Assembly: GCA_965204375.1 (NCBI GenBank)
Contig: OZ241986.1
Location: 2,016,001-2,080,000 of the forward strand
Direction: 5' to 3'
From: Candidatus Latescibacterota bacterium
GTDB lineage: Bacteria; Latescibacterota; UBA2968
DNA length: 64,000 nt
Numbering within the stretch: position 1 is the first letter of the stretch; each line of letters opens with the position of its first letter. Positions 1 through 64,000 of the stretch are shown here, piece by piece. The notes under the pieces were generated by a model that was not told the DNA's origin, ran no database searches, and saw only the letters and a program-made list of their open reading frames with translations. The position numbers were made by a program, and so were the translations under genes.

Positions 1-121
1 TTGAAATAAACCCGAGCAAAAACGTATAGGACGACGTAATAGTGGCCATCACCATGACCATCAACAAGCGCCCCCAATACGGCTTGATATACAAAATGAT
101 AAATCGCTTTAAGTTTTCCAT
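1..121 (-). CDS. ABC exporter subunit, N-terminus only (runs off window start)
   Basis: Reverse strand reads MENLKRFIILYIKPYWGRLLMVMVMATITSSYTFLLGFIS from ATG at 121, 4 nt after the upstream ABC gene stop; typical elbow helix plus TM1. Confidence 0.7.
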   Translation of the reverse strand, partial: MENLKRFIILYIKPYWGRLLMVMVMATITSSYTFLLGFIS

Positions 122-125
122 AATC

Positions 126-1901
126 TCAGCTCGCCATAGCCTCTACAGCCTCTTCAATAGAACCCGCAGCCTGCTGTTCGTAAAGCTGGCGATACCTGCC
201 ATCGGGTATTTGCAACAATTCGCTGTGCGTCCCCTGTTCAATAATCTCGCCGTGGTCCATCACAACAATAATATCCGCATTGACAATCGTCGATAATCGA
301 TGTGCAATGGCAAAGGACGTGCGCTCCTTTAACACCCTGGTCATCGCCTTTTGTATCAGAGCCTCCGATAGAGAATCGAGTGACGAAGTCGCTTCATCCA
401 GAATTAAAACCGCCGGATTAGTCAACACGGCTCTCGCGATGGCGAGACGCTGTTTCTCTCCTACAGACAGCTTGATGCCATCTTTTCCCAACATCGAATC
501 ATATCCCTCGGGCGTACGCATAATAAATTCGTGAATCTCGGCAATGCGTGCCGCCTCGATCAACTCTGCCTCTGTGGCATCTGCCCGCCCATATAGCAAA
601 TTCTCCCGAATCGTCCCATCAAACATCACCGAATCTTGCAACACCTGTCCAATTTGCGTGCGCAAGGTCCGCAACTTCACATCTCTCAAATCGTGGCCAT
701 CAATAGTAATACGCCCTTCCTTCACATCGTAAAAGCGCATCAACAAACTCGTCAACGTCGTCTTACCACATCCCGTATGTCCCACCAGTGCAACCATCTG
801 TCCCGGCTGCACCTCGAGGTTGATCCCCTTCAAAACAGGCTCATCCTCTTTGTACTCAAAATGCACATCTTCAAATTTAATATGTCCTTTTATCGCCGGC
901 AATTCGACAGCATCTTCCTTGTCCGCAATCTCTATGGGAAAATCTAAAATTTCCAAAACGCGATCCACAGACACCATCACGGCTTGCAGACGCATGGCTA
1001 TTTGCGTGAGATTGAGAATGGGCTGAAACATCCGGCTCGAATAAGAAAAAAAGGCCATCACAGCCCCATAAGTCATTTCACCCTCAATCACGTAATAACA
1101 GCCCAAACAAAAAATCACCGTATTGCGCAATCCCGATACCCCCCAGGACCCCGCCATATAGCCAGCGCGATTTGTGGCAGTCTGCATCGCCGCATCCAAA
1201 CTCTGGTGCGTATCCTCTGCAAATGCGCGGTGTTCTCTGCGTTCCCGTCCATAAGATTTTACCAGTTGCACCCCGGCCAACCGCTCTTGCAGCCCAACCG
1301 ACACCTGGTCCATCTTCCTGCGCCAGAGACTGAACGACTCCCGCATTGGCGTGCGCCACCCATAATAATTGAAAAAATACAGGGGCATCAGCAAAAGCAG
1401 CAAACACCCCATCTTCCAATTCAACCCCATGCACAGCGCAAGCGCCACCCAAAACGATACAAAATCAACGAGAATGCCCAGCATACGCGACGTCACCATA
1501 CTGCGCACACTCGCAATATCAGACATAATGCGCGACATAATCTTACCCGTACCCATCTCGTCGTAAAAGCGCATGGGCAATTTCAACATATATTCATAAG
1601 TGTGCTTCCGCATAAACGTCGTTATCCCCCACCCCACATACGCATTGGTGAATGAGACCCAAACGCGCATCGCAGCGGACGTGATAGGCAGGCAAATCGA
1701 AATAAACAAAAGCACTTCCAGCAAGTGCCAATTGCCCATGGTAATGACATCATCGATGATAAACTTCATCACCAGCGGGGGCAGCATGCTCAGTGCCGTC
1801 ATCGTCGCTGTCAGACAAAACAGCAAGATCAGGCGCGATTTGTAAGGGATGACAAAATGCGCGAGCTTGCGCAACTTGTCGGTATTGCTCTCATCTGCCA
1901 T
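126..1901 (-). CDS. ABC exporter, fused permease/ATP-binding (MsbA/TM288-like)
   Basis: Hydrophobic N-terminal half; Walker A GHTGCGKT, signature LSVGEKQR, Walker B LILDE, H-loop AHRLST. Confidence 0.95.
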   Translation of the reverse strand: MADESNTDKLRKLAHFVIPYKSRLILLFCLTATMTALSMLPPLVMKFIIDDVITMGNWHLLEVLLFISICLPITSAAMRVWVSFTNAYVGWGITTFMRKHTYEYMLKLPMRFYDEMGTGKIMSRIMSDIASVRSMVTSRMLGILVDFVSFWVALALCMGLNWKMGCLLLLLMPLYFFNYYGWRTPMRESFSLWRRKMDQVSVGLQERLAGVQLVKSYGRERREHRAFAEDTHQSLDAAMQTATNRAGYMAGSWGVSGLRNTVIFCLGCYYVIEGEMTYGAVMAFFSYSSRMFQPILNLTQIAMRLQAVMVSVDRVLEILDFPIEIADKEDAVELPAIKGHIKFEDVHFEYKEDEPVLKGINLEVQPGQMVALVGHTGCGKTTLTSLLMRFYDVKEGRITIDGHDLRDVKLRTLRTQIGQVLQDSVMFDGTIRENLLYGRADATEAELIEAARIAEIHEFIMRTPEGYDSMLGKDGIKLSVGEKQRLAIARAVLTNPAVLILDEATSSLDSLSEALIQKAMTRVLKERTSFAIAHRLSTIVNADIIVVMDHGEIIEQGTHSELLQIPDGRYRQLYEQQAAGSIEEAVEAMAS

Positions 1902-2067
1902 ATCGATCTCATCTCAAAAATAAGTTGCAGATTTTTGGATCCCGACGCTTCTTTATTTCTGCATCATCAGGCAATCATAAATAATGTTTAAGAACAGATA
2001 TAGAAATATAAAGATACCTTTTAATTAAATCAAGCCCCTCTCATCCGATAGGCCTGCATCTTCAGCC

Positions 2068-3351
2068 ATGAAAAATCTCTCAACAATGACCATCGCGCAA
2101 ATTCGCGACCATATCAAATCTGTCAATCGCCCTGACGAAGCATACCTCCGCACACTCGAACAGGACCCCCGCGCTGGTGTTCGCGCAATCGCAGAACAGA
2201 TGAGAAAAAAGCAAAAAGCACAAGTCCGTGAAAACGCGCGCCTCGAACAAATGCTCATTATAGAAAAAAAACTCAAAGAACGGGGCATCCAGCACATCGC
2301 AGGCGTAGATGAAGCCGGGCGAGGCCCCCTCGCAGGTCCCGTTGTCGCCGCCGCGGTTATCCTCCCGCCAGATACACTCATTCCCGGTTTAAACGATTCC
2401 AAAGCACTATCCGAAAAACGCAGGGAAGAACTTTTTGAAACCATTCACAATATAGCCCTCGCCATTGGCGTGGGCAAAGCATCTCCGCAAGAAATAGACA
2501 AATACAACATCCGCAACGCCACCCACCATGCCATGTGCGAGGCACTCGCCGCCCTCAGCATCTCGCCCGACCGCGTACTCATCGATGGCAATGCCATCCC
2601 GGGCAGTCCATTCCCCGAACAAGCGGTCATAGGCGGTGATCGTAAGTCGCTTTCTATCGCCGCCGCGTCTGTCATTGCCAAAGTAACGCGCGATCGCCTG
2701 ATGATCGATTACCACGCGCAATACCCCGCTTATGGCTTTGCCGGTCACAAGGGATACGGTAGTGCCGATCACCTCGCCGCCTTGCAAAAACACGGTCCCT
2801 GTCCTATCCACCGCCAATCTTTTCAAGGCGTCCTTGAAGCTAGGCGCTCTGGAGACTTTAAAATTTTTGCCAAAGGCATTCGCGCAGCGATGAACCTCGA
2901 CCAACTTCAAGCCATAGGAAAAACCATTGCCAGTGCCAGCAAACATATCCCCCAGGATGACGTACACGCCCTGCGCATGCTATTTCGCAAACAACGCACC
3001 CGCCTGCTACAATCCGGTCCCAAAGGCGAACAATTGGCAGAAAAATTTCTAAAACAAAAAGGATATAGCATTCGCGTGCGCGGATTTCGCGCCCTGGGCG
3101 GTGAAATCGACATCATTGCAGTAAAAAACAACATCCTGATCTTTGTCGAAGTCAAAACCGCGACCACCTCGCATTTTGGGCAACCAGAAGTCTGGGTAAC
3201 GCCCGCCAAGCAAGCGCAAATTATCAAAGTTGCCCAAGCCTACCTGCACCAACACCCCGACCACGCGGCACCGAGATTTGACGTCATCGCCATTGACCTG
3301 ACACAATCGCGCCCTGTCATCCGCCACTACGAAAACGCTTTTACAGCTTAG
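2068..3351 (+). CDS. rnhB: Ribonuclease HII fused to a C-terminal YraN (UPF0102) domain
   Basis: AGVDEAGRGPLAGPV, LNDSK, SIAAASVIAKVTRD and HKGYG RNase HII motifs; C-terminal GEQLAEKFL..GEIDIIA..LIFVEVK..RFDVIAI is YraN-like. Confidence 0.93.
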   Translation: MKNLSTMTIAQIRDHIKSVNRPDEAYLRTLEQDPRAGVRAIAEQMRKKQKAQVRENARLEQMLIIEKKLKERGIQHIAGVDEAGRGPLAGPVVAAAVILPPDTLIPGLNDSKALSEKRREELFETIHNIALAIGVGKASPQEIDKYNIRNATHHAMCEALAALSISPDRVLIDGNAIPGSPFPEQAVIGGDRKSLSIAAASVIAKVTRDRLMIDYHAQYPAYGFAGHKGYGSADHLAALQKHGPCPIHRQSFQGVLEARRSGDFKIFAKGIRAAMNLDQLQAIGKTIASASKHIPQDDVHALRMLFRKQRTRLLQSGPKGEQLAEKFLKQKGYSIRVRGFRALGGEIDIIAVKNNILIFVEVKTATTSHFGQPEVWVTPAKQAQIIKVAQAYLHQHPDHAAPRFDVIAIDLTQSRPVIRHYENAFTA

Positions 3352-3379
3352 ATCAACCCCTAAATTTCCCTCTTAAACC

Positions 3380-3408
3380 TTGACAATACCCTCTCTTACC
3401 TTTATTTT
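3380..3408 (+). promoter_or_regulatory. Putative sigma70 promoter for hisS-aspS
   Basis: TTGACA (3380) - 17 bp - TATTTT (3403). Confidence 0.5.
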
Positions 3409-3450
3409 CGTTTTCTATTATAAAAAATAATTTGCAACGGATACACACCC

Positions 3451-4743
3451 ATGCCACAGTTAATTCCCAAAGTAAAAGGCACCCGCGATTTTTATCCCGA
3501 AGATTGGGCCTACCAGAAATGGCTCTGCGAGAAATTTATCGGCGTTGGCGACCTCTTCGGATACAGAGAATACGAAAGCACAATACTCGAATACATGGCC
3601 CTCTACCTGGGCAAAAGCAGCGAAGAAATCGTCACACAACAGACATTCACGCTATCTGATCGGGACGACAAACAACTCGTCATGCGCCCAGAACTCACGC
3701 CCACACTCGCGCGCATGGTCGCCCAAAAAGAAGGCGAACTCACCTTTCCTATCCGCTGGCAATCCTACGGCCGGTTCTTCCGCTACGAGCGCCCCCAACG
3801 CGGTCGCGGCCGTTCCTTTTTTCAATGGAATATCGACGCGCTCGGCAGCGATAGCTATCTGGCCGACGCCGAAATAATCACCATAGCTTGCACGCTATTC
3901 AAACACCTCGACCTCACGACCGAACACGCTACCATCAGAGTCAACGACCGACAGGCCCTCGAAATTTTAATCTCTAAAAAACTGGATTTGTCGCCCGAGA
4001 ACATCAGACCCGTTTTGGGAGCCATTGACCGCATAGACAAAATGCCCGAGGAAAAATTCCGCACCTATCTCGCCGATGATCTGGATCTCAGTACAGATCA
4101 AATCGATACCCTCTACGAAATCCTTCAAACGGCAGATCTGACATTTTCCCCCTGGCTCCAGCGCATATTTGAGCAACTCGACAAAAATGATGTCATGGAC
4201 TTTGTAAAACTCGATCTCAAAATCGTGCGCGGTTTTGACTACTATACGCGCACGGTATTTGAAGCATGGGCCAAAACCTCATTGCGCCGTGCCCTCTTTG
4301 GAGGAGGTCGTTACGACAATCTCACGCGCCAGGTGGGCGGCAAACGCCAGGTACCGGGCGTGGGATTTGCAGTCGGCGATATGGCCATCACCGAATTGCT
4401 GAAAGAAATAGACATTTATCCCCAACTCGAAACGCCCGGCGCCCGCGTCTTTGTTACGGTATTCTCAGAAGACCTGCTCACCCAATCGTCTTCTTTTGCC
4501 GAAAAACTGCGCCAGGAGGGTATCGCAACAGAACTTCACCTTATTCCGGGACAGCGTCTCGACAGACAATTCAAATATGCAGATCGTCAAAATATTCCCT
4601 TTGCAGCGGTTATTGGGCCAGATGAAGCATCTGCAAATACCATCGTACTCAAAGACCTCAAAGCGCGCGCACAACAAATTTTTTCACAAAACGACCTGTG
4701 CGCGATAAAAACAACGCTTAAAAACGGAATTACCAAAGCGTAG
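3451..4743 (+). CDS. hisS: Histidine--tRNA ligase
   Basis: KGTRDF, MRPELTPTLAR, FRYERPQRGR, VRGFDYYT and GGGRYDNL motifs; C-terminal anticodon-binding domain. Confidence 0.97.
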   Translation: MPQLIPKVKGTRDFYPEDWAYQKWLCEKFIGVGDLFGYREYESTILEYMALYLGKSSEEIVTQQTFTLSDRDDKQLVMRPELTPTLARMVAQKEGELTFPIRWQSYGRFFRYERPQRGRGRSFFQWNIDALGSDSYLADAEIITIACTLFKHLDLTTEHATIRVNDRQALEILISKKLDLSPENIRPVLGAIDRIDKMPEEKFRTYLADDLDLSTDQIDTLYEILQTADLTFSPWLQRIFEQLDKNDVMDFVKLDLKIVRGFDYYTRTVFEAWAKTSLRRALFGGGRYDNLTRQVGGKRQVPGVGFAVGDMAITELLKEIDIYPQLETPGARVFVTVFSEDLLTQSSSFAEKLRQEGIATELHLIPGQRLDRQFKYADRQNIPFAAVIGPDEASANTIVLKDLKARAQQIFSQNDLCAIKTTLKNGITKA

Positions 4744-4752
4744 GAGATAGAC

Positions 4753-6528
4753 ATGTCAGAGTCGCTCGGCGACTGGAAACGCACGCACAACTGCGGCGAA
4801 TTGCGCATCGAAAATGTAGGCGAAGAAGTCTGCCTGATGGGGTGGGTTGGCAAAAGACGCGACCACGGAGGCGTCATATTTGTCGATTTGCGCGACCGAT
4901 ACGGCATCACCCAGGTGGTCTTTCGTCCCGATCTCGAAGAAGAGACACACGCCATTGCCGAAAAAATTCGCAACGAATTTGTCCTCGCAATAAAAGGCAG
5001 AGTTGAGCCGCGCCCAGAAGGCATGACAAATCCCAAATTACCCACCGGTGCCATCGACATCGAATGTTCAGATCTGCGTCTTCTCAACGAAGCGGACACC
5101 CCGCCATTTGCCATAGAACCCGACATCGACGTCAACGAAGAACTGCGCTTGCGCTATCGCTACCTCGATCTGCGCCGCCCCGACATGCAACAAGCCCTGT
5201 TCTTGAGACATAATGCCGCACAGGAAACGCGCAAATATTTAATCACTCAGGGCTTTCTCGAAATCGAAACCCCCTTCCTCATGAAAAGCACACCCGAAGG
5301 TGCAAGAGATTATCTCGTTCCCTCTCGCGTTCAAATAGGCAACTTCTATGCCCTGCCCCAATCGCCTCAAACCTACAAGCAGTTGCTCATGATCGCCGGC
5401 TATGATCGCTACTTTCAAATCGTGCGCTGCTTCCGCGATGAAGACTTGCGGGGCGACCGCCAGCCCGAGTTTACCCAAATTGACATAGAAATGGCATTTG
5501 CCACAGAAACCGATGTCATGCAACTCGCAGAAGGGCTTACGCGGCACCTGTTTGAACATGTCATAGGCTTTGATATCCCCTCTCCCATACCACAGATGAC
5601 CTATCGCGAGGCGATTGACCGCTTTGGAACTGATCGTCCGGATACGCGCTTCGGCCTCGAAATCGTCGATATTGCAAAAGCAGCTCTCGCTTCGGAATTT
5701 CGGGTCTTTAGATCCGTAATTGATTCCGGTGGGCAAGTCCGCGCCATTAATGCCAAAGGATGTGCAAACTACTCGCGCAAACAAATCGACGACCTCACGG
5801 CTTTTGTTGCACAACAAGGTGCTAAGGGACTCGCCTGGATTAAAGTGACAGACCAGGGGCTTGAATCATCAATTGTCAAGTTCTTTCCCGATCAGGCCCA
5901 ACAAATGCTCAGAGAATTACTCGACGCACAGACGGGAGACCTGCTTTTATTTGTCGCTGATCAACCCGCAGTTGTCGCAAACGCACTGGGCAACCTGCGC
6001 TTAGAACTCGCACGGCAACAAGACCTTATGGAGACCGGCGATTTTAGTTTTTTATGGGTGACGCAGTTCCCCCTTCTCGAATTTGATGACGTTGAAAAAC
6101 GCTACATCGCCTGTCACCATCCGTTTACATCCCCCATGGAAGCGGACCTCAATGAGCTGGAAACAGCCCCGGGTGATGTTCGCGCCAGAGCTTATGATCT
6201 CGTTCTCAATGGCAACGAAATCGCTGGCGGAAGTATTCGTATCCACCACAGAGAAATCCAGGAGCGCGTATTTCGCATGTTGGGGATATCCGAAAGCGAG
6301 TCGCGGGAAAAATTCGGCTTCCTACTCGACGCCTTTCGATACGGTGCGCCTCCCCATGGCGGCATCGCGTTTGGATACGACCGCCTGGTCGCCCTCATGG
6401 CGGGCAAAGCATTTATCCGCGATGTCATTCCATTTCCGAAAACCAATACAGCGGCATCGCTCATGGATGGGGCACCATCTATAGTAGATTCCGGCCAACT
6501 CCGCGAACTCGGTTTGCGATTATTGTAA
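4753..6528 (+). CDS. aspS: Aspartate--tRNA ligase
   Basis: RTHNCGEL, RDHGGVIFVDLRD, STPEGARDY, LPQSPQ, CFRDEDLR and GAPPHGGIAFG motifs. Confidence 0.98.
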   Translation: MSESLGDWKRTHNCGELRIENVGEEVCLMGWVGKRRDHGGVIFVDLRDRYGITQVVFRPDLEEETHAIAEKIRNEFVLAIKGRVEPRPEGMTNPKLPTGAIDIECSDLRLLNEADTPPFAIEPDIDVNEELRLRYRYLDLRRPDMQQALFLRHNAAQETRKYLITQGFLEIETPFLMKSTPEGARDYLVPSRVQIGNFYALPQSPQTYKQLLMIAGYDRYFQIVRCFRDEDLRGDRQPEFTQIDIEMAFATETDVMQLAEGLTRHLFEHVIGFDIPSPIPQMTYREAIDRFGTDRPDTRFGLEIVDIAKAALASEFRVFRSVIDSGGQVRAINAKGCANYSRKQIDDLTAFVAQQGAKGLAWIKVTDQGLESSIVKFFPDQAQQMLRELLDAQTGDLLLFVADQPAVVANALGNLRLELARQQDLMETGDFSFLWVTQFPLLEFDDVEKRYIACHHPFTSPMEADLNELETAPGDVRARAYDLVLNGNEIAGGSIRIHHREIQERVFRMLGISESESREKFGFLLDAFRYGAPPHGGIAFGYDRLVALMAGKAFIRDVIPFPKTNTAASLMDGAPSIVDSGQLRELGLRLL

Positions 6529-6562
6529 TCACAGCGGGCTAAAACGCATTCAAAACTTTTTC

Positions 6563-6591
6563 TTGACTTTCTGTATTTTATGTAGTACTTT
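6563..6591 (+). promoter_or_regulatory. Putative sigma70 promoter for the lipoprotein-LysM operon
   Basis: TTGACT - 17 bp - TACTTT in an AT-rich intergenic region. Confidence 0.4.
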
Positions 6592-6685
6592 TTCTAAAAG
6601 TTGTATTATCAGGATTTTTGGTTTTGCTTTAAACTCTTGATAATTTAAATACTTATGCCAATATTTCTGAGGAGGCAGTCGGGTT

Positions 6686-6931
6686 ATGAAAAGACTCAAA
6701 AAAGCGGCAGGTTGTGGGCTGTTACTCGTTCTGTTATCTGGATGTTGCGCGCCAATGGCCTCAAGATCGCAACTCCAAATGCTTGAAGAAGCGCGTAAAG
6801 CCGCAGAATCGGCTGAAGCCGACCTCGCAGCTTGTAAGCAACACAGGGCTGAGTTAGAACGCCAATTGGCACAGAAAAAACAGGTTCTGGCCGAGTGGCA
6901 AAATATCTTAAGTCAGTGCAACAGGTCTTGA
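6686..6931 (+). CDS. Small coiled-coil lipoprotein
   Basis: Basic N-terminus, hydrophobic stretch, lipobox LSGC, then a heptad coiled coil; RBS GAGGAGG. Confidence 0.75.
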   Translation: MKRLKKAAGCGLLLVLLSGCCAPMASRSQLQMLEEARKAAESAEADLAACKQHRAELERQLAQKKQVLAEWQNILSQCNRS

Positions 6932-6973
6932 GCCAGTAATTTTCTTTATGGTGTGTGGAAAGGAGTTGGTCGG

Positions 6974-7822
6974 ATGACAGATTTGAAGCGTTTTGGGTTC
7001 TTTCTCGTTTGTTGTGCAGTCGCCCTTTTGGTTTTTCCTCAAAAGGGAATTGCCCAGATGGAAATGACCATGACCTATGATGAATACAGAATGAAACTTA
7101 CAGAACAGGAGCAACGGCTTGCAGGACTTAAACAGACTCTGCTTGAATGCCAAACTGCATCTAATGACCTTTCTAACCAGATTTCGAGCCTGGATACCCA
7201 GATCAGTGAAATCAAACAGCAAGTCTATAGTCTTGTTGAGTCCAATGAAGCAGGGGTCAACGAATATATGCAAGAACTCGGCCGCATTGAAGGCCGCCTC
7301 ATGGGCTTGCGCAGCCTGGCGGAAGATGCCCTGTTTGAAGTTCGAGATGAAATTGATCAAATAGAAGCCCGCGTATCAGAGCTTAAAGCAGACAAAATAG
7401 CCTGTTTTCCAGCTGCACAGGCAAAACTGGCCAGTATTGATCAATTACTCGAGCAAGTCAAAGCGCGAATGCCTCGCAAGCGCATTCGGCAATATTCGGT
7501 TGTCAGAGGTGATAATCTCTGGAGAATCGCCAAAAAAGACGATATTTACGGCGATCCTTATCTCTGGCCCCGTATCTACGTTGAAAACCGGGAAAAAATT
7601 AAACATCCCGATCTAATTTATCCCAAATGGGTTCTCAACATTCCTTTTGGCGTCGATATCAATCAACATCTCGTGATGAGTGGCGAAAACCTCTCGTCTA
7701 TTGCTGGCAAGGTGTACAATGACGTCACCAAATGGAATCGGATCTACCAGGCCAACAAAACACAGATCTTTGATCCGAGTATGATTTTCCCAGCTCAAGT
7801 ATTCGATATTCCAGCAAACTGA
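6974..7822 (+). CDS. Secreted coiled-coil protein with two C-terminal LysM domains
   Basis: Signal peptide; YSVVRGDNLWRIA and HLVMSGENLSSIA LysM motifs; RBS AGGAG before ATG 6974. Confidence 0.9.
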   Translation: MTDLKRFGFFLVCCAVALLVFPQKGIAQMEMTMTYDEYRMKLTEQEQRLAGLKQTLLECQTASNDLSNQISSLDTQISEIKQQVYSLVESNEAGVNEYMQELGRIEGRLMGLRSLAEDALFEVRDEIDQIEARVSELKADKIACFPAAQAKLASIDQLLEQVKARMPRKRIRQYSVVRGDNLWRIAKKDDIYGDPYLWPRIYVENREKIKHPDLIYPKWVLNIPFGVDINQHLVMSGENLSSIAGKVYNDVTKWNRIYQANKTQIFDPSMIFPAQVFDIPAN

Positions 7823-7904
7823 CCTCAACCTTTTCGATCCCAGAATTTGGATCTTTCATAAAGCCAATGGAAGGTTCATCTATCAACCTCTAACTCAAAA
7901 ATAG

Positions 7905-7950
7905 AACTCTCATTCCCGTAGTCTGTTTGGGAATGAGAGTTTTCTTTTTT
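7905..7950 (+). terminator. Rho-independent terminator
   Basis: 13-bp stem AACTCTCATTCCC/GGGAATGAGAGTT followed by a T tract. Confidence 0.75.
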
Positions 7951-7963
7951 AAATACTCAAATC

Positions 7964-8947
7964 GTGGAAAATAGAGAACTCTCCCATAGACTATCTTTGC
8001 GCGGTGTTGATCTCCTATCGTTATACGGTCACAACGATGCAAATTTGCTCGCCCTTGAAGACCGCTATGGCGTGCGTTTAACCGCCCGCGGGGATCAGCT
8101 AAATGTTCAGGGACCACAACACAAAGTTCAACACGTCTCTGGTCTATTAGAAGAAATGATTTCCTGCCTTCGGCGCGGCGATCAGTTTGACCCTCTACAC
8201 CTGCTTGCGCCACCGCCAGAAAATTGCGAATCTGAAATTGGCGAATACGCAAAGCCCATTCTTTCAACACCCAAAATTCTCATTCGCCCCCGCTCACGGA
8301 CTCAGGTCACTTACTCGGCAGCGATAGAAAACTACGATATTGTTTTCGGCATTGGGCCTGCGGGCACGGGCAAAACTTATCTGGCTGTTGCTGCAGCTGT
8401 TGCTGCACTGAAAAGCAAACACATCTCCAGAATTATCCTGACGCGCCCGGCCGTAGAAGCTGGAGAAACCCTGGGATTTCTTCCGGGAGATATACAGGAT
8501 AAAGTCGATCCCTATCTCCGCCCTCTCTACGACGCGCTGCGCGACATGCTACCCGATACACAATTGCAACACCTCATGGAGATGCGCACACTTGAAATTG
8601 CACCGCTTGCATTTATGAGAGGACGCACTTTAAATAACGCATTTGTCATCCTAGACGAGGCCCAAAATACCACCATCAACCAGATGAAAATGTTTCTTAC
8701 CCGCCTGGGCAACAATGCCAAGGCTGTGATTACAGGTGATATAACACAAATAGACTTGCCGCCGGATATTAAGTCTGGACTTATACACGTCCAGCACATC
8801 CTGTCTCATATAGAAGCCATTAAATTCGTCAACTTTTCAGAAAAAGATGTTGTACGACACCCACTGGTTCAAAAAATTATAACAGCTTATGAGCAAAGCG
8901 AACATGCCCATGAACCAGAGGGAGAAGAGGCACAGCCAAGGCCATGA
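7964..8947 (+). CDS. phoH: PhoH-family ATPase (YbeZ)
   Basis: GPAGTGKTYLA, RPAVEAGETLGFLPGD, FMRGRTL and DEAQN motifs. Confidence 0.95.
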   Translation: MENRELSHRLSLRGVDLLSLYGHNDANLLALEDRYGVRLTARGDQLNVQGPQHKVQHVSGLLEEMISCLRRGDQFDPLHLLAPPPENCESEIGEYAKPILSTPKILIRPRSRTQVTYSAAIENYDIVFGIGPAGTGKTYLAVAAAVAALKSKHISRIILTRPAVEAGETLGFLPGDIQDKVDPYLRPLYDALRDMLPDTQLQHLMEMRTLEIAPLAFMRGRTLNNAFVILDEAQNTTINQMKMFLTRLGNNAKAVITGDITQIDLPPDIKSGLIHVQHILSHIEAIKFVNFSEKDVVRHPLVQKIITAYEQSEHAHEPEGEEAQPRP

Positions 8948-11198
8948 TGTTCTTTAGAAAACATCAACGCGATCGTACGCGTCAGACAAGACAACAGTGG
9001 AAACAGCGGGGCAAGCAAGCCTTCCGCATTGTGTTAATGCTCGCCCTCTTAGGCGTACTAACCGTCTTATTTCCCACGCAACGGCAGTACGAGTACAGTG
9101 CCTTCCGCGAAGGCGCGATTGCGCCAGATGAAGTCATTGCATCCGAATCATTCTCCGTGTACAAAAGCGAAGAGGTATACCAGGATGAAGTCGCAGAAGC
9201 TCGCCGCCAGATTTTGCCAATTTTGCGCTATGATAGCACGGTGCAGCAAAGCAAACTGAATGCATATAAAACATTTTTAAACGACTTAAAAAAACACACT
9301 GGCTCCAGGGTAAGCGAATCGCTCTCACAAGAGCTACGGCTTTCACACCCGGAGATTAGCCCCTGTCGGAATCCACCCTGAAATATCTCGTACCCGTATC
9401 TCGAAGGCGATCAGCCAGCCGCAGTACATTGACCACCGCAGTCGAGAAAATTCTTCAAAGCACCTACCAGAACGGGATTATTGACCGGGAAATAAATACC
9501 GTCGAAGAGGGGTACGCAGAGGTTATACTACTTAATAATGGCTCAGAACGCCAAATTAGCCTTGAAGAACTGGTCGATATAGAAAATTTCACCTCGGGAC
9601 TCCAACAAACCATAGAACAACAATTGCCAAAAGCAAGTTCTATGGAAATGAGAGCGGGCAGTGAACTGATCCTGGCCTACCTATCCCCCAACATTGCCTA
9701 TGACGCTACCGAAACGCAGAGGCGAAGAGATGAGGCAGCCAGCAATGTCTCACGTACCAAACCAGGAACAGTCCTCCAAGGCGAGCGCATTATTGACAAA
9801 CACGACCGCGTAACATCTGACGACATAGATAAACTCAGGTCACTGGCCGAACGTATCAATCAACGCCGCCAGCAAGACCCATTCATCGATCTCATTCAGC
9901 GAGGAGCTGGGCTATCACTTTGCGCGTTGACCCTGATAATATTTTTTGCTTTTCTAAAATTTTATCGTCCTGACCTCTATCGCCCGTCCAAAAACATCGT
10001 ACTGTTTGGTATCATTATTTTAATCCCTACTGCCGTGGCTGATTACGCCGCCCAAACCCAGGCCATATCGCCTTTTCTCATCCCCGTCGCACTATCTGCA
10101 ATGCTGGCAACCGTGCTCTTTGATGCCGTCGTCGGCATGGTGATCACCCTTGTCGTTACAACGCTTTGCGCCAGCATTCTCGGCGAACTCCAATACGGGA
10201 TCATCTTTCTCACCACAGGCATTATTGGCGCATTTTCTGTACATCAGGTGCGCCATCGCAGAGATTTTTACCGTCCTGGTCTGTATCTGATTATCGCTTA
10301 TGCTCTGACAATTACCTCTACGGTCGGACTACTTTTTTCTTATGCCAACACCACCGAGTTTCTCACGGAAATACGCGAGGATTTATTCTGGGGCATTGTG
10401 GCTGCCTGCGGCTCCTTAATCCTCACCATTGGATTACTGCCCGTATTCGAAAGTGTTTTTAATGTCGTAACATCAATGACATTGCTCGAATTGGCGGACT
10501 TAAATCGCCCGCTGATGCGCAATTTGGCCCTTCGCGCTCCTGGCACTTTTAGTCACAGCATAAACATGGCCAATCTCTCGGAAGAAGCCGCGGTCGCAAT
10601 AGGCGCAGACCCCTTGCTCGCACGCGTTGGATGTTATTACCATGATATTGGGAAAATGAGACGCCCGCACTATTTTATAGAAAATCAGCATGGTGTGAAT
10701 CCCCACGATGAGTTGCAACCTCAAATAAGTGCCCTGATTCTCATTTCTCATGTCAGGGACGGAATCGAACTGGCAAAAGAAGAAGGACTCCCTCTGGCAA
10801 TTATTGATCTCATCCCACAGCACCATGGGACTTCGGAAATGACTTCGTTTAAACATCAGGCGCAACTCATAGACGAGCAAGCAGTCCGCGATGCCGACTT
10901 CCTCTATCCTGGTCCCAAACCCCAGACCAAAGAAGCGGGTATTATTAATCTCGCAGACGCTGTTGAATCTGCGACGCGGTCCTTGCCCAACAACGAGCCA
11001 GACGAAATTAAAAAGCTCGTCCAAACAATTGTCAAAGGTCGTTATGATGCTGGGGAATTGGATGAATGCGATCTTACATTGCGCGACCTGACCAGAATCC
11101 AGGAAGCTTTTTTACCCGTCTTACAGGCTTCGCACCACCCTCGAATACCCTATCCTTGGCAAGTGCCACAACAAGAACGCCAGGCCGCGAGCAGATGA
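8944..11198 (+). pseudogene. 7TM-HD (HDIG) phosphohydrolase, PgpH-like c-di-AMP phosphodiesterase, split by a one-base frameshift at about 9360
   Basis: ORF 8944-9381 and ORF 9429-11198 join in frame if one C is added to the C4 run at 9360-9363; the C-terminal part has multiple TM helices, APGTFSHS, YYHDIGK, QHHGT and LADAVE; phoH-HD-ybeY synteny. Confidence 0.8.
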
Positions 11199-11620
11199 AT
11201 ACACTGGAAATTACAACTTTGGTCAATGTGTGCGGTCTGAATATCCCTCGCTTAGAAGCTGTAGTAAAACAACTTCTTTCAGACAACGAGGTGTGTCTTC
11301 CCATTTCGTGCGTTCTAACCCATGACGCCCATATCCGGCAACTCAACAAAAAATATCGAAATATAGACAAAACAACCGACGTTCTTTCATTTGAGCTTTC
11401 CGACGCGATCCATCCAGAAGCGCATTATTGTGGAGAGATATACATTTCAGTAGATCGCGCACGACAGCAAGCAAAAGCGCATAACCGGTCCCTACAGGCA
11501 GAAATAACCCACTTGACAGTACACGGAACCCTGCATTTGCTGGGATTTGAACACGATACCCCCGAGGGGTACACGCAAATGCAAAACGAAGAAAAAAAAT
11601 ACCTGACTCTGATAGGATAG
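11195..11620 (+). CDS. ybeY: rRNA maturation endoribonuclease YbeY
   Basis: LNKKYRNIDKTTDVLSF and HGTLHLLGFEH motifs; ATGA overlap with the upstream stop. Confidence 0.95.
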   Translation: MNTLEITTLVNVCGLNIPRLEAVVKQLLSDNEVCLPISCVLTHDAHIRQLNKKYRNIDKTTDVLSFELSDAIHPEAHYCGEIYISVDRARQQAKAHNRSLQAEITHLTVHGTLHLLGFEHDTPEGYTQMQNEEKKYLTLIG

Positions 11621-11655
11621 CCCTTGCTACAAACAATTATTCCCGCGAAAGGAGC

Positions 11656-12972
11656 GTGATTTTTTTGGACGATCCTTGGCCAGCAATCTTTATAACCATC
11701 GCTTCTATTGTCCTGACAGCCGCTTTCTCCAGGCTCGGCTCAATTGTTGTCTCGCGCACAACCCTCGAACGCCTGCACGAAGAAAAAATAGGACGCGCAG
11801 GACTCTACCTCTGGCTCTATCGCTCCCGCGATTTTGTCTCACTAATGGTCTTGCTCGGGCAGACAATCGCCATATCCATAGGTGCGCTGGCACTGCTATC
11901 CATTCTTTTTCAGATGATCAAACCGGGATTCTGGCTGTATCCCGTCGCAGCATTGCTCATCTCACTTTATGTATTTATCGCCCTGATCGTTCGCAGCATT
12001 GTCCCCCCCTATCGGAGGGAAGAGGGATCAGACCGTCCATTACCCTTTTTGCCGTTATGTTTTTTGCCCTTTTACTTTATTCTTGTCCTTCCCACACTGC
12101 TGTTGCAAAAAGCGCAAACTGTCTTCTTGAGTGAAGACGATAGCAGAGCACTAAAAGAAGAAGAATTGCGAAGTATCGTCGAATCGGAAACAGAAGAAGG
12201 CACAATCGAGACAGAAGAAAGAGAAATGATTGAGGGCATCTTTGAATTTGATGAAACAACGGTCAAAGAGGTGATGATCCCGCGCATAGATATAATTTCT
12301 GCCGAGGTAACGGCCACGCCCAAAGAGCTTCTCGAACTAATCCAACAATCCGGGCACTCGCGAATTCCCATCTATGAAGAACGAATCGACAACATCAAAG
12401 GCGTCGTCTATGTCAAAGATATTTTGCTCAATCTGGCGACCAATCAGCCGTGGTCTATTCCAGAGATCATGCGTACGCCATACTTTGTGCCGGAAAATAA
12501 GACACTCGCCGAGTTAATGGCCGAATTTAAGCGCGAAAAAGTACACATGGCGATTGTTGTCGGGGAATATGGCGGCACATCTGGCCTCATTACAATGGAA
12601 GATATTATCGAAGAAATTGTCGGTGAAATTCAAGATGAACACGACGATGAAGAACCGCTTTTTGAATGGCGCGAAAAGGGCAAGATACTCGTCGCAGATG
12701 CGCGCATTGATATCGAAGACCTCAATATCGTACTCAACGTCGAACTGCCACAAGACGGTTACGAAACGCTCGGTGGATTTATATTCAACGTGCTTGGACA
12801 CGTACCTCAGATAGATGAAAATTTAGAACACGAAAATCTACTCATTGAAATCCTCGAAGTCGTAGGACAACGCATTACACAGGTAAAAATTACCAAACGC
12901 GGAGAGCCTTCACAGGGCGAGCCAAAACGCGGTGGAGAGATACAAATGCAAAACGACAAACCGCAGAAATAG
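11656..12972 (+). CDS. Hemolysin/CNNM family protein with CBS pair and CorC-HlyC domain
   Basis: N-terminal TM segments; VKEVMIPR, GHSRIPIY, EYGGTSGLITMEDIIEEIVGEI and YETLGGF motifs. Confidence 0.92.
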   Translation: MIFLDDPWPAIFITIASIVLTAAFSRLGSIVVSRTTLERLHEEKIGRAGLYLWLYRSRDFVSLMVLLGQTIAISIGALALLSILFQMIKPGFWLYPVAALLISLYVFIALIVRSIVPPYRREEGSDRPLPFLPLCFLPFYFILVLPTLLLQKAQTVFLSEDDSRALKEEELRSIVESETEEGTIETEEREMIEGIFEFDETTVKEVMIPRIDIISAEVTATPKELLELIQQSGHSRIPIYEERIDNIKGVVYVKDILLNLATNQPWSIPEIMRTPYFVPENKTLAELMAEFKREKVHMAIVVGEYGGTSGLITMEDIIEEIVGEIQDEHDDEEPLFEWREKGKILVADARIDIEDLNIVLNVELPQDGYETLGGFIFNVLGHVPQIDENLEHENLLIEILEVVGQRITQVKITKRGEPSQGEPKRGGEIQMQNDKPQK

Positions 12973-13027
12973 CTTGACAATAACCCCAAAATCCCGTTCT
13001 TTTTTAGTGCTTATCTGGACATAAGGT

Positions 13028-13104
<77 letters not shown>

Positions 13105-13111
13105 AAAAAAT

Positions 13112-13141
13112 AAGGGAACCGATATTTTTGGTTCCCTTTTA
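13112..13141 (+). terminator. Terminator after tRNA-fMet
   Basis: AAGGGAACC/GGTTCCCTT stem followed by a T tract. Confidence 0.75.
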
Positions 13142-13170
13142 TTATTTTAAGCGATCTGTGTAAAACGCTC

Positions 13171-13210
13171 AAATGAACTGGCCTGATAGGCGGCTAGTTG
13201 TACACCGCTC
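13171..13210. repeat. REP-like hairpin element (TACAACT-stem-AGTTCAT family), copy 1
   Basis: Reverse strand reads GAGCGGTGTACAACTAGCC..GGCCAGTTCAT; related copies at 28068 and 28141. Confidence 0.5.
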
Positions 13211-13221
13211 ACTCGCGTTTT

Positions 13222-13253
13222 TTCTGCGTACATCTGCGTACATCTGCGGATAC
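13222..13253 (+). repeat. Short tandem 10-bp repeat (ATCTGCGTnn)n-ATCTGCGGAT, copy A
   Basis: TTCTGCGTACATCTGCGTACATCTGCGGATAC. Confidence 0.8.
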
Positions 13254-13255
13254 TT

Positions 13256-13633
13256 TCAACCATCGAGCAAGGACCGAAACGCAGCTTTGAAATTGTGTGG
13301 TGCGCTCCGCCAGAGTTGAATCCCCTCAATAATATCATCGGTCTCTGATTTAAATATCGGTTGCAATGCTTTCCTCAGTTCGGCGATCTGTATTGTTTCC
13401 CGGCCGGTTTTTTGATCCGTCAACAAATCTTCGACACTTCTGCCCAACACATCTGCAATTTTTGCCAACACGGGAATTGACCCACGCTGCTTGCCCTTTC
13501 GGATATCGCTGAAATAGGGCGCACTAATCCCAACCATTTTGGCAATTTCCTGGCCCTGTAAACCCGATTCGCGTTGCCAGCGCTGAATCTTCTCACCTGC
13601 TATTTGCTTATCGTAAAGCTCTCGCCTTGTCAT
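13256..13633 (-). CDS. XRE-family HTH transcriptional regulator
   Basis: GLQGQEIAKMVGISAPYFSDIRKGKQ HTH_3 pattern; ATGA coupling to the methyltransferase; RBS AAGGAG. Confidence 0.88.
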   Translation of the reverse strand: MTRRELYDKQIAGEKIQRWQRESGLQGQEIAKMVGISAPYFSDIRKGKQRGSIPVLAKIADVLGRSVEDLLTDQKTGRETIQIAELRKALQPIFKSETDDIIEGIQLWRSAPHNFKAAFRSLLDG

Positions 13634-14391
13634 GTATACACTCCTTTTTTCAAGTGAGAATGCTTCTCCACCTCGACCAACCACGCAATGTCGTTCAGGT
13701 CGTGAAACGCTATATCCTCTGCCCTAATGCCACACGCACCGAGATTGGACGCGATGCTATCTTCCGTCCACCTTGCAGACCAAAAACCTTCGGCAGTCGC
13801 CACAAATCGCGATCCCAGAGGCGTCACAACGCGCTGCCCTGTATGCACGTAGAAATCGACTTGCGCGGCCTCAGTTTTCGGCACATCCTTATACATAGTG
13901 AAAAATGCGGAACCGCCGATTTTCAGAGCGCGATAAAAACGAGAAATCGTCCGGATAAACCGCGGATTGCGGTCGAGATAGGCATCGGTGTACAGGCTGA
14001 GATCATCGGACTTATCCCTGATATTGCCCGGGGTGAAATACAAGCAGAAAACGAGATCGTAAAACGCTTCCTCAACCACTGCCTCTGCGGCATCGCCTAT
14101 AAATATCTGTGCGTTGTCAATGCATTCTTTTTTCCACAGCGCGCGTGCGTCTTCAGCCATTTCGGGCGATATTTCAAAGCCGTGATACAAAAGACAGTGC
14201 GGCGCGAATAGAACGGCGTGATAGCCATTGCCACACCCAATATCCGCAATTTTGTATGGGCCATGCCGAAGCCTCTCGCTGAGCATCTTGTCTTGCCTCT
14301 GCCGAGCCTGCCTGATCGGTTCGGGACAATAGGACGACTCAAGCGCGCGCTTGACGGCTTCATTTTCGGATTCCAGCGATATATTGCTCAC
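13630..14391 (-). CDS. Class I SAM-dependent methyltransferase
   Basis: Motif I KIADIGCGNG, GFEIS, IGDA and YDLVFC. Confidence 0.88.
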   Translation of the reverse strand: MSNISLESENEAVKRALESSYCPEPIRQARQRQDKMLSERLRHGPYKIADIGCGNGYHAVLFAPHCLLYHGFEISPEMAEDARALWKKECIDNAQIFIGDAAEAVVEEAFYDLVFCLYFTPGNIRDKSDDLSLYTDAYLDRNPRFIRTISRFYRALKIGGSAFFTMYKDVPKTEAAQVDFYVHTGQRVVTPLGSRFVATAEGFWSARWTEDSIASNLGACGIRAEDIAFHDLNDIAWLVEVEKHSHLKKGVYT

Positions 14392-14682
14392 GTATTTCCT
14401 TTTTTGGTTTTGTTCAGGTGATTAAATTATTCATGCAGAAATCTATTATGCGGGTCAAGTTGTAAATATCGACTATTTATATATCTCCATCTCATAACTG
14501 TATCAATTTTACAACACATGTGCGAAAAAGGCACATATTTTATTTTCTCTTTCAAATGTCACAGTATGATACAAATAATATAAAAACAGGAATTTATATT
14601 ATTTTTTCTAAAAAGCAATTTGCGGCACAAATTTTGCTTATACAATAATCCAGCCGGGGTCACACATTTCCAGGAGGTTACC

Positions 14683-15597
14683 ATGTCATATATCCGACTG
14701 TTTTTGCTCGCCGCTCTCGTCTGCTTGCCCGTCACTGCATCATCTGCACCGCACACTGAATCCCCGCTCAAAAAATCCAAAGCCCAATTATCAGGTTCAA
14801 TAACCAATGGTGTCATTGACACCAACTCCAACGGAAAAATAATTATCTACATCCCCGAAGGCACTATTTCGCTTCCGACTGATTCGCTCTCCACAGCACC
14901 CAAAGGACCATCCGGCCCCTATGCCCCTTGCATTATCGGTGGTCCGGGGCAATCAGTTTTTAGTAATCCAGCCAGACTATCGCCCGTATATACACCGCTT
15001 CCAGACCCGATGGAATTGCTCAATCACATCGGAATTTTCTTTTCAACAGCCAGTGGCGGATTTGGCTCTCGCATCAATTACGATCATAAAGTATCCCCAA
15101 ACACGCGCTTTACCGCCAGTCCAGAATTTCTCACCTATAGCTTGTCCAGAGCCAGCACTATTCTGGGGGATCTTATGCCCTCAGGCACAACGCGGATTAC
15201 CTTGATCACCATACCCATCGGTCTCCAACGCCACTTTGCGCCCAAATCGCGCGCCAATCCCCATATTGGATTTGGATTTGGTCCCATCATCCGGCTGGAT
15301 CACCGCTCACATCGACTGGGGTACTACGGGAATAATTTGGGTTTAGACAGAATAGTTCGCAATAGACATAACAGCCTCAACCTTACGGTACCTCTTACCC
15401 TCGATGATTTCCCAAATACCTCCTTGACCCTGGGCGGCCATCTCGCTTCTGGTCTGAATATCCATTTCGGCGCGAAAAAAAATCTCGCCCTCACCATTGA
15501 AGGCCGCTACACCCTGGCTCGATTCATCGACGCGATGGGTTCACCCGGCGATTTTAGTGGTCTCTCTCTTGCTATAGGATTTGGAAAAGCGTTTTAA
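14683..15597 (+). CDS. Secreted or outer-membrane beta-barrel-like protein
   Basis: Signal peptide, amphipathic beta strands (IPIGLQRHF, PHIGFGFG, LTIEGRY), terminal Phe; RBS CAGGAGG. Confidence 0.65.
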   Translation: MSYIRLFLLAALVCLPVTASSAPHTESPLKKSKAQLSGSITNGVIDTNSNGKIIIYIPEGTISLPTDSLSTAPKGPSGPYAPCIIGGPGQSVFSNPARLSPVYTPLPDPMELLNHIGIFFSTASGGFGSRINYDHKVSPNTRFTASPEFLTYSLSRASTILGDLMPSGTTRITLITIPIGLQRHFAPKSRANPHIGFGFGPIIRLDHRSHRLGYYGNNLGLDRIVRNRHNSLNLTVPLTLDDFPNTSLTLGGHLASGLNIHFGAKKNLALTIEGRYTLARFIDAMGSPGDFSGLSLAIGFGKAF

Positions 15598-15621
15598 AAA
15601 CCACCACATAAAATCAAAAAT

Positions 15622-15656
15622 GGGACGCATCGGGTAAATGATGGGTCCCTTTTTTT
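15622..15656 (+). terminator. Rho-independent terminator
   Basis: GGGACGCATC/GATGGGTCCC stem followed by T7. Confidence 0.7.
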
Positions 15657-15696
15657 AAAACGCCATTGATTTTAAAACATATCTACAATTCCCTTC

Positions 15697-15726
15697 TTGA
15701 CAGTACTCTATATTTAGTGCTATAAT
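15697..15726 (+). promoter_or_regulatory. Consensus sigma70 promoter of nrdR
   Basis: TTGACA - 18 bp - TATAAT with an extended -10 TG. Confidence 0.75.
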
Positions 15727-15775
15727 TTGGACAACACACAATATCATGTTGATTTTAAGAAAGGAATCCTATCTT

Positions 15776-16228
15776 ATGAAATGTCCTTATTGTGGCGTGA
15801 TCGAAGACAAGGTGGTCGATTCCAGATCGAGTAAAGAAGGCACCGCCATTCGACGACGCCGAGAATGCCTGGGGTGTGAACGTCGATTTACGACCTACGA
15901 ATACATCGAAGACACCCCTCTCACCGTTATCAAATCCGATGGCCGGCGCGAAATCTTTGACAAAAACAAACTCATAGACAAAATCCGACTCTCCTGCACC
16001 AAACGTCCGATCTCAACAACTCAGATCGAAGAAATCGCCGACCGAATCGAAGATCAACTCGTAAGCAGAGGCGAACGCGAAATAGAAGCCAAACAGCACA
16101 TTGGCGAACTTGTCATGACAGAACTCAAACGCCTCGACGATGTCGCCTACGTGCGTTTTGCCTCTGTGTACCGCCAATTCAAAGACCTCAGCGATTTTGA
16201 AAAAGAACTGCGGCAATTTGAAAGGTGA
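15776..16228 (+). CDS. nrdR: Transcriptional repressor NrdR
   Basis: MKCPYC..KVVDSR..IRRRREC..C..RFTTYE zinc ribbon; ATP cone; [13 protein letters not shown]. Confidence 0.98.
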
Positions 16229-16248
16229 GATGTAAAAGAGCCCGTTCA

Positions 16249-16854
16249 TCATTCACCCGCTTTTACTTCCCTTTCCAAAAACTTTGCTTTCCCATCATGA
16301 CAAGTCTGGCACGTTGCGGGCTTGCCCGTTTTAATATCCAATAAGCGATCCGTAAACTTCTCCATCATCATGCGTGCAACAACCTTATTGGACGTAGGCG
16401 TAACCGGATCGAGCCGGCCATCGCGCCTTCTCACATGGCAATAGTCGCATGCCTTTACACCCAATGCTTTCTGCATTTCTTTCATCATCGCCACAATTTC
16501 TCCACGCGACATGCCCGCCAACCGCGAAGGCTTAGCTGCACTCGTATCGCGCGCCACAAACCGCGCCGTACCCGTGTGGCAAAAAGCACAATCAATTGAT
16601 TTTCCCGCTGTTGTAACCAGACCATCCACAAAATGATGCTTCATATAAAGTGCTGTTTTCTTCAACGGAGATGGTGCTTTGTAATCGCGTTCACCTGCCT
16701 CATTCACAGACGGATGGCAATACTCGCATTTTACCCCCAGAGCTTTAGAAATCGCCTCCATACCCTCCTCGCTCGTATCCAGAACGTGGTGATCATCCGC
16801 GTGTATATCGGTCCAAAGCAATATAACTGCACAGCAAAAAACAAAGCGTCTCAC
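16249..16854 (-). CDS. Secreted tetraheme cytochrome c (two di-heme repeats, PufC-like module)
   Basis: Signal peptide; CEYCH, CAFCH, CDYCH and CQTCH; repeated MxxxxKALGVK-CxxCH. Confidence 0.85.
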   Translation of the reverse strand: MRRFVFCCAVILLWTDIHADDHHVLDTSEEGMEAISKALGVKCEYCHPSVNEAGERDYKAPSPLKKTALYMKHHFVDGLVTTAGKSIDCAFCHTGTARFVARDTSAAKPSRLAGMSRGEIVAMMKEMQKALGVKACDYCHVRRRDGRLDPVTPTSNKVVARMMMEKFTDRLLDIKTGKPATCQTCHDGKAKFLEREVKAGE

Positions 16855-18209
16855 AAAGCCCCTCTCACGACTCGACCATCCACTCCATCAGGGCTTTCCA
16901 GCCCCAACAGAGCCATCATCGTAGGCAAAATATCCATCACCGTCGCGTCATCAGACGCCAAACCAGGCGCATTGGCAAACCACAGCGCATCATCGAAGGT
17001 ATGTGTGCCATTCACCGGGCTGGATTCAAACAAAACGCGCTTTTCAAAACTGCCCTTCAAATCGTATCCCTGCGCAGGCACTGCCATAAGATCGGGTGCC
17101 GCATCGAGGTCGTCACCAACAAATGCCTCTTCGCGCATCAACACGCGATCAATAACTGCTGTCCCACCATCGGGATCGCGAATTTCCATCAGCGCATCTG
17201 CCACATCTCGCCGAACCTGCTCGTATTCAGCACCTGCCTGCACGCACCCCTCGCGCTCTCTGCCCTTTAGATTCACGTAAAATCGCCCGGGCAACAATGA
17301 ATAACACCGCGTTCGGGGATCCAGGTCTCTCAACTGCTTTGGTTCAGGCGATGCAAAAGACAACAGCCCCATCTGTTGCAGCCAAAAATTCAAATGCACC
17401 TCGCGCTCTAAAGTACAAAAACCGTGATCCGACACAATCATGAGCAACGTATTGCTGTATAACCGCGAAACCAGTTCCCCAATGATTTCATCTACACGTG
17501 CGTAAAACCGATTAAACCATGTGGTGTACGACACATCTCCTCGTTCCACATCGCCCCAGAGAAAGTGGTGCAACCGGTCGGTATCCATAAAATGCGCTAC
17601 AAATAAATCCCATGATTCCTGGGCGTAATACTTGAACATAGCCTCTGCACGTCGGTCGAGTGCCCAGAAGATCTCGTCGAGAAATTTCTGACGATTTTCC
17701 CGCGCTTGCCAAGCGTCAATATCGATCAAATACCCCATGGATTCCAGTTCAGAAGCTATCGCAGGCGGATAGGTTGCCCGCTTCAAATCGGGTGACAGAA
17801 AGCCCGAAATCAAGATACCATTGACTTTTCGTGGGGGAAAAGTAGTGGGCACACCCATAGAAAAAACTCGCTGTCCCATAGTGCTAAACAGATCAACCCA
17901 CGTCCTGCTTCGCAACGTTCTCGAAGATGGAATAAACATCTCATACGTTTGGGGGACACGGTCAATAAATCCAAAAATCCCGTGCTTGCCGGGGTTGCAA
18001 CCCGTCGCAATTGATGCCCATGCAGTTGACGATACCGTAGGCAACACCGACGTCATAGACATCAGAGACCCATGAACGATCAACTGCTGAAAATTGGGCA
18101 TAATCCCCTCGGCAATCAAACGTTGCAACAGGCTATGTGGCATGCCATCCAGACCCAGAACAACGACGCGACTAAATTTGGCTCTATTTCGCCGAAAAAA
18201 ATTAAGCAT
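16851..18209 (-). CDS. Alkaline phosphatase superfamily phosphodiesterase / nucleotide pyrophosphatase
   Basis: VVVLGLDG, PTVSSTAW, NPGKHGIFGF, DRLHHF, VSDHGF and NGTH motifs. Confidence 0.9.
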   Translation of the reverse strand: MLNFFRRNRAKFSRVVVLGLDGMPHSLLQRLIAEGIMPNFQQLIVHGSLMSMTSVLPTVSSTAWASIATGCNPGKHGIFGFIDRVPQTYEMFIPSSRTLRSRTWVDLFSTMGQRVFSMGVPTTFPPRKVNGILISGFLSPDLKRATYPPAIASELESMGYLIDIDAWQARENRQKFLDEIFWALDRRAEAMFKYYAQESWDLFVAHFMDTDRLHHFLWGDVERGDVSYTTWFNRFYARVDEIIGELVSRLYSNTLLMIVSDHGFCTLEREVHLNFWLQQMGLLSFASPEPKQLRDLDPRTRCYSLLPGRFYVNLKGREREGCVQAGAEYEQVRRDVADALMEIRDPDGGTAVIDRVLMREEAFVGDDLDAAPDLMAVPAQGYDLKGSFEKRVLFESSPVNGTHTFDDALWFANAPGLASDDATVMDILPTMMALLGLESPDGVDGRVVRGAL

Positions 18210-18285
18210 CTATCTACCTTAAAATAAAACAGGGCTTTTAACCCCTTGTATATAGAAGCTAAAAGCCCAAGACATAGTAAAAATA

Positions 18286-18363
18286 TGGGGTGAGTGAGGG
18301 GATTTGAACCCCCGACCTCCTGGGCCACAACCAGGCGCTCTGACCGACTGAGCTACACCCACC
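18286..18363 (-). tRNA. tRNA-His (GTG)
   Basis: Reverse strand GGTGGGTGTAGCTCAG..CCTGGTTGTGGCCCAGG..GGTTCAAATCC..CACTCACCCCA with G-1 and an encoded CCA. Confidence 0.96.
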
Positions 18364-18378
18364 ACACAAAACGCAAAA

Positions 18379-18452
18379 CACTCCCGGCAGGGCTCGAACC
18401 TGCGACCTACTGCTTAGAAGGCAGTTGCTCTATCCAGCTGAGCTACGGGAGC
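18379..18452 (-). tRNA. tRNA-Arg (TCT)
   Basis: Reverse strand GCTCCCGTAGCTCAGCTGGATAGAGC ACTGC-CTTCTAA-GCAGT ..GGTTCGAGCCC..CGGGAGTG; CCA not encoded. Confidence 0.94.
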
Positions 18453-18766
18453 AAAAGACCCCGCCCTTGAGGATTCTTCAAGGGTTAAGCGAATACCAGA
18501 CACATCCTATTTGAGAGCAAAATTATCATATTAATCAAAAAGTGTCAAGCAAAAGTAATGTCTCCTGCTCCTCCCCCTGTCTAAACCGCAATCCCTGATC
18601 TGTCTTCGAAGATCCCTCGCAAGGCGGCAGACCCAGGCGATACGTGGCAGATTTTACACTTCATTTTGCGCCAAATTCCAGTTTTTTTTTGAACTTGACA
18701 ACCATTCTTTCCCTGATGATATTTTCTTAATACCCGATTCTTCATCCCGAGATTACTGGTCCGCAC

Positions 18767-19396
18767 ATGCCCAGAAAACGACTCACACAGGCCGAACGGC
18801 GCACCCAAATTATCGAAGTGGCAATGACGCTTTTCGCCACCAAGGGATTTACCGGTACCACCACGCGTGCCATTGCCCGTGCGGCAGATGTTTCGGAAGC
18901 CATTATCTTCAGGCATTTTGCGACCAAAGAAGACCTCTACAATGCCATTATCACATACACGGTTGAAAAACGCTCAGAACAGTGGGATCAAGACACAATC
19001 CCTCCGCCAGACCCGTGCAACATCGAACACCTCTTGCGCGATTTTGCCCAGACATTTGTCAATCGCAATCGCAGAGATCCGATATTCATACGCCTGATGA
19101 TGTACAGCGCACTCGAAGATCACAAATTTCGAGAAAAATTTTTCGCAATTTACAGCAATCCCCACATGCGATCCATTCGCCAGGCCATTCAAACCGGTGT
19201 CGATCAGAGCCTGTTTTGCGCGGTTGACCCGGCTGCATCGCTTCGCTCTTTCTTCTTTGCACTCCTGCAATACTGCATCAGCCGTTTTGTTGCCAGAAAT
19301 GAAACCGATACGCCAGAACGCGATGACGACACCATGATTGAAAATCTCGTGACAATTTTTGTGCGCGGACTGCGAATAGATAATCACAAAAGCTAA
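18767..19396 (+). CDS. TetR/AcrR family regulator
   Basis: LFATKGFTGTTTRAIARAADVSEAIIFRHFATKEDL. Confidence 0.95.
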   Translation: MPRKRLTQAERRTQIIEVAMTLFATKGFTGTTTRAIARAADVSEAIIFRHFATKEDLYNAIITYTVEKRSEQWDQDTIPPPDPCNIEHLLRDFAQTFVNRNRRDPIFIRLMMYSALEDHKFREKFFAIYSNPHMRSIRQAIQTGVDQSLFCAVDPAASLRSFFFALLQYCISRFVARNETDTPERDDDTMIENLVTIFVRGLRIDNHKS

Positions 19397-19403
19397 TCCT
19401 CTC

Positions 19404-20759
19404 ATGATCGATTTACGCTTTCTCGAAGAAGGCAAAGCAATCCGGGATCCCATTTGGGGCTATATCCATATACCGCCCGATTTTTTACCCATTGTTGATG
19501 CCGAAGAATTTCAACGCCTGCGCGATATATCACAACTCGGACACGTCTTGCTCGTGTATCCTGGAGCCCGCCACTCGCGTTTTGAACACACTTTGGGTGT
19601 GTTTCACATTGCGGGTCATTTCCTCAAGCAATTGCTCAAAACCCAGCCCCCTCCAGATATTGATATCGACGACGTGCGCGTACTTCTCGCGGCGAGTTTG
19701 TTGCACGACATCGGCCATTATCCCTTTTCGCATCTGCTCGAAGAAATGCAGATGTTTTTTATTGACCATGAAACGCGGGGGCGCTACATCATTGAAGATC
19801 CGAGTACAGAAGTCCACGCCGCACTTCTCAAAGTGGGTATTGATCCCCAGCGCGTTGCAAATGTCATCGATTATCAGCAACGCACCATTCCCGACCGCGA
19901 TATGCGCCTTGCCCACATTCTCAGCGGTACACTCGATCCCGACAAAATTGACTATCTTCTGCGCGACGCGCGCTACTGCGGTGTCCCATTTGGTGAGAGC
20001 GTGAATAGAGACCGACTCCTATCCTCAATTACATACCACCACACGACACAGCGACCAGCCATCACTTACAAAGGCGTATCTGCGGCTGAAGCACTCATCT
20101 TTACCAGTTATCTGATGTATCGCAATGTTTATTGGCACCACGCGGTTCGCTCAGCCAATGCCATGTTCAAGCGCGGGATACAGGACCTTTTGGCGCATCC
20201 CAACTGTTCGCTGACGGAAAATGATTTTGACCGCGCCACCGAATCTGACCTGCTTCACCGTCTCGAAAAAGAACACACCGAACTCGGGATCTCCTATCGA
20301 ACCAGCCTGATTGGCCGTCTCAAAAGACGCAAACTCTTCAAAGTTGCCCGCATATTCTTTCCCCATGAATACGCGCACAACCTCATAAATCTATTTCGTC
20401 GCCTCTATGACGCACCCGACCAGCGGCGAGAACTTGAGATGGCCTTTTGTACCCACCTTTCCTCAAAGCACAATCTCAACCTCTGCGGCGATGAAATACT
20501 CCTCGACATTCTCCAATTTGACAAAAGTCCCGAAGTAGACCTCAAAGTCTTTTTTGACGCCCACATCCCCGTAGAAAAAACAGAACCCTTGAGCTTTGAC
20601 GACCCGGAAGTCTCTTTGCTCAAAAATTATCTGATCGACAATTTTGAAGCACAGGCCAAAGTAGTGCGTATTTTCTGCGACGATATTCCCAATTTGCGCC
20701 AGGCCGTGCGCGATGAAGCCTTCGCTTTCCTGAAACACTGGGGCATAGTCAGGACTTGA
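19404..20759 (+). CDS. HD-domain phosphohydrolase (COG1078/SAMHD1-like)
   Basis: IRDPIWG, FQRLRDISQLG, HSRFEHTLG, LLHDIGHYPFSH, DPDKIDYLLRD and VYWH motifs. Confidence 0.92.
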   Translation: MIDLRFLEEGKAIRDPIWGYIHIPPDFLPIVDAEEFQRLRDISQLGHVLLVYPGARHSRFEHTLGVFHIAGHFLKQLLKTQPPPDIDIDDVRVLLAASLLHDIGHYPFSHLLEEMQMFFIDHETRGRYIIEDPSTEVHAALLKVGIDPQRVANVIDYQQRTIPDRDMRLAHILSGTLDPDKIDYLLRDARYCGVPFGESVNRDRLLSSITYHHTTQRPAITYKGVSAAEALIFTSYLMYRNVYWHHAVRSANAMFKRGIQDLLAHPNCSLTENDFDRATESDLLHRLEKEHTELGISYRTSLIGRLKRRKLFKVARIFFPHEYAHNLINLFRRLYDAPDQRRELEMAFCTHLSSKHNLNLCGDEILLDILQFDKSPEVDLKVFFDAHIPVEKTEPLSFDDPEVSLLKNYLIDNFEAQAKVVRIFCDDIPNLRQAVRDEAFAFLKHWGIVRT

Positions 20760-20882
20760 TAAAATGAGTAAAAAGTTATATATTGCTCACTTCTAAATGT
20801 AGATTTACATGGATTTATTGAAAGTTCTATATTCTCCCTCAGCCATAGATAAGTCACTCTCACCTTTACCTGGATTTAGTGT

Positions 20883-21809
20883 ATGAAAAAATATCTGACT
20901 TTAATGTTTATCTCCCACAATGAAGGTTATATCAAAGAATACCACCTCTCACGACCCAAATTTATCGGCATTATAAGTGCATTATGCCTGCTCCTATTGC
21001 TCTCACTCGGCTATGTCGCCACAATTGGCAAAAGGGAAAGACTCGCCGAACTCAAGGAGGAAAATACGGCACTCCAACGCGAATTTGTCTTAATTCAAGA
21101 AGAATTGGAAAACATGCGCCACAACATGGACCAGCTACAGGAAAAAGATCGCATCATGCGCGCCTGGGTTGACCTGTCCGAACCGAGTGACGAAGTCCGT
21201 CAAATAGGTGTGGGGGGTGGAGATGCCATACTGCCAGAATGGGAAAATGCCGTTTCAGGCGACGTCTCAGACCTTCTGACTGATAACCGCATCAATATGG
21301 ATCAACTCTTGCGAGAAGCGCACTTTTTGAAAACCAGTTTTGATACGATTTTGGCAGTGCTCAGCAAAGACATCCAAATGCGCCAGCACATACCTTCAAT
21401 TACCCCCGTACGGATGGAAAACCCGAGAATATCATCGGGATTTGGCCTCCGTCGCGATCCCTTCACCGGGCGCAGACAATTTCACTTTGGTATCGATTAT
21501 CCTGGTCGCAGGGGCACACCCATTATCGCCGCAGCCGATGGGAAAATAGATAAAATTAACTATAACAATCGTTTGGGATGGTATGTGATTATCGACCACG
21601 GCTATGGCTTACAAACGCTATACGGTCACCTCAATAGCAGGCCGTCTGGCAAGCAGGGTGATCGCGTCAAACGCGGTGAAAAGATTGGAGAAATGGGCAG
21701 AACAGGACGCTCAACAGCCCCTCATCTCCACTATTCAGTCATCAAACATGGCGAATACGAAAATCCCAAACACTACATCTTTGATCAAAAAACACGCTCT
21801 TTGTTTTAG
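20883..21809 (+). CDS. M23 family metallopeptidase
   Basis: TM anchor, coiled coil, HFGID, TLYGHL and TGRSTAPHLHY. Confidence 0.93.
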   Translation: MKKYLTLMFISHNEGYIKEYHLSRPKFIGIISALCLLLLLSLGYVATIGKRERLAELKEENTALQREFVLIQEELENMRHNMDQLQEKDRIMRAWVDLSEPSDEVRQIGVGGGDAILPEWENAVSGDVSDLLTDNRINMDQLLREAHFLKTSFDTILAVLSKDIQMRQHIPSITPVRMENPRISSGFGLRRDPFTGRRQFHFGIDYPGRRGTPIIAAADGKIDKINYNNRLGWYVIIDHGYGLQTLYGHLNSRPSGKQGDRVKRGEKIGEMGRTGRSTAPHLHYSVIKHGEYENPKHYIFDQKTRSLF

Positions 21810-21827
21810 CGAATCAGAGGATAAACT

Positions 21828-23138
21828 ATGAGTTCCAGTACACTTTCCGTTTACAGTTCGCTATTTGTCGCAACGGTCTGGTCTGGACATCCCGTCGGAT
21901 TTGATCTGTTGACCCACGGTGATGTGCAATTTATCGCGTTTTACAATGCCGAACGCAAAATGACTGTCGGAATGCGAAAGTTAAATGAAGATACATGGAT
22001 CTTTGCACATCCAGAAGGTGTATGGCTGGAAAATCGGGGGCGACTCTCTTCGGAAATCGGATGGGACAGTCACAATTCGCTAACCATGGCCATCGACGAC
22101 GATGGCCATATTCATTTGTGCGGCAATATGCATGTGGATCCCTTAATTTATTTTCGCACAACGCGCCCGCTTGATGTGACGGGTTTTGAACGCATAGACT
22201 TTATGGTCGGCAAAAATGAGGAACGCTGCACCTACCCCGTGTTTATGCGCGGTCTCAATAATGAATTGATTTTTCGTTTTCGAGATGGTAAAAGCGGTAA
22301 TGGGGTTGATTTTTACAATGTGTATGATGTCCAGACAAAAACCTGGCACCGGATGCACAGTACACCACTGCTCAATGGCCTCGACCGCATGAATGCGTAC
22401 GCGCGCATGCCCGAAAAAGGACCTGACGGAAATTATCACATGGTCTGGATCTGGCGCAATACACCCGATTGCGCGACCAATCACAGTATTTCTTATGCCT
22501 GTAGTCCAGACCTCATGTCCTGGAAAACAGGCAGCGGCGCAGCATTGGATTTACCAATTACAATAGAAAGCGGTGCCACCGTTGATCCCGTCCCCCCAGG
22601 AGGTGGATTGATCAATATGACGCAATCACTGGGTTTTGACGACCAGAAACGTGCCGTGATCAGCTATCACAAACACGACGAAAATGGATACACACAGGCC
22701 TATTGTGCGCGTTTGGAAAATGGCAAATGGGTATTTTACAAGGTGAGCAATTGGACCTATCGGTGGGAGTTTGGGGGCGGTGGCTCTATCGGTGCAGAAA
22801 TTCGATTGGGCGGTGTCAAGCCAGAGGCCGATGGCGGTCTCAGCATGAGTTACTGGCATATAAAAGAAGGCCAGGGGATCTGGAAATTGCACCCCCAAAC
22901 CCTGCAAGTGATCGGGACATACCCACCGCCGGATAACGAGATTCCCGATGAATTGGAACAGGTGACATCTGATTATCCGGGCATGACTGTCAACTTGAGC
23001 GGTGCTCGAGGCGAGGGAATACGCCACGAAGAGCAATACGTCTTGCGCTGGGAAACACTGGATCGCAACCGCGACAGACCCAGAGAAAAAATTCCACCAC
23101 CGAGTGAATTGATACTCTATATCCTTCATAGACAATAA
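21828..23138 (+). CDS. BNR-4 repeat beta-propeller protein
   Basis: WDSHNSLTMAIDDDGHIHLCGNMH, TYPVF and FRDGKSGNG motifs. Confidence 0.8.
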   Translation: MSSSTLSVYSSLFVATVWSGHPVGFDLLTHGDVQFIAFYNAERKMTVGMRKLNEDTWIFAHPEGVWLENRGRLSSEIGWDSHNSLTMAIDDDGHIHLCGNMHVDPLIYFRTTRPLDVTGFERIDFMVGKNEERCTYPVFMRGLNNELIFRFRDGKSGNGVDFYNVYDVQTKTWHRMHSTPLLNGLDRMNAYARMPEKGPDGNYHMVWIWRNTPDCATNHSISYACSPDLMSWKTGSGAALDLPITIESGATVDPVPPGGGLINMTQSLGFDDQKRAVISYHKHDENGYTQAYCARLENGKWVFYKVSNWTYRWEFGGGGSIGAEIRLGGVKPEADGGLSMSYWHIKEGQGIWKLHPQTLQVIGTYPPPDNEIPDELEQVTSDYPGMTVNLSGARGEGIRHEEQYVLRWETLDRNRDRPREKIPPPSELILYILHRQ

Positions 23139-23140
23139 AA

Positions 23141-23175
23141 AAAGCCCCCCGATGAGTACATCACCGGGGGGCTTT
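23141..23175. terminator. Terminator-like hairpin
   Basis: AAAGCCCCCCG/CGGGGGGCTTT. Confidence 0.7.
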
Positions 23176-23207
23176 GGGGGTGCGTTCATTTTTTACGTTA
23201 TATTCCC

Positions 23208-23282
23208 TTTTGGCGTAAAATCTGGACTTTGATTCCATAATTTACGCCAAATTTTGGAGTAAACGACCAAATTTTACGCCAA
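23208..23282. repeat. Four alternating-orientation copies of TTTTGGCGTAAA
   Basis: Copies at 23208 (+), 23241 (-), 23252 (+, one mismatch) and 23272 (-). Confidence 0.65.
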
Positions 23283-23482
23283 TAATATACAACGAGACAT
23301 TATTAGCACCTGATTTTTAAACTCAAATACCGAAAAAAATAGTTGAGATTCTGAGATGATATTACCCGCTATTGCACGATAGCAATGGCGGGATTTTTTG
23401 TTTGGAGATGGGATTTCATAACTTATTTTTGTCTGTGAGTATATTGTTCCGCAATCATGTTCGCATAAAACAAGGAGACAAC

Positions 23483-24445
23483 ATGAGTTCTGATACATTT
23501 CGCGGGGTCTTCACCATTCCGTCAACGCCGTTTAAGCAAAATGGAGATGTCGATTGGGGCGATCTCAAGCGCGTGCTGGATTTTTGTATCACCTGTGGCG
23601 CGCACGGAATTGTCTGGCCCGTAAATGCCAGCAGTTTTCCCGTATTGACCGACCAAGAACGCATGCACGGTATGCTGATGGTCGTAGAACACATCGCTGG
23701 ACGCATACCAGCAATTCTCGGCGTTCAGGGGGCGAGTGGTCATCACGCTGCGATGTTCGCACGTCACGCGCGGGCATTGGAAGCCGATGGCGTCATCGCA
23801 ATGGCTCCTTATGTGGAACCAATTGAGGACGAAGATACAATGGTACACTATTACCAGGCGATAGACCGCGAAGTGAACATGCCAATTTTTGTACAAAATC
23901 ACCTGAGGGGCAGCGAGTTGTCAATCGCCACCGTGGTGCGCTTGATCAACGAAGTAGAACACATAGAATACGTCAAAGAAGAGGTTTTCCCCCCAACGCA
24001 CATGATTACGGGCTTAATCGAACAGGCCGGGCCAAAATTGAAGGGCGTATTTGGCGGAGCCAGTGGCCGCTATTTGTTGCTCGAACATCCGCGCGGCGTA
24101 GCCGGACAAATGCCGGGCTGTCACATAACAGATGTCGTGGTGCGCCTGTGGAATGCCCTGGAAGCTGGAGATTTGAAAGAGGCAAAACGGGTATATGGCA
24201 TCATGGCTCCCCTATTCGCGCTCGAAACATTAAAAGGCACGAATTATCCCGAAATACTGCGTCGCCGCCAGGTAATCAAAAGTTCGCGCAGCCGTTTGAC
24301 AACCCGTTTCCCCACTCAAGATGCGTACGATCACGAAGCCCTTGACGATATTTTGCGGGACCTGGAGCCGCTATTTACATGGAACGAAAAACCGCTGATA
24401 TATGGTCCCCCTGAATGGCTTAAGCTCAATGATCGAACGGGTTAA
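23483..24445 (+). CDS. Dihydrodipicolinate synthase family aldolase/lyase
   Basis: FRGVFTIPSTPF, GAHGIVWP and the catalytic Lys in YVKEE; RBS AAGGAG. Confidence 0.88.
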   Translation: MSSDTFRGVFTIPSTPFKQNGDVDWGDLKRVLDFCITCGAHGIVWPVNASSFPVLTDQERMHGMLMVVEHIAGRIPAILGVQGASGHHAAMFARHARALEADGVIAMAPYVEPIEDEDTMVHYYQAIDREVNMPIFVQNHLRGSELSIATVVRLINEVEHIEYVKEEVFPPTHMITGLIEQAGPKLKGVFGGASGRYLLLEHPRGVAGQMPGCHITDVVVRLWNALEAGDLKEAKRVYGIMAPLFALETLKGTNYPEILRRRQVIKSSRSRLTTRFPTQDAYDHEALDDILRDLEPLFTWNEKPLIYGPPEWLKLNDRTG

Positions 24446-24481
24446 ACCGTCCTTTGTAAATAATCACTCAATCTGCAATTT

Positions 24482-26932
24482 GTGATACGGAACATGTACC
24501 TGAGATCATTGTCTCACTTGACAGTTTATTTTTTTATCCTTTGGGGATCCATTTCATCCAGCATTGCTCAGGAAGTCTCGTTAGTGTCTCAGGACACGAC
24601 GGCTGCTGGCCGTTGGAGCCTTATAGCTGGCACCGCTTTTTTGAACGCTGGTGAACTGCCCTACATAGACCGGGAAGGCGGCATGTGGTGGGGACACCAA
24701 GACAATGTTTTTGTGCTGAGACAAAACCAATTATCACAAATAACTGTGGGATGGCCTGTGGATGCGATGGTGCAAGATTCAACGGGGGCCATGTGGTTTT
24801 TTGGACATCACAGAGATTCGCTCATTGCAGCGCGCTACGACGGTGCGATACGGGAGATAACGAGAACAAAGTTAAAGTGGAATTTAATTATGGGTCCCCC
24901 GGCAGTTATAGATGGCAACGGGCGATTTTGGATGCGTGCTCAACCTTTATATAAACGCTATGAACGCAGAGCAGATGGCACTTATATCGGTTACGGCATC
25001 TTTGAGTATTCCAATAACCGCTGGTTTCACCACACAATTGAAACAGGACTCAAGAACGACCGTATTTACGACCTTGCAGTCGATCAAAAAGGCCACCTCT
25101 GGGCTGCAACTTACAGAAGTGCCAGCCAATACCGAGATGGGCAATGGCACAATTTTGATCATACAGACGGTTTGAGCAATCGGAAAGTGTATCGAGTTGT
25201 AGTGGGAAAAAATGGCGACATCTGGTGTACGCATGGCAACTGGAAAAATATTTCTGTTTTTAATGGTGATAAATGGCGCGTGAACAACACGGACACTGGT
25301 ATGCCCGTTGAGAAAGTACGGGCAGCACTTTGTGCGCGAGATGGCACCTTCTGGTTTGGTGTACACTATCACGATATTACAGATCCAGAACAAAGCGGTC
25401 TGGTTCGCTTTGACGGACAATCGTGGCTTGTGTTGACGGAGAGGGATGGATTACCGGGCAATCACGTTCTGGAAATTTCTGAACTGGTGGACGGAAAGCT
25501 ATTATTGCAGATTCGAAAACCAACATCGACGGTATTTGAGTCAGACACAACGCCGTTGCAAATTTCCAATCAATCACTTGTGATATTTGAACCCGATACA
25601 ACGCAATGGGCGCGTGTTTCGGGATATATTGAAAATCGGGATGGAACAGCTATAGATCACATTGTAGTATCTCTCACAACACCCGGAAGGCATGTAAAAG
25701 CGAGTACTGTGACCAATGATCAAGGTTTTTACGAAATGAGGGTCTTGCCCGGCAAATACAGGGTTCAAGTGCCAGATGCCTGGGGTGGTACACGCGACAT
25801 AGTCGTAGCCCCTGGCGAGACTGTCAGTGGCGTGGATATTCGTCCCTTTTGGTTTCCCGATTCGGAAACGCGCAATACCATTTTCGGACTTATTTTTTTC
25901 TTTTTTATATTTATGGTGCTCGTCGGTTTGCTCTATATCGTCATCCGAGCATTCGCCGTGCAACCGCTCAAAGTGCCCGAACTGAGTGAAGTACACAACC
26001 CCCTCCGTCTTCATTTTCACGGAAATGGAAGTAGCTTGTTCGGCATTTTTGTAATCAATGTATTGCTCACGCTCCTCACGCTCGGAGTGTATTATTTTTG
26101 GGGCAAGGCAAAAATTCGGCGTTACATGCACAGCCAAACGGAATTGCACAACAGCCGATTCTCAAACCACACCACCGGCGGCGAACTCTGCATTGGCTGG
26201 ATTAAAGCCATTATTTTAATCGTCACAATTGTATTGATCTCGGAAATACCCTCGTTTTTCTGGGAAGACATGACGCACGAGTGGATCACCCTGCTCGCGT
26301 TTTACGGACTTCTGCTTTTTGTATTTTTGCCACTGGCCATTGTGGGGTCTCTGCGCTTCAGACTCAGCCGAACTTCCTATCGAGGCATTCGTTTTTCCTT
26401 CAGGGGCAACAGTAAAACATTTTTCAAAATCTATTATATCGGGCTGTTAAAAACAATATTCACCCTGGGGCTATACTACCCCTATTTTGAAACGAAGATT
26501 CGCCTATTCCTGACCAGGAACGTGCGTTTTGGCACAGGGCGTTTTAAGTTTTTCGGCACTGGGCGCAAGCTATTCTGGTATTTTGTGCTAAATTTGTTAC
26601 TCACGCCTTTTACACTGGGCCTGTGCTGGTATTGGTACTCAGCACTCAAGACACGCTACTATTGGTCTTGCACCACATTCGAAGGCATTTCATTTCACTC
26701 GACTGTTGTTGGCAGTCGCCTTCTGTTCCTAAAAGTCGAAAATTTTATATTACTCGCCATTTCCCTCGGGTTGGCGTGGCCCTGGGTTGCGGTCCGCAAT
26801 AACAGATTTTCGTGCGACTATCTCGTTTTGTCCGACCAACCGGATTTTTCCAGTATTACCCAGAACTTTTCGGATGCCGGAGCAACGGGTGAAGGCTTGA
26901 GCGATTATCTGGATTTTGAATTTGAGTTTTAG
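24482..26932 (+). CDS. Fusion: two-component-regulator-type beta-propeller + carboxypeptidase-regulatory-like domain + YjgN (DUF898) membrane domain
   Basis: Signal peptide; repeats GLKNDRIYDLAVDQKGHLW, GLSNRKVY and GLPGNHV; TVTNDQGFYEMRVLPGKYRV; FHGNGSSLFGIFVINVLLTLLTLGVYYFW and SRTSYRGIRFSF (DUF898). Confidence 0.8.
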   Translation: MIRNMYLRSLSHLTVYFFILWGSISSSIAQEVSLVSQDTTAAGRWSLIAGTAFLNAGELPYIDREGGMWWGHQDNVFVLRQNQLSQITVGWPVDAMVQDSTGAMWFFGHHRDSLIAARYDGAIREITRTKLKWNLIMGPPAVIDGNGRFWMRAQPLYKRYERRADGTYIGYGIFEYSNNRWFHHTIETGLKNDRIYDLAVDQKGHLWAATYRSASQYRDGQWHNFDHTDGLSNRKVYRVVVGKNGDIWCTHGNWKNISVFNGDKWRVNNTDTGMPVEKVRAALCARDGTFWFGVHYHDITDPEQSGLVRFDGQSWLVLTERDGLPGNHVLEISELVDGKLLLQIRKPTSTVFESDTTPLQISNQSLVIFEPDTTQWARVSGYIENRDGTAIDHIVVSLTTPGRHVKASTVTNDQGFYEMRVLPGKYRVQVPDAWGGTRDIVVAPGETVSGVDIRPFWFPDSETRNTIFGLIFFFFIFMVLVGLLYIVIRAFAVQPLKVPELSEVHNPLRLHFHGNGSSLFGIFVINVLLTLLTLGVYYFWGKAKIRRYMHSQTELHNSRFSNHTTGGELCIGWIKAIILIVTIVLISEIPSFFWEDMTHEWITLLAFYGLLLFVFLPLAIVGSLRFRLSRTSYRGIRFSFRGNSKTFFKIYYIGLLKTIFTLGLYYPYFETKIRLFLTRNVRFGTGRFKFFGTGRKLFWYFVLNLLLTPFTLGLCWYWYSALKTRYYWSCTTFEGISFHSTVVGSRLLFLKVENFILLAISLGLAWPWVAVRNNRFSCDYLVLSDQPDFSSITQNFSDAGATGEGLSDYLDFEFEF

Positions 26933-26936
26933 ATCT

Positions 26937-28058
26937 ATGGTACGAGATACACACATCTGGCACGCGCACTTTTACGATGGGCAAACAGCACAGCCCCATA
27001 CCGTACAGATAGAAGTTTTGGCGAATGGCCTTGAGATAATATTTTCAGACCGCCCACCTGAAATCTGGACTTACGAAAGTTTTCGTCAGACCGAGGGATC
27101 TCACAGCGGAGAATTGGTCCGGTTTGAAAAGAGCGATACCTTTGGACAAGCACTGGTAATAGACGATGTGAAAATTCTGGAGGTCATTCGAGAACGCGAC
27201 CCCTCTTCGGGCTTTCACAACCCCAAGCTTCGCCGGTATCGAGTCCCTCTTGTCGGTTTTTCTCTCGTTTCTATTGTATTTATTATCTGGCTACTCTACG
27301 GCCATATACTACCCGTGTTCATCGATGGCATCGCACGCATTGCGCCCGTTGCATGGGAAGAATCACTTGGCCGATCCGTTGTCGCGTATATCGCCCCTAA
27401 AGAAAACCGCTGCCAGGATGCGATTTATACTGAGGTCTTTGATGAAATCGCTGCGCGTTTGACCGCACCGACCAATTTGCCCTATACATTCCGCGTTTAC
27501 GTCGTCAAGAACGCCCACGTAAATGCCTTCGCGCTTCCCGGTGGCTATATGGCAATTACAACTGGCTTTCTAAAGCGCGTAAAATCCGCTGAGCAAGTCG
27601 CCGGTATAATCGCACACGAGATGCAGCATGTCGTGCAAAGACACGGCACCCGAGCCGTCTTGCGAGAAATGTCCACGCGCACACTTATTGCAGCTATTTC
27701 CGGAGGTGGTGAAGGTCTGGACTACGTGCTTGACGGGGCCGCCCTGGCAGGTGCCCTGCGTTTTTCGAGAGACCACGAGTCCTCTGCTGATATCGAGGGC
27801 ATGAAAATGATTATAGATGCGAAAATCGACCCAAAAGGAATGGTCGAAGTATTTGAAATCCTGCTCGAAATAACGGGAGATCTGCCAGATGGTATGGTCT
27901 ATGTCTCAACCCATCCCTTAACAAAAAATCGCATTCGTTCACTGTCGCCCTATTTAGATTCCATGAAAGTCGATCCCATTCCAATCGTCTCCGACTCAAC
28001 CTGGGCGCGCTTCGCACAAGCAATTCGCGTGGGCCAGTGTAGGCGAATCAACGAATAG
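26937..28058 (+). CDS. M48 family metallopeptidase (YjgN partner)
   Basis: VNAFALPGG, AHEMQHV, FSRDHESSAD and STHP; single TM helix. Confidence 0.92.
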   Translation: MVRDTHIWHAHFYDGQTAQPHTVQIEVLANGLEIIFSDRPPEIWTYESFRQTEGSHSGELVRFEKSDTFGQALVIDDVKILEVIRERDPSSGFHNPKLRRYRVPLVGFSLVSIVFIIWLLYGHILPVFIDGIARIAPVAWEESLGRSVVAYIAPKENRCQDAIYTEVFDEIAARLTAPTNLPYTFRVYVVKNAHVNAFALPGGYMAITTGFLKRVKSAEQVAGIIAHEMQHVVQRHGTRAVLREMSTRTLIAAISGGGEGLDYVLDGAALAGALRFSRDHESSADIEGMKMIIDAKIDPKGMVEVFEILLEITGDLPDGMVYVSTHPLTKNRIRSLSPYLDSMKVDPIPIVSDSTWARFAQAIRVGQCRRINE

Positions 28059-28067
28059 ACGGATTGG

Positions 28068-28166
28068 GATACAACTGCGCTGGCAACTCATCAACGGAGT
28101 GGTGTACAATCCGCGTCTATCCGCGTCATCTGTTTAAGAGATGTACAACTGCGACAGCAGTTCATC
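28068..28166 (+). repeat. Cluster of two REP-like hairpins and a degenerate ATCTGCG-type tandem repeat
   Basis: GATACAACTGCGCTGGCAACTCATC; ATCCGCGTCTATCCGCGTCATCTG; TGTACAACTGCGACAGCAGTTCATC. Confidence 0.55.
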
Positions 28167-28186
28167 CGTGATCAAAGGAGAAAAAA

Positions 28187-29536
28187 ATGTCGAACCCCCG
28201 TCCAAATATCCTCTGGCTTTTTCTCGAAGATGTGAACCCGTGGATGAGTTGTTACGGCGACCAAACCGTACAAACGCCGAATATAGACACGCTCGCCGCT
28301 TCGGGCGTAAAATTTGATCGGGCGTATCAAACCTCTGGCGTGTGCTCACCTTCTCGCTCGGCAACAATTACCGGGATGTATCAAACGACTATTGGCGCGC
28401 ACAACCACAATAGTTCATACCCCCTTTTACCCGAAGGAATAAAGACAATTCCCGAGTATTTTCGAGACGCCGGATATTACACATTTAACGAAGGCAAAAC
28501 GCATTACAATTTTGTCTTTGATTTAGATGTTTTATTTAACCACCATGGGAGCATGGATTTCAAAGGGGCAAAAGATGGAAGCGACTGGTCCGGATGTTCC
28601 CCTGATCAACCGTTCTTCGGGCAAATTCAGCTTCGGGGTGGCAAAAGCATAGGCCTGCTCAAAGGACCGGGCATTGATCCCGCCTCAGTACCCGTGCCAT
28701 CGTTCTATCCCGATCACGAAATCATCCGCAGAGAAATTGCCCTGCACTACGATTGTATCTCGCACACAGACCGTCAGGTGGGATGGATTTTGAAGCGATT
28801 AGAAGAAGATGGATTGCGCGAAAACACGATTATATTTTTATTTAGCGACCACGGGATGCGGTTGCCACGGCACAAGCAATTTATTTACGAAGGTGGTCAC
28901 AAAGTCCCATTGATGATTTCCTGGCAGAGCAATACAGATATCGTAGCCCCCGGAAGTGTGCGCTCCGACCTCGTCAGCGGCATTGACATCGGTCCGACCT
29001 CTCTCGCGCTTGCCGGCCTCGATGTGCCCGATTACATGGAAGGTCAAAATCTGTTTGGCGAACACTTTGTCGAACGGGACTATGTAATTGCCGCAAAAGA
29101 CCGCTGCGATTTTACTATAGATCGCATGCGCACAGTGCGCACCCAGCGGTATCGCTATGTGCGGAACTTCATGACAGATCGTCCCTTTATGCAGGCGCAG
29201 TACCGCGATGGATCGGATTATATGGAACTGATACGCACCATGAATGCCAACGGCGAACTCACGCCCGAACAGGCATTTTTCTGGGCAGAAGAACGCATCG
29301 CAGAAGAATTTTACGATTGTGACGCCGATCCCGAAGAAGTGAACAACCTCGTAGATGATCCAGACCATGCCGAAGCCTTGCAACACCACCGCGATATTCT
29401 GACACAGTGGATTGCACAGACCGATGACAAAGGCCAATATCCCGAACCCGAAATCGGCTTGCGATGGGTGCTGAAACAGTGGGGAGATAAGTGTGTGAAT
29501 CCGGAATATGATAAAATAAAAAAGGAGACAAAATGA
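28187..29536 (+). CDS. Sulfatase (formylglycine-dependent)
   Basis: RPNILW, TPNIDTLA, CSPSRSATITG and FSDHG. Confidence 0.93.
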   Translation: MSNPRPNILWLFLEDVNPWMSCYGDQTVQTPNIDTLAASGVKFDRAYQTSGVCSPSRSATITGMYQTTIGAHNHNSSYPLLPEGIKTIPEYFRDAGYYTFNEGKTHYNFVFDLDVLFNHHGSMDFKGAKDGSDWSGCSPDQPFFGQIQLRGGKSIGLLKGPGIDPASVPVPSFYPDHEIIRREIALHYDCISHTDRQVGWILKRLEEDGLRENTIIFLFSDHGMRLPRHKQFIYEGGHKVPLMISWQSNTDIVAPGSVRSDLVSGIDIGPTSLALAGLDVPDYMEGQNLFGEHFVERDYVIAAKDRCDFTIDRMRTVRTQRYRYVRNFMTDRPFMQAQYRDGSDYMELIRTMNANGELTPEQAFFWAEERIAEEFYDCDADPEEVNNLVDDPDHAEALQHHRDILTQWIAQTDDKGQYPEPEIGLRWVLKQWGDKCVNPEYDKIKKETK

Positions 29537-31233
29537 CCAGACCAAATATTCTCGTGATCTTGACCGACGATCAGGGTTGGGGTGATTTGAGTGTACACGG
29601 CAACACAAATCTCAACACGCCAAATGTGGATTCTCTCGCACGAGATGGCGCGCTATTCGACCGGTTTTACGTCTGCCCGGTATGCGCGCCCACGCGAGCA
29701 GAATTTTTGACAGGACGCTATCATCTGCGCGGCGGTGTCCACGGCGTAAGCACGGGTGCCGAGCGACTAAACCTCGATGAAACAACAATTGCCGACGTGT
29801 TCAAAGCCGCTGGATACGCCACGGGTGCTTATGGCAAGTGGCACAATGGAACGCAACATCCCTATCATCCGAACGCACGGGGATTTGACGAATTTTTTGG
29901 ATTCTGTTCCGGACACTGGGGACAATATTTCGATGCCGAACTCGAGCACAACGGCGAACTCACGCGCGGAACGGGATATTTACCCGATGAATGTACAGAC
30001 CGCGCCATGGATTTTATGGCGGCAAATGTCGAACGCGGCCAACCGTTCTTCTGTTACCTCCCCTACAATATCCCACACACCCCATTTCAGGTACCAGACG
30101 AATTTTACGATCCATTCCGCGACAAACCGATAGAGATGCTGGCGACCAACCCCGATCAGGAAGAGATAGTCCGCACACGAGCGGCACTGGCACTATGTGA
30201 AAACATCGATTGGAACGTGGGGCGATTACTGGACAAACTCGACGAATTGGAAATCGCGGAAGACACCATTGTATTTTATTTTGGAGACAATGGTCCCAAT
30301 GGTGCGCGATGGAATGGCGGGATGAAAGGCACAAAAGGATCCACAGATGAAGGCGGCGTGCGCGTGGCGGGCTTGATGCGCTGGAAGGGGCATATTCAAG
30401 CGGGTACAGTAATTGAAGAAATCGCCGGAGCAATTGATTTATTGCCCACATTTGCCGACCTCGCGGGTATCGACTTAAAAGTTGAAAAACCCATAGATGG
30501 TCGCAGCCTCAAACCCCTGCTATTGGGCGAAGATGTCGAATGGTCTGACCGCATCATCCTATCACACCAGCGGGCACAATTGAGCGCACGCAATCAGCGA
30601 TTCCGATTGGACATAGAGGGCAAGTTGTACGATATGGCCGCCGATGGTGGACAGACAACAGATGTGTCAAAAGAACATCCCGATGTCCACGCAAAATTGT
30701 CAGATGCAGCGGCAAAATTTCACGCCGAAGTCTTGCCCGTCCACGACGACCGCCCCTTTGCCACGGGCTACTGGGAAACGACCCGCTTGCCCGCCCGAGA
30801 TGGGGTGCATCACGGCACAGTCCAGCGCAGTGCCGGCGCGCCCAACTGCTCGTATTTCACGCACTGGACCCAGGTAGGTGATCGGATGACATGGGAGATT
30901 GAAGTCGGCACAACGGGCGACTATGAAGCAGCGGTTTATTATACATGCCCTGAAGAAGATGTAGGATCAACCGTCGAGCTGGTATTTCATCCCGCACAAG
31001 GACAGGCAACACAAGTGCAAGGACAGGTGACCGACGCACACGACCCACCACTAATCGGCGCAGCAGATGACCGCTGGCCGCGCGGCGGCGAGTCTTACGT
31101 GAAGGATTTTGAGCCATTGACACTGGGAACAATCCACCTGAACGAAGGCAGAGGCACATTGACCTTGCGCGCCCTTGACGTACCCCATTCACAGGTAATG
31201 GATGTGCGGCGCGTGATGCTGATCCGCAGATGA
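29533..31233 (+). CDS. Arylsulfatase (formylglycine-dependent)
   Basis: RPNILVILTDDQG, CAPTRAEFLTGRY, GKWHNG and GDNG. Confidence 0.94.
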   Translation: MTRPNILVILTDDQGWGDLSVHGNTNLNTPNVDSLARDGALFDRFYVCPVCAPTRAEFLTGRYHLRGGVHGVSTGAERLNLDETTIADVFKAAGYATGAYGKWHNGTQHPYHPNARGFDEFFGFCSGHWGQYFDAELEHNGELTRGTGYLPDECTDRAMDFMAANVERGQPFFCYLPYNIPHTPFQVPDEFYDPFRDKPIEMLATNPDQEEIVRTRAALALCENIDWNVGRLLDKLDELEIAEDTIVFYFGDNGPNGARWNGGMKGTKGSTDEGGVRVAGLMRWKGHIQAGTVIEEIAGAIDLLPTFADLAGIDLKVEKPIDGRSLKPLLLGEDVEWSDRIILSHQRAQLSARNQRFRLDIEGKLYDMAADGGQTTDVSKEHPDVHAKLSDAAAKFHAEVLPVHDDRPFATGYWETTRLPARDGVHHGTVQRSAGAPNCSYFTHWTQVGDRMTWEIEVGTTGDYEAAVYYTCPEEDVGSTVELVFHPAQGQATQVQGQVTDAHDPPLIGAADDRWPRGGESYVKDFEPLTLGTIHLNEGRGTLTLRALDVPHSQVMDVRRVMLIRR

Positions 31234-31244
31234 AAACCAAGAGA

Positions 31245-31277
31245 ATCCGCAGATGAACGCAGATAGACGCAGATGAA
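31245..31277 (-). repeat. Short tandem 10-bp repeat, copy B (reverse orientation)
   Basis: ATCCGCAGATGAACGCAGATAGACGCAGATGAA; one more ATCCGCAGATGA unit overlaps the sulfatase stop codon. Confidence 0.8.
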
Positions 31278-31328
31278 GGCGAGGGATCTGAACAGGACGC
31301 CAAGTTGCGGCTAAATGAAGAATTTCAC

Positions 31329-31356
31329 TTGACAGTGGAATTCTTTTCTTTATATT
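31329..31356 (+). promoter_or_regulatory. Putative promoter of the Type I RM operon
   Basis: TTGACA - 16 bp - TATATT. Confidence 0.5.
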
Positions 31357-31412
31357 GCAGGAAAGGCTTTCATGTAATTTTTTTAATCAAACGCAACTCT
31401 TTGCCAGTAATT

Positions 31413-31997
31413 ATGAAATACAAGCTCAAAGACATCGCCCTTGTTCAGATGGGCCTTTCCTTTCGATCCCGCATTGAGCCGGACGCGGATGGAAATGTGG
31501 CTGTCATTCAGATGCGCGATCTGACCGAAGATAACAAATTGGATTATCGCACTCTCACGACCGTCAACATCAACGGCATCGATGAACGCCATCTGGTCGA
31601 ATGCAAAGATTTGGTTTTCCGCTCTCGAGGTAGAACTACTACTGCCGCAATTATCGACCAGGAACCAGGTCAAGCAGTTGTTGCGGCCCCGTTGTTTCTC
31701 ATTCGGGCTACAAGCGAAAAAGTACTTCCTGAGTATCTATACTGGTTTATCAACCTGTCCTCATCTCAAGCATTTTTACACAGCAGGGCGACCGGAACGA
31801 TGATGATTATGATAGGCAAATCGGCTCTCGATGCTTTGGAAATCCCTCTCCCCAATCTTGAAACACAGAAGCAAATCGTCACCCTCGCCGATTTGTTAAA
31901 TAAGGAACAAAGACTGATGAGAGCTTTGGTGGAGCAAAAGGAAAAACTGGTCAAAGCCATTCAGATGCGATTGGCAACTGAATCTGAAAAACCTTAA
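31413..31997 (+). CDS. Half-size Type I RM specificity subunit (single TRD)
   Basis: KLKDIALVQMGLSFR..DLVFRSRG..PEYLYWFIN..LEIPLPNLETQKQIV followed by a helix; one HsdS half. Confidence 0.82.
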   Translation: MKYKLKDIALVQMGLSFRSRIEPDADGNVAVIQMRDLTEDNKLDYRTLTTVNINGIDERHLVECKDLVFRSRGRTTTAAIIDQEPGQAVVAAPLFLIRATSEKVLPEYLYWFINLSSSQAFLHSRATGTMMIMIGKSALDALEIPLPNLETQKQIVTLADLLNKEQRLMRALVEQKEKLVKAIQMRLATESEKP

Positions 31998-32021
31998 ATC
32001 AACAGGAGTAAAAAAGAAAAC

Positions 32022-33536
32022 ATGAACCATCAAATCCAACAAAAAGACATCAACAACGCTGCCTGGGCTGCCTGCGACACCTTTCGCGGAGTGATGGATG
32101 CCGCCGGATATAAGGACTACATTCTCGTAATGTTGTTCCTGAAATACATTTCCGATGTCTGGAAAGACCACTACGAGGAATATGAAAAAAGATACGGCGA
32201 CAACGATGAACGCATCCGGCGCAGGCTGAGGAATGAGCGTTTTGTTTTGCCGGATGGCAGTAGCTTTTACAGCCTCTATGAACAACGCTCGGCTCCCAAT
32301 ATCGGCGAACTCATCAACATTGCGCTGGAGGAGATTGAAACGGAAAACAAACAGAAATTGGAAGGCGTTTTTCGCAATATAGATTTCAATAGTGAGACAA
32401 ATCTCGGCAGGACCAGAGACCGCAACCGCCGCCTGAAAACACTGCTGGAAGATTTCAACAAACCCGAATTGAATATGAGTCCCAGACGGGTTTCAGAGGA
32501 TGTGATTGGCAACACGTACATCTACCTGATTGAACGTTTCGCATCTGACGCGGGCAAAAAAGCCGGCGAGTTCTACACGCCACACAAGGTATCCGAACTG
32601 GTAGCAAAACTGTGCGCTCCCAAACCCGGCGCCCGCATCTGTGACCCCGCCTGCGGGTCTGCGGGTCTTCTCATTGAAGCCGCGCGTGTAGTAGGCGACA
32701 AAAACTACGCCCTTTATGGAATGGAAGTGAACGGTAGCACCTGGGCGTTGGCGCGTATGAATATGTTTCTGCATGGAGCCGATGCAGCCCGCATTGAATG
32801 GTGCAACACACTCACTGCCCCGGCACTCGTAGAATCCGACCGGCTGATGAAATTCGACAATGTGGTCGCCAATCCCCCGTTTTCGCTTAATAAGTGGGGC
32901 GCGGAAGATGCCGAGGCAGACATATACAACCGCTTCTGGCGCAGTTTACCTCCCAAATCCAAGGGCGACTATGCGTTTATCAGCCACATGGTGGAAGCGG
33001 CTTTGGAAAAACAGGGACGGGTTTCTGTTGTGGTCCCACACGGCGTTTTGTTCCGGGGCGGTGCTGAAGGGCGCATTCGCCAGCAACTCATCGAAGAAAA
33101 CTTGCTCGACGCTGTCATTGGCTTGCCGGGCAATCTATTCCCCACGACCTCAATACCAGTCGCCATTCTGGTCTTTGACCGCTCGCGTGAATACGGGGGC
33201 GCGAATGAGAACCGCAAAGATGTCTTGTTCATTGATGCAAGCCGCGAATATCAGGCCAGCAAGAATCAAAATGCATTGCTGGACGAACACATCGAGAAAA
33301 TCACCAACACTTATACCAAACGCCAGGATATGGACAAATATGCCCACCTCGCCACCTTTGAAGAAATTGAGGAAAATGACTTCAATTTAAACATTCCGCG
33401 TTATGTAGATACCTTTGAAGAAGAAGAGGAGATTGATATTGATGCCGTGCAGCTTGAGATAAACCAACTGGAAGAGGAGTTGAGTGTGGTGCGGGGAGAG
33501 ATGGGAAGATTAATGGAGGGAATAAAACGAGCATGA
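32022..33536 (+). CDS. hsdM: Type I RM methyltransferase subunit M
   Basis: WAACDTFRG, KAGEFYTP, DPACGSAGLL (motif I), ANPPF (motif IV) and FNLNIPRYV. Confidence 0.97.
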   Translation: MNHQIQQKDINNAAWAACDTFRGVMDAAGYKDYILVMLFLKYISDVWKDHYEEYEKRYGDNDERIRRRLRNERFVLPDGSSFYSLYEQRSAPNIGELINIALEEIETENKQKLEGVFRNIDFNSETNLGRTRDRNRRLKTLLEDFNKPELNMSPRRVSEDVIGNTYIYLIERFASDAGKKAGEFYTPHKVSELVAKLCAPKPGARICDPACGSAGLLIEAARVVGDKNYALYGMEVNGSTWALARMNMFLHGADAARIEWCNTLTAPALVESDRLMKFDNVVANPPFSLNKWGAEDAEADIYNRFWRSLPPKSKGDYAFISHMVEAALEKQGRVSVVVPHGVLFRGGAEGRIRQQLIEENLLDAVIGLPGNLFPTTSIPVAILVFDRSREYGGANENRKDVLFIDASREYQASKNQNALLDEHIEKITNTYTKRQDMDKYAHLATFEEIEENDFNLNIPRYVDTFEEEEEIDIDAVQLEINQLEEELSVVRGEMGRLMEGIKRA

Positions 33537-33900
33537 GCAAGAAATCCTCAAAAGATCTGACGATTCGCAGCAGCACAGCGAAATTTCTGATCTTTACCAA
33601 CCAAGCCGGTGAAGATAGTATCGAAGTGCGTTACCAGGATGAAACCATCTGGCTAACACAAAAACTCATGGCTGAGTTATTTTCCGTTGATCGCTCAGTT
33701 ATTACAAAGCACTTGCAAAATATCTTTAATGACAACGAGTTAGATCAGGATTCAGTATGTGCACGTTTTGCACATACTGCCGCTGACGGTAAAAATTACA
33801 ATACTCAGTTTTACAATCTGGACGCCATTATTTCCGTTGGTTATCGCGTAAACTCCAGGCGCGCCACGCAATTCCGCCAATGGGCAACCCGGGTTCTGCG
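33533..33900 (+). pseudogene. Truncated RhuM-family (virulence RhuM-like) gene
   Basis: ETIWLTQKLMAELF, YNLDAIISVGYRVNSRRATQFRQWATRVLR; similarity stops at 33900 and the ORF runs on out of frame through a toxin remnant to 34003. Confidence 0.78.
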
Positions 33901-33957
33901 GATAATATTGGACGAGCAAAAACCTATTTGCAAAATTACAAGGAGACCCAACGATGA
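33901..33957 (+). pseudogene. 3' remnant of a RelE/HigB-like toxin gene
   Basis: Reads DNIGRAKTYLQNYKETQR*, matching RDIARAKAYWLEYKEAQR* of the toxin at 34317, with the same CCCAACGATGA junction. Confidence 0.75.
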
Positions 33958-34280
33958 GAAAAATGAGAAATTATCGCGACTACTTAATCGAAGGGCTTTC
34001 TGACTTTGGGGAGGCCATCTCCTACCTGCAAGTCTCACTGGAAGAATACCAAAAAGACGGGTATGGCGATGTCCTGTATCTTGCTTATGAGACGGCGATT
34101 AAAGCGCAAGGCGGTACGCGAGAATTTGCGCGAAAGACGCATAGCAATCCTCAAGATGTGGAGAATGCCCTGTCAAACAAAGACGAGACGCTGATTGCGG
34201 ACATCATCGCCCAACTGCCCACGGCACAATGCGAGATTTCTGAAACAGAGACCGAAAAATCGCAGGCGGTCGAGACCTGA
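33954..34280 (+). CDS. Addiction-module antitoxin (HI1420/HigA-like), copy 1, orphan
   Basis: YRDYLIE.L.D..EAISYLQ..LEE..KAQGG followed by an HTH-like segment; paralogue of 34649. Confidence 0.8.
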   Translation: MRKMRNYRDYLIEGLSDFGEAISYLQVSLEEYQKDGYGDVLYLAYETAIKAQGGTREFARKTHSNPQDVENALSNKDETLIADIIAQLPTAQCEISETETEKSQAVET

Positions 34281-34316
34281 AATTGCACCCTGAACCAGGC
34301 AAAGGGCAGATAGAGA

Positions 34317-34652
34317 ATGCTTGCCACGCAACCGAGAAAACTGCAAATTTACCAGCGTTCAAATGGGCGAGAACCTTTCACCGAATGGCTGGAATCACGA
34401 AATCAAAAGACGCAGGAACGAATCCAGGCCCGACTTGACCGGCTTGTGGGCGGCAATTTTGGTGATTGTGAATCTATTGGTCAAGGTATCTTTGAAATTC
34501 GTCTCCATTTCGGTGCAGGCTATCGAATCTATTTTGGTGAAGTAGATAACACAATCGTCCTTCTGCTTTGTGGTGGCGACAAGTCCTCACAGAATCGAGA
34601 CATTGCACGCGCAAAAGCCTATTGGCTGGAATACAAGGAGGCCCAACGATGA
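34317..34652 (+). CDS. RelE/ParE-family addiction-module toxin (HI1419-like)
   Basis: GREPFTEWL, RLDRLVGGNFGD, EIRLHFGAGYRIYFG and LLLCGGDKSSQ. Confidence 0.92.
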   Translation: MLATQPRKLQIYQRSNGREPFTEWLESRNQKTQERIQARLDRLVGGNFGDCESIGQGIFEIRLHFGAGYRIYFGEVDNTIVLLLCGGDKSSQNRDIARAKAYWLEYKEAQR

Positions 34653-34969
34653 GACAAATGAGAGATTATCGCGATTACTTGATCGAGAAACTTTCTGACT
34701 GCGATAGAGCCATCTCCTATCTTCAAACAGCACTGGAAGAATACGAAATAGATGGAGACAGTGCTGCACTCCACCTCGCATTCAATCAGGCTGTTGAAGC
34801 ACAAGGCGGTGCGCGAGAATTTGCCCGAAAGACGCATAGTAATCCTCAAGACGTGGCGAATGCCCTGTCAAACAAGGACGAGACCCTGATTGCGAACATC
34901 ATCGCTCAACTGCCCGCGACGCAATGCGAGACCTCTGAAACAAAGAAATTGCAGACGGTTAAGACATAA
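34649..34969 (+). CDS. Addiction-module antitoxin (HI1420/HigA-like), copy 2
   Basis: ATGA overlap with the toxin; RBS AAGGAGG; strongly similar to 33954. Confidence 0.85.
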   Translation: MRQMRDYRDYLIEKLSDCDRAISYLQTALEEYEIDGDSAALHLAFNQAVEAQGGAREFARKTHSNPQDVANALSNKDETLIANIIAQLPATQCETSETKKLQTVKT

Positions 34970-35071
34970 AGCAGGAGGGCAAAAGCGATAAGCAGAAAAG
35001 CGCAAGATGATGTGTTGCCTGTCTGTTCCCGCCTCTGGCAGACAGGTGGACGCAGATGAAAAGATTGAAAT

Positions 35072-35293
35072 ATGGATAAAAGACTTTTAGAAAATCCTAC
35101 CGGGATTGTCATCGGAAGCAAAACTTCTGGTGATCGTGCAGCCGGTCTTGTTCAGTTAGTCCAGTCATGGATTGATGAGGGCGATACTGACGAACAGCGG
35201 GAAACACTCGAGTACCTCATTCACGCTTTGGATGAAGACCGACTCTCCAATCGCAAGCTCTTTCCGAAGAAACTGAAAGGAAAGAGTTGGTAA
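35072..35293 (+). CDS. Small acidic hypothetical protein (antitoxin-like)
   Basis: LVQSWIDEGDTDEQRETLEYLIHALDEDRLSNRKLFP; size and TA-rich context. Confidence 0.6.
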   Translation: MDKRLLENPTGIVIGSKTSGDRAAGLVQLVQSWIDEGDTDEQRETLEYLIHALDEDRLSNRKLFPKKLKGKSW

Positions 35294-35330
35294 GCCAGAA
35301 GTACTGCACAGTTCTATAAGGGATAACAGA

Positions 35331-36557
35331 ATGACAGTGCAAAATGGACCGTTGCCGAAGGGATGGCGGGAAGTGCGGCTAAATAACGTCGCCTCTATTA
35401 AAACTGGGCCTTTTGGCACACAACTGCATCAGCGCGATTATGTTCAATCTAACGGGACGCCAATAGTCACGGTTGAGCATTTGAGCGAAAGGGGACTCAT
35501 ACATAAAAATTTGCCTTTAGTATCTCATCATGACAAACAAAGATTGAGTCAATATCTCATTCAGGAAGGCGATATTGTTTTTAGCCGCGTTGGATCAGTT
35601 GATCGAAGTGCTTTGGTTTCAAAAGGCGAAGATGGATGGCTTTTTTCAGGTCGTCTATTGCGGGTAAGACCCAAGAAATGTGATGTATATAGCTCATATT
35701 TAAATTACTTTTTTCATACACGAAAATTTAGACACCATATGAAAAGCATTGCGGTTGGTGGAACTATGCCTTCAATAAATACCAGCATATTGAGCAATGT
35801 CATTATTCATCTTCCTTCTCTGGATCAACAAAAAGCCATTGCGTCGTTGCTGGAAAAATGGGACACGGCCATTGAGAAAACCGAAGCACTGATAGAGGCG
35901 AAGGAGAAGCGGTTTAAGTGGTTGCTGAAAACACTCATCAGCGACCAGCAGGATAATCCTGAATGGCAGCAGGTGAAATTGACGGAGGTTGGTGTAATCC
36001 ACTCTGGTGGAACGCCATCAACCCGAGACAGTAGCTACTGGAATGGCGATATTCCCTGGCTCACGCCCTCAGAAGTCACCAGACTATCTGAAAAATACAT
36101 CAATTCTACTGAAAGACATATAACTCAAAAAGGACTTTCCCGTACAACATTACTTCCTGAAAACTGCCTTATTATATGCACCAGAGCCACTATAGGAAAC
36201 TGTTGCATTAACACGGTTCCTATGGCAATCAATCAGGGATTCAAATGTATTCAGCCTTGCAGACGCTATTCAGTCACATTCTTATACTATGCCTTCCTGT
36301 TATTGAAGACACGACTGATAAGATTGTCCTGTGGAAATACATTTGGCGAAGTTTCAAAGAAAGATTTTGCCAATATCCTCATATCCGTTCCGTCTCTATT
36401 TGAACAGAAAACTATTGCTGCACATCTGGACACAGCACAAGAGGAAATATATCTACTCAACCAACTCACCGAACAATACCGCACGCAAAAACGCGGATTG
36501 ATGCAGAAATTGCTGACGGGAGAATGGAGAATCACGCCAAATAAAAGAAAAAATTAA
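35331..36557 (+). CDS. hsdS: Type I RM specificity subunit S (two TRDs)
   Basis: LPKGWREVRL; TRD1; PSLDQQKAIA helix; TRD2 (SGGTPST..YWNGDIPW); PSLFEQKTIA..KRGLMQKLLTG. Confidence 0.95.
   Translation: MTVQNGPLPKGWREVRLNNVASIKTGPFGTQLHQRDYVQSNGTPIVTVEHLSERGLIHKNLPLVSHHDKQRLSQYLIQEGDIVFSRVGSVDRSALVSKGEDGWLFSGRLLRVRPKKCDVYSSYLNYFFHTRKFRHHMKSIAVGGTMPSINTSILSNVIIHLPSLDQQKAIASLLEKWDTAIEKTEALIEAKEKRFKWLLKTLISDQQDNPEWQQVKLTEVGVIHSGGTPSTRDSSYWNGDIPWLTPSEVTRLSEKYINSTERHITQKGLSRTTLLPENCLIICTRATIGNCCINTVPMAINQGFKCIQPCRRYSVTFLYYAFLLLKTRLIRLSCGNTFGEVSKKDFANILISVPSLFEQKTIAAHLDTAQEEIYLLNQLTEQYRTQKRGLMQKLLTGEWRITPNKRKN
36493..36530 (+). repeat. hsdS 3'-end direct repeat, copy 1 (inside hsdS)
   Basis: GCGGATTGATGCAGAAATTGCTGACGGGAGAATGGAGA. 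Confidence 0.9.
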
Positions 36558-36586
36558 AATGGACTTTTATGGCAGATCAGGAGGAT

Positions 36587-36853
36587 ATGATGAGAAATTT
36601 TAGAATTATCGTTGAAAGATATTCCGATGGCTATGTGGGATATCCGCTCGGATTGAAGGGGGTCGTCATTGGGCTAGGAGATACTTATGAAGAGGCATTG
36701 GCAGATGTAAAATCTGCTATTCGGTTTCATATTGAGACGTTTGGTAAAGAAGCGTTTGATGAAGAGATTGTTGACGGGAAAGTGGAGGGTAAAACCAAAT
36801 ACAAAGGCGAGGATGTGAATTTTATACAAAAAGGAGCGACCAGCCTCAAATGA
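36587..36853 (+). CDS. HicB-family antitoxin (no adjacent hicA)
   Basis: FRIIVERYSDGYVGYPLGLKGVVIGLGDTYEEALADVKSAIRFHIE; RBS AGGAGG. Confidence 0.85.
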   Translation: MMRNFRIIVERYSDGYVGYPLGLKGVVIGLGDTYEEALADVKSAIRFHIETFGKEAFDEEIVDGKVEGKTKYKGEDVNFIQKGATSLK

Positions 36854-36955
36854 GGAGGATTACTGAAAAGGAGCAATCCTCACTGGTCACTAATATGATC
36901 ATGTGCCATTATGCTGCATTTGTCAACCAAGTAAATGCTTAAAACGAAAAAATTA

Positions 36956-37018
36956 ACTCAAAAATGCGGATTGATGCAGAAATTACTCACTGGACAATGG
37001 AGAGTGAGCAGGCAATAA
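36956..37018 (+). repeat. hsdS 3'-end direct repeat, copy 2
   Basis: Encodes TQKCGLMQKLLTGQWRVSRQ*; identical 19-bp core at 36966. Confidence 0.9.
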
Positions 37019-37071
37019 AAAGGACATTGTATGAAAAAAATTCCAAAAATTGGATTTATAGGAGATACCAA

Positions 37072-37923
37072 ATGAATTGGAAAGACTACGAAAAAGAAGT
37101 GTATCAATATTTCGCACAGATGTACCCTGAAGCTGAAATTACTTACGATGCGAAAATTACAGGTCTCTATTCAAAAGAAGAACGCCAAGTAGATGTGTTA
37201 ATCGAAGATGAGGTTGCAGGAATGCCAATCAAGATTGCGGTGGATGCAAAGTATTTCTCGCGAAAAGTAGATATTAAATGCGTCGAATCGTTCATCTCAA
37301 TGATAGGAGATATAGGTGCAAATCAGGGGCTATTAATAACTCAAAAAGGATATTCGGACGCAGCAATCAAGCGCGCCCATTATGGACCTGATAAGATCGA
37401 GCTTGATGTGTTAAACTTCGAAGATTTACAAAATCATCAAGGCTTGGGAGCTATCCCTTATTCAGGCGAGAATGCCATATTATTATCTGCCCCTTTTGGT
37501 TGGGTAATCGATAACAAAAGACGACCGGGACTCCTCGCTTGTCTTTATCAACGAGGCTTGGATCTTAAAAAAGCGCAAGAAAATTTAGAATGGATGTATC
37601 TAAATTTTTGGCATAAAGACGAAAAAGCTTCATCTATCGTCAAACTTGTTAAAATGCAAAATAAAAACTTGGAAGCCCGGCATACAAATTTATGTATAAA
37701 CGAACGGCGTTCACCTAAAAGAACTGATAAAAGAAATACATATATTAAAGTAGTTAATTCGGATCAGCTACCTTGTCAAGAAATCACAGGATATATCGAC
37801 TGTGACGAATTTATAGTATTTTTTGTACTGTTTACAAAAAAAGAGTTGGAAAGCAGAAATTTGCGAAAACTCGCATACATTCTTAAATACGCAACCCCAA
37901 CAAAAATTGCTTTCAGAAATTAG
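37072..37923 (+). CDS. Mrr-like PD-(D/E)xK restriction endonuclease with an uncharacterised C-terminal domain
   Basis: WKDYEKEV..RQVDVLI..IAVDAKYFSRKVD..GLLITQKGYSDAA (Mrr_cat pattern); AT-rich; RBS AGGAG. Confidence 0.82.
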   Translation: MNWKDYEKEVYQYFAQMYPEAEITYDAKITGLYSKEERQVDVLIEDEVAGMPIKIAVDAKYFSRKVDIKCVESFISMIGDIGANQGLLITQKGYSDAAIKRAHYGPDKIELDVLNFEDLQNHQGLGAIPYSGENAILLSAPFGWVIDNKRRPGLLACLYQRGLDLKKAQENLEWMYLNFWHKDEKASSIVKLVKMQNKNLEARHTNLCINERRSPKRTDKRNTYIKVVNSDQLPCQEITGYIDCDEFIVFFVLFTKKELESRNLRKLAYILKYATPTKIAFRN

Positions 37924-37930
37924 AAGGCAA

Positions 37931-37973
37931 GCGGATTGATGCAGAAATTGCTGACCGGGAAATGGCGAGTTAA
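37931..37973 (+). repeat. hsdS 3'-end direct repeat, copy 3
   Basis: GCGGATTGATGCAGAAATTGCTGACCGGGAAATGGCGAGTTAA, encoding GLMQKLLTGKWRV. Confidence 0.9.
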
Positions 37974-37988
37974 GGAGCAGAAAAGGTC

Positions 37989-39806
37989 ATGCAGAACATA
38001 GATTTTTCTCAAATTCAGAGCCATAACGGAAGTCAAAGCAAAGGATTTGAAGAACTGGTATGTCAGTTGGCACGTCTCTCGAAACCGGAAAATGCCAAAG
38101 AATTTATTCGCAAAGACGGAGCGGGAGGGGATGCAGGAGTAGAATGCTATTGGAAATTACAGGATGGCTCTGAACAGGCTTGGCAAGCTAAATACTTTCT
38201 AAAACCATTAGGCTCTTCGCAGTGGAATCAGATTTCTGGATCTGTTAAATCTGCGTTAAGTAAACATCCAGATTTAACCAAGTATTATATCTGTTTGCCT
38301 AAAGATAGAAATGATAGCCGTCGATCAAGCACACAAGGCAGGCAGATTACCTCTGAATTGGACAAATGGAACCAGTACGTAGAGAAATGGAAAGCGATAG
38401 CTGCTACGAAATCCATGCAGGTTGAGTTTGAATACTGGGGCGAACATGAAATACTCTTGATGTTGCAAAGGGATACCTGTGATTTTGCTGGCATAGCCAA
38501 GTACTGGTTTGGAACACCAACTCCTCGTCCAACAGATATTTTGCCTTATTGGTATTTACCTACGGACCTTGTTGACCAAAAAATTAAACATGAAACCAAC
38601 CTGACCTTTGTCAGACCTCAAGCCGCGGAGTTGGCGCGGCGGTTAAAAGAACCTCGGCGATTCATTCAAGTCGTATCGGGAGCGAGGCAGGTCGGCAAAA
38701 CAACCCTTGCATTGCAAGTGGCAGACCAGAGCACACTGCCATATCACTTTGCCAGCGCAGATGAACCGACACTTCGTGGCAACGAATGGATTGAATCTCA
38801 ATGGGAAGAGGCCCGATTGCTTGCCACGAGTTCAAAAAGCAAAGGAGCCTTACTCATCTTAGATGAAGTGCAAAAAATTCCACATTGGGCTGAAATGGTC
38901 AAGTACCTTTGGGATGAAGATACCCGAAAAAAAACATTGGTGAAAACAGTATTGCTCGGCTCTGCTCCGATTTTAATCGGGTATGGACTGACAGAAAGCC
39001 TTGCGGGACGTTTTGAAATCCTGCACATGCCACACTGGAGCTTTTCCGAAATACAGGAAGCCTTCGGATGGGATCTGAACCAATATCTCTTTTACGGTGC
39101 CTATCCAGGTGCCGCGCCATTGATAAAACAACCGCTCCGCTGGTCGCGCTACATCATAGACTCTCTCATAGAAACAACTGTCGCACGCGACGTACTTTTG
39201 CTTTCTCGCGTTGACAAACCGGCATTGCTTCGGCGGTTATTTGAACTGGGCTGTGCCTATTCAGGACAAATCCTTTCCTACACAAAAATGATAGGCCAAC
39301 TTCAGGATGCTGGGAACACAACCACACTTGCCCACTACCTCGACCTGCTTTCAGGCGCCGGCGTACTCACCGGATTGCACAAATACGCGGGCGACACAGC
39401 GCGGCGCCGGGGGTCCAGCCCCAAGTTTCAAGTCTTCAACACCGCGTTGATAACCGCACAATCTGACATGACGCAGGCAGAAGCCTTTGCAGACCGCGAA
39501 TTTTGGGGACGCTTAACAGAGTCCGCAGTGGGCGCACACCTGATCAACGCATCCGCTGGCGGTACTTGTGAAGTATTTTATTGGCGGGAGCGCAACCGAG
39601 AAGTGGATTTTGTCTTGCGAAAAGGAAAGAAACTCGTGGCAATAGAAGTAAAAAGCGGGCGCACAACCACTTCGTTCCCTGGCATGGAATCTTTCTCCAA
39701 ATTTTTCAAACCAGGTCGCAGGTTAATCGTCGGTTCCGGTGGCATTTCTCTCGAACGATTTCTCTCAACACCCGTGGAATATTGGATAAATCTATCAAAA
39801 CTATAA
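37989..39806 (+). CDS. Fusion: N-terminal Mrr-like nuclease (Avs4/NACHT effector type) + AAA_14 ATPase + DUF4143
   Basis: FEELVCQL..GGDAGVE..WQAKYF; GARQVGKT (Walker A), LILDEVQK (Walker B), ESLAGRF; REVDFV..AIEVKSG. Confidence 0.8.
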   Translation: MQNIDFSQIQSHNGSQSKGFEELVCQLARLSKPENAKEFIRKDGAGGDAGVECYWKLQDGSEQAWQAKYFLKPLGSSQWNQISGSVKSALSKHPDLTKYYICLPKDRNDSRRSSTQGRQITSELDKWNQYVEKWKAIAATKSMQVEFEYWGEHEILLMLQRDTCDFAGIAKYWFGTPTPRPTDILPYWYLPTDLVDQKIKHETNLTFVRPQAAELARRLKEPRRFIQVVSGARQVGKTTLALQVADQSTLPYHFASADEPTLRGNEWIESQWEEARLLATSSKSKGALLILDEVQKIPHWAEMVKYLWDEDTRKKTLVKTVLLGSAPILIGYGLTESLAGRFEILHMPHWSFSEIQEAFGWDLNQYLFYGAYPGAAPLIKQPLRWSRYIIDSLIETTVARDVLLLSRVDKPALLRRLFELGCAYSGQILSYTKMIGQLQDAGNTTTLAHYLDLLSGAGVLTGLHKYAGDTARRRGSSPKFQVFNTALITAQSDMTQAEAFADREFWGRLTESAVGAHLINASAGGTCEVFYWRERNREVDFVLRKGKKLVAIEVKSGRTTTSFPGMESFSKFFKPGRRLIVGSGGISLERFLSTPVEYWINLSKL

Positions 39807-39862
39807 TTCATCTGCATTCATCTGCGCCCATCTGCGTCCATCTGCGGATACATCTGCGGATA
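39807..39862 (+). repeat. Short tandem 10-bp repeat, copy C (5 units)
   Basis: TTCATCTGCATTCATCTGCGCCCATCTGCGTCCATCTGCGGATACATCTGCGGATA. Confidence 0.85.
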
Positions 39863-39878
39863 AAACAGGAACAAAGCA

Positions 39879-42800
39879 ATGCCTACCTTCCCCTTCAGTG
39901 AAAAACACCTCTCCCAGATCCCCGCCCTGCAACAGCTAATGAACCTGGGCTACCGGTATCTATCCCCTGACCAGGCGATGGTAGAACGCGGTGGTCGCGC
40001 CTCCAATGTGCTGCTGGAGAACATCTTGCGTGATCAGCTTAAAAAAATAAACCGCATTCATTACAAAGGCGACATGTATCTTTTCAGCGAAGAGAATATT
40101 CAATCCGCCATTCAGAAAATCAAAAATGTTCAATACGATGGCTTACAAAAAACAAACGAAGTGATATACGACCTGATAACACTTGGCACATCACTTGAAC
40201 AAACCATTGAGAGCGATTCCAAAAGTTATACCCTGAACTATATCGACTGGAAAAATCCCGCGAACAATGTATTTCACGCCACAGCAGAATTTTCCGTTGA
40301 ACGCTCCCGCAGCATGGAAACCGCAAGACCCGACATTGTACTGTTTGTGAATGGCATTCCCCTTGTCGTAATCGAATGCAAAGGCCCCGATGTAGATGTG
40401 GATCAGGCCATATCTCAAACAATCCGAAATCAAGGCGAAGAATATATCCCGAGACTCTTTATTTACGCGCAGTTATTATTGGCTATAAACAAAAATGAGG
40501 CGAAGTACGCAACGGTAGGAACTTCAAAGGCGTTCTGGAGCATTTGGGACGAAATGGAAGATTCTACTCACGAAGTAAATGCCAGCGTCAATAACCCCCT
40601 TTCTGCTGAAGACAAAGACGCCCTGTTTCGCGGCGATTTCGCCCTGGCACAACCACACTTTGCCGCACTTGAAAGCACAGGCGACCGACTGCTCACGGAA
40701 CAGGACAAATGTCTTTACAGTCTATGCCGTCCAGAGCGTCTATTGGAACTGATTTACGGCTTTATCGTCTTTGACCTTGGCATCAAAAAAATTGCCCGAT
40801 ACCAGCAGTTCTTTCTCGTCCGTTCCGCAGTAAAACGCATCAAACAGATAGATAATACGGGCCGTCGCCAGGGTGGCATTGTCTGGCACACACAGGGATC
40901 CGGAAAGTCCATCACAATGGTCATGCTCGCTCGTGCTCTGGCTCTGGACCTCGAGATGAACAACTCCCGAATGATTCTCGTTACAGACCGCAAAGACCTG
41001 GATAAACAACTCGGCAACACCTTTGCGGCATGTGGACTGATCATGGAACGAGCGACAACCGGACGAAATCTGGTTAAACACATCAAAAACAAAGTGGGCA
41101 TCATCACGACGCTGATCAATAAATTTGATACGGCACTTTCTGCCGAAAAATACGTTGATGATTCAGCGAATATTGTCGTCCTCGTAGATGAAAGCCACCG
41201 CACAAACTTCGGTTCTCTCGCAGCGCGCATGAGGCAGATGTTACCCAATGCTTGTTACATCGGCTTCACGGGCACGCCATTGATGAAAAAAGAGAAGAAC
41301 AGTTTTGTCAGATTTGGAGGTCTTATTGAACCGCATTACTCCGTGCGACAGGCGATAAAAGACAAGGCAGTGGTTCCCCTCCTTTACGAAGGTCGGCATG
41401 TAGAGATAGAGCAAAACGAAAACGCGGTTGATTTGTGGTTCGAACGCCATACGGTAAACCTGACAGACCAACAAAAAGCCGACTTGAAAAGAAAATATTC
41501 CCGTGCAGATGCACTCAACCAGGCAGACCAGGCCGTCTATATGCGCGCGTTTGACATAAGCACCCACTACCGCGTAAACTGGCAGGACACCCCATTTAAG
41601 GCGCAACTTGTAGCACCCAACAAAGCAACTGCCCTGAAGTATCGAGAATTTTTCAACGAGATAAATACTGTTTCATCGGAGGTCGTTATTTCTCCCCCGG
41701 ATACGCGAGAGGGACATGAGGAGGTAGGCGAAGAGACAGATGAGGTCAACGCATTCTGGAACACAATGATGGCCCGTTATGGTTCTGAGGATCAATACAA
41801 CAAGCAAATCATCGCACAGTTCAAACACGCGGACGAACCGGAAATTTTGATTGTAGTAGATAAACTCATCACCGGATTTGACGCACCTCGCAATACCGTG
41901 CTCTATCTGTGCCGCAAGTTGCGCGAACACACATTGCTCCAGGCCATTGCCCGGGTTAATCGCGTACACGAAAATAAGGAATTTGGCTATGTCGTCGATT
42001 ATGCCAATGTATTGGGTGAACTGGACAAAGCATTAGACGAATACGACGCGCTTGCGGATTTTGACGGAAAGGACCTCGCCGATGTCCTGGTCTCCATCCA
42101 GGAAGAAATACAAAAATTGCCGCAACGTTACTCAGACCTCTGGGACATATTCAAAGAAATTAAAAACTCTCGCGATGAAGAACGCTACGAAGTCCTGCTA
42201 TCCGATGACGCATTGCGGGAAGATTTTTATGAACGCCTCACGGAGTACGGCAAGACCCTTGCCATCGCGCTTTCATCTGAGCAGTTTATTATGCAGACCG
42301 ACGAGGCGCAACTCAAACGCTACAAAAGCGACCTCCTGCGTTTTGAGAAACTGAGAAAGGCTGTCAGACTGCGCTACGCCGAAGCCATTGATTACGGCGA
42401 CTATGACTCCAAAATTAAAAAGTTGCTAAACACGCATATTCAAGCAAACGAGGTCACCCAATTAAACGATCCCGTGGATATTTTTGATGACAATACCTTT
42501 CCTATGGTCAGAGAGGCGCAAGGCATTTATCGCACCCAAAACGCGGCGGCAAACGCCGATTATATCGCGCATGTCACCAAGCGCAAAATTATCGAAAATA
42601 TGGACAAAGACCCCGCTTTTTATGAGAAATTTTCAAAGCTCATTCAGGAGGCAATCGACGATTTCAGGCAGCAACGGATATTAGCCCTCGACTATCTGCA
42701 AAAGGTGAGAGATATTCGAGACAAGGTCGAAAACACACAACGCGACGATGTCCCCGATGAGATTCGCAATAACCGTGAAGCCTGTGCGTATTTTGGCGCA

Positions 42801-43073
42801 ATTAAACCTTGTTTGTCAAAAATTGATATAGATGAAAGCCAGACCGATGACATAGCAATAAAAACAACGCTTGCCATTCAATCTGCGATAGATAAAAATT
42901 GGAAGGTAGATTTTTGGAACGATAGCGACGCGCAAAATGACATAAAAAATGAGATGGATGACTTCTTCTACGATGTGGTGGAAGACGTATATGGCATTGA
43001 TTTATCGTCAGAGCAGATGGACGAAATGATCAGCCAAACAATGCAGATCGCCAAATTCTGGAGGCCCACTTAA
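39879..43073 (+). CDS. hsdR: Type I RM restriction subunit R
   Basis: RPDIVLFVNGIPLVVIECK nuclease; WHTQGSGKS, DESHR, GFTGTP, LITGFDAP and QAIARVNR helicase motifs. Confidence 0.97.
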   Translation: MPTFPFSEKHLSQIPALQQLMNLGYRYLSPDQAMVERGGRASNVLLENILRDQLKKINRIHYKGDMYLFSEENIQSAIQKIKNVQYDGLQKTNEVIYDLITLGTSLEQTIESDSKSYTLNYIDWKNPANNVFHATAEFSVERSRSMETARPDIVLFVNGIPLVVIECKGPDVDVDQAISQTIRNQGEEYIPRLFIYAQLLLAINKNEAKYATVGTSKAFWSIWDEMEDSTHEVNASVNNPLSAEDKDALFRGDFALAQPHFAALESTGDRLLTEQDKCLYSLCRPERLLELIYGFIVFDLGIKKIARYQQFFLVRSAVKRIKQIDNTGRRQGGIVWHTQGSGKSITMVMLARALALDLEMNNSRMILVTDRKDLDKQLGNTFAACGLIMERATTGRNLVKHIKNKVGIITTLINKFDTALSAEKYVDDSANIVVLVDESHRTNFGSLAARMRQMLPNACYIGFTGTPLMKKEKNSFVRFGGLIEPHYSVRQAIKDKAVVPLLYEGRHVEIEQNENAVDLWFERHTVNLTDQQKADLKRKYSRADALNQADQAVYMRAFDISTHYRVNWQDTPFKAQLVAPNKATALKYREFFNEINTVSSEVVISPPDTREGHEEVGEETDEVNAFWNTMMARYGSEDQYNKQIIAQFKHADEPEILIVVDKLITGFDAPRNTVLYLCRKLREHTLLQAIARVNRVHENKEFGYVVDYANVLGELDKALDEYDALADFDGKDLADVLVSIQEEIQKLPQRYSDLWDIFKEIKNSRDEERYEVLLSDDALREDFYERLTEYGKTLAIALSSEQFIMQTDEAQLKRYKSDLLRFEKLRKAVRLRYAEAIDYGDYDSKIKKLLNTHIQANEVTQLNDPVDIFDDNTFPMVREAQGIYRTQNAAANADYIAHVTKRKIIENMDKDPAFYEKFSKLIQEAIDDFRQQRILALDYLQKVRDIRDKVENTQRDDVPDEIRNNREACAYFGAIKPCLSKIDIDESQTDDIAIKTTLAIQSAIDKNWKVDFWNDSDAQNDIKNEMDDFFYDVVEDVYGIDLSSEQMDEMISQTMQIAKFWRPT

Positions 43074-43783
43074 TGTCGGAAACTCAGTACGCCATCACAT
43101 ACGCGGGCGAATCCATTCCCTTTCATCTGAGTTATTCCAACAGGAAGTCTATCGAAATTGCCGTTCATCCAGATGGCTTAGTGACAGTAAAAGCACCACT
43201 GGAAACAGATAAAGATCTCATCGAGCGTCGCGTTTACAAGCGCGCGCGTTGGATAAGACGCCAGATCCGCTATTTCGCACAGTTTGACCCGCGGACTCCA
43301 GAGCGGCGGTTTGTCGGAGGTGAAAGCCACCTGTACCTGGGCAAAAAGTATCGGCTAAAGATAAGACAGGCCGAAACGGACAAGGTCTTGCTAAAACACG
43401 GTTTTTTTTACATCGCAACGGTTAATAACGAGCCAGAACATATCGCGATATTGCTTGAAGAATGGTACCGAAGCAAGGCGAATATTTATTTTTCAAAAGT
43501 GTTTGAAGAATGCTGGCGTCCCTTTCAAAAAAAAGAGGTGGATAAACCCACCCTCAAAATTCGCAATATGAAAACGCGCTGGGGCAGTTTGAGCAGCAGA
43601 GGCAGCCTGACATTGAATTTGGAACTCATCAAAGCACCCAGAGAATGTATTGAATACGTCGTTATCCACGAACTATGTCACCTGTTTCATCCCAATCACG
43701 GAGCAGAGTTTTATAACTTGCTTGAGCGCATGCTGCCCGATTGGATAAAACGAAAGCACAAATTGGAAATGGCACTGTCTTAG
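43073..43783 (+). CDS. YgjP/DUF45 (SprT/M48-like) zinc metallopeptidase
   Basis: MKTRWGSL and IEYVVIHELCHL..PNHG..FY; usual position after hsdR. Confidence 0.9.
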   Translation: MSETQYAITYAGESIPFHLSYSNRKSIEIAVHPDGLVTVKAPLETDKDLIERRVYKRARWIRRQIRYFAQFDPRTPERRFVGGESHLYLGKKYRLKIRQAETDKVLLKHGFFYIATVNNEPEHIAILLEEWYRSKANIYFSKVFEECWRPFQKKEVDKPTLKIRNMKTRWGSLSSRGSLTLNLELIKAPRECIEYVVIHELCHLFHPNHGAEFYNLLERMLPDWIKRKHKLEMALS

Positions 43784-43820
43784 AATCAGTTCTGAAGCCA
43801 CATCAAAAAGGACCCCTAAA

Positions 43821-44696
43821 ATGCTCACTCCAAATTGGAATATCCTCCCAAAAGAAACCATCCGGGAATTCGATGAAAAGGGCTGTCTAATTGTGCGCCG
43901 GGCACTCGATAAAAAAACGGTCGCACACCTTCTCGAAATATGCGACCGCCTCATCGATAGCGACAAAAAAACAAACCGACAAACGCGTGAGAATGGATAT
44001 TACGATGGCTTTCGCAACTGCATCGCCTTAGACGATGCCTTTTTGCCACTCCTCACACACCCCAAAATTTTCCCCATGGTCGTACAATTTCTCGGCGCGT
44101 ATCTTCACCTCACTACCTCACACCTGATATACAAACACCCCGACCCGCCCGGCACGCCTGATTTTGCTCGAGCACCAAACTGGCATCGCGATTACGGCCG
44201 CCTCAACAGCGACCTCCTGCACGCAGCCCCTCGGGGCATGCTCAAGTGCGCTTATTATCTCACGGATCTCACTGAACTCAATGCAGGCGCCACACTCGTC
44301 GTGCCCGGTAGCAATCTCTTGCGAGAACCTCTCGACATCCCCCCAAATGGCGACCCAGAAGGCGCATTAGAACCGCATCTCGAACCCGGAGACTGTCTCA
44401 TATTTGAAAACCGAACCTATCACGCTGGCGGTGTCAACCTATCCGACCAGACCCGCAAAGTCATCATGTTCGGTTATGGCTACCGATGGCTCGCCCCCAT
44501 AGATTACCGCGTACAATCCCAATCGCTATTGGCCAAACTCGATCCATTGGGCCAGTACCTCCTTGGCGAAACACTGGTCAAAACAGAAGAATATCAAACC
44601 AGCGGCGGAGAAACCCCGCTCAAACCCTGGTGCGAACAAAACAACCTGCCCCTCGTCAGACCACCAGTATGGCAAGAGGATCTCGCCCTTGCCTGA
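43821..44696 (+). CDS. Phytanoyl-CoA dioxygenase family protein
   Basis: WHRD, YLTDL, GATLVVPGS and GDCLIFENRTYHAG. Confidence 0.9.
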   Translation: MLTPNWNILPKETIREFDEKGCLIVRRALDKKTVAHLLEICDRLIDSDKKTNRQTRENGYYDGFRNCIALDDAFLPLLTHPKIFPMVVQFLGAYLHLTTSHLIYKHPDPPGTPDFARAPNWHRDYGRLNSDLLHAAPRGMLKCAYYLTDLTELNAGATLVVPGSNLLREPLDIPPNGDPEGALEPHLEPGDCLIFENRTYHAGGVNLSDQTRKVIMFGYGYRWLAPIDYRVQSQSLLAKLDPLGQYLLGETLVKTEEYQTSGGETPLKPWCEQNNLPLVRPPVWQEDLALA

Positions 44697-44703
44697 TTAC
44701 CAA

Positions 44704-46020
44704 TCACAACATGGTCAATTTTTGCGACAAATTTTCAACAGGTGTAAACACCCACTGTTTTCCAGCTTTTATCGCATTGAGCAATCCATGAGCCTGTAAA
44801 TTCAGCAAATCTGTACGTGCGGTCTGATAAACCACATTGTGGCTATTCTGGTGGCCATAGATTGTATATCGATGGCGGGGATGACGAAGTGCGTGACTCA
44901 AAAGTGCGCGTTGTCGATGATTGAACACGGCAGAATTTTTCAACACCTGATCAATACCTTCAAATAGTCGCGTTTTGCGTTTGATATATTGATGAAATAC
45001 ATCCACAGTTTGCTCAATAACGCGCAATTGATACAATATAAAATACGTCAAATCATTGTCATCCGTCTCAGTGTACAAAAAGGATCGGCTATATTTTGCG
45101 GGAGCCTTGCGCAAAATTTGGGAAATAGACAAAAACTTAAACAGCCCGTAGCCATTGTGTAGCATCGACCAGTAGAACAATGCGCGTGCGGTGCGTCCAT
45201 TGCCATCGACAAATGGGTGGTCATATCCCAACCAGAAATGCAACATAATCGCTCGAAGCGCCGGATGAATAAACCAATCTGGCGTTTTGCCATTGGCAAA
45301 ATCGCACATTGCCTGCAGGCGCTCGGGCAGTTCTTCGGCAGACGGCGGACGGTGCAAAACCTCACCAGTAACAAGATCGGCAACATGAACAGATTCTTTT
45401 GCATACCGAAAACGACCTATTCCCGAAGGATCGTCCAGAGTATCTTCCGTCACCAGGCGGTGCAGATGAAAAATCAGGTCTTGAGTTAAGGGCTGATCTT
45501 TCAACTCGCCAATTGCATTCATGGTGAGATAATTATTCAAAATCATCTGCTCACTGCGATTCTGTGGGACTCGTCCAGTGCGAAGCATTTCTCTGGCGAC
45601 CTGACGTGTGGTTGTGGCACCTTCGAGTTGGCTGGATGTAATGGCCTCTTCAATCAGTGAATCCACGAAGTAGATATTGGAGAACTCAGATGAGATAGCC
45701 TGTTCGAGCAGACCAGAAAAACCAGGCCTTCCCAGATCAATTTGATGCAAATACTTGAGAATAGGGTCTATAATCAAAACACGAAAAGGGATTCCCGAGC
45801 AATCGACAAGTGGGATTTCTTTCCACAATGCCCCACGGTATAGCTTAATGCCCAACCACCACTCGCGATGTGTCAGTCCTCCGGGGGGCGTTCGATATCG
45901 CAACTCATCCCAATGCAAGTAGTCAGACATATCTACTTCCGAAATCAAATGTGGAAGTCGTCCAACTTCCACATCGCGCATCAGATCATCAAAAGCTGGT
46001 GGTGTTTGAGGTCTTTTCAT
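44704..46020 (-). CDS. Fic family protein with C-terminal HTH
   Basis: HPFVDGNGRTAR catalytic motif; inhibitory SSQLEG; VVYQTARTDL winged HTH; alternative start at 46050. Confidence 0.93.
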   Translation of the reverse strand: MKRPQTPPAFDDLMRDVEVGRLPHLISEVDMSDYLHWDELRYRTPPGGLTHREWWLGIKLYRGALWKEIPLVDCSGIPFRVLIIDPILKYLHQIDLGRPGFSGLLEQAISSEFSNIYFVDSLIEEAITSSQLEGATTTRQVAREMLRTGRVPQNRSEQMILNNYLTMNAIGELKDQPLTQDLIFHLHRLVTEDTLDDPSGIGRFRYAKESVHVADLVTGEVLHRPPSAEELPERLQAMCDFANGKTPDWFIHPALRAIMLHFWLGYDHPFVDGNGRTARALFYWSMLHNGYGLFKFLSISQILRKAPAKYSRSFLYTETDDNDLTYFILYQLRVIEQTVDVFHQYIKRKTRLFEGIDQVLKNSAVFNHRQRALLSHALRHPRHRYTIYGHQNSHNVVYQTARTDLLNLQAHGLLNAIKAGKQWVFTPVENLSQKLTML

Positions 46021-46021
46021 A

Positions 46022-46177
46022 ATCGCTGTCCATTCATATTGAATGCTCATACTAATCTCATACTAATATATGTAAATTTAGTATGAAAAGCTATCTATAC
46101 TTGTCCATATCGCTGTCCATTCATATTGAATGCTCATACTAATCTCATACTAATATATGTAAATTTAGTATGAAAAG
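46022..46177. repeat. 69-bp direct duplication upstream of fic (46022-46090 and 46109-46177)
   Basis: ATCGCTGTCCATTCATATTGAATGCTCATACTAATCTCATACTAATATATGTAAATTTAGTATGAAAAG occurs twice. Confidence 0.92.
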
Positions 46178-46262
46178 TCACCCATACTTATTCATCAAAA
46201 TATGGGGTTTGGGCACAAAACGTCGTATATTGTGAAACATCAAAATAAAAAGGACTATATTA

Positions 46263-47108
46263 ATGAAATTACTCAAAGAAAAAGTAGCGATCATCACGGG
46301 TGGCGCAAGCGGCATTGGTCGTGCCACTGCTCGCCTCTTTGTCGAAGAAGGCGCGCAAGTCGTCATCGCAGACATCCAGGAAGATAAGGGTCAGACCGTC
46401 GCGAAAGAACTCGGCTCCAACGCCATCTTCCAGCACACCAATGTGAGCCGGGAACCCGATATCAGAGCGATGATTAACCTCGCGGTCTCGCACTTTGGAC
46501 GCCTGGATTGTCTCTTTAACAACGCCGGATACGGCGGTGTAGCGGGACCTGTTGAAGAAACATCCATGCGGGGTTTTGACAAAACCGTAAGCATTCTCCT
46601 GCGCGGCGTCTTCATGGGCATCAAACACGCGGCGCCCATAATGAAAAAACAGGGATCGGGCAGCATCATCAGCACGGGTTCCGTCGCCGGCCTTCGCACG
46701 GGCTATGCGCCGCATGTGTACAGCGCGTGTAAAGCCGCCGTCATACACCTCACCCGAACAACGGCAATGGAATTGGGACCTCACAACATCCGCGTCAACT
46801 GTATATGCCCTGGCGGCATTGCCACCCCCATATTTGCCCCGGCATTGGACCTCGCGCCCGAAGAATCTGACAAAGCATATCAACTCATGACCGAAAAACT
46901 CGCTGGTGGACAGCCCATTCACCGCGCGGGTCAACCCGAAGACATCGCACACGCAGCCCTCTATCTCGCCAGTGATCACGCCTCATTTGTCAACGGTCAC
47001 GCCCTCGTCGTCGATGGCGGCCTCATCGGCGGCCAAAAATGGGATAGATCCTGGATCGCCCGAGAAGGGCTTACGTCTGATGAGGACATACGTGAAGGAG
47101 GAGAATGA
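46263..47108 (+). CDS. Short-chain dehydrogenase/reductase
   Basis: TGGASGIG, NNAG, YSACK and IRVNCICPG. Confidence 0.95.
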   Translation: MKLLKEKVAIITGGASGIGRATARLFVEEGAQVVIADIQEDKGQTVAKELGSNAIFQHTNVSREPDIRAMINLAVSHFGRLDCLFNNAGYGGVAGPVEETSMRGFDKTVSILLRGVFMGIKHAAPIMKKQGSGSIISTGSVAGLRTGYAPHVYSACKAAVIHLTRTTAMELGPHNIRVNCICPGGIATPIFAPALDLAPEESDKAYQLMTEKLAGGQPIHRAGQPEDIAHAALYLASDHASFVNGHALVVDGGLIGGQKWDRSWIAREGLTSDEDIREGGE

Positions 47109-47109
47109 T

Positions 47110-48090
47110 ATGAACCGCATCTTAATCTCATTGGTCCTCATGCTCTTTATCGCTTGTGGCAGTGAACAAACCGGTCCGGAAGAGACAACCATTGCCGTCA
47201 TACCCAAAGGCACAACCCACGAGTTCTGGAAATCGATTCACGCAGGCGCAGTCAAAGCACAGCGCGAGTTAGACATAGAAATAATATGGAAGGGGCCACT
47301 CAAAGAAGACGACCGCGAAGACCAGATCGCACTCGTCGAAAATTTCATCTCTCGCGGCGTTTCGGGTATTGTGCTCGCGCCCCTTGACGACACCGCCCTT
47401 CGCGTACCCGTTGCCAATGCCGTAAGCAGCGGCATCCCGGTCGTCATTATCGACTCGGGCCTTCAAAGCGAAGACTTTGTATCCTTTGTCGCCACCGACA
47501 ATTATCGCGGAGGACACCTCGCAGGTGCCGACATGGCCCAACGCCTGAATCAAAAAGGCAAAGTCATCATGCTGCGTTATCAGGAAGGCTCTGCCAGCAC
47601 AATGAAACGCGAACAGGGATTCCTCGACGCAATAGGCGAGCATTCAGACATCGAGATCACCTCATCAAATCAACACGGCGGTGCCACCACAGAAAGCGCG
47701 TATCAAGCCAGCGAAAACTTGCTCGCCCCCTTGAAGGACGCAGATGGCAAACTCACCATCCAGGGCATCTTCTGTCCCAACGAATCCACCACATTTGGCA
47801 TGCTGCGCGCCCTGCAAGACGCGGGACTCGCCAGCAGTGTCATATTCATCGGCTTTGACAGCTCGGAAAAACTCGTCGAAGCCCTTGAAAACGACCAGAT
47901 CCACGGGCTTGTACTGCAAAATCCCTTTAGAATGGGCTACCTCGGTGTCAAAACCATGGTCGCACACCTCCAAAACCAACCCGTTGAAAAGCGCGTTGAC
48001 ACCGGCGTTGCCCTCGTCACCAAAGACAACATGAACAATCCAGATATCAAAGATGTATTGACGCCAGACCTGGATAAATGGCTTAAGTAA
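47110..48090 (+). CDS. Sugar ABC transporter substrate-binding lipoprotein (RbsB-like)
   Basis: Lipobox FIAC; IAVIPKGTTHEFW, GIPVVIIDS and FVATDNY. Confidence 0.92.
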   Translation: MNRILISLVLMLFIACGSEQTGPEETTIAVIPKGTTHEFWKSIHAGAVKAQRELDIEIIWKGPLKEDDREDQIALVENFISRGVSGIVLAPLDDTALRVPVANAVSSGIPVVIIDSGLQSEDFVSFVATDNYRGGHLAGADMAQRLNQKGKVIMLRYQEGSASTMKREQGFLDAIGEHSDIEITSSNQHGGATTESAYQASENLLAPLKDADGKLTIQGIFCPNESTTFGMLRALQDAGLASSVIFIGFDSSEKLVEALENDQIHGLVLQNPFRMGYLGVKTMVAHLQNQPVEKRVDTGVALVTKDNMNNPDIKDVLTPDLDKWLK

Positions 48091-48101
48091 ATGGAACAAA
48101 A

Positions 48102-49577
48102 ATGGTGAAAAAACTTTTCCGAATTGCAATAATTACCATCGCCATCCCTTCAATCGCCCTATCGCAGAACTTACCCGACCTGACCGCACTGAGCGAAACG
48201 ATTGAGCCACAGGTATCGTCAATTCGCTCGCTCAACTTTGTCCAGCCATATACAATACGCTATCAGACAAACGAGGAAATCACCGCATTCATAAACGATG
48301 AGTTCAATCAATCTGTACCGCTAATAATTCGTCAAAACTACGATCTATTAATCCGCGCCATTGGATTGCATCACGGTGGTGTTCCCTTCGACTTTGAAGC
48401 TATGAAAAGAACCTTGCAGGAACAGGTTGGAGCCTATTACGATCCCTCCACCCGTTCTGTCAACTTCCCGATAGGATCAATTTCCCCACAAGTGCTTCGA
48501 GTGATTATAGCACATGAACTCACGCATGTGCTACAGGACCAGCACTTTGGACTCGACCGCTTGCAAAACAGCGCGACAAACAGCGATCAATTATTAGCCC
48601 ATCAAGCTCTGGCCGAAGGGGACGCGACGCTGGTGGAATTCCTCTGGTCTTTTGATCGCGCAGGACAAGCGGTATCAGATGCAGAACTACAGCGAATCAT
48701 AAACAATATTATCAACACGGCCGTCAATGAAACGGACGAAATCCCTGATTTTCTATTTGAACAGCAAATTGGAATCTATTTCCGCGGAATGGCCTTTGTA
48801 TTTGAACTGAAAAAACGCGGAGGTTGGGCAACAGTGAATCGCGCGTACACCACTCCGCCAATGTCGATGGAACACATCCTCCATCCGGACAAATACTTCG
48901 CGGGGGAATCTATCGAGGAGATCGCACTTCCAGATTTGGCAAATGAATCCTTCGCAGGAAATTGGGAATTGCTGGATAGAGATACACTGGGCGAATTTGG
49001 TCTCAGAATCATCTTCAATACCTTTGATGTCAACACCCCATCACACGCAGCGGCCGCAGGCTGGCATGGCGACCAGTATGTCGTCCTCAAACACCGCCAG
49101 GATAATACACCCGCGCTCGTCCTGTTCACGACATGGGATACGGAACAGGACGCAACAGAGTTCAAAACTGCCTACGAAGACGTGCTCGCAATAAAACACC
49201 GTGGATCCACAGACTTCAAGATTGAGCAACAGGGGACAGATGTGTTAATCTCTGAGTCATCTCGGGATCTCGACCTGTTATTTGCGTACCTCGAAAAAGT
49301 TCGATTTACCCCCACGGTCGCACTCGAAATTTTCGATTTTGACGGCGATCACATAGTCGGCTTCTCGGACTTCCTCATGTTCGCCGCCCATTTTGGCAAG
49401 AATAGTTCTGACCCGGATTTTGACCAGCGATTCGACATCGATGCAGACGGTATGGTCGGCTTCACAGACTTCCTCGCATTCGCTTCTGCTTTTGGGAAAC
49501 AAATTACGCGCAACTCAAAACCCGCTGTAGTGATTGACCCACACATTATCCACCGCACGTTGGGATTTGTCCGATAA
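48102..49577 (+). CDS. Secreted zinc metalloprotease-like protein with C-terminal EF-hand/dockerin-like domain
   Basis: Signal peptide; AYYDP, AHELTHVLQDQHF and ALAEGDA; DFDGDHIVGFSDF and DIDADGMVGFTDF. Confidence 0.78.
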   Translation: MVKKLFRIAIITIAIPSIALSQNLPDLTALSETIEPQVSSIRSLNFVQPYTIRYQTNEEITAFINDEFNQSVPLIIRQNYDLLIRAIGLHHGGVPFDFEAMKRTLQEQVGAYYDPSTRSVNFPIGSISPQVLRVIIAHELTHVLQDQHFGLDRLQNSATNSDQLLAHQALAEGDATLVEFLWSFDRAGQAVSDAELQRIINNIINTAVNETDEIPDFLFEQQIGIYFRGMAFVFELKKRGGWATVNRAYTTPPMSMEHILHPDKYFAGESIEEIALPDLANESFAGNWELLDRDTLGEFGLRIIFNTFDVNTPSHAAAAGWHGDQYVVLKHRQDNTPALVLFTTWDTEQDATEFKTAYEDVLAIKHRGSTDFKIEQQGTDVLISESSRDLDLLFAYLEKVRFTPTVALEIFDFDGDHIVGFSDFLMFAAHFGKNSSDPDFDQRFDIDADGMVGFTDFLAFASAFGKQITRNSKPAVVIDPHIIHRTLGFVR

Positions 49578-49597
49578 AGCGGTCAGGCACATCCTCT

Positions 49598-51091
49598 ATG
49601 TCCATGCCCAAACATCCGCGCTTTGCCATGCACGGCATTCGCAAAACCTTTGGCGCAACCATCGCCCTCGACAATGTCGATTTTGCCGTTTCACCCGGCG
49701 AAATCCACGCCCTCATCGGTGAAAATGGCGCGGGCAAAAGCACCTTGATGAAAGTGCTATCGGGAGCCTTGCAGCCCGATGCCGGGGAAATGAACATTGA
49801 CGGATCGCCCTTCGCACCTGCCAATCCCCTCCAGGCGCGACAGCAGGGCGTAGCCATGATCTATCAAGAACTCTCCCTCGCGCCCCATCTAACTGTTGCG
49901 GAAAACGTCCTCCTCGGAATGGAAATCACGAGACGCGGATTATTGCAAAAATCAGATATGTATGCTCTTGTTCTAAATGCACTGACAGAACTCGACCATG
50001 CCGATATCGACCCCCACGCACGCGTGGGCACCCTCACCATTGCCGAACGGCAAATCGTAGAAATTGCACGTGCACTATCTGTTCAATGCCGCGTCCTCGT
50101 CCTCGACGAACCCACCAGCAGCCTCACGCGTGCAGATGCCGACCGTTTATTTCGCGTGATGCAACGCCTGAAAGCGCGAAATTTGGCAATCGTCTATATC
50201 TCGCACTTCCTCGAAGAGATCAAAGAAATCGCCGATCAATACACAGTTCTGCGCGACGGCAAAAAAGCTGGCAGCGGCCTGGTCGCCCAAACCCCCATAT
50301 CCGACATCGTTCACCTCATGGTCGGTCGGCAAATCGACGACTTTTTTCCCCGCTCCAGCCGCACATCGGGCGAACCACTCCTCGACCTCACGAACCTCGC
50401 TGCCGACCCTCTCCCTAACAGCGCATCCCTCGTCCTGCACCGCGGAGAAGTACTCGGCATAGGTGGACTCATCGGTGCTGGTCGCACGGAACTTTTGCGC
50501 GCCATTTTTGGCCTTGCCCCCATACGCAAAGGCAATATCACCTTAGCGCACAACACTGCCCGCGCAACACCTGCACAGCGCCTCGCGCAGGGAATGGGAT
50601 TGCTCAGCGAAGACCGCAAAGACGAGGGACTCGCCCAATCGATGAGTCTGACCGATAACCTCACCCTATCGCGCTTGCCCAGAGGGATCATCTTTCCCAA
50701 AAAACTGCACGCCATTGCCCACCAGTGGATATCTCGCCTCGGCATTCGCACATTGGGACCTGCACAATCCATTGCAGACCTCTCTGGCGGCAACCAGCAA
50801 AAAGTCGCGCTCGCCCGCCTGCTCCACCACGACGTAGATTGCCTGCTTTTGGACGAACCCACGCGCGGTATTGACATTGCCAGCAAAGCCGACATCTACC
50901 ACCTGATTAACCAACTCGCAACACAGGGCAAAGCCATTCTCCTCGTAAGCAGTTACCTGCCCGAACTCCTCGGGATATGCGATCGTATCGCCGTCATGTA
51001 CCGCGGTCGCCTCGGCCCAGCGCATCCCGTTGACAAATGCAGCGAACACAGCCTCATGCTCGAAGCGACCGGACAGGAGGTTGCACAGTGA
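49598..51091 (+). CDS. Sugar ABC transporter ATP-binding protein (RbsA-like)
   Basis: GENGAGKST, LDEPT and LSGGNQQK; duplicated NBD. Confidence 0.95.
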   Translation: MSMPKHPRFAMHGIRKTFGATIALDNVDFAVSPGEIHALIGENGAGKSTLMKVLSGALQPDAGEMNIDGSPFAPANPLQARQQGVAMIYQELSLAPHLTVAENVLLGMEITRRGLLQKSDMYALVLNALTELDHADIDPHARVGTLTIAERQIVEIARALSVQCRVLVLDEPTSSLTRADADRLFRVMQRLKARNLAIVYISHFLEEIKEIADQYTVLRDGKKAGSGLVAQTPISDIVHLMVGRQIDDFFPRSSRTSGEPLLDLTNLAADPLPNSASLVLHRGEVLGIGGLIGAGRTELLRAIFGLAPIRKGNITLAHNTARATPAQRLAQGMGLLSEDRKDEGLAQSMSLTDNLTLSRLPRGIIFPKKLHAIAHQWISRLGIRTLGPAQSIADLSGGNQQKVALARLLHHDVDCLLLDEPTRGIDIASKADIYHLINQLATQGKAILLVSSYLPELLGICDRIAVMYRGRLGPAHPVDKCSEHSLMLEATGQEVAQ

Positions 51092-52020
51092 ATCATCTCT
51101 CGCGCTTTGCCCCCCTGCTCGGCCTCTTTATGGTTTACGGCCTATTCGCCATTCTCAGTCCCGACAGCTTTAGCAGCGGCCGCAACCTCGAAACCATCGC
51201 CCGTCAAACAGCCATTGTCGGCACAGCAGCACTCGGCATGACCCTCGTCATCATCGCCGGGGGCATTGACCTCTCTGTCGGCTCCATCATAGCCCTGACC
51301 ACCGTCACCATCGCCGCATCGCTTCAGGCGGACCTATCACCTCTTGTCGCCGCGCTCATCGGCATATTCACAGGCGCGCTGTGTGGCCTTGTCAACGGCC
51401 TGATCATCACCCGTTTTCGCGTCGTGCCTTTTATCGTCACACTCGGCACGCTCCTGCTCGTGCGCGGCATTGCCAAAGGCCTGGCTGGCGAACAGAAAAT
51501 CGACGCCCCCCTCACCTATCTCATCGACCTGCTCGCAGCACTTCCGCGAGGTGCGTGGTGGATATTCCCGCCCGGCGTATGGCTTCTCATCATCCTCGCC
51601 CTCCTCACCGGCGGATTCCTCGCCTATACCCGCCCGGGCAAACACATCGTCGCCATTGGCTCCAATGAAAACACGGCTCGCCTGTGCGGCATTCGCGTCG
51701 AATCCACCAAATTACTCGTCTATGCCCTCGCCGGAACATCCGCAGGCATAGCCGGGCTTCTCCAATTTTCTCGCCTCACCGTAGGCGATCCCACGGTCGC
51801 TGTTGGCCTCGAACTCGACGTCATCGCAGCCGTTGTCATCGGCGGGGGCAGCCTCTCGGGCGGCGAAGGCTCGGTACTCGGCAGCGTGGTCGGCGCACTG
51901 ATCATGACCGTCATCCGCTCTGGCTGTTCACAAATGGGCTTGCCAAATTGGGTGCAAGAAATCGTCACCGGTATTATCATAGTCACTGCCGTGGCAGTCG
52001 ATAGATTGAGACATAGATAA
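51088..52020 (+). CDS. Sugar ABC transporter permease (RbsC-like)
   Basis: GGIDLSVGS, VPFIVTLG and LELDVIAAVVIGG; GTG start overlapping the upstream stop. Confidence 0.95.
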   Translation: MNHLSRFAPLLGLFMVYGLFAILSPDSFSSGRNLETIARQTAIVGTAALGMTLVIIAGGIDLSVGSIIALTTVTIAASLQADLSPLVAALIGIFTGALCGLVNGLIITRFRVVPFIVTLGTLLLVRGIAKGLAGEQKIDAPLTYLIDLLAALPRGAWWIFPPGVWLLIILALLTGGFLAYTRPGKHIVAIGSNENTARLCGIRVESTKLLVYALAGTSAGIAGLLQFSRLTVGDPTVAVGLELDVIAAVVIGGGSLSGGEGSVLGSVVGALIMTVIRSGCSQMGLPNWVQEIVTGIIIVTAVAVDRLRHR

Positions 52021-52113
52021 AAAGAGATGAAATTTGAACAGCGTAGAATCGTTAAAACGCACAGGCAAATCTACGAAACAGTTGACAACGGGCCGTCACT
52101 CCGACCAGTTCAT

Positions 52114-52455
52114 CTACGACGCAATATCAGGCGTGTCATCCTTATCCAGAGCCGCAATGCCCGTCAGTGCGACGGGCGGACGATCAGGGAATTCCGCCAC
52201 CAAGCGCAATGTTCCGCCCATCGCTTCGACATAGCCACTGAGCGTGGATAACAGCAGGTCGCTACGCTTTTCAATACGGGATACGTTTTCCTGGTTAATC
52301 CCGAGTTCCTTTGCCACGCGCACCTGCGTCTTCTTCCGCGCCTTGCGCAGGTCTCGCAGGGACATTTCTTCGGCGATCAACGCCTTAGCCCGCTCTTCCA
52401 CTTTCTTCCGACGCGTCAGAGAGAGCCGGTCCAGCCTTTCTGCTAGAGTCGTCAT
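52114..52455 (-). CDS. HigA-like XRE antitoxin
   Basis: LRDLRKARKKTQVRVAKELGINQENVSRIEKRSDLLLSTL..AMGGTL. Confidence 0.92.
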   Translation of the reverse strand: MTTLAERLDRLSLTRRKKVEERAKALIAEEMSLRDLRKARKKTQVRVAKELGINQENVSRIEKRSDLLLSTLSGYVEAMGGTLRLVAEFPDRPPVALTGIAALDKDDTPDIAS

Positions 52456-52820
52456 CTTGTCCTCCTCTTATCTTTCAGTCGTTCGAGATGCAAGTCGAAC
52501 CTGTCGTCCGCCTTTTTGATCAGCCCTCTGTAAAAGCGTCTTTCGCTGACGCCCGATTTGTCGCCAGCCACAAGCAAGATAGCTTTCCGCCTGGGATCAA
52601 AGGCAAAAGCAACTCGCCACACGCCGTCCGCAGCCTGAAAGCGCAGTTCCTTCATATTGGCGTGGCGCGATCCATTCAGAGTATCTACGCGCGGGCGGCC
52701 CAGTGCTGGTCCAAACGCCTCAAGAAGCGTGGCCTGCGCAAGCAGTTCATCCTGCACTGCGATGGGCAGAGCATCAAATTCTGAGTCGAAAGCCGGATCG
52801 AATCCGATTTCCCAGTTCAT
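52452..52820 (-). CDS. HigB-like RelE/Gp49 toxin
   Basis: FGPALGRPRVDTLNGSRHANMKELRF and RVAFAFDPRRKAILLVAGDK; true start inferred at ATG 52820. Confidence 0.92.
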   Translation of the reverse strand: MNWEIGFDPAFDSEFDALPIAVQDELLAQATLLEAFGPALGRPRVDTLNGSRHANMKELRFQAADGVWRVAFAFDPRRKAILLVAGDKSGVSERRFYRGLIKKADDRFDLHLERLKDKRRTR

Positions 52821-53054
52821 GGTCTGAATATGACTTGAAAAGCATATTTTGTCAAACGGTATTCTGCCCGTCCCTTGCGAAGCACCGAGGCAGATAAATG
52901 CGAGGATTGCTCCGAACCAGAGCCGCAGGCGCGAGATCGGTTTTTCTTTTATATTTGTTTTTTGCAACTTATTTTTCTCAGGTGAGTTAGAGAAAACGAG
53001 TTGCAGACCTGAGCCAACGACATGGCTCATTCACCCATTCCAAGGAGTAAACCC

Positions 53055-53504
53055 ATGCAAGCCCGACGTACTCTCTCCCTCATCGCCCTTGCCTTTTTGT
53101 TGACCTCGGCCCCTGCCTTTGCAGCCTCCGTCGAAGTGGAAGGCGAAGGCACGCCAGCCCTGTACGTAGTTAAGGTACACGCCGACTGGTGCGGCTCCTG
53201 CAAAGCACTGGTGCCCATTCTCGACGAAGTTCGAGAAACCATGTCTGCCGAGCCTGTTCTCTTTCTCACGTTAGACGTGACCGACGAAGACCGCACCGGA
53301 CAGGCCCGCCTGCTGGCCGCAGCTCTCGGCATCGAGCAACACCTCAAAACCAATAACAAAACCGGGCTGGTCCTGATCATCAATCCCGCCGACAAGGCCC
53401 TGCTGGAAACTCTGACTAAAGAAAACACCGCCGATGAAATGGTCGGTAAAATTGAGGAGCATATTGCCGCAACTGAGGACGACGACGAGGACATGGACAT
53501 GTGA
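53055..53504 (+). CDS. Secreted thioredoxin-like protein
   Basis: Signal peptide (APAFA); HADWCGSCK; RBS AAGGAG. Confidence 0.85.
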   Translation: MQARRTLSLIALAFLLTSAPAFAASVEVEGEGTPALYVVKVHADWCGSCKALVPILDEVRETMSAEPVLFLTLDVTDEDRTGQARLLAAALGIEQHLKTNNKTGLVLIINPADKALLETLTKENTADEMVGKIEEHIAATEDDDEDMDM

Positions 53505-53601
53505 GCCAAGAGGTCGAATTACGGTGCATCGCTTAGCGAACACTGGGCGATGCATCTGAAAGAACAACTATATCAAAACTGCTACTTATCGGAATCGAAA
53601 C

Positions 53602-54879
53602 ATGAACAAAGACACCGCCTTTCAAATGGGAGCCTCAAACCTGCGTTTTGGGGTGGGAACAACGCGCGAAATCGGCATGGATCTGTCCGACATAGGCCTC
53701 AAGCGCGTCCTCGTCATCACCGATCCCAACCTCGTCGATCTGCCTCCTGTTCAAACTGCGAGAGAGAGCCTGGAATCCGAAGGCATAGAATACGACCTAT
53801 TCGATCGCGTACGCGTGGAACCCACAGATATCTCCTTCAAAGACGCCATTGCAGTCGCCACAGAAGGCACTTACGAAGGCTATGTCGCCATTGGGGGCGG
53901 TTCATCTATCGACACGGCAAAAGCAGCCAACTTATTTGCAACCTATCCCGATGACTTCTTCGCCTATATCAACGCCCCCATCGGCCAGGGCAAACCCGTT
54001 CCCGGCCCTGTCAAACCCCTCTTTGCCATTCCCACCACAGCCGGAACGGGAAGCGAAACCACGGGCGTAGCCATTATGGACCTCTCCGATCGCCACGTCA
54101 AAACCGGCATCGCACACCGCTATCTCAAACCCGACCTCGCCATTGTCGATCCCGAAAACACGCGCACCATGCCGCCTTCTATCGCGGCAGCAACCGGCCT
54201 CGACGTCCTTTGTCACGCCCTCGAATCCTTCACCGCCATCCCCTATACCGAACGCCCCAGACCCAATCGCCCAATAGAACGCCCCGCCTATCAGGGCGCC
54301 AACCCCATTTCCGACATGTGGGCGCTCAAAGCCATAGAAATGACCACGCAATACCTGCCCCGCGCAGTTCGGAACCCCGACGATGACGAAGCCCGCGCAC
54401 AAATGATCCTCGCCGCATCGCTCGCAGGCATCGGCTTTGGCAATGCAGGCGTTCACCTCTGTCACGGCATGTCGTATCCCGTCTCAGGTATGGTGCGAGA
54501 CTTCAAACCCAAAGGGATGATCACCGACCACGCCATCATCCCACACGGCATGTCCGTCGTCCTCAACGCCCCTCCCGTCTTTCGATTCACAGGACCCGCG
54601 CGACCAGACCGCCACCTTCGGGCAGCACAGATCATGGGCGCAGACATCTCCAACGCATCTCCCGACGAAGCGGGCCACATCCTCGCCGATCAAATCGTCG
54701 CCCTGATGAAACAGCTCGAAGTGCCCAATGGCCTGTCAGCAATCGGATTTACCGAAAGCGACATCCCCGCACTCGTCGAAGGAACCCTCCCCCAACACCG
54801 CGTCACCAAACTCTCACCGCGTCCCGCAGAAGCCGAAGACCTGGAGAGTCTGTTCAAAGATGCAATGGTCGCATGGTGA
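53602..54879 (+). CDS. Hydroxyacid-oxoacid transhydrogenase (Fe-ADH family)
   Basis: GGGSSIDTAK, PTTAGTGSETT, RPAYQGANPISD and GVHLCHGMSY. Confidence 0.92.
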   Translation: MNKDTAFQMGASNLRFGVGTTREIGMDLSDIGLKRVLVITDPNLVDLPPVQTARESLESEGIEYDLFDRVRVEPTDISFKDAIAVATEGTYEGYVAIGGGSSIDTAKAANLFATYPDDFFAYINAPIGQGKPVPGPVKPLFAIPTTAGTGSETTGVAIMDLSDRHVKTGIAHRYLKPDLAIVDPENTRTMPPSIAAATGLDVLCHALESFTAIPYTERPRPNRPIERPAYQGANPISDMWALKAIEMTTQYLPRAVRNPDDDEARAQMILAASLAGIGFGNAGVHLCHGMSYPVSGMVRDFKPKGMITDHAIIPHGMSVVLNAPPVFRFTGPARPDRHLRAAQIMGADISNASPDEAGHILADQIVALMKQLEVPNGLSAIGFTESDIPALVEGTLPQHRVTKLSPRPAEAEDLESLFKDAMVAW

Positions 54880-54964
54880 AATCAAAGGTTGCCATTCTGT
54901 TGTCGAAATATTATGATGTAAGCACCAACAGCATCGATATACAGGGATAACAGGAGGGCTTTTC

Positions 54965-56848
54965 GTGGACGCTAAACTAATCTGGCTTTTTGCTTTTGTG
55001 GGACTTTACTGGGCTTATTGCCTCTTCTGGGGTGTCAGAGGCGCCATTTCTTCGCGCACATCAACCGACTACTTCGTGGCCGGGCGCACCATTGGCTTAT
55101 GGGTATTTGTTCTCGCGGCCACCGCCACCAGCTTTTCCGGCTGGACCTTTGTGGGGCACCCCGGCAAAATCCTCATCGATGGCCTGCCCTACGCATTCGC
55201 CTCCTTCTATGCCCTCACAATTCCCTTTACTGGCGTACTCTTTTTGCGCCGCCAATGGGTCGTCGGGCGGGCCTTTGAACACATTACCCCCGGCGAAATG
55301 TACACCACCTACTACGGTGGTAATGCCATGCGCCTGCTCACGGTTCTCGTCGCCTTCCTCTTTTCAGTACCCTATCTCGGCGTACAACTCCGCGCCTCTG
55401 GCGACCTCTTCCACGTACTCACCGACGGCATGATCGGCATTGAAATAGGTATGTTCGCCCTCTCTGCCATTGTTATGATCTACGTCGCATCCGGCGGTCT
55501 TCGCTCCGTAGCCTATGTTGACTGCGCCCAGTGTATCTTGCTCGCCCTCGGCATTGTCATCCTGGGGGGTATCGCCATCAGCTTTGCAGGGGGTTGGGGC
55601 GGGTTTACCGACGGCCTTGCAAACTATGTCAAACAAGACCTCGCATCGGGTCAAAAACTCACCCCTGCCGGCCACTCAAATATCGTAGCTATGCCGGGAA
55701 CGATCCAAGCAGTATCTTCAGGGGCAGAAGCACAAGGTAGTGTGTGGACCGGCATGATGTGCCTCACCTACATGTTCGCGCTCATGGGCATCCAATCCTC
55801 ACCCGCTTTTTCCATGTGGTGTTTTTCCAACAAAACCAGCGAACCTTTCCGCTGGCAGCAAGTCGTGGCATCCTCGATTATCATCGGCATCATCCTCTTC
55901 TCCTTTACCATCTTTCAGGGCATTGGGGGCAACATCCTCATTGCAAACGGCATCTTTGAATCCGCCAATGACAAAAACCTCGTTCCCCAACTCATCAACC
56001 TGCTCACCGACTCGGCTCCCTGGCTCGTCGGCTTGCTCGCGGTCTGTGCCCTCGCCGCAATGCAATCCACGGGAGCGGCCTACATGTCCACCTTCTCGGG
56101 CATGGTCACCCGCGACCTCTACAAACAGTACGTCGCTCCCGACGCATCGGACAGCGTGCAAAAACTCTGTGGGCGCATCTTCGTCATCGTCGTCACAGTA
56201 GTCGCGCTCTTCGTCGCCGCGCAATTCACCGGCGCCATCGTCATGCTCGGTGGCCTGGCCGTTGCCTACGGCTTCCAGATGTACCCGGCTCTCATGGGTG
56301 TGTGTTACTTTCCCTGGCTCACCCGCAAAGGCGTGGTCTGGGGCCTTGTTGCCGGCCTTATTGCCGTCACCCTGACCGACCGCACAGTGGCCGTATTTGG
56401 ACTTCCCTGGGGCGCATTCCCCCTCACCATTCACAGCGCGGGCTGGGGCATCTTCGCCAACTTGATCATTGCCCTGCTCGTCTCGAAATTCGGCTCAGAA
56501 AATAGAGAAGAACGCGAAAAACGCGAAAAACACCACGTCTTTATCCAGGCCGTCTCCGGCCTCACCGAAGACCAGAAGAAATGGGTGACACCAGCGTGGA
56601 TCCTCACAGTTTTATGGTTTCTCATTGGATTCGGGCCTTTTGCCACGGTTGGCAACACCCTATTTTCCGACCCCAACACCCCGGCCACCTGGGCGCCTTT
56701 TGGCTTGCCCTCACTCTGGATCTGGCAACTCCTCATGCTTATCTTCGGCATCTTCGTCATGTGGATGCTCGCCTTCAAAGTCGGCCTCTCCAAACCCGTT
56801 CCGATTGAAGATGTGACCTCGCAGCGTGAAGCGTTTTACAAAAAATAA
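54965..56848 (+). CDS. Sodium:solute symporter family protein
   Basis: DYFVAGR, ATSFSGWTF, GGLRSVAYVD and ALAAMQST; many TM helices. Confidence 0.93.
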   Translation: MDAKLIWLFAFVGLYWAYCLFWGVRGAISSRTSTDYFVAGRTIGLWVFVLAATATSFSGWTFVGHPGKILIDGLPYAFASFYALTIPFTGVLFLRRQWVVGRAFEHITPGEMYTTYYGGNAMRLLTVLVAFLFSVPYLGVQLRASGDLFHVLTDGMIGIEIGMFALSAIVMIYVASGGLRSVAYVDCAQCILLALGIVILGGIAISFAGGWGGFTDGLANYVKQDLASGQKLTPAGHSNIVAMPGTIQAVSSGAEAQGSVWTGMMCLTYMFALMGIQSSPAFSMWCFSNKTSEPFRWQQVVASSIIIGIILFSFTIFQGIGGNILIANGIFESANDKNLVPQLINLLTDSAPWLVGLLAVCALAAMQSTGAAYMSTFSGMVTRDLYKQYVAPDASDSVQKLCGRIFVIVVTVVALFVAAQFTGAIVMLGGLAVAYGFQMYPALMGVCYFPWLTRKGVVWGLVAGLIAVTLTDRTVAVFGLPWGAFPLTIHSAGWGIFANLIIALLVSKFGSENREEREKREKHHVFIQAVSGLTEDQKKWVTPAWILTVLWFLIGFGPFATVGNTLFSDPNTPATWAPFGLPSLWIWQLLMLIFGIFVMWMLAFKVGLSKPVPIEDVTSQREAFYKK

Positions 56849-56851
56849 AAA

Positions 56852-56880
56852 GAGCATCGGTGGATAATACACCGATGCTC
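56852..56880. terminator. Intergenic hairpin
   Basis: GAGCATCGGTG/CACCGATGCTC, an 11-bp perfect stem. Confidence 0.6.
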
Positions 56881-56898
56881 CTATATGGAGATAGACGA

Positions 56899-57111
56899 AT
56901 GGCAAAGCATCACATCCCTCTAAAGCTGGATAAAACAGCACTTTCTATAGGATCACTCTCCGATACTTCGGAAGAACGTACATATTGGCTTACTCAAACA
57001 CCTCGCGAACGCCTGAAGCAAATCGAAATTCTTCGCCGGATCAATTATGGAAATCGAGCTACCAGACGACTTCAAAGAGTTCTTGAAGTTGCTCAACGAA
57101 CATGGCGTTGA
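56899..57111 (+). CDS. Small hypothetical protein, partner of the nucleotidyltransferase
   Basis: YWLTQTPRERLKQIEILRRINYG..RLQRVLEV; RBS GGAG. Confidence 0.7.
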   Translation: MAKHHIPLKLDKTALSIGSLSDTSEERTYWLTQTPRERLKQIEILRRINYGNRATRRLQRVLEVAQRTWR

Positions 57112-57493
57112 ATATCTCTTGATTGGTGGCTATGCTGTCGGTTATTACGGTTATCCACGAGCCACTAACGATCTGGATATTTGGATTGCAGTCCATCCCC
57201 AAAATGCCGAACGCCTGATCACTGTCCTGCAAGCCTTTGGATTCCCCACATCCGATCTCTTTGCAAATATATTTCTCAATGAAGAAGACATCATTCGCAT
57301 GGGCGTTCCTCCAATGCGTATTGAAATTATTCCATCTATTTCTGGTGTTGATTTTGATACCTGCTATGCAGAACGCATCGTCGATATCATAGATGAAATT
57401 CAAGTTAATCTAATCAGTCTTGAACACTTAAAGGCGAACAAAAAAGCGAGCGGAAGATTCAAAGACCTCGACGATTTAGAACACCTTCCTTGA
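57047..57493 (+). CDS. Minimal nucleotidyltransferase (DUF6036-like)
   Basis: YLLIGGYAV..PRATNDLDIWI and NKKASGRFKDLDDL. Confidence 0.85.
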   Translation: MEIELPDDFKEFLKLLNEHGVEYLLIGGYAVGYYGYPRATNDLDIWIAVHPQNAERLITVLQAFGFPTSDLFANIFLNEEDIIRMGVPPMRIEIIPSISGVDFDTCYAERIVDIIDEIQVNLISLEHLKANKKASGRFKDLDDLEHLP

Positions 57494-57502
57494 AAGTTTT
57501 CA

Positions 57503-58534
57503 CTATTCCCACAAGTCATCATCAAACCACACCCCAAAACCCGGTCCCTCACCTAGTGCCATTTTGCCATCCATCACTTGCGGTTGATCGCGCACCCACG
57601 TCATCCAGGGGCGTCCACTTTCAGCCAGTGGATCGGGATCGAGTGCGACAATCGCGTGCAGCGCCCACACCTCCCCCCCGCGATGTGGACACACCTCGAC
57701 ATCGTAATTCTTTGCCAACGCGTAAATTTTCACCAACTCTGTCAACCCACCACACCAGCAAACATCGGGTTGATAAATAGCGTGTAACCCCCTTTGCATC
57801 AGCACCTCAAATCCACCCGCCGTATATTCGTGCTCACCACTCGCAATGGGAATGGGGCTCTCGCGCATCAACCGCTCATAGCCATCAAAATCCTCCGGTA
57901 AAAGCGGCTCTTCCAACCAGTCCAAATTGAACTCAGCCAACCGATCCGCAGCGCGCAACGTACCTTCCACATCCCACGACATTGACGCATCGCACATCAA
58001 CTGAATATCGGCACCTACGGCTGCTCGCACATCCGCAAAAAAATCGGCTATGGCATCCAATTCACTGTGGGGATTCATGCCGCCAATGCCAAATTTTAAA
58101 GCCTTATAGCCCAGAGCGAGTGCGCCCTCAAGATCATCCCGCGACCACCCCGTGCGATACGACGGCACTGCCATTCGCGTTCCCCCCAGCACCTCGACAA
58201 GTGGTTTATTCGCCCGCTTGCCCCGCAAATCCCACAATGCCAAATCTGCGCCACTAATCGCCATCATCGCAATGCCCTTGCGCCCATAAGCTGCAGTATG
58301 GCGATACATCGCATCCCACAATCCCTCGACATCCCCGGCATTCGCGCCGATCAAAACCTCGCGCAACACCGTCTGAACCACGTGAATACCCGCCGCACCA
58401 CCCCCGCCAACGCCGTATCCCGACAACCCATCATCCGTATCAATCCGCACCAGAATCTGTCCAATCGTTCCGCGCCAACCAGCAGGTGCGCGATCTGCAT
58501 CGGGCTGTACTGCGCGAACATGTGTAATGATCAT
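57503..58534 (-). CDS. Mandelate racemase/muconate lactonizing enzyme family protein
   Basis: AISGADLALWDL, KALKF, LMCDA, WLEEP, ASGEH and YQPDV. Confidence 0.93.
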   Translation of the reverse strand: MIITHVRAVQPDADRAPAGWRGTIGQILVRIDTDDGLSGYGVGGGGAAGIHVVQTVLREVLIGANAGDVEGLWDAMYRHTAAYGRKGIAMMAISGADLALWDLRGKRANKPLVEVLGGTRMAVPSYRTGWSRDDLEGALALGYKALKFGIGGMNPHSELDAIADFFADVRAAVGADIQLMCDASMSWDVEGTLRAADRLAEFNLDWLEEPLLPEDFDGYERLMRESPIPIASGEHEYTAGGFEVLMQRGLHAIYQPDVCWCGGLTELVKIYALAKNYDVEVCPHRGGEVWALHAIVALDPDPLAESGRPWMTWVRDQPQVMDGKMALGEGPGFGVWFDDDLWE

Positions 58535-58643
58535 ATGCGATCTCCTATTGTAAAAAATTTATTACCCTGCTTCTTGATATGAAACCCGGTTCAGGGTATA
58601 TTTACTGCAAAAAACTTACCTGCAAAATTTCCGGAGAAATATA

Positions 58644-59384
58644 ATGGACAAAACAATCAGACGCACGCCTGATGGAAAGCCCGAAAGGCGTACGCCCGAT
58701 GAAATGCTACGCGATGCCGTGTCAGATGATACCGATATTCCCGGCAAAGGCAAGCCACTCGACTTAAAAGCGTATTTCCGCCCCGATGCGGAACATCGCA
58801 TGGCGGGCAAAATCCTGCGCGACAACAACGTGCTACCCGCACACCTCCAGGAACGCAAAGACGCAGAAGAATACCTTAAAAATGCCGAAGAGCATCTGCA
58901 ACGCGCAACCGAAAAAATCGCGCCATTGCAAAAAGCAATACGCCCCCTCGCGCAAACACTCATCCGCACATTTTCCGACGACAAAGAAATGTGCAAAGCA
59001 CTCGGTCTGAATGCACTACCAGAAAAATTTCATCCCAATTCGGAAACACCACTCGCGTCTGATCTCCTTGAGACCATCAGCACCTTTGACCAATTGTGCA
59101 AACAATACAATGCACAGGTGCGCGATCTGACATACCGATACCTCGAAAACCTGCGCCTCGCGCACGAAAATATCGAAGCCAGCAAAAAACGGCAACTCGT
59201 CAACCGCTCGCTTTTGCCAGCTTATGCACCCATTGCCAAAGTCGATATCGAAGCGCAGAGAGAATACATACAAAAGCGATTCCCCCTCCTGCCCGAACGC
59301 CCACGCGACTGGCAATCGCGTCTCAAAACCTGGCAGCGGTCTCAACGACCATCCCTCTGGCAGCGCATGTTTAAATCCGCTTAA
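58644..59384 (+). CDS. DUF1992 (DnaJ-family-associated) domain protein
   Basis: IPGKGKPLDL..RMAGKILRDNNVLP. Confidence 0.75.
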   Translation: MDKTIRRTPDGKPERRTPDEMLRDAVSDDTDIPGKGKPLDLKAYFRPDAEHRMAGKILRDNNVLPAHLQERKDAEEYLKNAEEHLQRATEKIAPLQKAIRPLAQTLIRTFSDDKEMCKALGLNALPEKFHPNSETPLASDLLETISTFDQLCKQYNAQVRDLTYRYLENLRLAHENIEASKKRQLVNRSLLPAYAPIAKVDIEAQREYIQKRFPLLPERPRDWQSRLKTWQRSQRPSLWQRMFKSA

Positions 59385-59442
59385 CCATCTCTTCTCCAGT
59401 TGTAATCATCTGACGGGCAGACACCGACGCACTGCCCTCCTT

Positions 59443-59487
59443 TTCATCTGCATCTATCTGCGTCTATCTGCGTCCATCTGCGGATAC
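59443..59487 (+). repeat. Short tandem 10-bp repeat, copy D
   Basis: TTCATCTGCATCTATCTGCGTCTATCTGCGTCCATCTGCGGATAC. Confidence 0.85.
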
Positions 59488-59574
59488 CACTTCTGTCTTG
59501 TCTTGACGCATTTGCCAAATTTCAGTAACTTATAAGTAAGTAAGCACTTTCTTTCTTTTATCAGGAGTCGATCT

Positions 59575-61872
59575 GTGGCAAACGCTTCCGAGATAAATCT
59601 TCTGGAAATCCCTCCGCAGCACATTTTAGATGGCCTTATCCCATCGCACGAAACGGTTCAAGTATCGGCCAGTACCGACATCCGTCTCGATGGCACGTAT
59701 GGAATCGCTTATCTCCTCGCCACAGACAAACACCTGTTTGCAATTAGCCCCAACGGCGATTCGACGCCACACACAGAGCGTATCCCACTTTCAGAAATTA
59801 CCAATCTCGAAGTCAAAGACCTGTTTGGCAACAGCTTACTCAAAGTCCGCACCGCAACCACAGGTGCCACACTCGCGCGATTTACCAAAGGCCAGAACCA
59901 AAAATTCAATCGGATAACGCACCGACTTGAAGCCCTTGTAAAAGACGCGCGCAAAACCGAAGAAAAAATCGCAAAAGGCCAACTTGGGCGTGCGATTTCG
60001 GGCAGACGGTGTGACGTCTGCGGCACAATCATTTCCCGCAGAGTAGGGGTCTGCACCAACTGTCTCGACACCCGCAGACTGCTGTATCGCTTGCTCGCCT
60101 ATGCGCGTCCCTTCTGGAAACTCGGAACCCTGAGCCTTGCCCTGCTCCTCACCTCGACCTTTATTAGCCTTACCCCACCGCTTTTGATGCGCGACCTCAT
60201 CGACGGCGTACTCGCACCTTCTGCAAATTATGAAACGACCTTCTTCCGCGACATCACAAACAGTATATTTGGGATACCAACCGGATACCAAATTCTCTAT
60301 TTCCTCGTGGGCCTGCTCCTGCTGATCAACCTCTCGCAATCGGGCCTTCGCGCCATACGCTCGTATATCCTATCCGTTCTTGGACAGAAAATCACCTATA
60401 ACCTCAGAAATGAGGTCTATCAGCACCTCCACCGCCATTCTCTCAGCTTCTACAACGAACGCGAAACCGGCACCATTATGGCCAGCATCACCCAGGATGT
60501 GGGGCGCCTGCAAGATTTTATCAGCGATGGCCTGCAAGAAATCATCCGCGACATCGTTACCATCGCCTTTATATGCATCATCCTCTTTACGATGAATATC
60601 AAACTCGCCACCCTCGTTTTAATCCCCACGCCCCTTCTGATTATTGCAACCCTCAAATTTGGTCACCGCCTGCATCGAACCTATCGCGGCCTGTTTCGGC
60701 GTTGGGCTGCCATCAGCGCACTCCTTGCCGACACCATTCCCGGTGTGCGCGTGGTCAAAGCCTTTGCACAGGAAAACCGCGAAGTGGGTAAATTTCAGAC
60801 GCGCAGCGAAGACCTCCTAAAGGGCGAAATCAAAATTGCGGGCATTCGCAGCATCTTCAGTCCCGTCATGGCTTTTATTACATCTATCGGAACGCTGATT
60901 ATATGGCTCGTGGGAGGCACCTCGGTTCTCGACGGCGCATTGACCCTGGGCAACTTTGTGGCATTTACGCAGTACATGTGGCGTTTTTACGGCCCGGTTG
61001 AAAGCCTCTGCCGCCTCAACCATCGCTTCCAGCGAGCCGCATCTTCTGCCGAACGCGTCTTTGAAGTGCTCGACACGCAACCCGACGTAACCGACAGGCG
61101 CTCTGCATACGCCATGCCCGCCATTGAAGGGCGCATCCAATTTGACGACGTGACATTTTCTTACGAAATTGGCAAACCCGTTCTCAAAAATCTCAATTTT
61201 ACCGTTGAACCCGGCGAAATGATCGGCCTTGCCGGGCATTCTGGCGCGGGTAAAAGCACCCTGATCAACCTGATTTGCAGATTTTACGATATCGAAGAAG
61301 GCGCGATTTTAATCGACGGACGCGATATCCGCGATGTCTCCCTCAAATCCCTGCGCGATCAGATCGGCGTCGTTCTGCAAGACCCCTTTCTCTTCAATGG
61401 ACCCATAGCCGAAAACATCGCCTATGGCAAACCCGATGCATCACTCGATGAAATCGTCGCAGCCGCCAAAACAGCCAATGCTCACGAATTTATCCTCCGC
61501 CTGCCCGATAGCTACGACACACCCGTAGGCGAACGCGGCGTTCGGCTCTCAGGCGGCGAAAGGCAGCGCATCTCCATTGCGCGTGCGATCCTGCGAAACC
61601 CGCGCATTCTAATTCTCGATGAAGCCACCTCCAGCATGGATACCGAGACAGAATCACAGATCCAGGAAGCCCTTTACAGACTCGTGCAAGGACGCACGAC
61701 CTTTGCCATTGCCCATCGCCTCTCCACGCTCAAACACGCAGACCGCCTCTTTATCATCGAAAATGGCGAACTCGCCGAGATGGGATCACACGCCGAACTC
61801 ATCGCCTACGATGGCATTTACGCACGCCTTTGCCGCATGCAAACCGAACTGTCCAAACTCCGCGCGTGGTAG
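59575..61872 (+). CDS. ABC exporter with an N-terminal extension (PH-like + CxxC/CxxC)
   Basis: About 165-aa extension ending CDVC..CTNC; TMD; GHSGAGKST, LSGGERQR and ILDEATSS. Confidence 0.93.
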   Translation: MANASEINLLEIPPQHILDGLIPSHETVQVSASTDIRLDGTYGIAYLLATDKHLFAISPNGDSTPHTERIPLSEITNLEVKDLFGNSLLKVRTATTGATLARFTKGQNQKFNRITHRLEALVKDARKTEEKIAKGQLGRAISGRRCDVCGTIISRRVGVCTNCLDTRRLLYRLLAYARPFWKLGTLSLALLLTSTFISLTPPLLMRDLIDGVLAPSANYETTFFRDITNSIFGIPTGYQILYFLVGLLLLINLSQSGLRAIRSYILSVLGQKITYNLRNEVYQHLHRHSLSFYNERETGTIMASITQDVGRLQDFISDGLQEIIRDIVTIAFICIILFTMNIKLATLVLIPTPLLIIATLKFGHRLHRTYRGLFRRWAAISALLADTIPGVRVVKAFAQENREVGKFQTRSEDLLKGEIKIAGIRSIFSPVMAFITSIGTLIIWLVGGTSVLDGALTLGNFVAFTQYMWRFYGPVESLCRLNHRFQRAASSAERVFEVLDTQPDVTDRRSAYAMPAIEGRIQFDDVTFSYEIGKPVLKNLNFTVEPGEMIGLAGHSGAGKSTLINLICRFYDIEEGAILIDGRDIRDVSLKSLRDQIGVVLQDPFLFNGPIAENIAYGKPDASLDEIVAAAKTANAHEFILRLPDSYDTPVGERGVRLSGGERQRISIARAILRNPRILILDEATSSMDTETESQIQEALYRLVQGRTTFAIAHRLSTLKHADRLFIIENGELAEMGSHAELIAYDGIYARLCRMQTELSKLRAW

Positions 61873-61889
61873 CGAATAAAGGTATATAA

Positions 61890-62399
61890 ATGTCTTCACT
61901 CCCCAATCTAACCGGCGACCTCTCTTTACTCTCGCCCCGCGACATTCGCCTGTATCTCGACGACTTTGACGATCTCACACTCGACCTGCGCGGTGAAATC
62001 CACAAGAGAATTGGTGTCCAGCGCGCTTTCCCGCTCAATGCGTCCACTAAATTCATCGTGCTCCACGATTCAGACGGCGACGAAATTGGCATTGTACGCG
62101 ACATGGCCGATCTCGACCCAGACAGCCGAGATGCATTGGAAATAGCACTCGAACAGGCATATTTTATGCCTCGCATTCTCAAAATAAATAGCATTGTTTC
62201 CAATTTTCATGTACCCACATGGGATGTGGAAACGGATCGCGGGCACCGCGTATTTGAAGTCCCCAGCAGCAAGCGCGACGTGCGCGTAATTGACGACGTG
62301 CGCGTGATCCTGCGAGACGCCGATGGCAACCGCTACGAGATCGTCGATTACCGCCGCCTCGACCCCGACAGCATTACATTTGTGGAAACCATTGTTTGA
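61890..62399 (+). CDS. DUF1854 domain protein
   Basis: RAFPL, DGDEIG, YFMPRI, WDVETDRG and DADGNRYEI. Confidence 0.85.
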   Translation: MSSLPNLTGDLSLLSPRDIRLYLDDFDDLTLDLRGEIHKRIGVQRAFPLNASTKFIVLHDSDGDEIGIVRDMADLDPDSRDALEIALEQAYFMPRILKINSIVSNFHVPTWDVETDRGHRVFEVPSSKRDVRVIDDVRVILRDADGNRYEIVDYRRLDPDSITFVETIV

Positions 62400-62483
62400 A
62401 ACCTGTATCTGGGGAACAATCTCTCCCCTATTTTCGTCAAAACCGAAATGAATTGACGCGTTTATTCGCAGAAAGGAGGAGGC

Positions 62484-64000
62484 ATGAAACTCAGTGAATT
62501 TGCCATTAATAAACCCATCAGCACCATTATGATTGTGCTCAGTATTATGATGATGGGTTTTATTTCCCTATTCAGGCTGCCGCTCGAATACCTGCCCAGC
62601 CTGACATTTCCGCGCATCTTTGTTTCCGTCAATTACCCCTCCTCTTCTCCGGAAGAAATTGAGCGGTTCATCACGCGTCCCATCGAAGAAATCCTCGGCA
62701 CGCTATCTGGCGTTGAAAGCATCAGTTCCTCATCGAGTGGATCCAGTGCGCGCGTCGGCATGGAATTTGCGATGGATGCCGATATGGACATCATCAGTGT
62801 TCACATCCGCGACCGCCTCGATCAAGTTCGCGCCGACCTGCCCGCCGATGTCGATCGCATCGATATTCGCAGCTTCGACACCGAAGACTTTCCCGTTCTC
62901 GAATACTCCCTCACCTGGCTTGGCGAAAACAACCAGGAACTCGTCAATGTGTACAATCAGCTAATCCTGCCCAGAGTCCAGCGTCTCGAGGGCGTTGCCA
63001 ATGTCGTGCTCGAAGGTTTGCGGGAAAAAGACCTCCTCATCGAAGTCGATCAAAAAGCCATGGCAGCCTATAAACTGGACTTCCGCACCATCAATCGCGC
63101 CCTGAATAGCAACAATATTAATGTCTCCGCAGGGTATGTCACTGAAGGCAGCAAACGCCTCGCCGTTCGCAGCATAGGCGAGTTTGAAACAGTTGATCAA
63201 ATTCGCGATCTGCCCATTCGCCCCAATCTCACTCTTGACGACATTGCCAATGTCACATACGATTATCCCGAATCCCGCAGCTTTGAACGCCTCGATGGAC
63301 GCCCTTCGCTGAACCTTGAGGTCCAGAAAGCCTCAACGGCCAACATGGTCGATGTATGCAAACTCGTGCGTGACGAACTCGCCCTCATCCATGAAGAAGT
63401 CGGCAAAGACAAGCTCCGAATGCACATGGTGCGAGATCGATCCATCGACGTGACAAATAGTATCACGAGCCTCAGCCAATCTGCTATTCTGGGTGGTCTG
63501 CTGGCAGTCATCGCCATCTTTATTTTTCTTCGCAACTTCCGCAGCACGCTCATCATCGGATCTGCTATTCCCATCAGTGTACTCACCGTATTCCTGATCA
63601 TGTATTTCATGCGCCAATCCGGATCGAACATCACCCTCAATCTCATTTCCATGATGGGTCTGATGGTTGCCATAGGTATGCTCGTCGATCCCGCAGTCGT
63701 AGCCCTTGAAAATATCTTTCGCAAACGGTTTGAAGAAGGACAAGATGCCAGACATGCCGCGCTCGAGGGCAGCGATGAAATCGGGCTTCCAGTCCTCGCC
63801 GCATCACTCACGACCATTTGCGTATTCATCCCTGTCATTTTTGTCACCGATTCGCGCACCTCGCTCTTCATGCGCGACTTTGCCGTTACCGTGATCATAG
63901 CTGTTATTGCCTCCTTTTGTATCGCGCTCTCACTTATCCCACTGGCAGCCTCTCGCGCATTCAAGCACGATGGGCAACTCCTCGATCGCATTCTCAAGAG
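62484..64000 (+). CDS. RND efflux transporter permease (AcrB family), runs off window end
   Basis: Not in the ORF track; from ATG 62484 reads MKLSEFAINKPISTIMIVLSIMMMGFISLFRLPLEYLP..YPSSSPEEIERFITRPIEE; RBS AGGAGG. Confidence 0.93.
   Translation, partial: MKLSEFAINKPISTIMIVLSIMMMGFISLFRLPLEYLPSLTFPRIFVSVNYPSSSPEEIERFITRPIEEILGTLSGVESISSSSSGSSARVGMEFAMDADMDIISVHIRDRLDQVRADLPADVDRIDIRSFDTEDFPVLEYSLTWLGENNQELVNVYNQLILPRVQRLEGVANVVLEGLREKDLLIEVDQKAMAAYKLDFRTINRALNSNNINVSAGYVTEGSKRLAVRSIGEFETVDQIRDLPIRPNLTLDDIANVTYDYPESRSFERLDGRPSLNLEVQKASTANMVDVCKLVRDELALIHEEVGKDKLRMHMVRDRSIDVTNSITSLSQSAILGGLLAVIAIFIFLRNFRSTLIIGSAIPISVLTVFLIMYFMRQSGSNITLNLISMMGLMVAIGMLVDPAVVALENIFRKRFEEGQDARHAALEGSDEIGLPVLAASLTTICVFIPVIFVTDSRTSLFMRDFAVTVIIAVIASFCIALSLIPLAASRAFKHDGQLLDRILK

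Follow-up and report, generated by a model that had tools for sequence, protein, structure and literature searches.

The window, that is, the entire 64-kb stretch of DNA analyzed, contains a chromosomal Type I restriction-modification (RM) operon with the gene order half-hsdS, hsdM, hsdS, cargo, hsdR, and YgjP (Table 1). Assignment to Type I is based on the joint presence of hsdM (Pfam N6_Mtase and HsdM_N), hsdS (Methylase_S, two stretches), and hsdR (HSDR_N, SWI2_SNF2, and T1R_D3-like). The full-length hsdS has an open frame of 407 codons up to its conserved 3' end, referred to here as the tail. This organization, with a sulfatase gene preceding the half-hsdS, is shared by seven Latescibacterota loci. 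Among these, the half-hsdS has 68–96% amino acid conservation and HsdM has 86–96% amino acid identity. In six of the seven loci, both HsdM and HsdR have 92–97% amino acid identity (the HsdR comparison for L030 covers only the first 232 amino acids, up to the locus edge), and the corresponding values for L077 are 86% and 78%. HsdS proteins are only 32–59% identical among the syntenic loci, and the cargo and recognition domains differ. The hsdS–hsdR interval is best read as a swap site for defense cargo within a conserved chromosomal Type I RM operon.

Table 1. Features of the Type I RM operon in the window.
Feature	Position	Strand	Evidence
Half-size hsdS, one recognition domain, 5' of hsdM (context)	31413..31997	+	Pfam Methylase_S 4e-11; PADLOC Specificity_I 6.7e-27
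hsdM, conserved left frame of locus	32022..33536	+	Pfam N6_Mtase 2.8e-102 and HsdM_N
Full-length hsdS, two recognition domains; own tail (tail 1) with core copy 1 at 36493–36511	35331..36557	+	Pfam Methylase_S 4.9e-45, two stretches
Chimeric ORF: HicB-like 5' part (36570–36765) and tail copy read out of frame	36569..36853	+	98.5% to L030 18719–18914
Tail 1b, fourth (hybrid) copy: HicB sequence GCGTTTGATGAAGA passing into tail remainder KWRVKPNTKARM and stop	36751..36818	+	71% repeat family; L030 alignments
Spacer, no + strand gene of at least 40 aa	36819..36955	+	Common to L030
Orphan tail 2, core 36966–36984; mosaic	36956..37018	+	L030-like left and L011/L069-like right of core
14-codon remnant ORF; codons 1–4 correspond to the start of the L011/L069 152-aa cargo gene	37031..37075	+	L011/L069 homology ends at 37042
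Mrr-like restriction endonuclease gene, 283 aa	37072..37923	+	Pfam Mrr_cat 8.7e-09
Orphan tail 3, core 37931–37949; tail-frame stop 37999–38001	37931..38001	+	L035 homology begins at 37931
605-aa protein: Avs2-type N-terminal domain, AAA_14, and DUF4143 (PADLOC candidate PDC-S01)	37989..39806	+	Pfam AAA_14 4.2e-23, DUF4143 7.6e-27
hsdR, conserved right frame of locus	39879..43073	+	Pfam HSDR_N, SWI2_SNF2, T1R_D3-like

An earlier note on this DNA described a different cargo after each of three tail copies, namely HicB, an Mrr-like nuclease, and a nuclease-ATPase fusion. The cargoes do differ, but their descriptions required revision. The "HicB" ORF is a truncated fusion that is cut at 36765 and has lost its last third and the partner hicA. 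In L030, an 81-aa HicB copy lies directly 5' of a HicA_toxin gene (5.8e-9). A HicAB pair was rejected for the window, given that hicA is absent and the truncated HicB matches Pfam HicB_lk_antitox only at E 0.04 (below the cut-off), whereas L030 has the intact pair. The Mrr-like gene starts at 37072 rather than at the 36964 of the ORF list, and the stop of the preceding remnant ORF overlaps its ATG (ATGA). The Mrr-like protein has 417 homologues at E<=1e-5, and the gene has no DNA relative among 79 loci. The third cargo is the Avs2-type, AAA_14, and DUF4143 protein, for which PADLOC reported PDC-S01 (PDLC04791, 2e-174) on residues 207–599, covering profile positions 2–393 of 395, and Avs2 (4.7e-62) on residues 2–177. 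A truncated RhuM also matches a PADLOC candidate, PDC-S05. Two of the presumed cassettes are debris, namely the truncated HicB and the 137-bp spacer that lacks a gene.

Tail copies and their allelic origins

The 19-mer GCGGATTGATGCAGAAATT, previously noted as the repeat core, has three exact matches on the + strand, at 36493, 36966, and 37931 (spacings of 473 and 965 bp). Its chance expectation is 0.02 and three matches were found in 0 of 100 shuffles; no further copies exist elsewhere in the window with up to 3 mismatches allowed. Reading frames confirmed that each of these three tails encodes GLMQKLLTG(E/Q/K)WR with its own stop, and that the codons after the core are unlike (TTG CTG ACG, TTA CTC ACT, and TTG CTG ACC, respectively). 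A fourth tail copy at 36751–36805, overlooked in the earlier note, has 71% identity to tail 1 over 55 nt. It reads RLMKRLLTGKWRVKPNTKARM and a stop in the tail frame and lies within the "HicB" ORF, toward its 3' end and in a different frame. All four copies are in direct orientation. The orphan tails have 3–15 open codons upstream and no recognition domain. Tail 2 can be read as a 27-codon ORF from an ATG at 36935, and tail 3 contains AAGGAG at 37972–37977 as well as the start codon of the next gene (37989).

Among eight full hsdS alleles, pairwise DNA identity reaches 1.00 from -5 to +9, is 0.88 in the preceding 30 nt, and falls to 0.76, 0.65, and 0.39 further downstream. Numbering is relative to the T of the Leu codon TTG, which places the core at -5 to +13. 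Conservation between alleles extends over the last ~60 nt of hsdS, within which the 19-bp core is the sole invariant stretch.

For each orphan tail and the sequence behind it, a match was found in the true end of a full-length hsdS allele at another locus. Tail 2, along with its 3' flank, corresponds to the real end of hsdS in L011 and L069, the segment 36956–37042 comprising the hsdS end and first four cargo codons of these loci (87–89%). Tail 3 and its cargo match L035 from the first base of the core onward (91% over 1976 nt), and the corresponding segment (37931–39898, 91%) comprises the hsdS end, cargo, and hsdR start of that locus. The segment 36570–36765 corresponds to the L030 HicB (98.5%). 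A further match to L030 extends from the hybrid copy through the spacer into the left half of tail 2 (window 36756–37001 against L030 9786–10031, 94.3%), and L030 has the same tail–215 bp–tail arrangement including the 137-bp spacer. The repeats represent 3' ends orphaned from different hsdS alleles, each still joined to the cargo of that allele elsewhere, and the suggestion that they did not originate by local duplication is borne out.

Such a mixture of alleles is also what a strain chimera would show, with variants carrying different cargo concatenated at the shared tail during assembly. The window is probably from an uncultured organism and its relatives are all metagenome-assembled genomes, which would be compatible with an artifact. 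However, an identical Mrr-like protein is present on a 6,340,849-bp contig. L030 also has the tail–215 bp–tail junction, and L034 has another orphan; both records are "chromosome: 1" sequences of 5.6–5.7 Mb. One further locus with orphans, L046, comes from an isolate. Moreover, a repeat of 19 bp is below the usual assembly k-mer sizes. An assembly artifact is therefore extremely improbable.

Recognition domains and cargo assort independently among the relatives. The recognition domains of L069 and L034 are the same (93 and 97% amino acid identity) but their cargo is unlike, and L022 and L035 share TRD2 (96%) but differ in cargo. Conversely, L011 and L069 have the same cargo and TRDs that are only 29–34% identical. 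The earlier note had proposed aligning relatives to find whether breakpoints fall in the core, and the switch between hsdS body and cargo is indeed in or beside the core in all three informative pairs. The breakpoint lies between -16 and +14 for L022/L035 and between -7 and +11 for L069/L034, and the segment shared by L011 and L069 starts at about +34. These positions indicate that exchange involves a genuine unit, "tail remainder + gene". The segment containing cargo 3 and hsdR has 85–97% identity to L035 per 150 nt, and the L035 hsdR has 85–95%; because the two are about equally diverged, no polarity or order of acquisition is readable.

Junctions, edges, and the process of stacking

The left edges of the orphans vary. 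They coincide with the core start in window tail 3 and L034, and lie 10 nt upstream in window tail 2 and L030, ~9 nt upstream in L020, ~14 and ~24 nt upstream in the two copies of L046, and ~40 nt upstream in L079. Independent insertions thus have no constant att boundary. Two junctions are plain microhomology joins of 10–11 nt that cut genes: the HicB::tail join, where two L030 alignments overlap by 10 nt (36756–36765), and the join between an AAA_14 fragment and the HicB leader in L030, with an 11-nt overlap. Junctions that lie outside the core and cut genes involve HicB, the 4-codon remnant (37031–37042), and the AAA_14 fragments in L030 and L077.

The absence of a recombinase from the window, as stated previously, holds at the Pfam level: neither the 16 ORFs of the locus nor the 41 others of at least 90 aa matched an integrase or transposase family. 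Among ten related loci, the cargo intervals of L030 and L069 contained IS transposases, and no other recombinase was found in the ten sets of intervals. Neither dyad symmetry nor an inverted repeat is present in the core. Single-strand DNA folds of 100 nt revealed no stable hairpin at the orphan tails (z = +1.47, -0.25, and -0.14 on the + strand; -0.26 and +0.46 on the - strand) and no common stem. Xer/dif-type sites are ~28 bp long with two inverted arms, and such a module was rejected because the cores have neither inverted repeats nor dyad symmetry.

These observations bear on the idea that the core is an attachment site and that small "tail + gene" cassettes are moved by a site-specific recombinase encoded elsewhere, as are integron cassettes or integrase-less cis-mobilizable elements. 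Direct repeats of the target 3' end do border gene-sized units in the window, each with a replacement tail, and a two-gene insert in L079 is bracketed by a near-identical direct repeat of ~83 nt, in the manner of attL/attR. Two independent orphans (window tail 3 and L034) begin at the same base, breakpoints cluster at the core, and the pattern is present in several phyla. Nevertheless, the edges that vary by up to ~40 nt, the junctions that cut genes outside the core, the lack of symmetry and of stable hairpins, and the recombinase searches of the 64-kb window and the ten cargo intervals all argue against this model, and we regard it as very doubtful. Of the cassette proposal in the earlier note, the linked unit of exchange is upheld by assortment and breakpoints, but a defined att site is contradicted by the variable edges, missing dyad, and microhomology joins. 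In a broader version, the hsdS 3' end would be a true recombination site, recognized through a short-homology pathway or by a recombinase whose gene lies elsewhere. It would be the central element of an integron-like platform without an integrase, present in multiple phyla, that captures, stacks, and sheds single defense genes inside Type I RM operons, with the tail as a translational-coupling leader that makes every captured gene expressible. This version is very unlikely.

Alternatively, the orphans may be the residue of additional, once complete hsdS genes, or of Type I loci in tandem, that were interleaved with cargo and trimmed by deletion, the last codons surviving since they would hold the translation signals of the next gene. 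Tail 3 does contain a ribosome-binding site and start codon, and longer remnants exist, such as an 85-codon hsdS fragment behind an IS in L030, a 152-aa ORF in L046 that has no family match and ends in a tail, and an hsdS of only 270 aa in L035. Deletion through microhomology is also evident at the HicB::tail and AAA_14::HicB joins. On the other hand, no further full- or half-length hsdS end was found at E<=1e-3 in 45 loci with full-length hsdS, the edges cluster within ~40 nt of the core instead of being spread over a 1.2-kb gene, and tail 2 is itself a crossover product. This origin is possible but unlikely.

The tails are probably scars left where homologous crossover took place at the conserved end of hsdS, combined with illegitimate joining, rather than products of a dedicated cassette machine. 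Since homology is confined to the core at the transition from variable recognition domain to variable cargo, the core would act as the left-hand crossover zone for homologous exchange, with hsdR as the right-hand zone, and the usual outcome would be replacement of the cargo. Stacks would form when a "tail remainder + cargo" segment is added and not swapped, which would need a homologous crossover at the tail on one side and a microhomology-guided illegitimate join on the other; integration of a circularized fragment at the tail would have the same outcome. Once two tails are present, crossover between any of them could reshuffle or delete cargo, and a dedicated recombinase would be unnecessary. 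Short tails may persist because each holds the ribosome-binding site and stop/start overlap of the next gene; in eight of nine orphans, the stop is positioned at -22 to +37 nt from the earliest start of the downstream ORF (at least 100 aa). We infer this order of events, the pathway (RecA-type recombination plus illegitimate joining), and selection for translational coupling. For the first orphan to arise from single-tail parents, homologous recombination alone would be insufficient, and no intermediate of this step was seen.

Two features fit crossover plus illegitimate joining less well. The orphans of window tail 3 and L034 start at an identical base, the first G of the core, and the Mrr-like gene ends only 7 nt before tail 3; both are tidier than random illegitimate joining predicts. 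In addition, the identical run in the window is only 19 bp, which is short for RecA-dependent exchange, although full alleles offer ~55 nt at 88–100% identity.

Recurrence and comparison with known systems

A search of other Type I RM loci for repeated hsdS tails, as the earlier note had recommended, found orphans on the same strand between hsdS and hsdR in five loci: L020 (Nitrospirales), L034 and L030 (Latescibacterota), L046 (a Pelobium isolate, with two orphans), and L079. The orphans thus recur in Nitrospirota, Bacteroidota, and one unclassified genome. In a biased locus sample (only loci containing the pattern TTGATGCAGAAAYTNYTNACNGG), orphan tails are present in 4 of 15 loci with an hsdS–hsdR gap of at least 3 kb, compared with 0 of 22 with gaps of 588–2762 nt (hypergeometric p ~0.02). 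The other 11 long intervals lack an orphan, suggesting that stacking does not usually leave a tail scar. Orphan tails are a record of past additions and suggest how defense genes are swapped and stacked inside one restriction operon. If general, they could provide a sequence signature for finding embedded defense genes, help to date and order the acquisition of these genes, and predict deletion-prone cargo, given that direct repeats flank each gene.

Integron cassette arrays consist of ordered, co-oriented, mostly promoterless single genes split by a short repeated element. The stack described here is likewise ordered and co-oriented, with mostly promoterless single genes and a short repeat, but it lacks IntI, attI, and any attC-like folded palindrome, and its repeat is a coding gene end. 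An integron was rejected because no IntI-type tyrosine recombinase gene lies by the array (16 locus ORFs and 41 others) and no attC-type hairpin folds were found. In tandem accretion at gene 3' ends and in cis-mobilizable elements, the target 3' end is copied beside each unit and the target gene stays intact. Both properties are found here; the differences are the lack of an integrase and of a constant att boundary, the one-gene units, and the inclusion of microhomology joins. Homology-facilitated illegitimate recombination in naturally transformable bacteria combines one homologous anchor with a microhomology join of a few bases, by which foreign DNA is added and resident DNA deleted. This process may fit the truncated HicB and the lost hicA, but alone it would not account for the position of the donor ends, no more than ~40 nt from the core.

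Recombination through conserved regions is also a feature of hsdS domain shuffling and invertons, including the pneumococcal tvr excision-reintegration locus (PMC7672463, PMC6265443), and a "terminal conserved region" is reported to be used (10.1101/2022.09.01.506293). The likeness lies in the use of conserved central and terminal hsdS regions. Those systems, however, move recognition domains between inverted repeats with a linked recombinase and change specificity, whereas the copies described here are direct repeats without a recognition domain that lie between unrelated defense genes. A phase-variable inverton or shufflon was rejected because all four copies are direct, the orphans lack a recognition domain, and the window has no recombinase.

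A parallel in gene arrangement is with embedded defense genes ("guilt by embedding") such as PrrC and PDC-S, as the cargo here also occupies the hsdS–hsdR interval in the orientation of the flanking genes. Embedding in Type I RM systems is frequent, with PrrC as a named case (10.1101/2024.01.29.577857), and the hsdS–hsdR site has been called "a potential recombination hotspot" (PMC12255303). In the former, "hsdS" and "recombination" have zero occurrences, the significance of embedding "remains to be explored", and a "genomic sink" is the only idea offered. The two papers describe neither repeated hsdS 3' ends nor a mechanism. At the present locus, the hsdS tail marks both the moving unit (tail remainder plus gene) and the point of crossover.

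hsdS ends and accessory genes in the window

The 19-mer GCGGATTGATGCAGAAATT, which the earlier note had placed three times in the window, was found on the forward strand at 36493, 36966, and 37931. It has no other site in the window even at three mismatches (0.02 matches expected by chance; three matches in none of 100 shuffles). A six-frame motif search of the 64-kb window identified four hsdS-type ends, all of them at this locus. One is the terminus of the 408-aa hsdS product, and the other three are orphans (i.e., tails without an hsdS body) preceded by about 4–15 open codons. The earlier count of three tail copies therefore stands for the cores and missed a fourth copy (71% identity to the end of the window hsdS over 55 nt), because this copy is contained, in a different frame, in the HicB ORF. 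The codon differences 3' of the core read as had been described, and the tail copies of the window, like those of a Pelobium isolate (L046), differ mostly at synonymous sites.

Gene order was based on Pfam, NCBIfam, and PADLOC scans. The cargo between hsdS and hsdR comprises a HicB-like fragment, an Mrr_cat protein, and a 605-aa nuclease-ATPase protein, of which residues 2–177 match Avs2 N-terminal models (4.7e-62) and residues 207–599 match the PADLOC candidate PDC-S01 (2e-174). No integrase or transposase family was detected in the locus ORFs or in 41 further window ORFs, consistent with the earlier statement that the window encodes no recombinase. These 41 ORFs are housekeeping genes (e.g., hisS, aspS, RNase HII, phoH, ybeY, and nrdR), and the window is chromosomal. 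Among the 120 best homologues of the Mrr-like protein, 81 are 424–485 aa long (about 460 aa) and have a C-terminal TPR-type extension, and 39 are shorter than 400 aa, mostly 281–314 aa, with some on long contigs. Close relatives of the window protein share its end point and have different last residues. The Mrr-like gene of the window may thus be one of the recurrent short forms or may have been cut short by the tail at 37931.

Features of the locus and other parts of the window
Feature	Position	Remark
CATCTGCG decamer run	13223-13248	
Sulfatase gene	29533-31233	
CATCTGCG decamer run	31225-31280	
Half-size hsdS	31413-31997	one recognition domain
hsdM	32022-33536	
RhuM fragment	33533-34003	
300-nt unit, first copy	33907-34206	
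Two diverged antitoxin-like genes flanking a RelE/HigB-type toxin gene	33954-34969	
300-nt unit, second copy	34602-34901	79% identity to first copy
CATCTGCG decamer run	35043-35060	
73-aa ORF	35072-35293	
hsdS	35331-36557	
Array	36569-39806	
Fourth tail copy	36751-36805	
Mrr_cat gene	37072-37923	
CATCTGCG decamer run	39807-39862	
hsdR	39879-43073	
YgjP-like peptidase gene	43073-43783	
Fic-domain gene	44704-46050	- strand
87-bp tandem repeat	46022-46189	1.9 copies, 95% matches
Second Gp49/HigB-type toxin gene and HTH partner	52114-53030	- strand, outside the RM locus
CATCTGCG decamer run	59446-59482	

The hsdM–hsdS interval (33533–34969) shows stacking of a kind like that of the hsdS–hsdR interval. 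Its 300-nt unit, present twice, consists of 46 nt from the 3' end of the RelE/HigB-type toxin gene plus an antitoxin-like gene. The first copy is joined, at imperfect similarity, to a RhuM gene cut after about 123 codons. Relatives have two or three tandem diverged toxin/antitoxin units in this interval. The 87-bp tandem repeat, which has internal 11-nt repeats, lies directly upstream of the Fic-domain gene.

Runs of a 10-nt repeat that contains CATCTGCG occupy intergenic gaps (15 window matches versus 3.2 expected). They flank, in mutually inverted orientation, the block that extends from the half-size hsdS to the last cargo gene and also occur at module boundaries of related loci. As locus-specific boundaries, these arrays were rejected, given the runs starting at 13223 and 59446. 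Because it is also found elsewhere in the window, the decamer looks like a genome-wide intergenic repeat. An Rfam scan of 30000–45000 (E ≤ 0.1) gave no match. In a promoter/terminator consensus scan of 31000–44000, counts were not clearly above those of shuffles; promoter-like sites were rarer than in shuffles, terminator-like sites numbered 22 versus 14.8 (sd 4.3), and no convincing forward-strand terminator was found between cassettes.

Related loci

Relatives were collected as 79 places (L001–L079) by scanning a collection of species-representative genomes once with a degenerate 23-mer that covers three tail copies, such that the sample is biased to this pattern. L078 and L079 lie on one contig. 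Eleven places (L005, L008, L010, L024, L026, L044, L051, L058, L066, L073, and L075) were set aside as chance matches without RM genes. A full-length hsdS end is present in 45 of the fetched loci; in 43 of them hsdR follows downstream in the same orientation, and since the hsdS–hsdR gap is at least 588 nt in 37 of these 43, embedded cargo is the rule among the fetched loci of this hsdS family. A search of complete E. coli genomes with the hsdR DNA, for within-species presence/absence variants, gave no match.

Same-strand orphan tails between hsdS and hsdR are present in L020 (Nitrospirales), L034, L046, and L079. L046 has two, one of them behind a DUF1883-TIR gene, and the two tail copies of L079 are almost identical over about 83 nt. 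L030, in which hsdS is split by an IS, also carries an orphan tail. In L001 and L061, a tail immediately precedes hsdR, with no hsdS within the short stretch covered. Of 15 loci with a gap of at least 3 kb, 4 have orphan tails, versus 0 of 22 with a gap of 588–2762 nt (hypergeometric p about 0.02, in a pattern-biased sample).

Seven Latescibacterota loci (L011, L022, L030, L034, L035, L069, and L077) are syntenic with the window and share with it the sulfatase, half-size hsdS, hsdM (86–96% amino acid identity), hsdR (92–97% in the six closer loci and 78% in L077), and YgjP. Identity in hsdS is only 32–59%, and the hsdS–hsdR interval holds different genes. L011 has a 152-aa gene of no known family and a metallo-beta-lactamase-fold gene, and L069 has the same pair plus an IS. 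An HNH protein is found in L022, and a Schlafen/AlbA_2 protein in L077. L030 contains a PIN-TPR-GreAB-C pair, IS elements, gene fragments, and HicB-HicA; L034 contains HNH_5, an Avs-N-like gene, and two genes of no assigned family. L035 has the nuclease-ATPase gene of the window in frameshifted form: at 8169–9970 (- strand) it reads as two separate ORFs (314 and 280 aa), probably due to a frameshift or an assembly error. The half-size hsdS upstream of hsdM is conserved in all seven loci (68–96% amino acid identity), whereas the main hsdS is variable.

Crossovers at the core and origin of the array pieces

Tail positions are given relative to the T of the Leu codon TTG, with the core at −5 to +13. 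Among eight full-length alleles, pairwise DNA identity is 1.00 at −5 to +9, compared with 0.88 across the preceding 30 nt and 0.76, 0.65, and 0.39 in the successive 15-nt bins that follow. Recognition domains and cargo assort independently among relatives. L069 and L034 are alike in both recognition domains (93 and 97% amino acid identity), and L022 and L035 in TRD2 (96%), and the cargo differs within each pair; L011 and L069 have cargo in common and dissimilar recognition domains (29–34%). The switch points lie between −7 and +11 for L069/L034, between −16 and +14 for L022/L035, and at about +34 for L011/L069. The comparison of breakpoints among relatives that the earlier note had proposed thus favors breakpoints at the core. 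Crossovers occur at the core, and the remainder of the tail is linked to the cargo. Sliding identity of the nuclease-ATPase gene and hsdR against relatives, used to seek a right-hand crossover and an order of events, revealed no clear switch and no polarity (L035, about 90% throughout; L034 and L022, about 96% in hsdR).

At the DNA level, each piece of the array has its own nearest relative. Positions 36570–36765 correspond to the HicB gene of L030 (98.5%), which in L030 is followed by hicA just before hsdR; a search of solved-structure sequences with the L030 HicB-like protein gave nothing meaningful (E 0.6). Positions 36756–37001 match L030 9786–10031 (94%), where an hsdS end is followed by a spacer and then by a second (orphan) tail; the tails are spaced 215 bp apart in both. 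Positions 36956–37042 match the true hsdS termini in L011 and L069 (87–89%), and the match continues past the stop and the intergenic bases into codons 1–4 of the 152-aa cargo gene. The tail at 36966 is thus a recombinant that resembles L030 as far as the core and L011 beyond it. Positions 37931–39898 match L035 (91%); this match opens with the first core base, spans the cargo, and extends into hsdR. None of the fetched loci has a DNA relative of the Mrr-like gene. Given these separate nearest relatives, the tails are of different allelic origin, as had been suggested, and each is still attached to its own downstream gene. An assembly chimera as the source of the array is very unlikely: a protein identical to the Mrr-like gene product is encoded on a 6.34-Mb contig, the records of L030 and L034 are labeled "chromosome: 1", and L046 comes from an isolate.

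Edges, joins, and formation of the stacks

The proposal that the tail acts as the attachment site of a site-specific cassette system is disfavored by variable edges, the lack of a dyad or hairpin, and microhomology joins. The left edge of the orphans is at the core start in the tail at 37931 and in L034, 10 nt upstream of the core in the tail at 36966 and in L030, and about 9 (L020), 14 and 24 (L046), and 40 nt (L079) upstream in other loci. The core has no dyad symmetry. In DNA folds, orphan tails formed no hairpin better than shuffled sequence; only for the real hsdS end was the fold better than in shuffles (z −2.49). The HicB part ends in the core-like GCGTTTGATGAAGA, directly followed by an L030-type tail remainder; the alignments of these two parts to L030 share 10 nt, and this join cost hicA together with the terminal third of HicB. 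In L030 itself, 118 nt from the 5' end of the AAA_14 gene are fused to the HicB leader, the overlap being 11 nt. Both junctions are plain microhomology joins. At 37031–37042, the four-codon remnant marks where a replacement broke into a former cargo gene. The orphans may also be trimmed remains of formerly complete hsdS genes, which we consider unlikely.

Only the first 120–130 nt or so of an AAA_14/DUF4143 (PDC-S01) gene are kept in L030 (18612–18729) and L077 (11334–11464), starting where the stand-alone gene starts in L020, L041, and L067. The full gene has 70–74% DNA identity among Latescibacterota, Nitrospirales, and a gammaproteobacterial genome.

The tail at 37931 contains AAGGAG (37972–37977), the ATG of the 605-aa cargo gene (37989), and the tail-frame stop (37999–38001). 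In eight of nine orphans, the distance between the stop and the first possible start of the following ORF (at least 100 aa) is −22 to +37 nt, and most full-length hsdS ends examined are equally near the first cargo gene. The tails may have been kept since each holds translation signals of the cargo gene behind it. Stacks would arise where an incoming segment is added and not exchanged, either by a homologous crossover at the tail combined with an illegitimate join, or by integration of a circularized "tail + gene" fragment at the tail. Later tail-to-tail crossovers would reshuffle the stack.

ORFs linked to hsd genes were reportedly noted in Campylobacter in 2005. No description of repeated or orphan hsdS 3' ends was found in literature outside subscription journals, the PADLOC 2021 paper included. 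Defence genes embedded in type I RM loci have been reported in a preprint that leaves the cause open and never mentions hsdS or recombination in its text (10.1101/2024.01.29.577857). The hsdS–hsdR site is described as a potential recombination hotspot in another report (PMC12255303).
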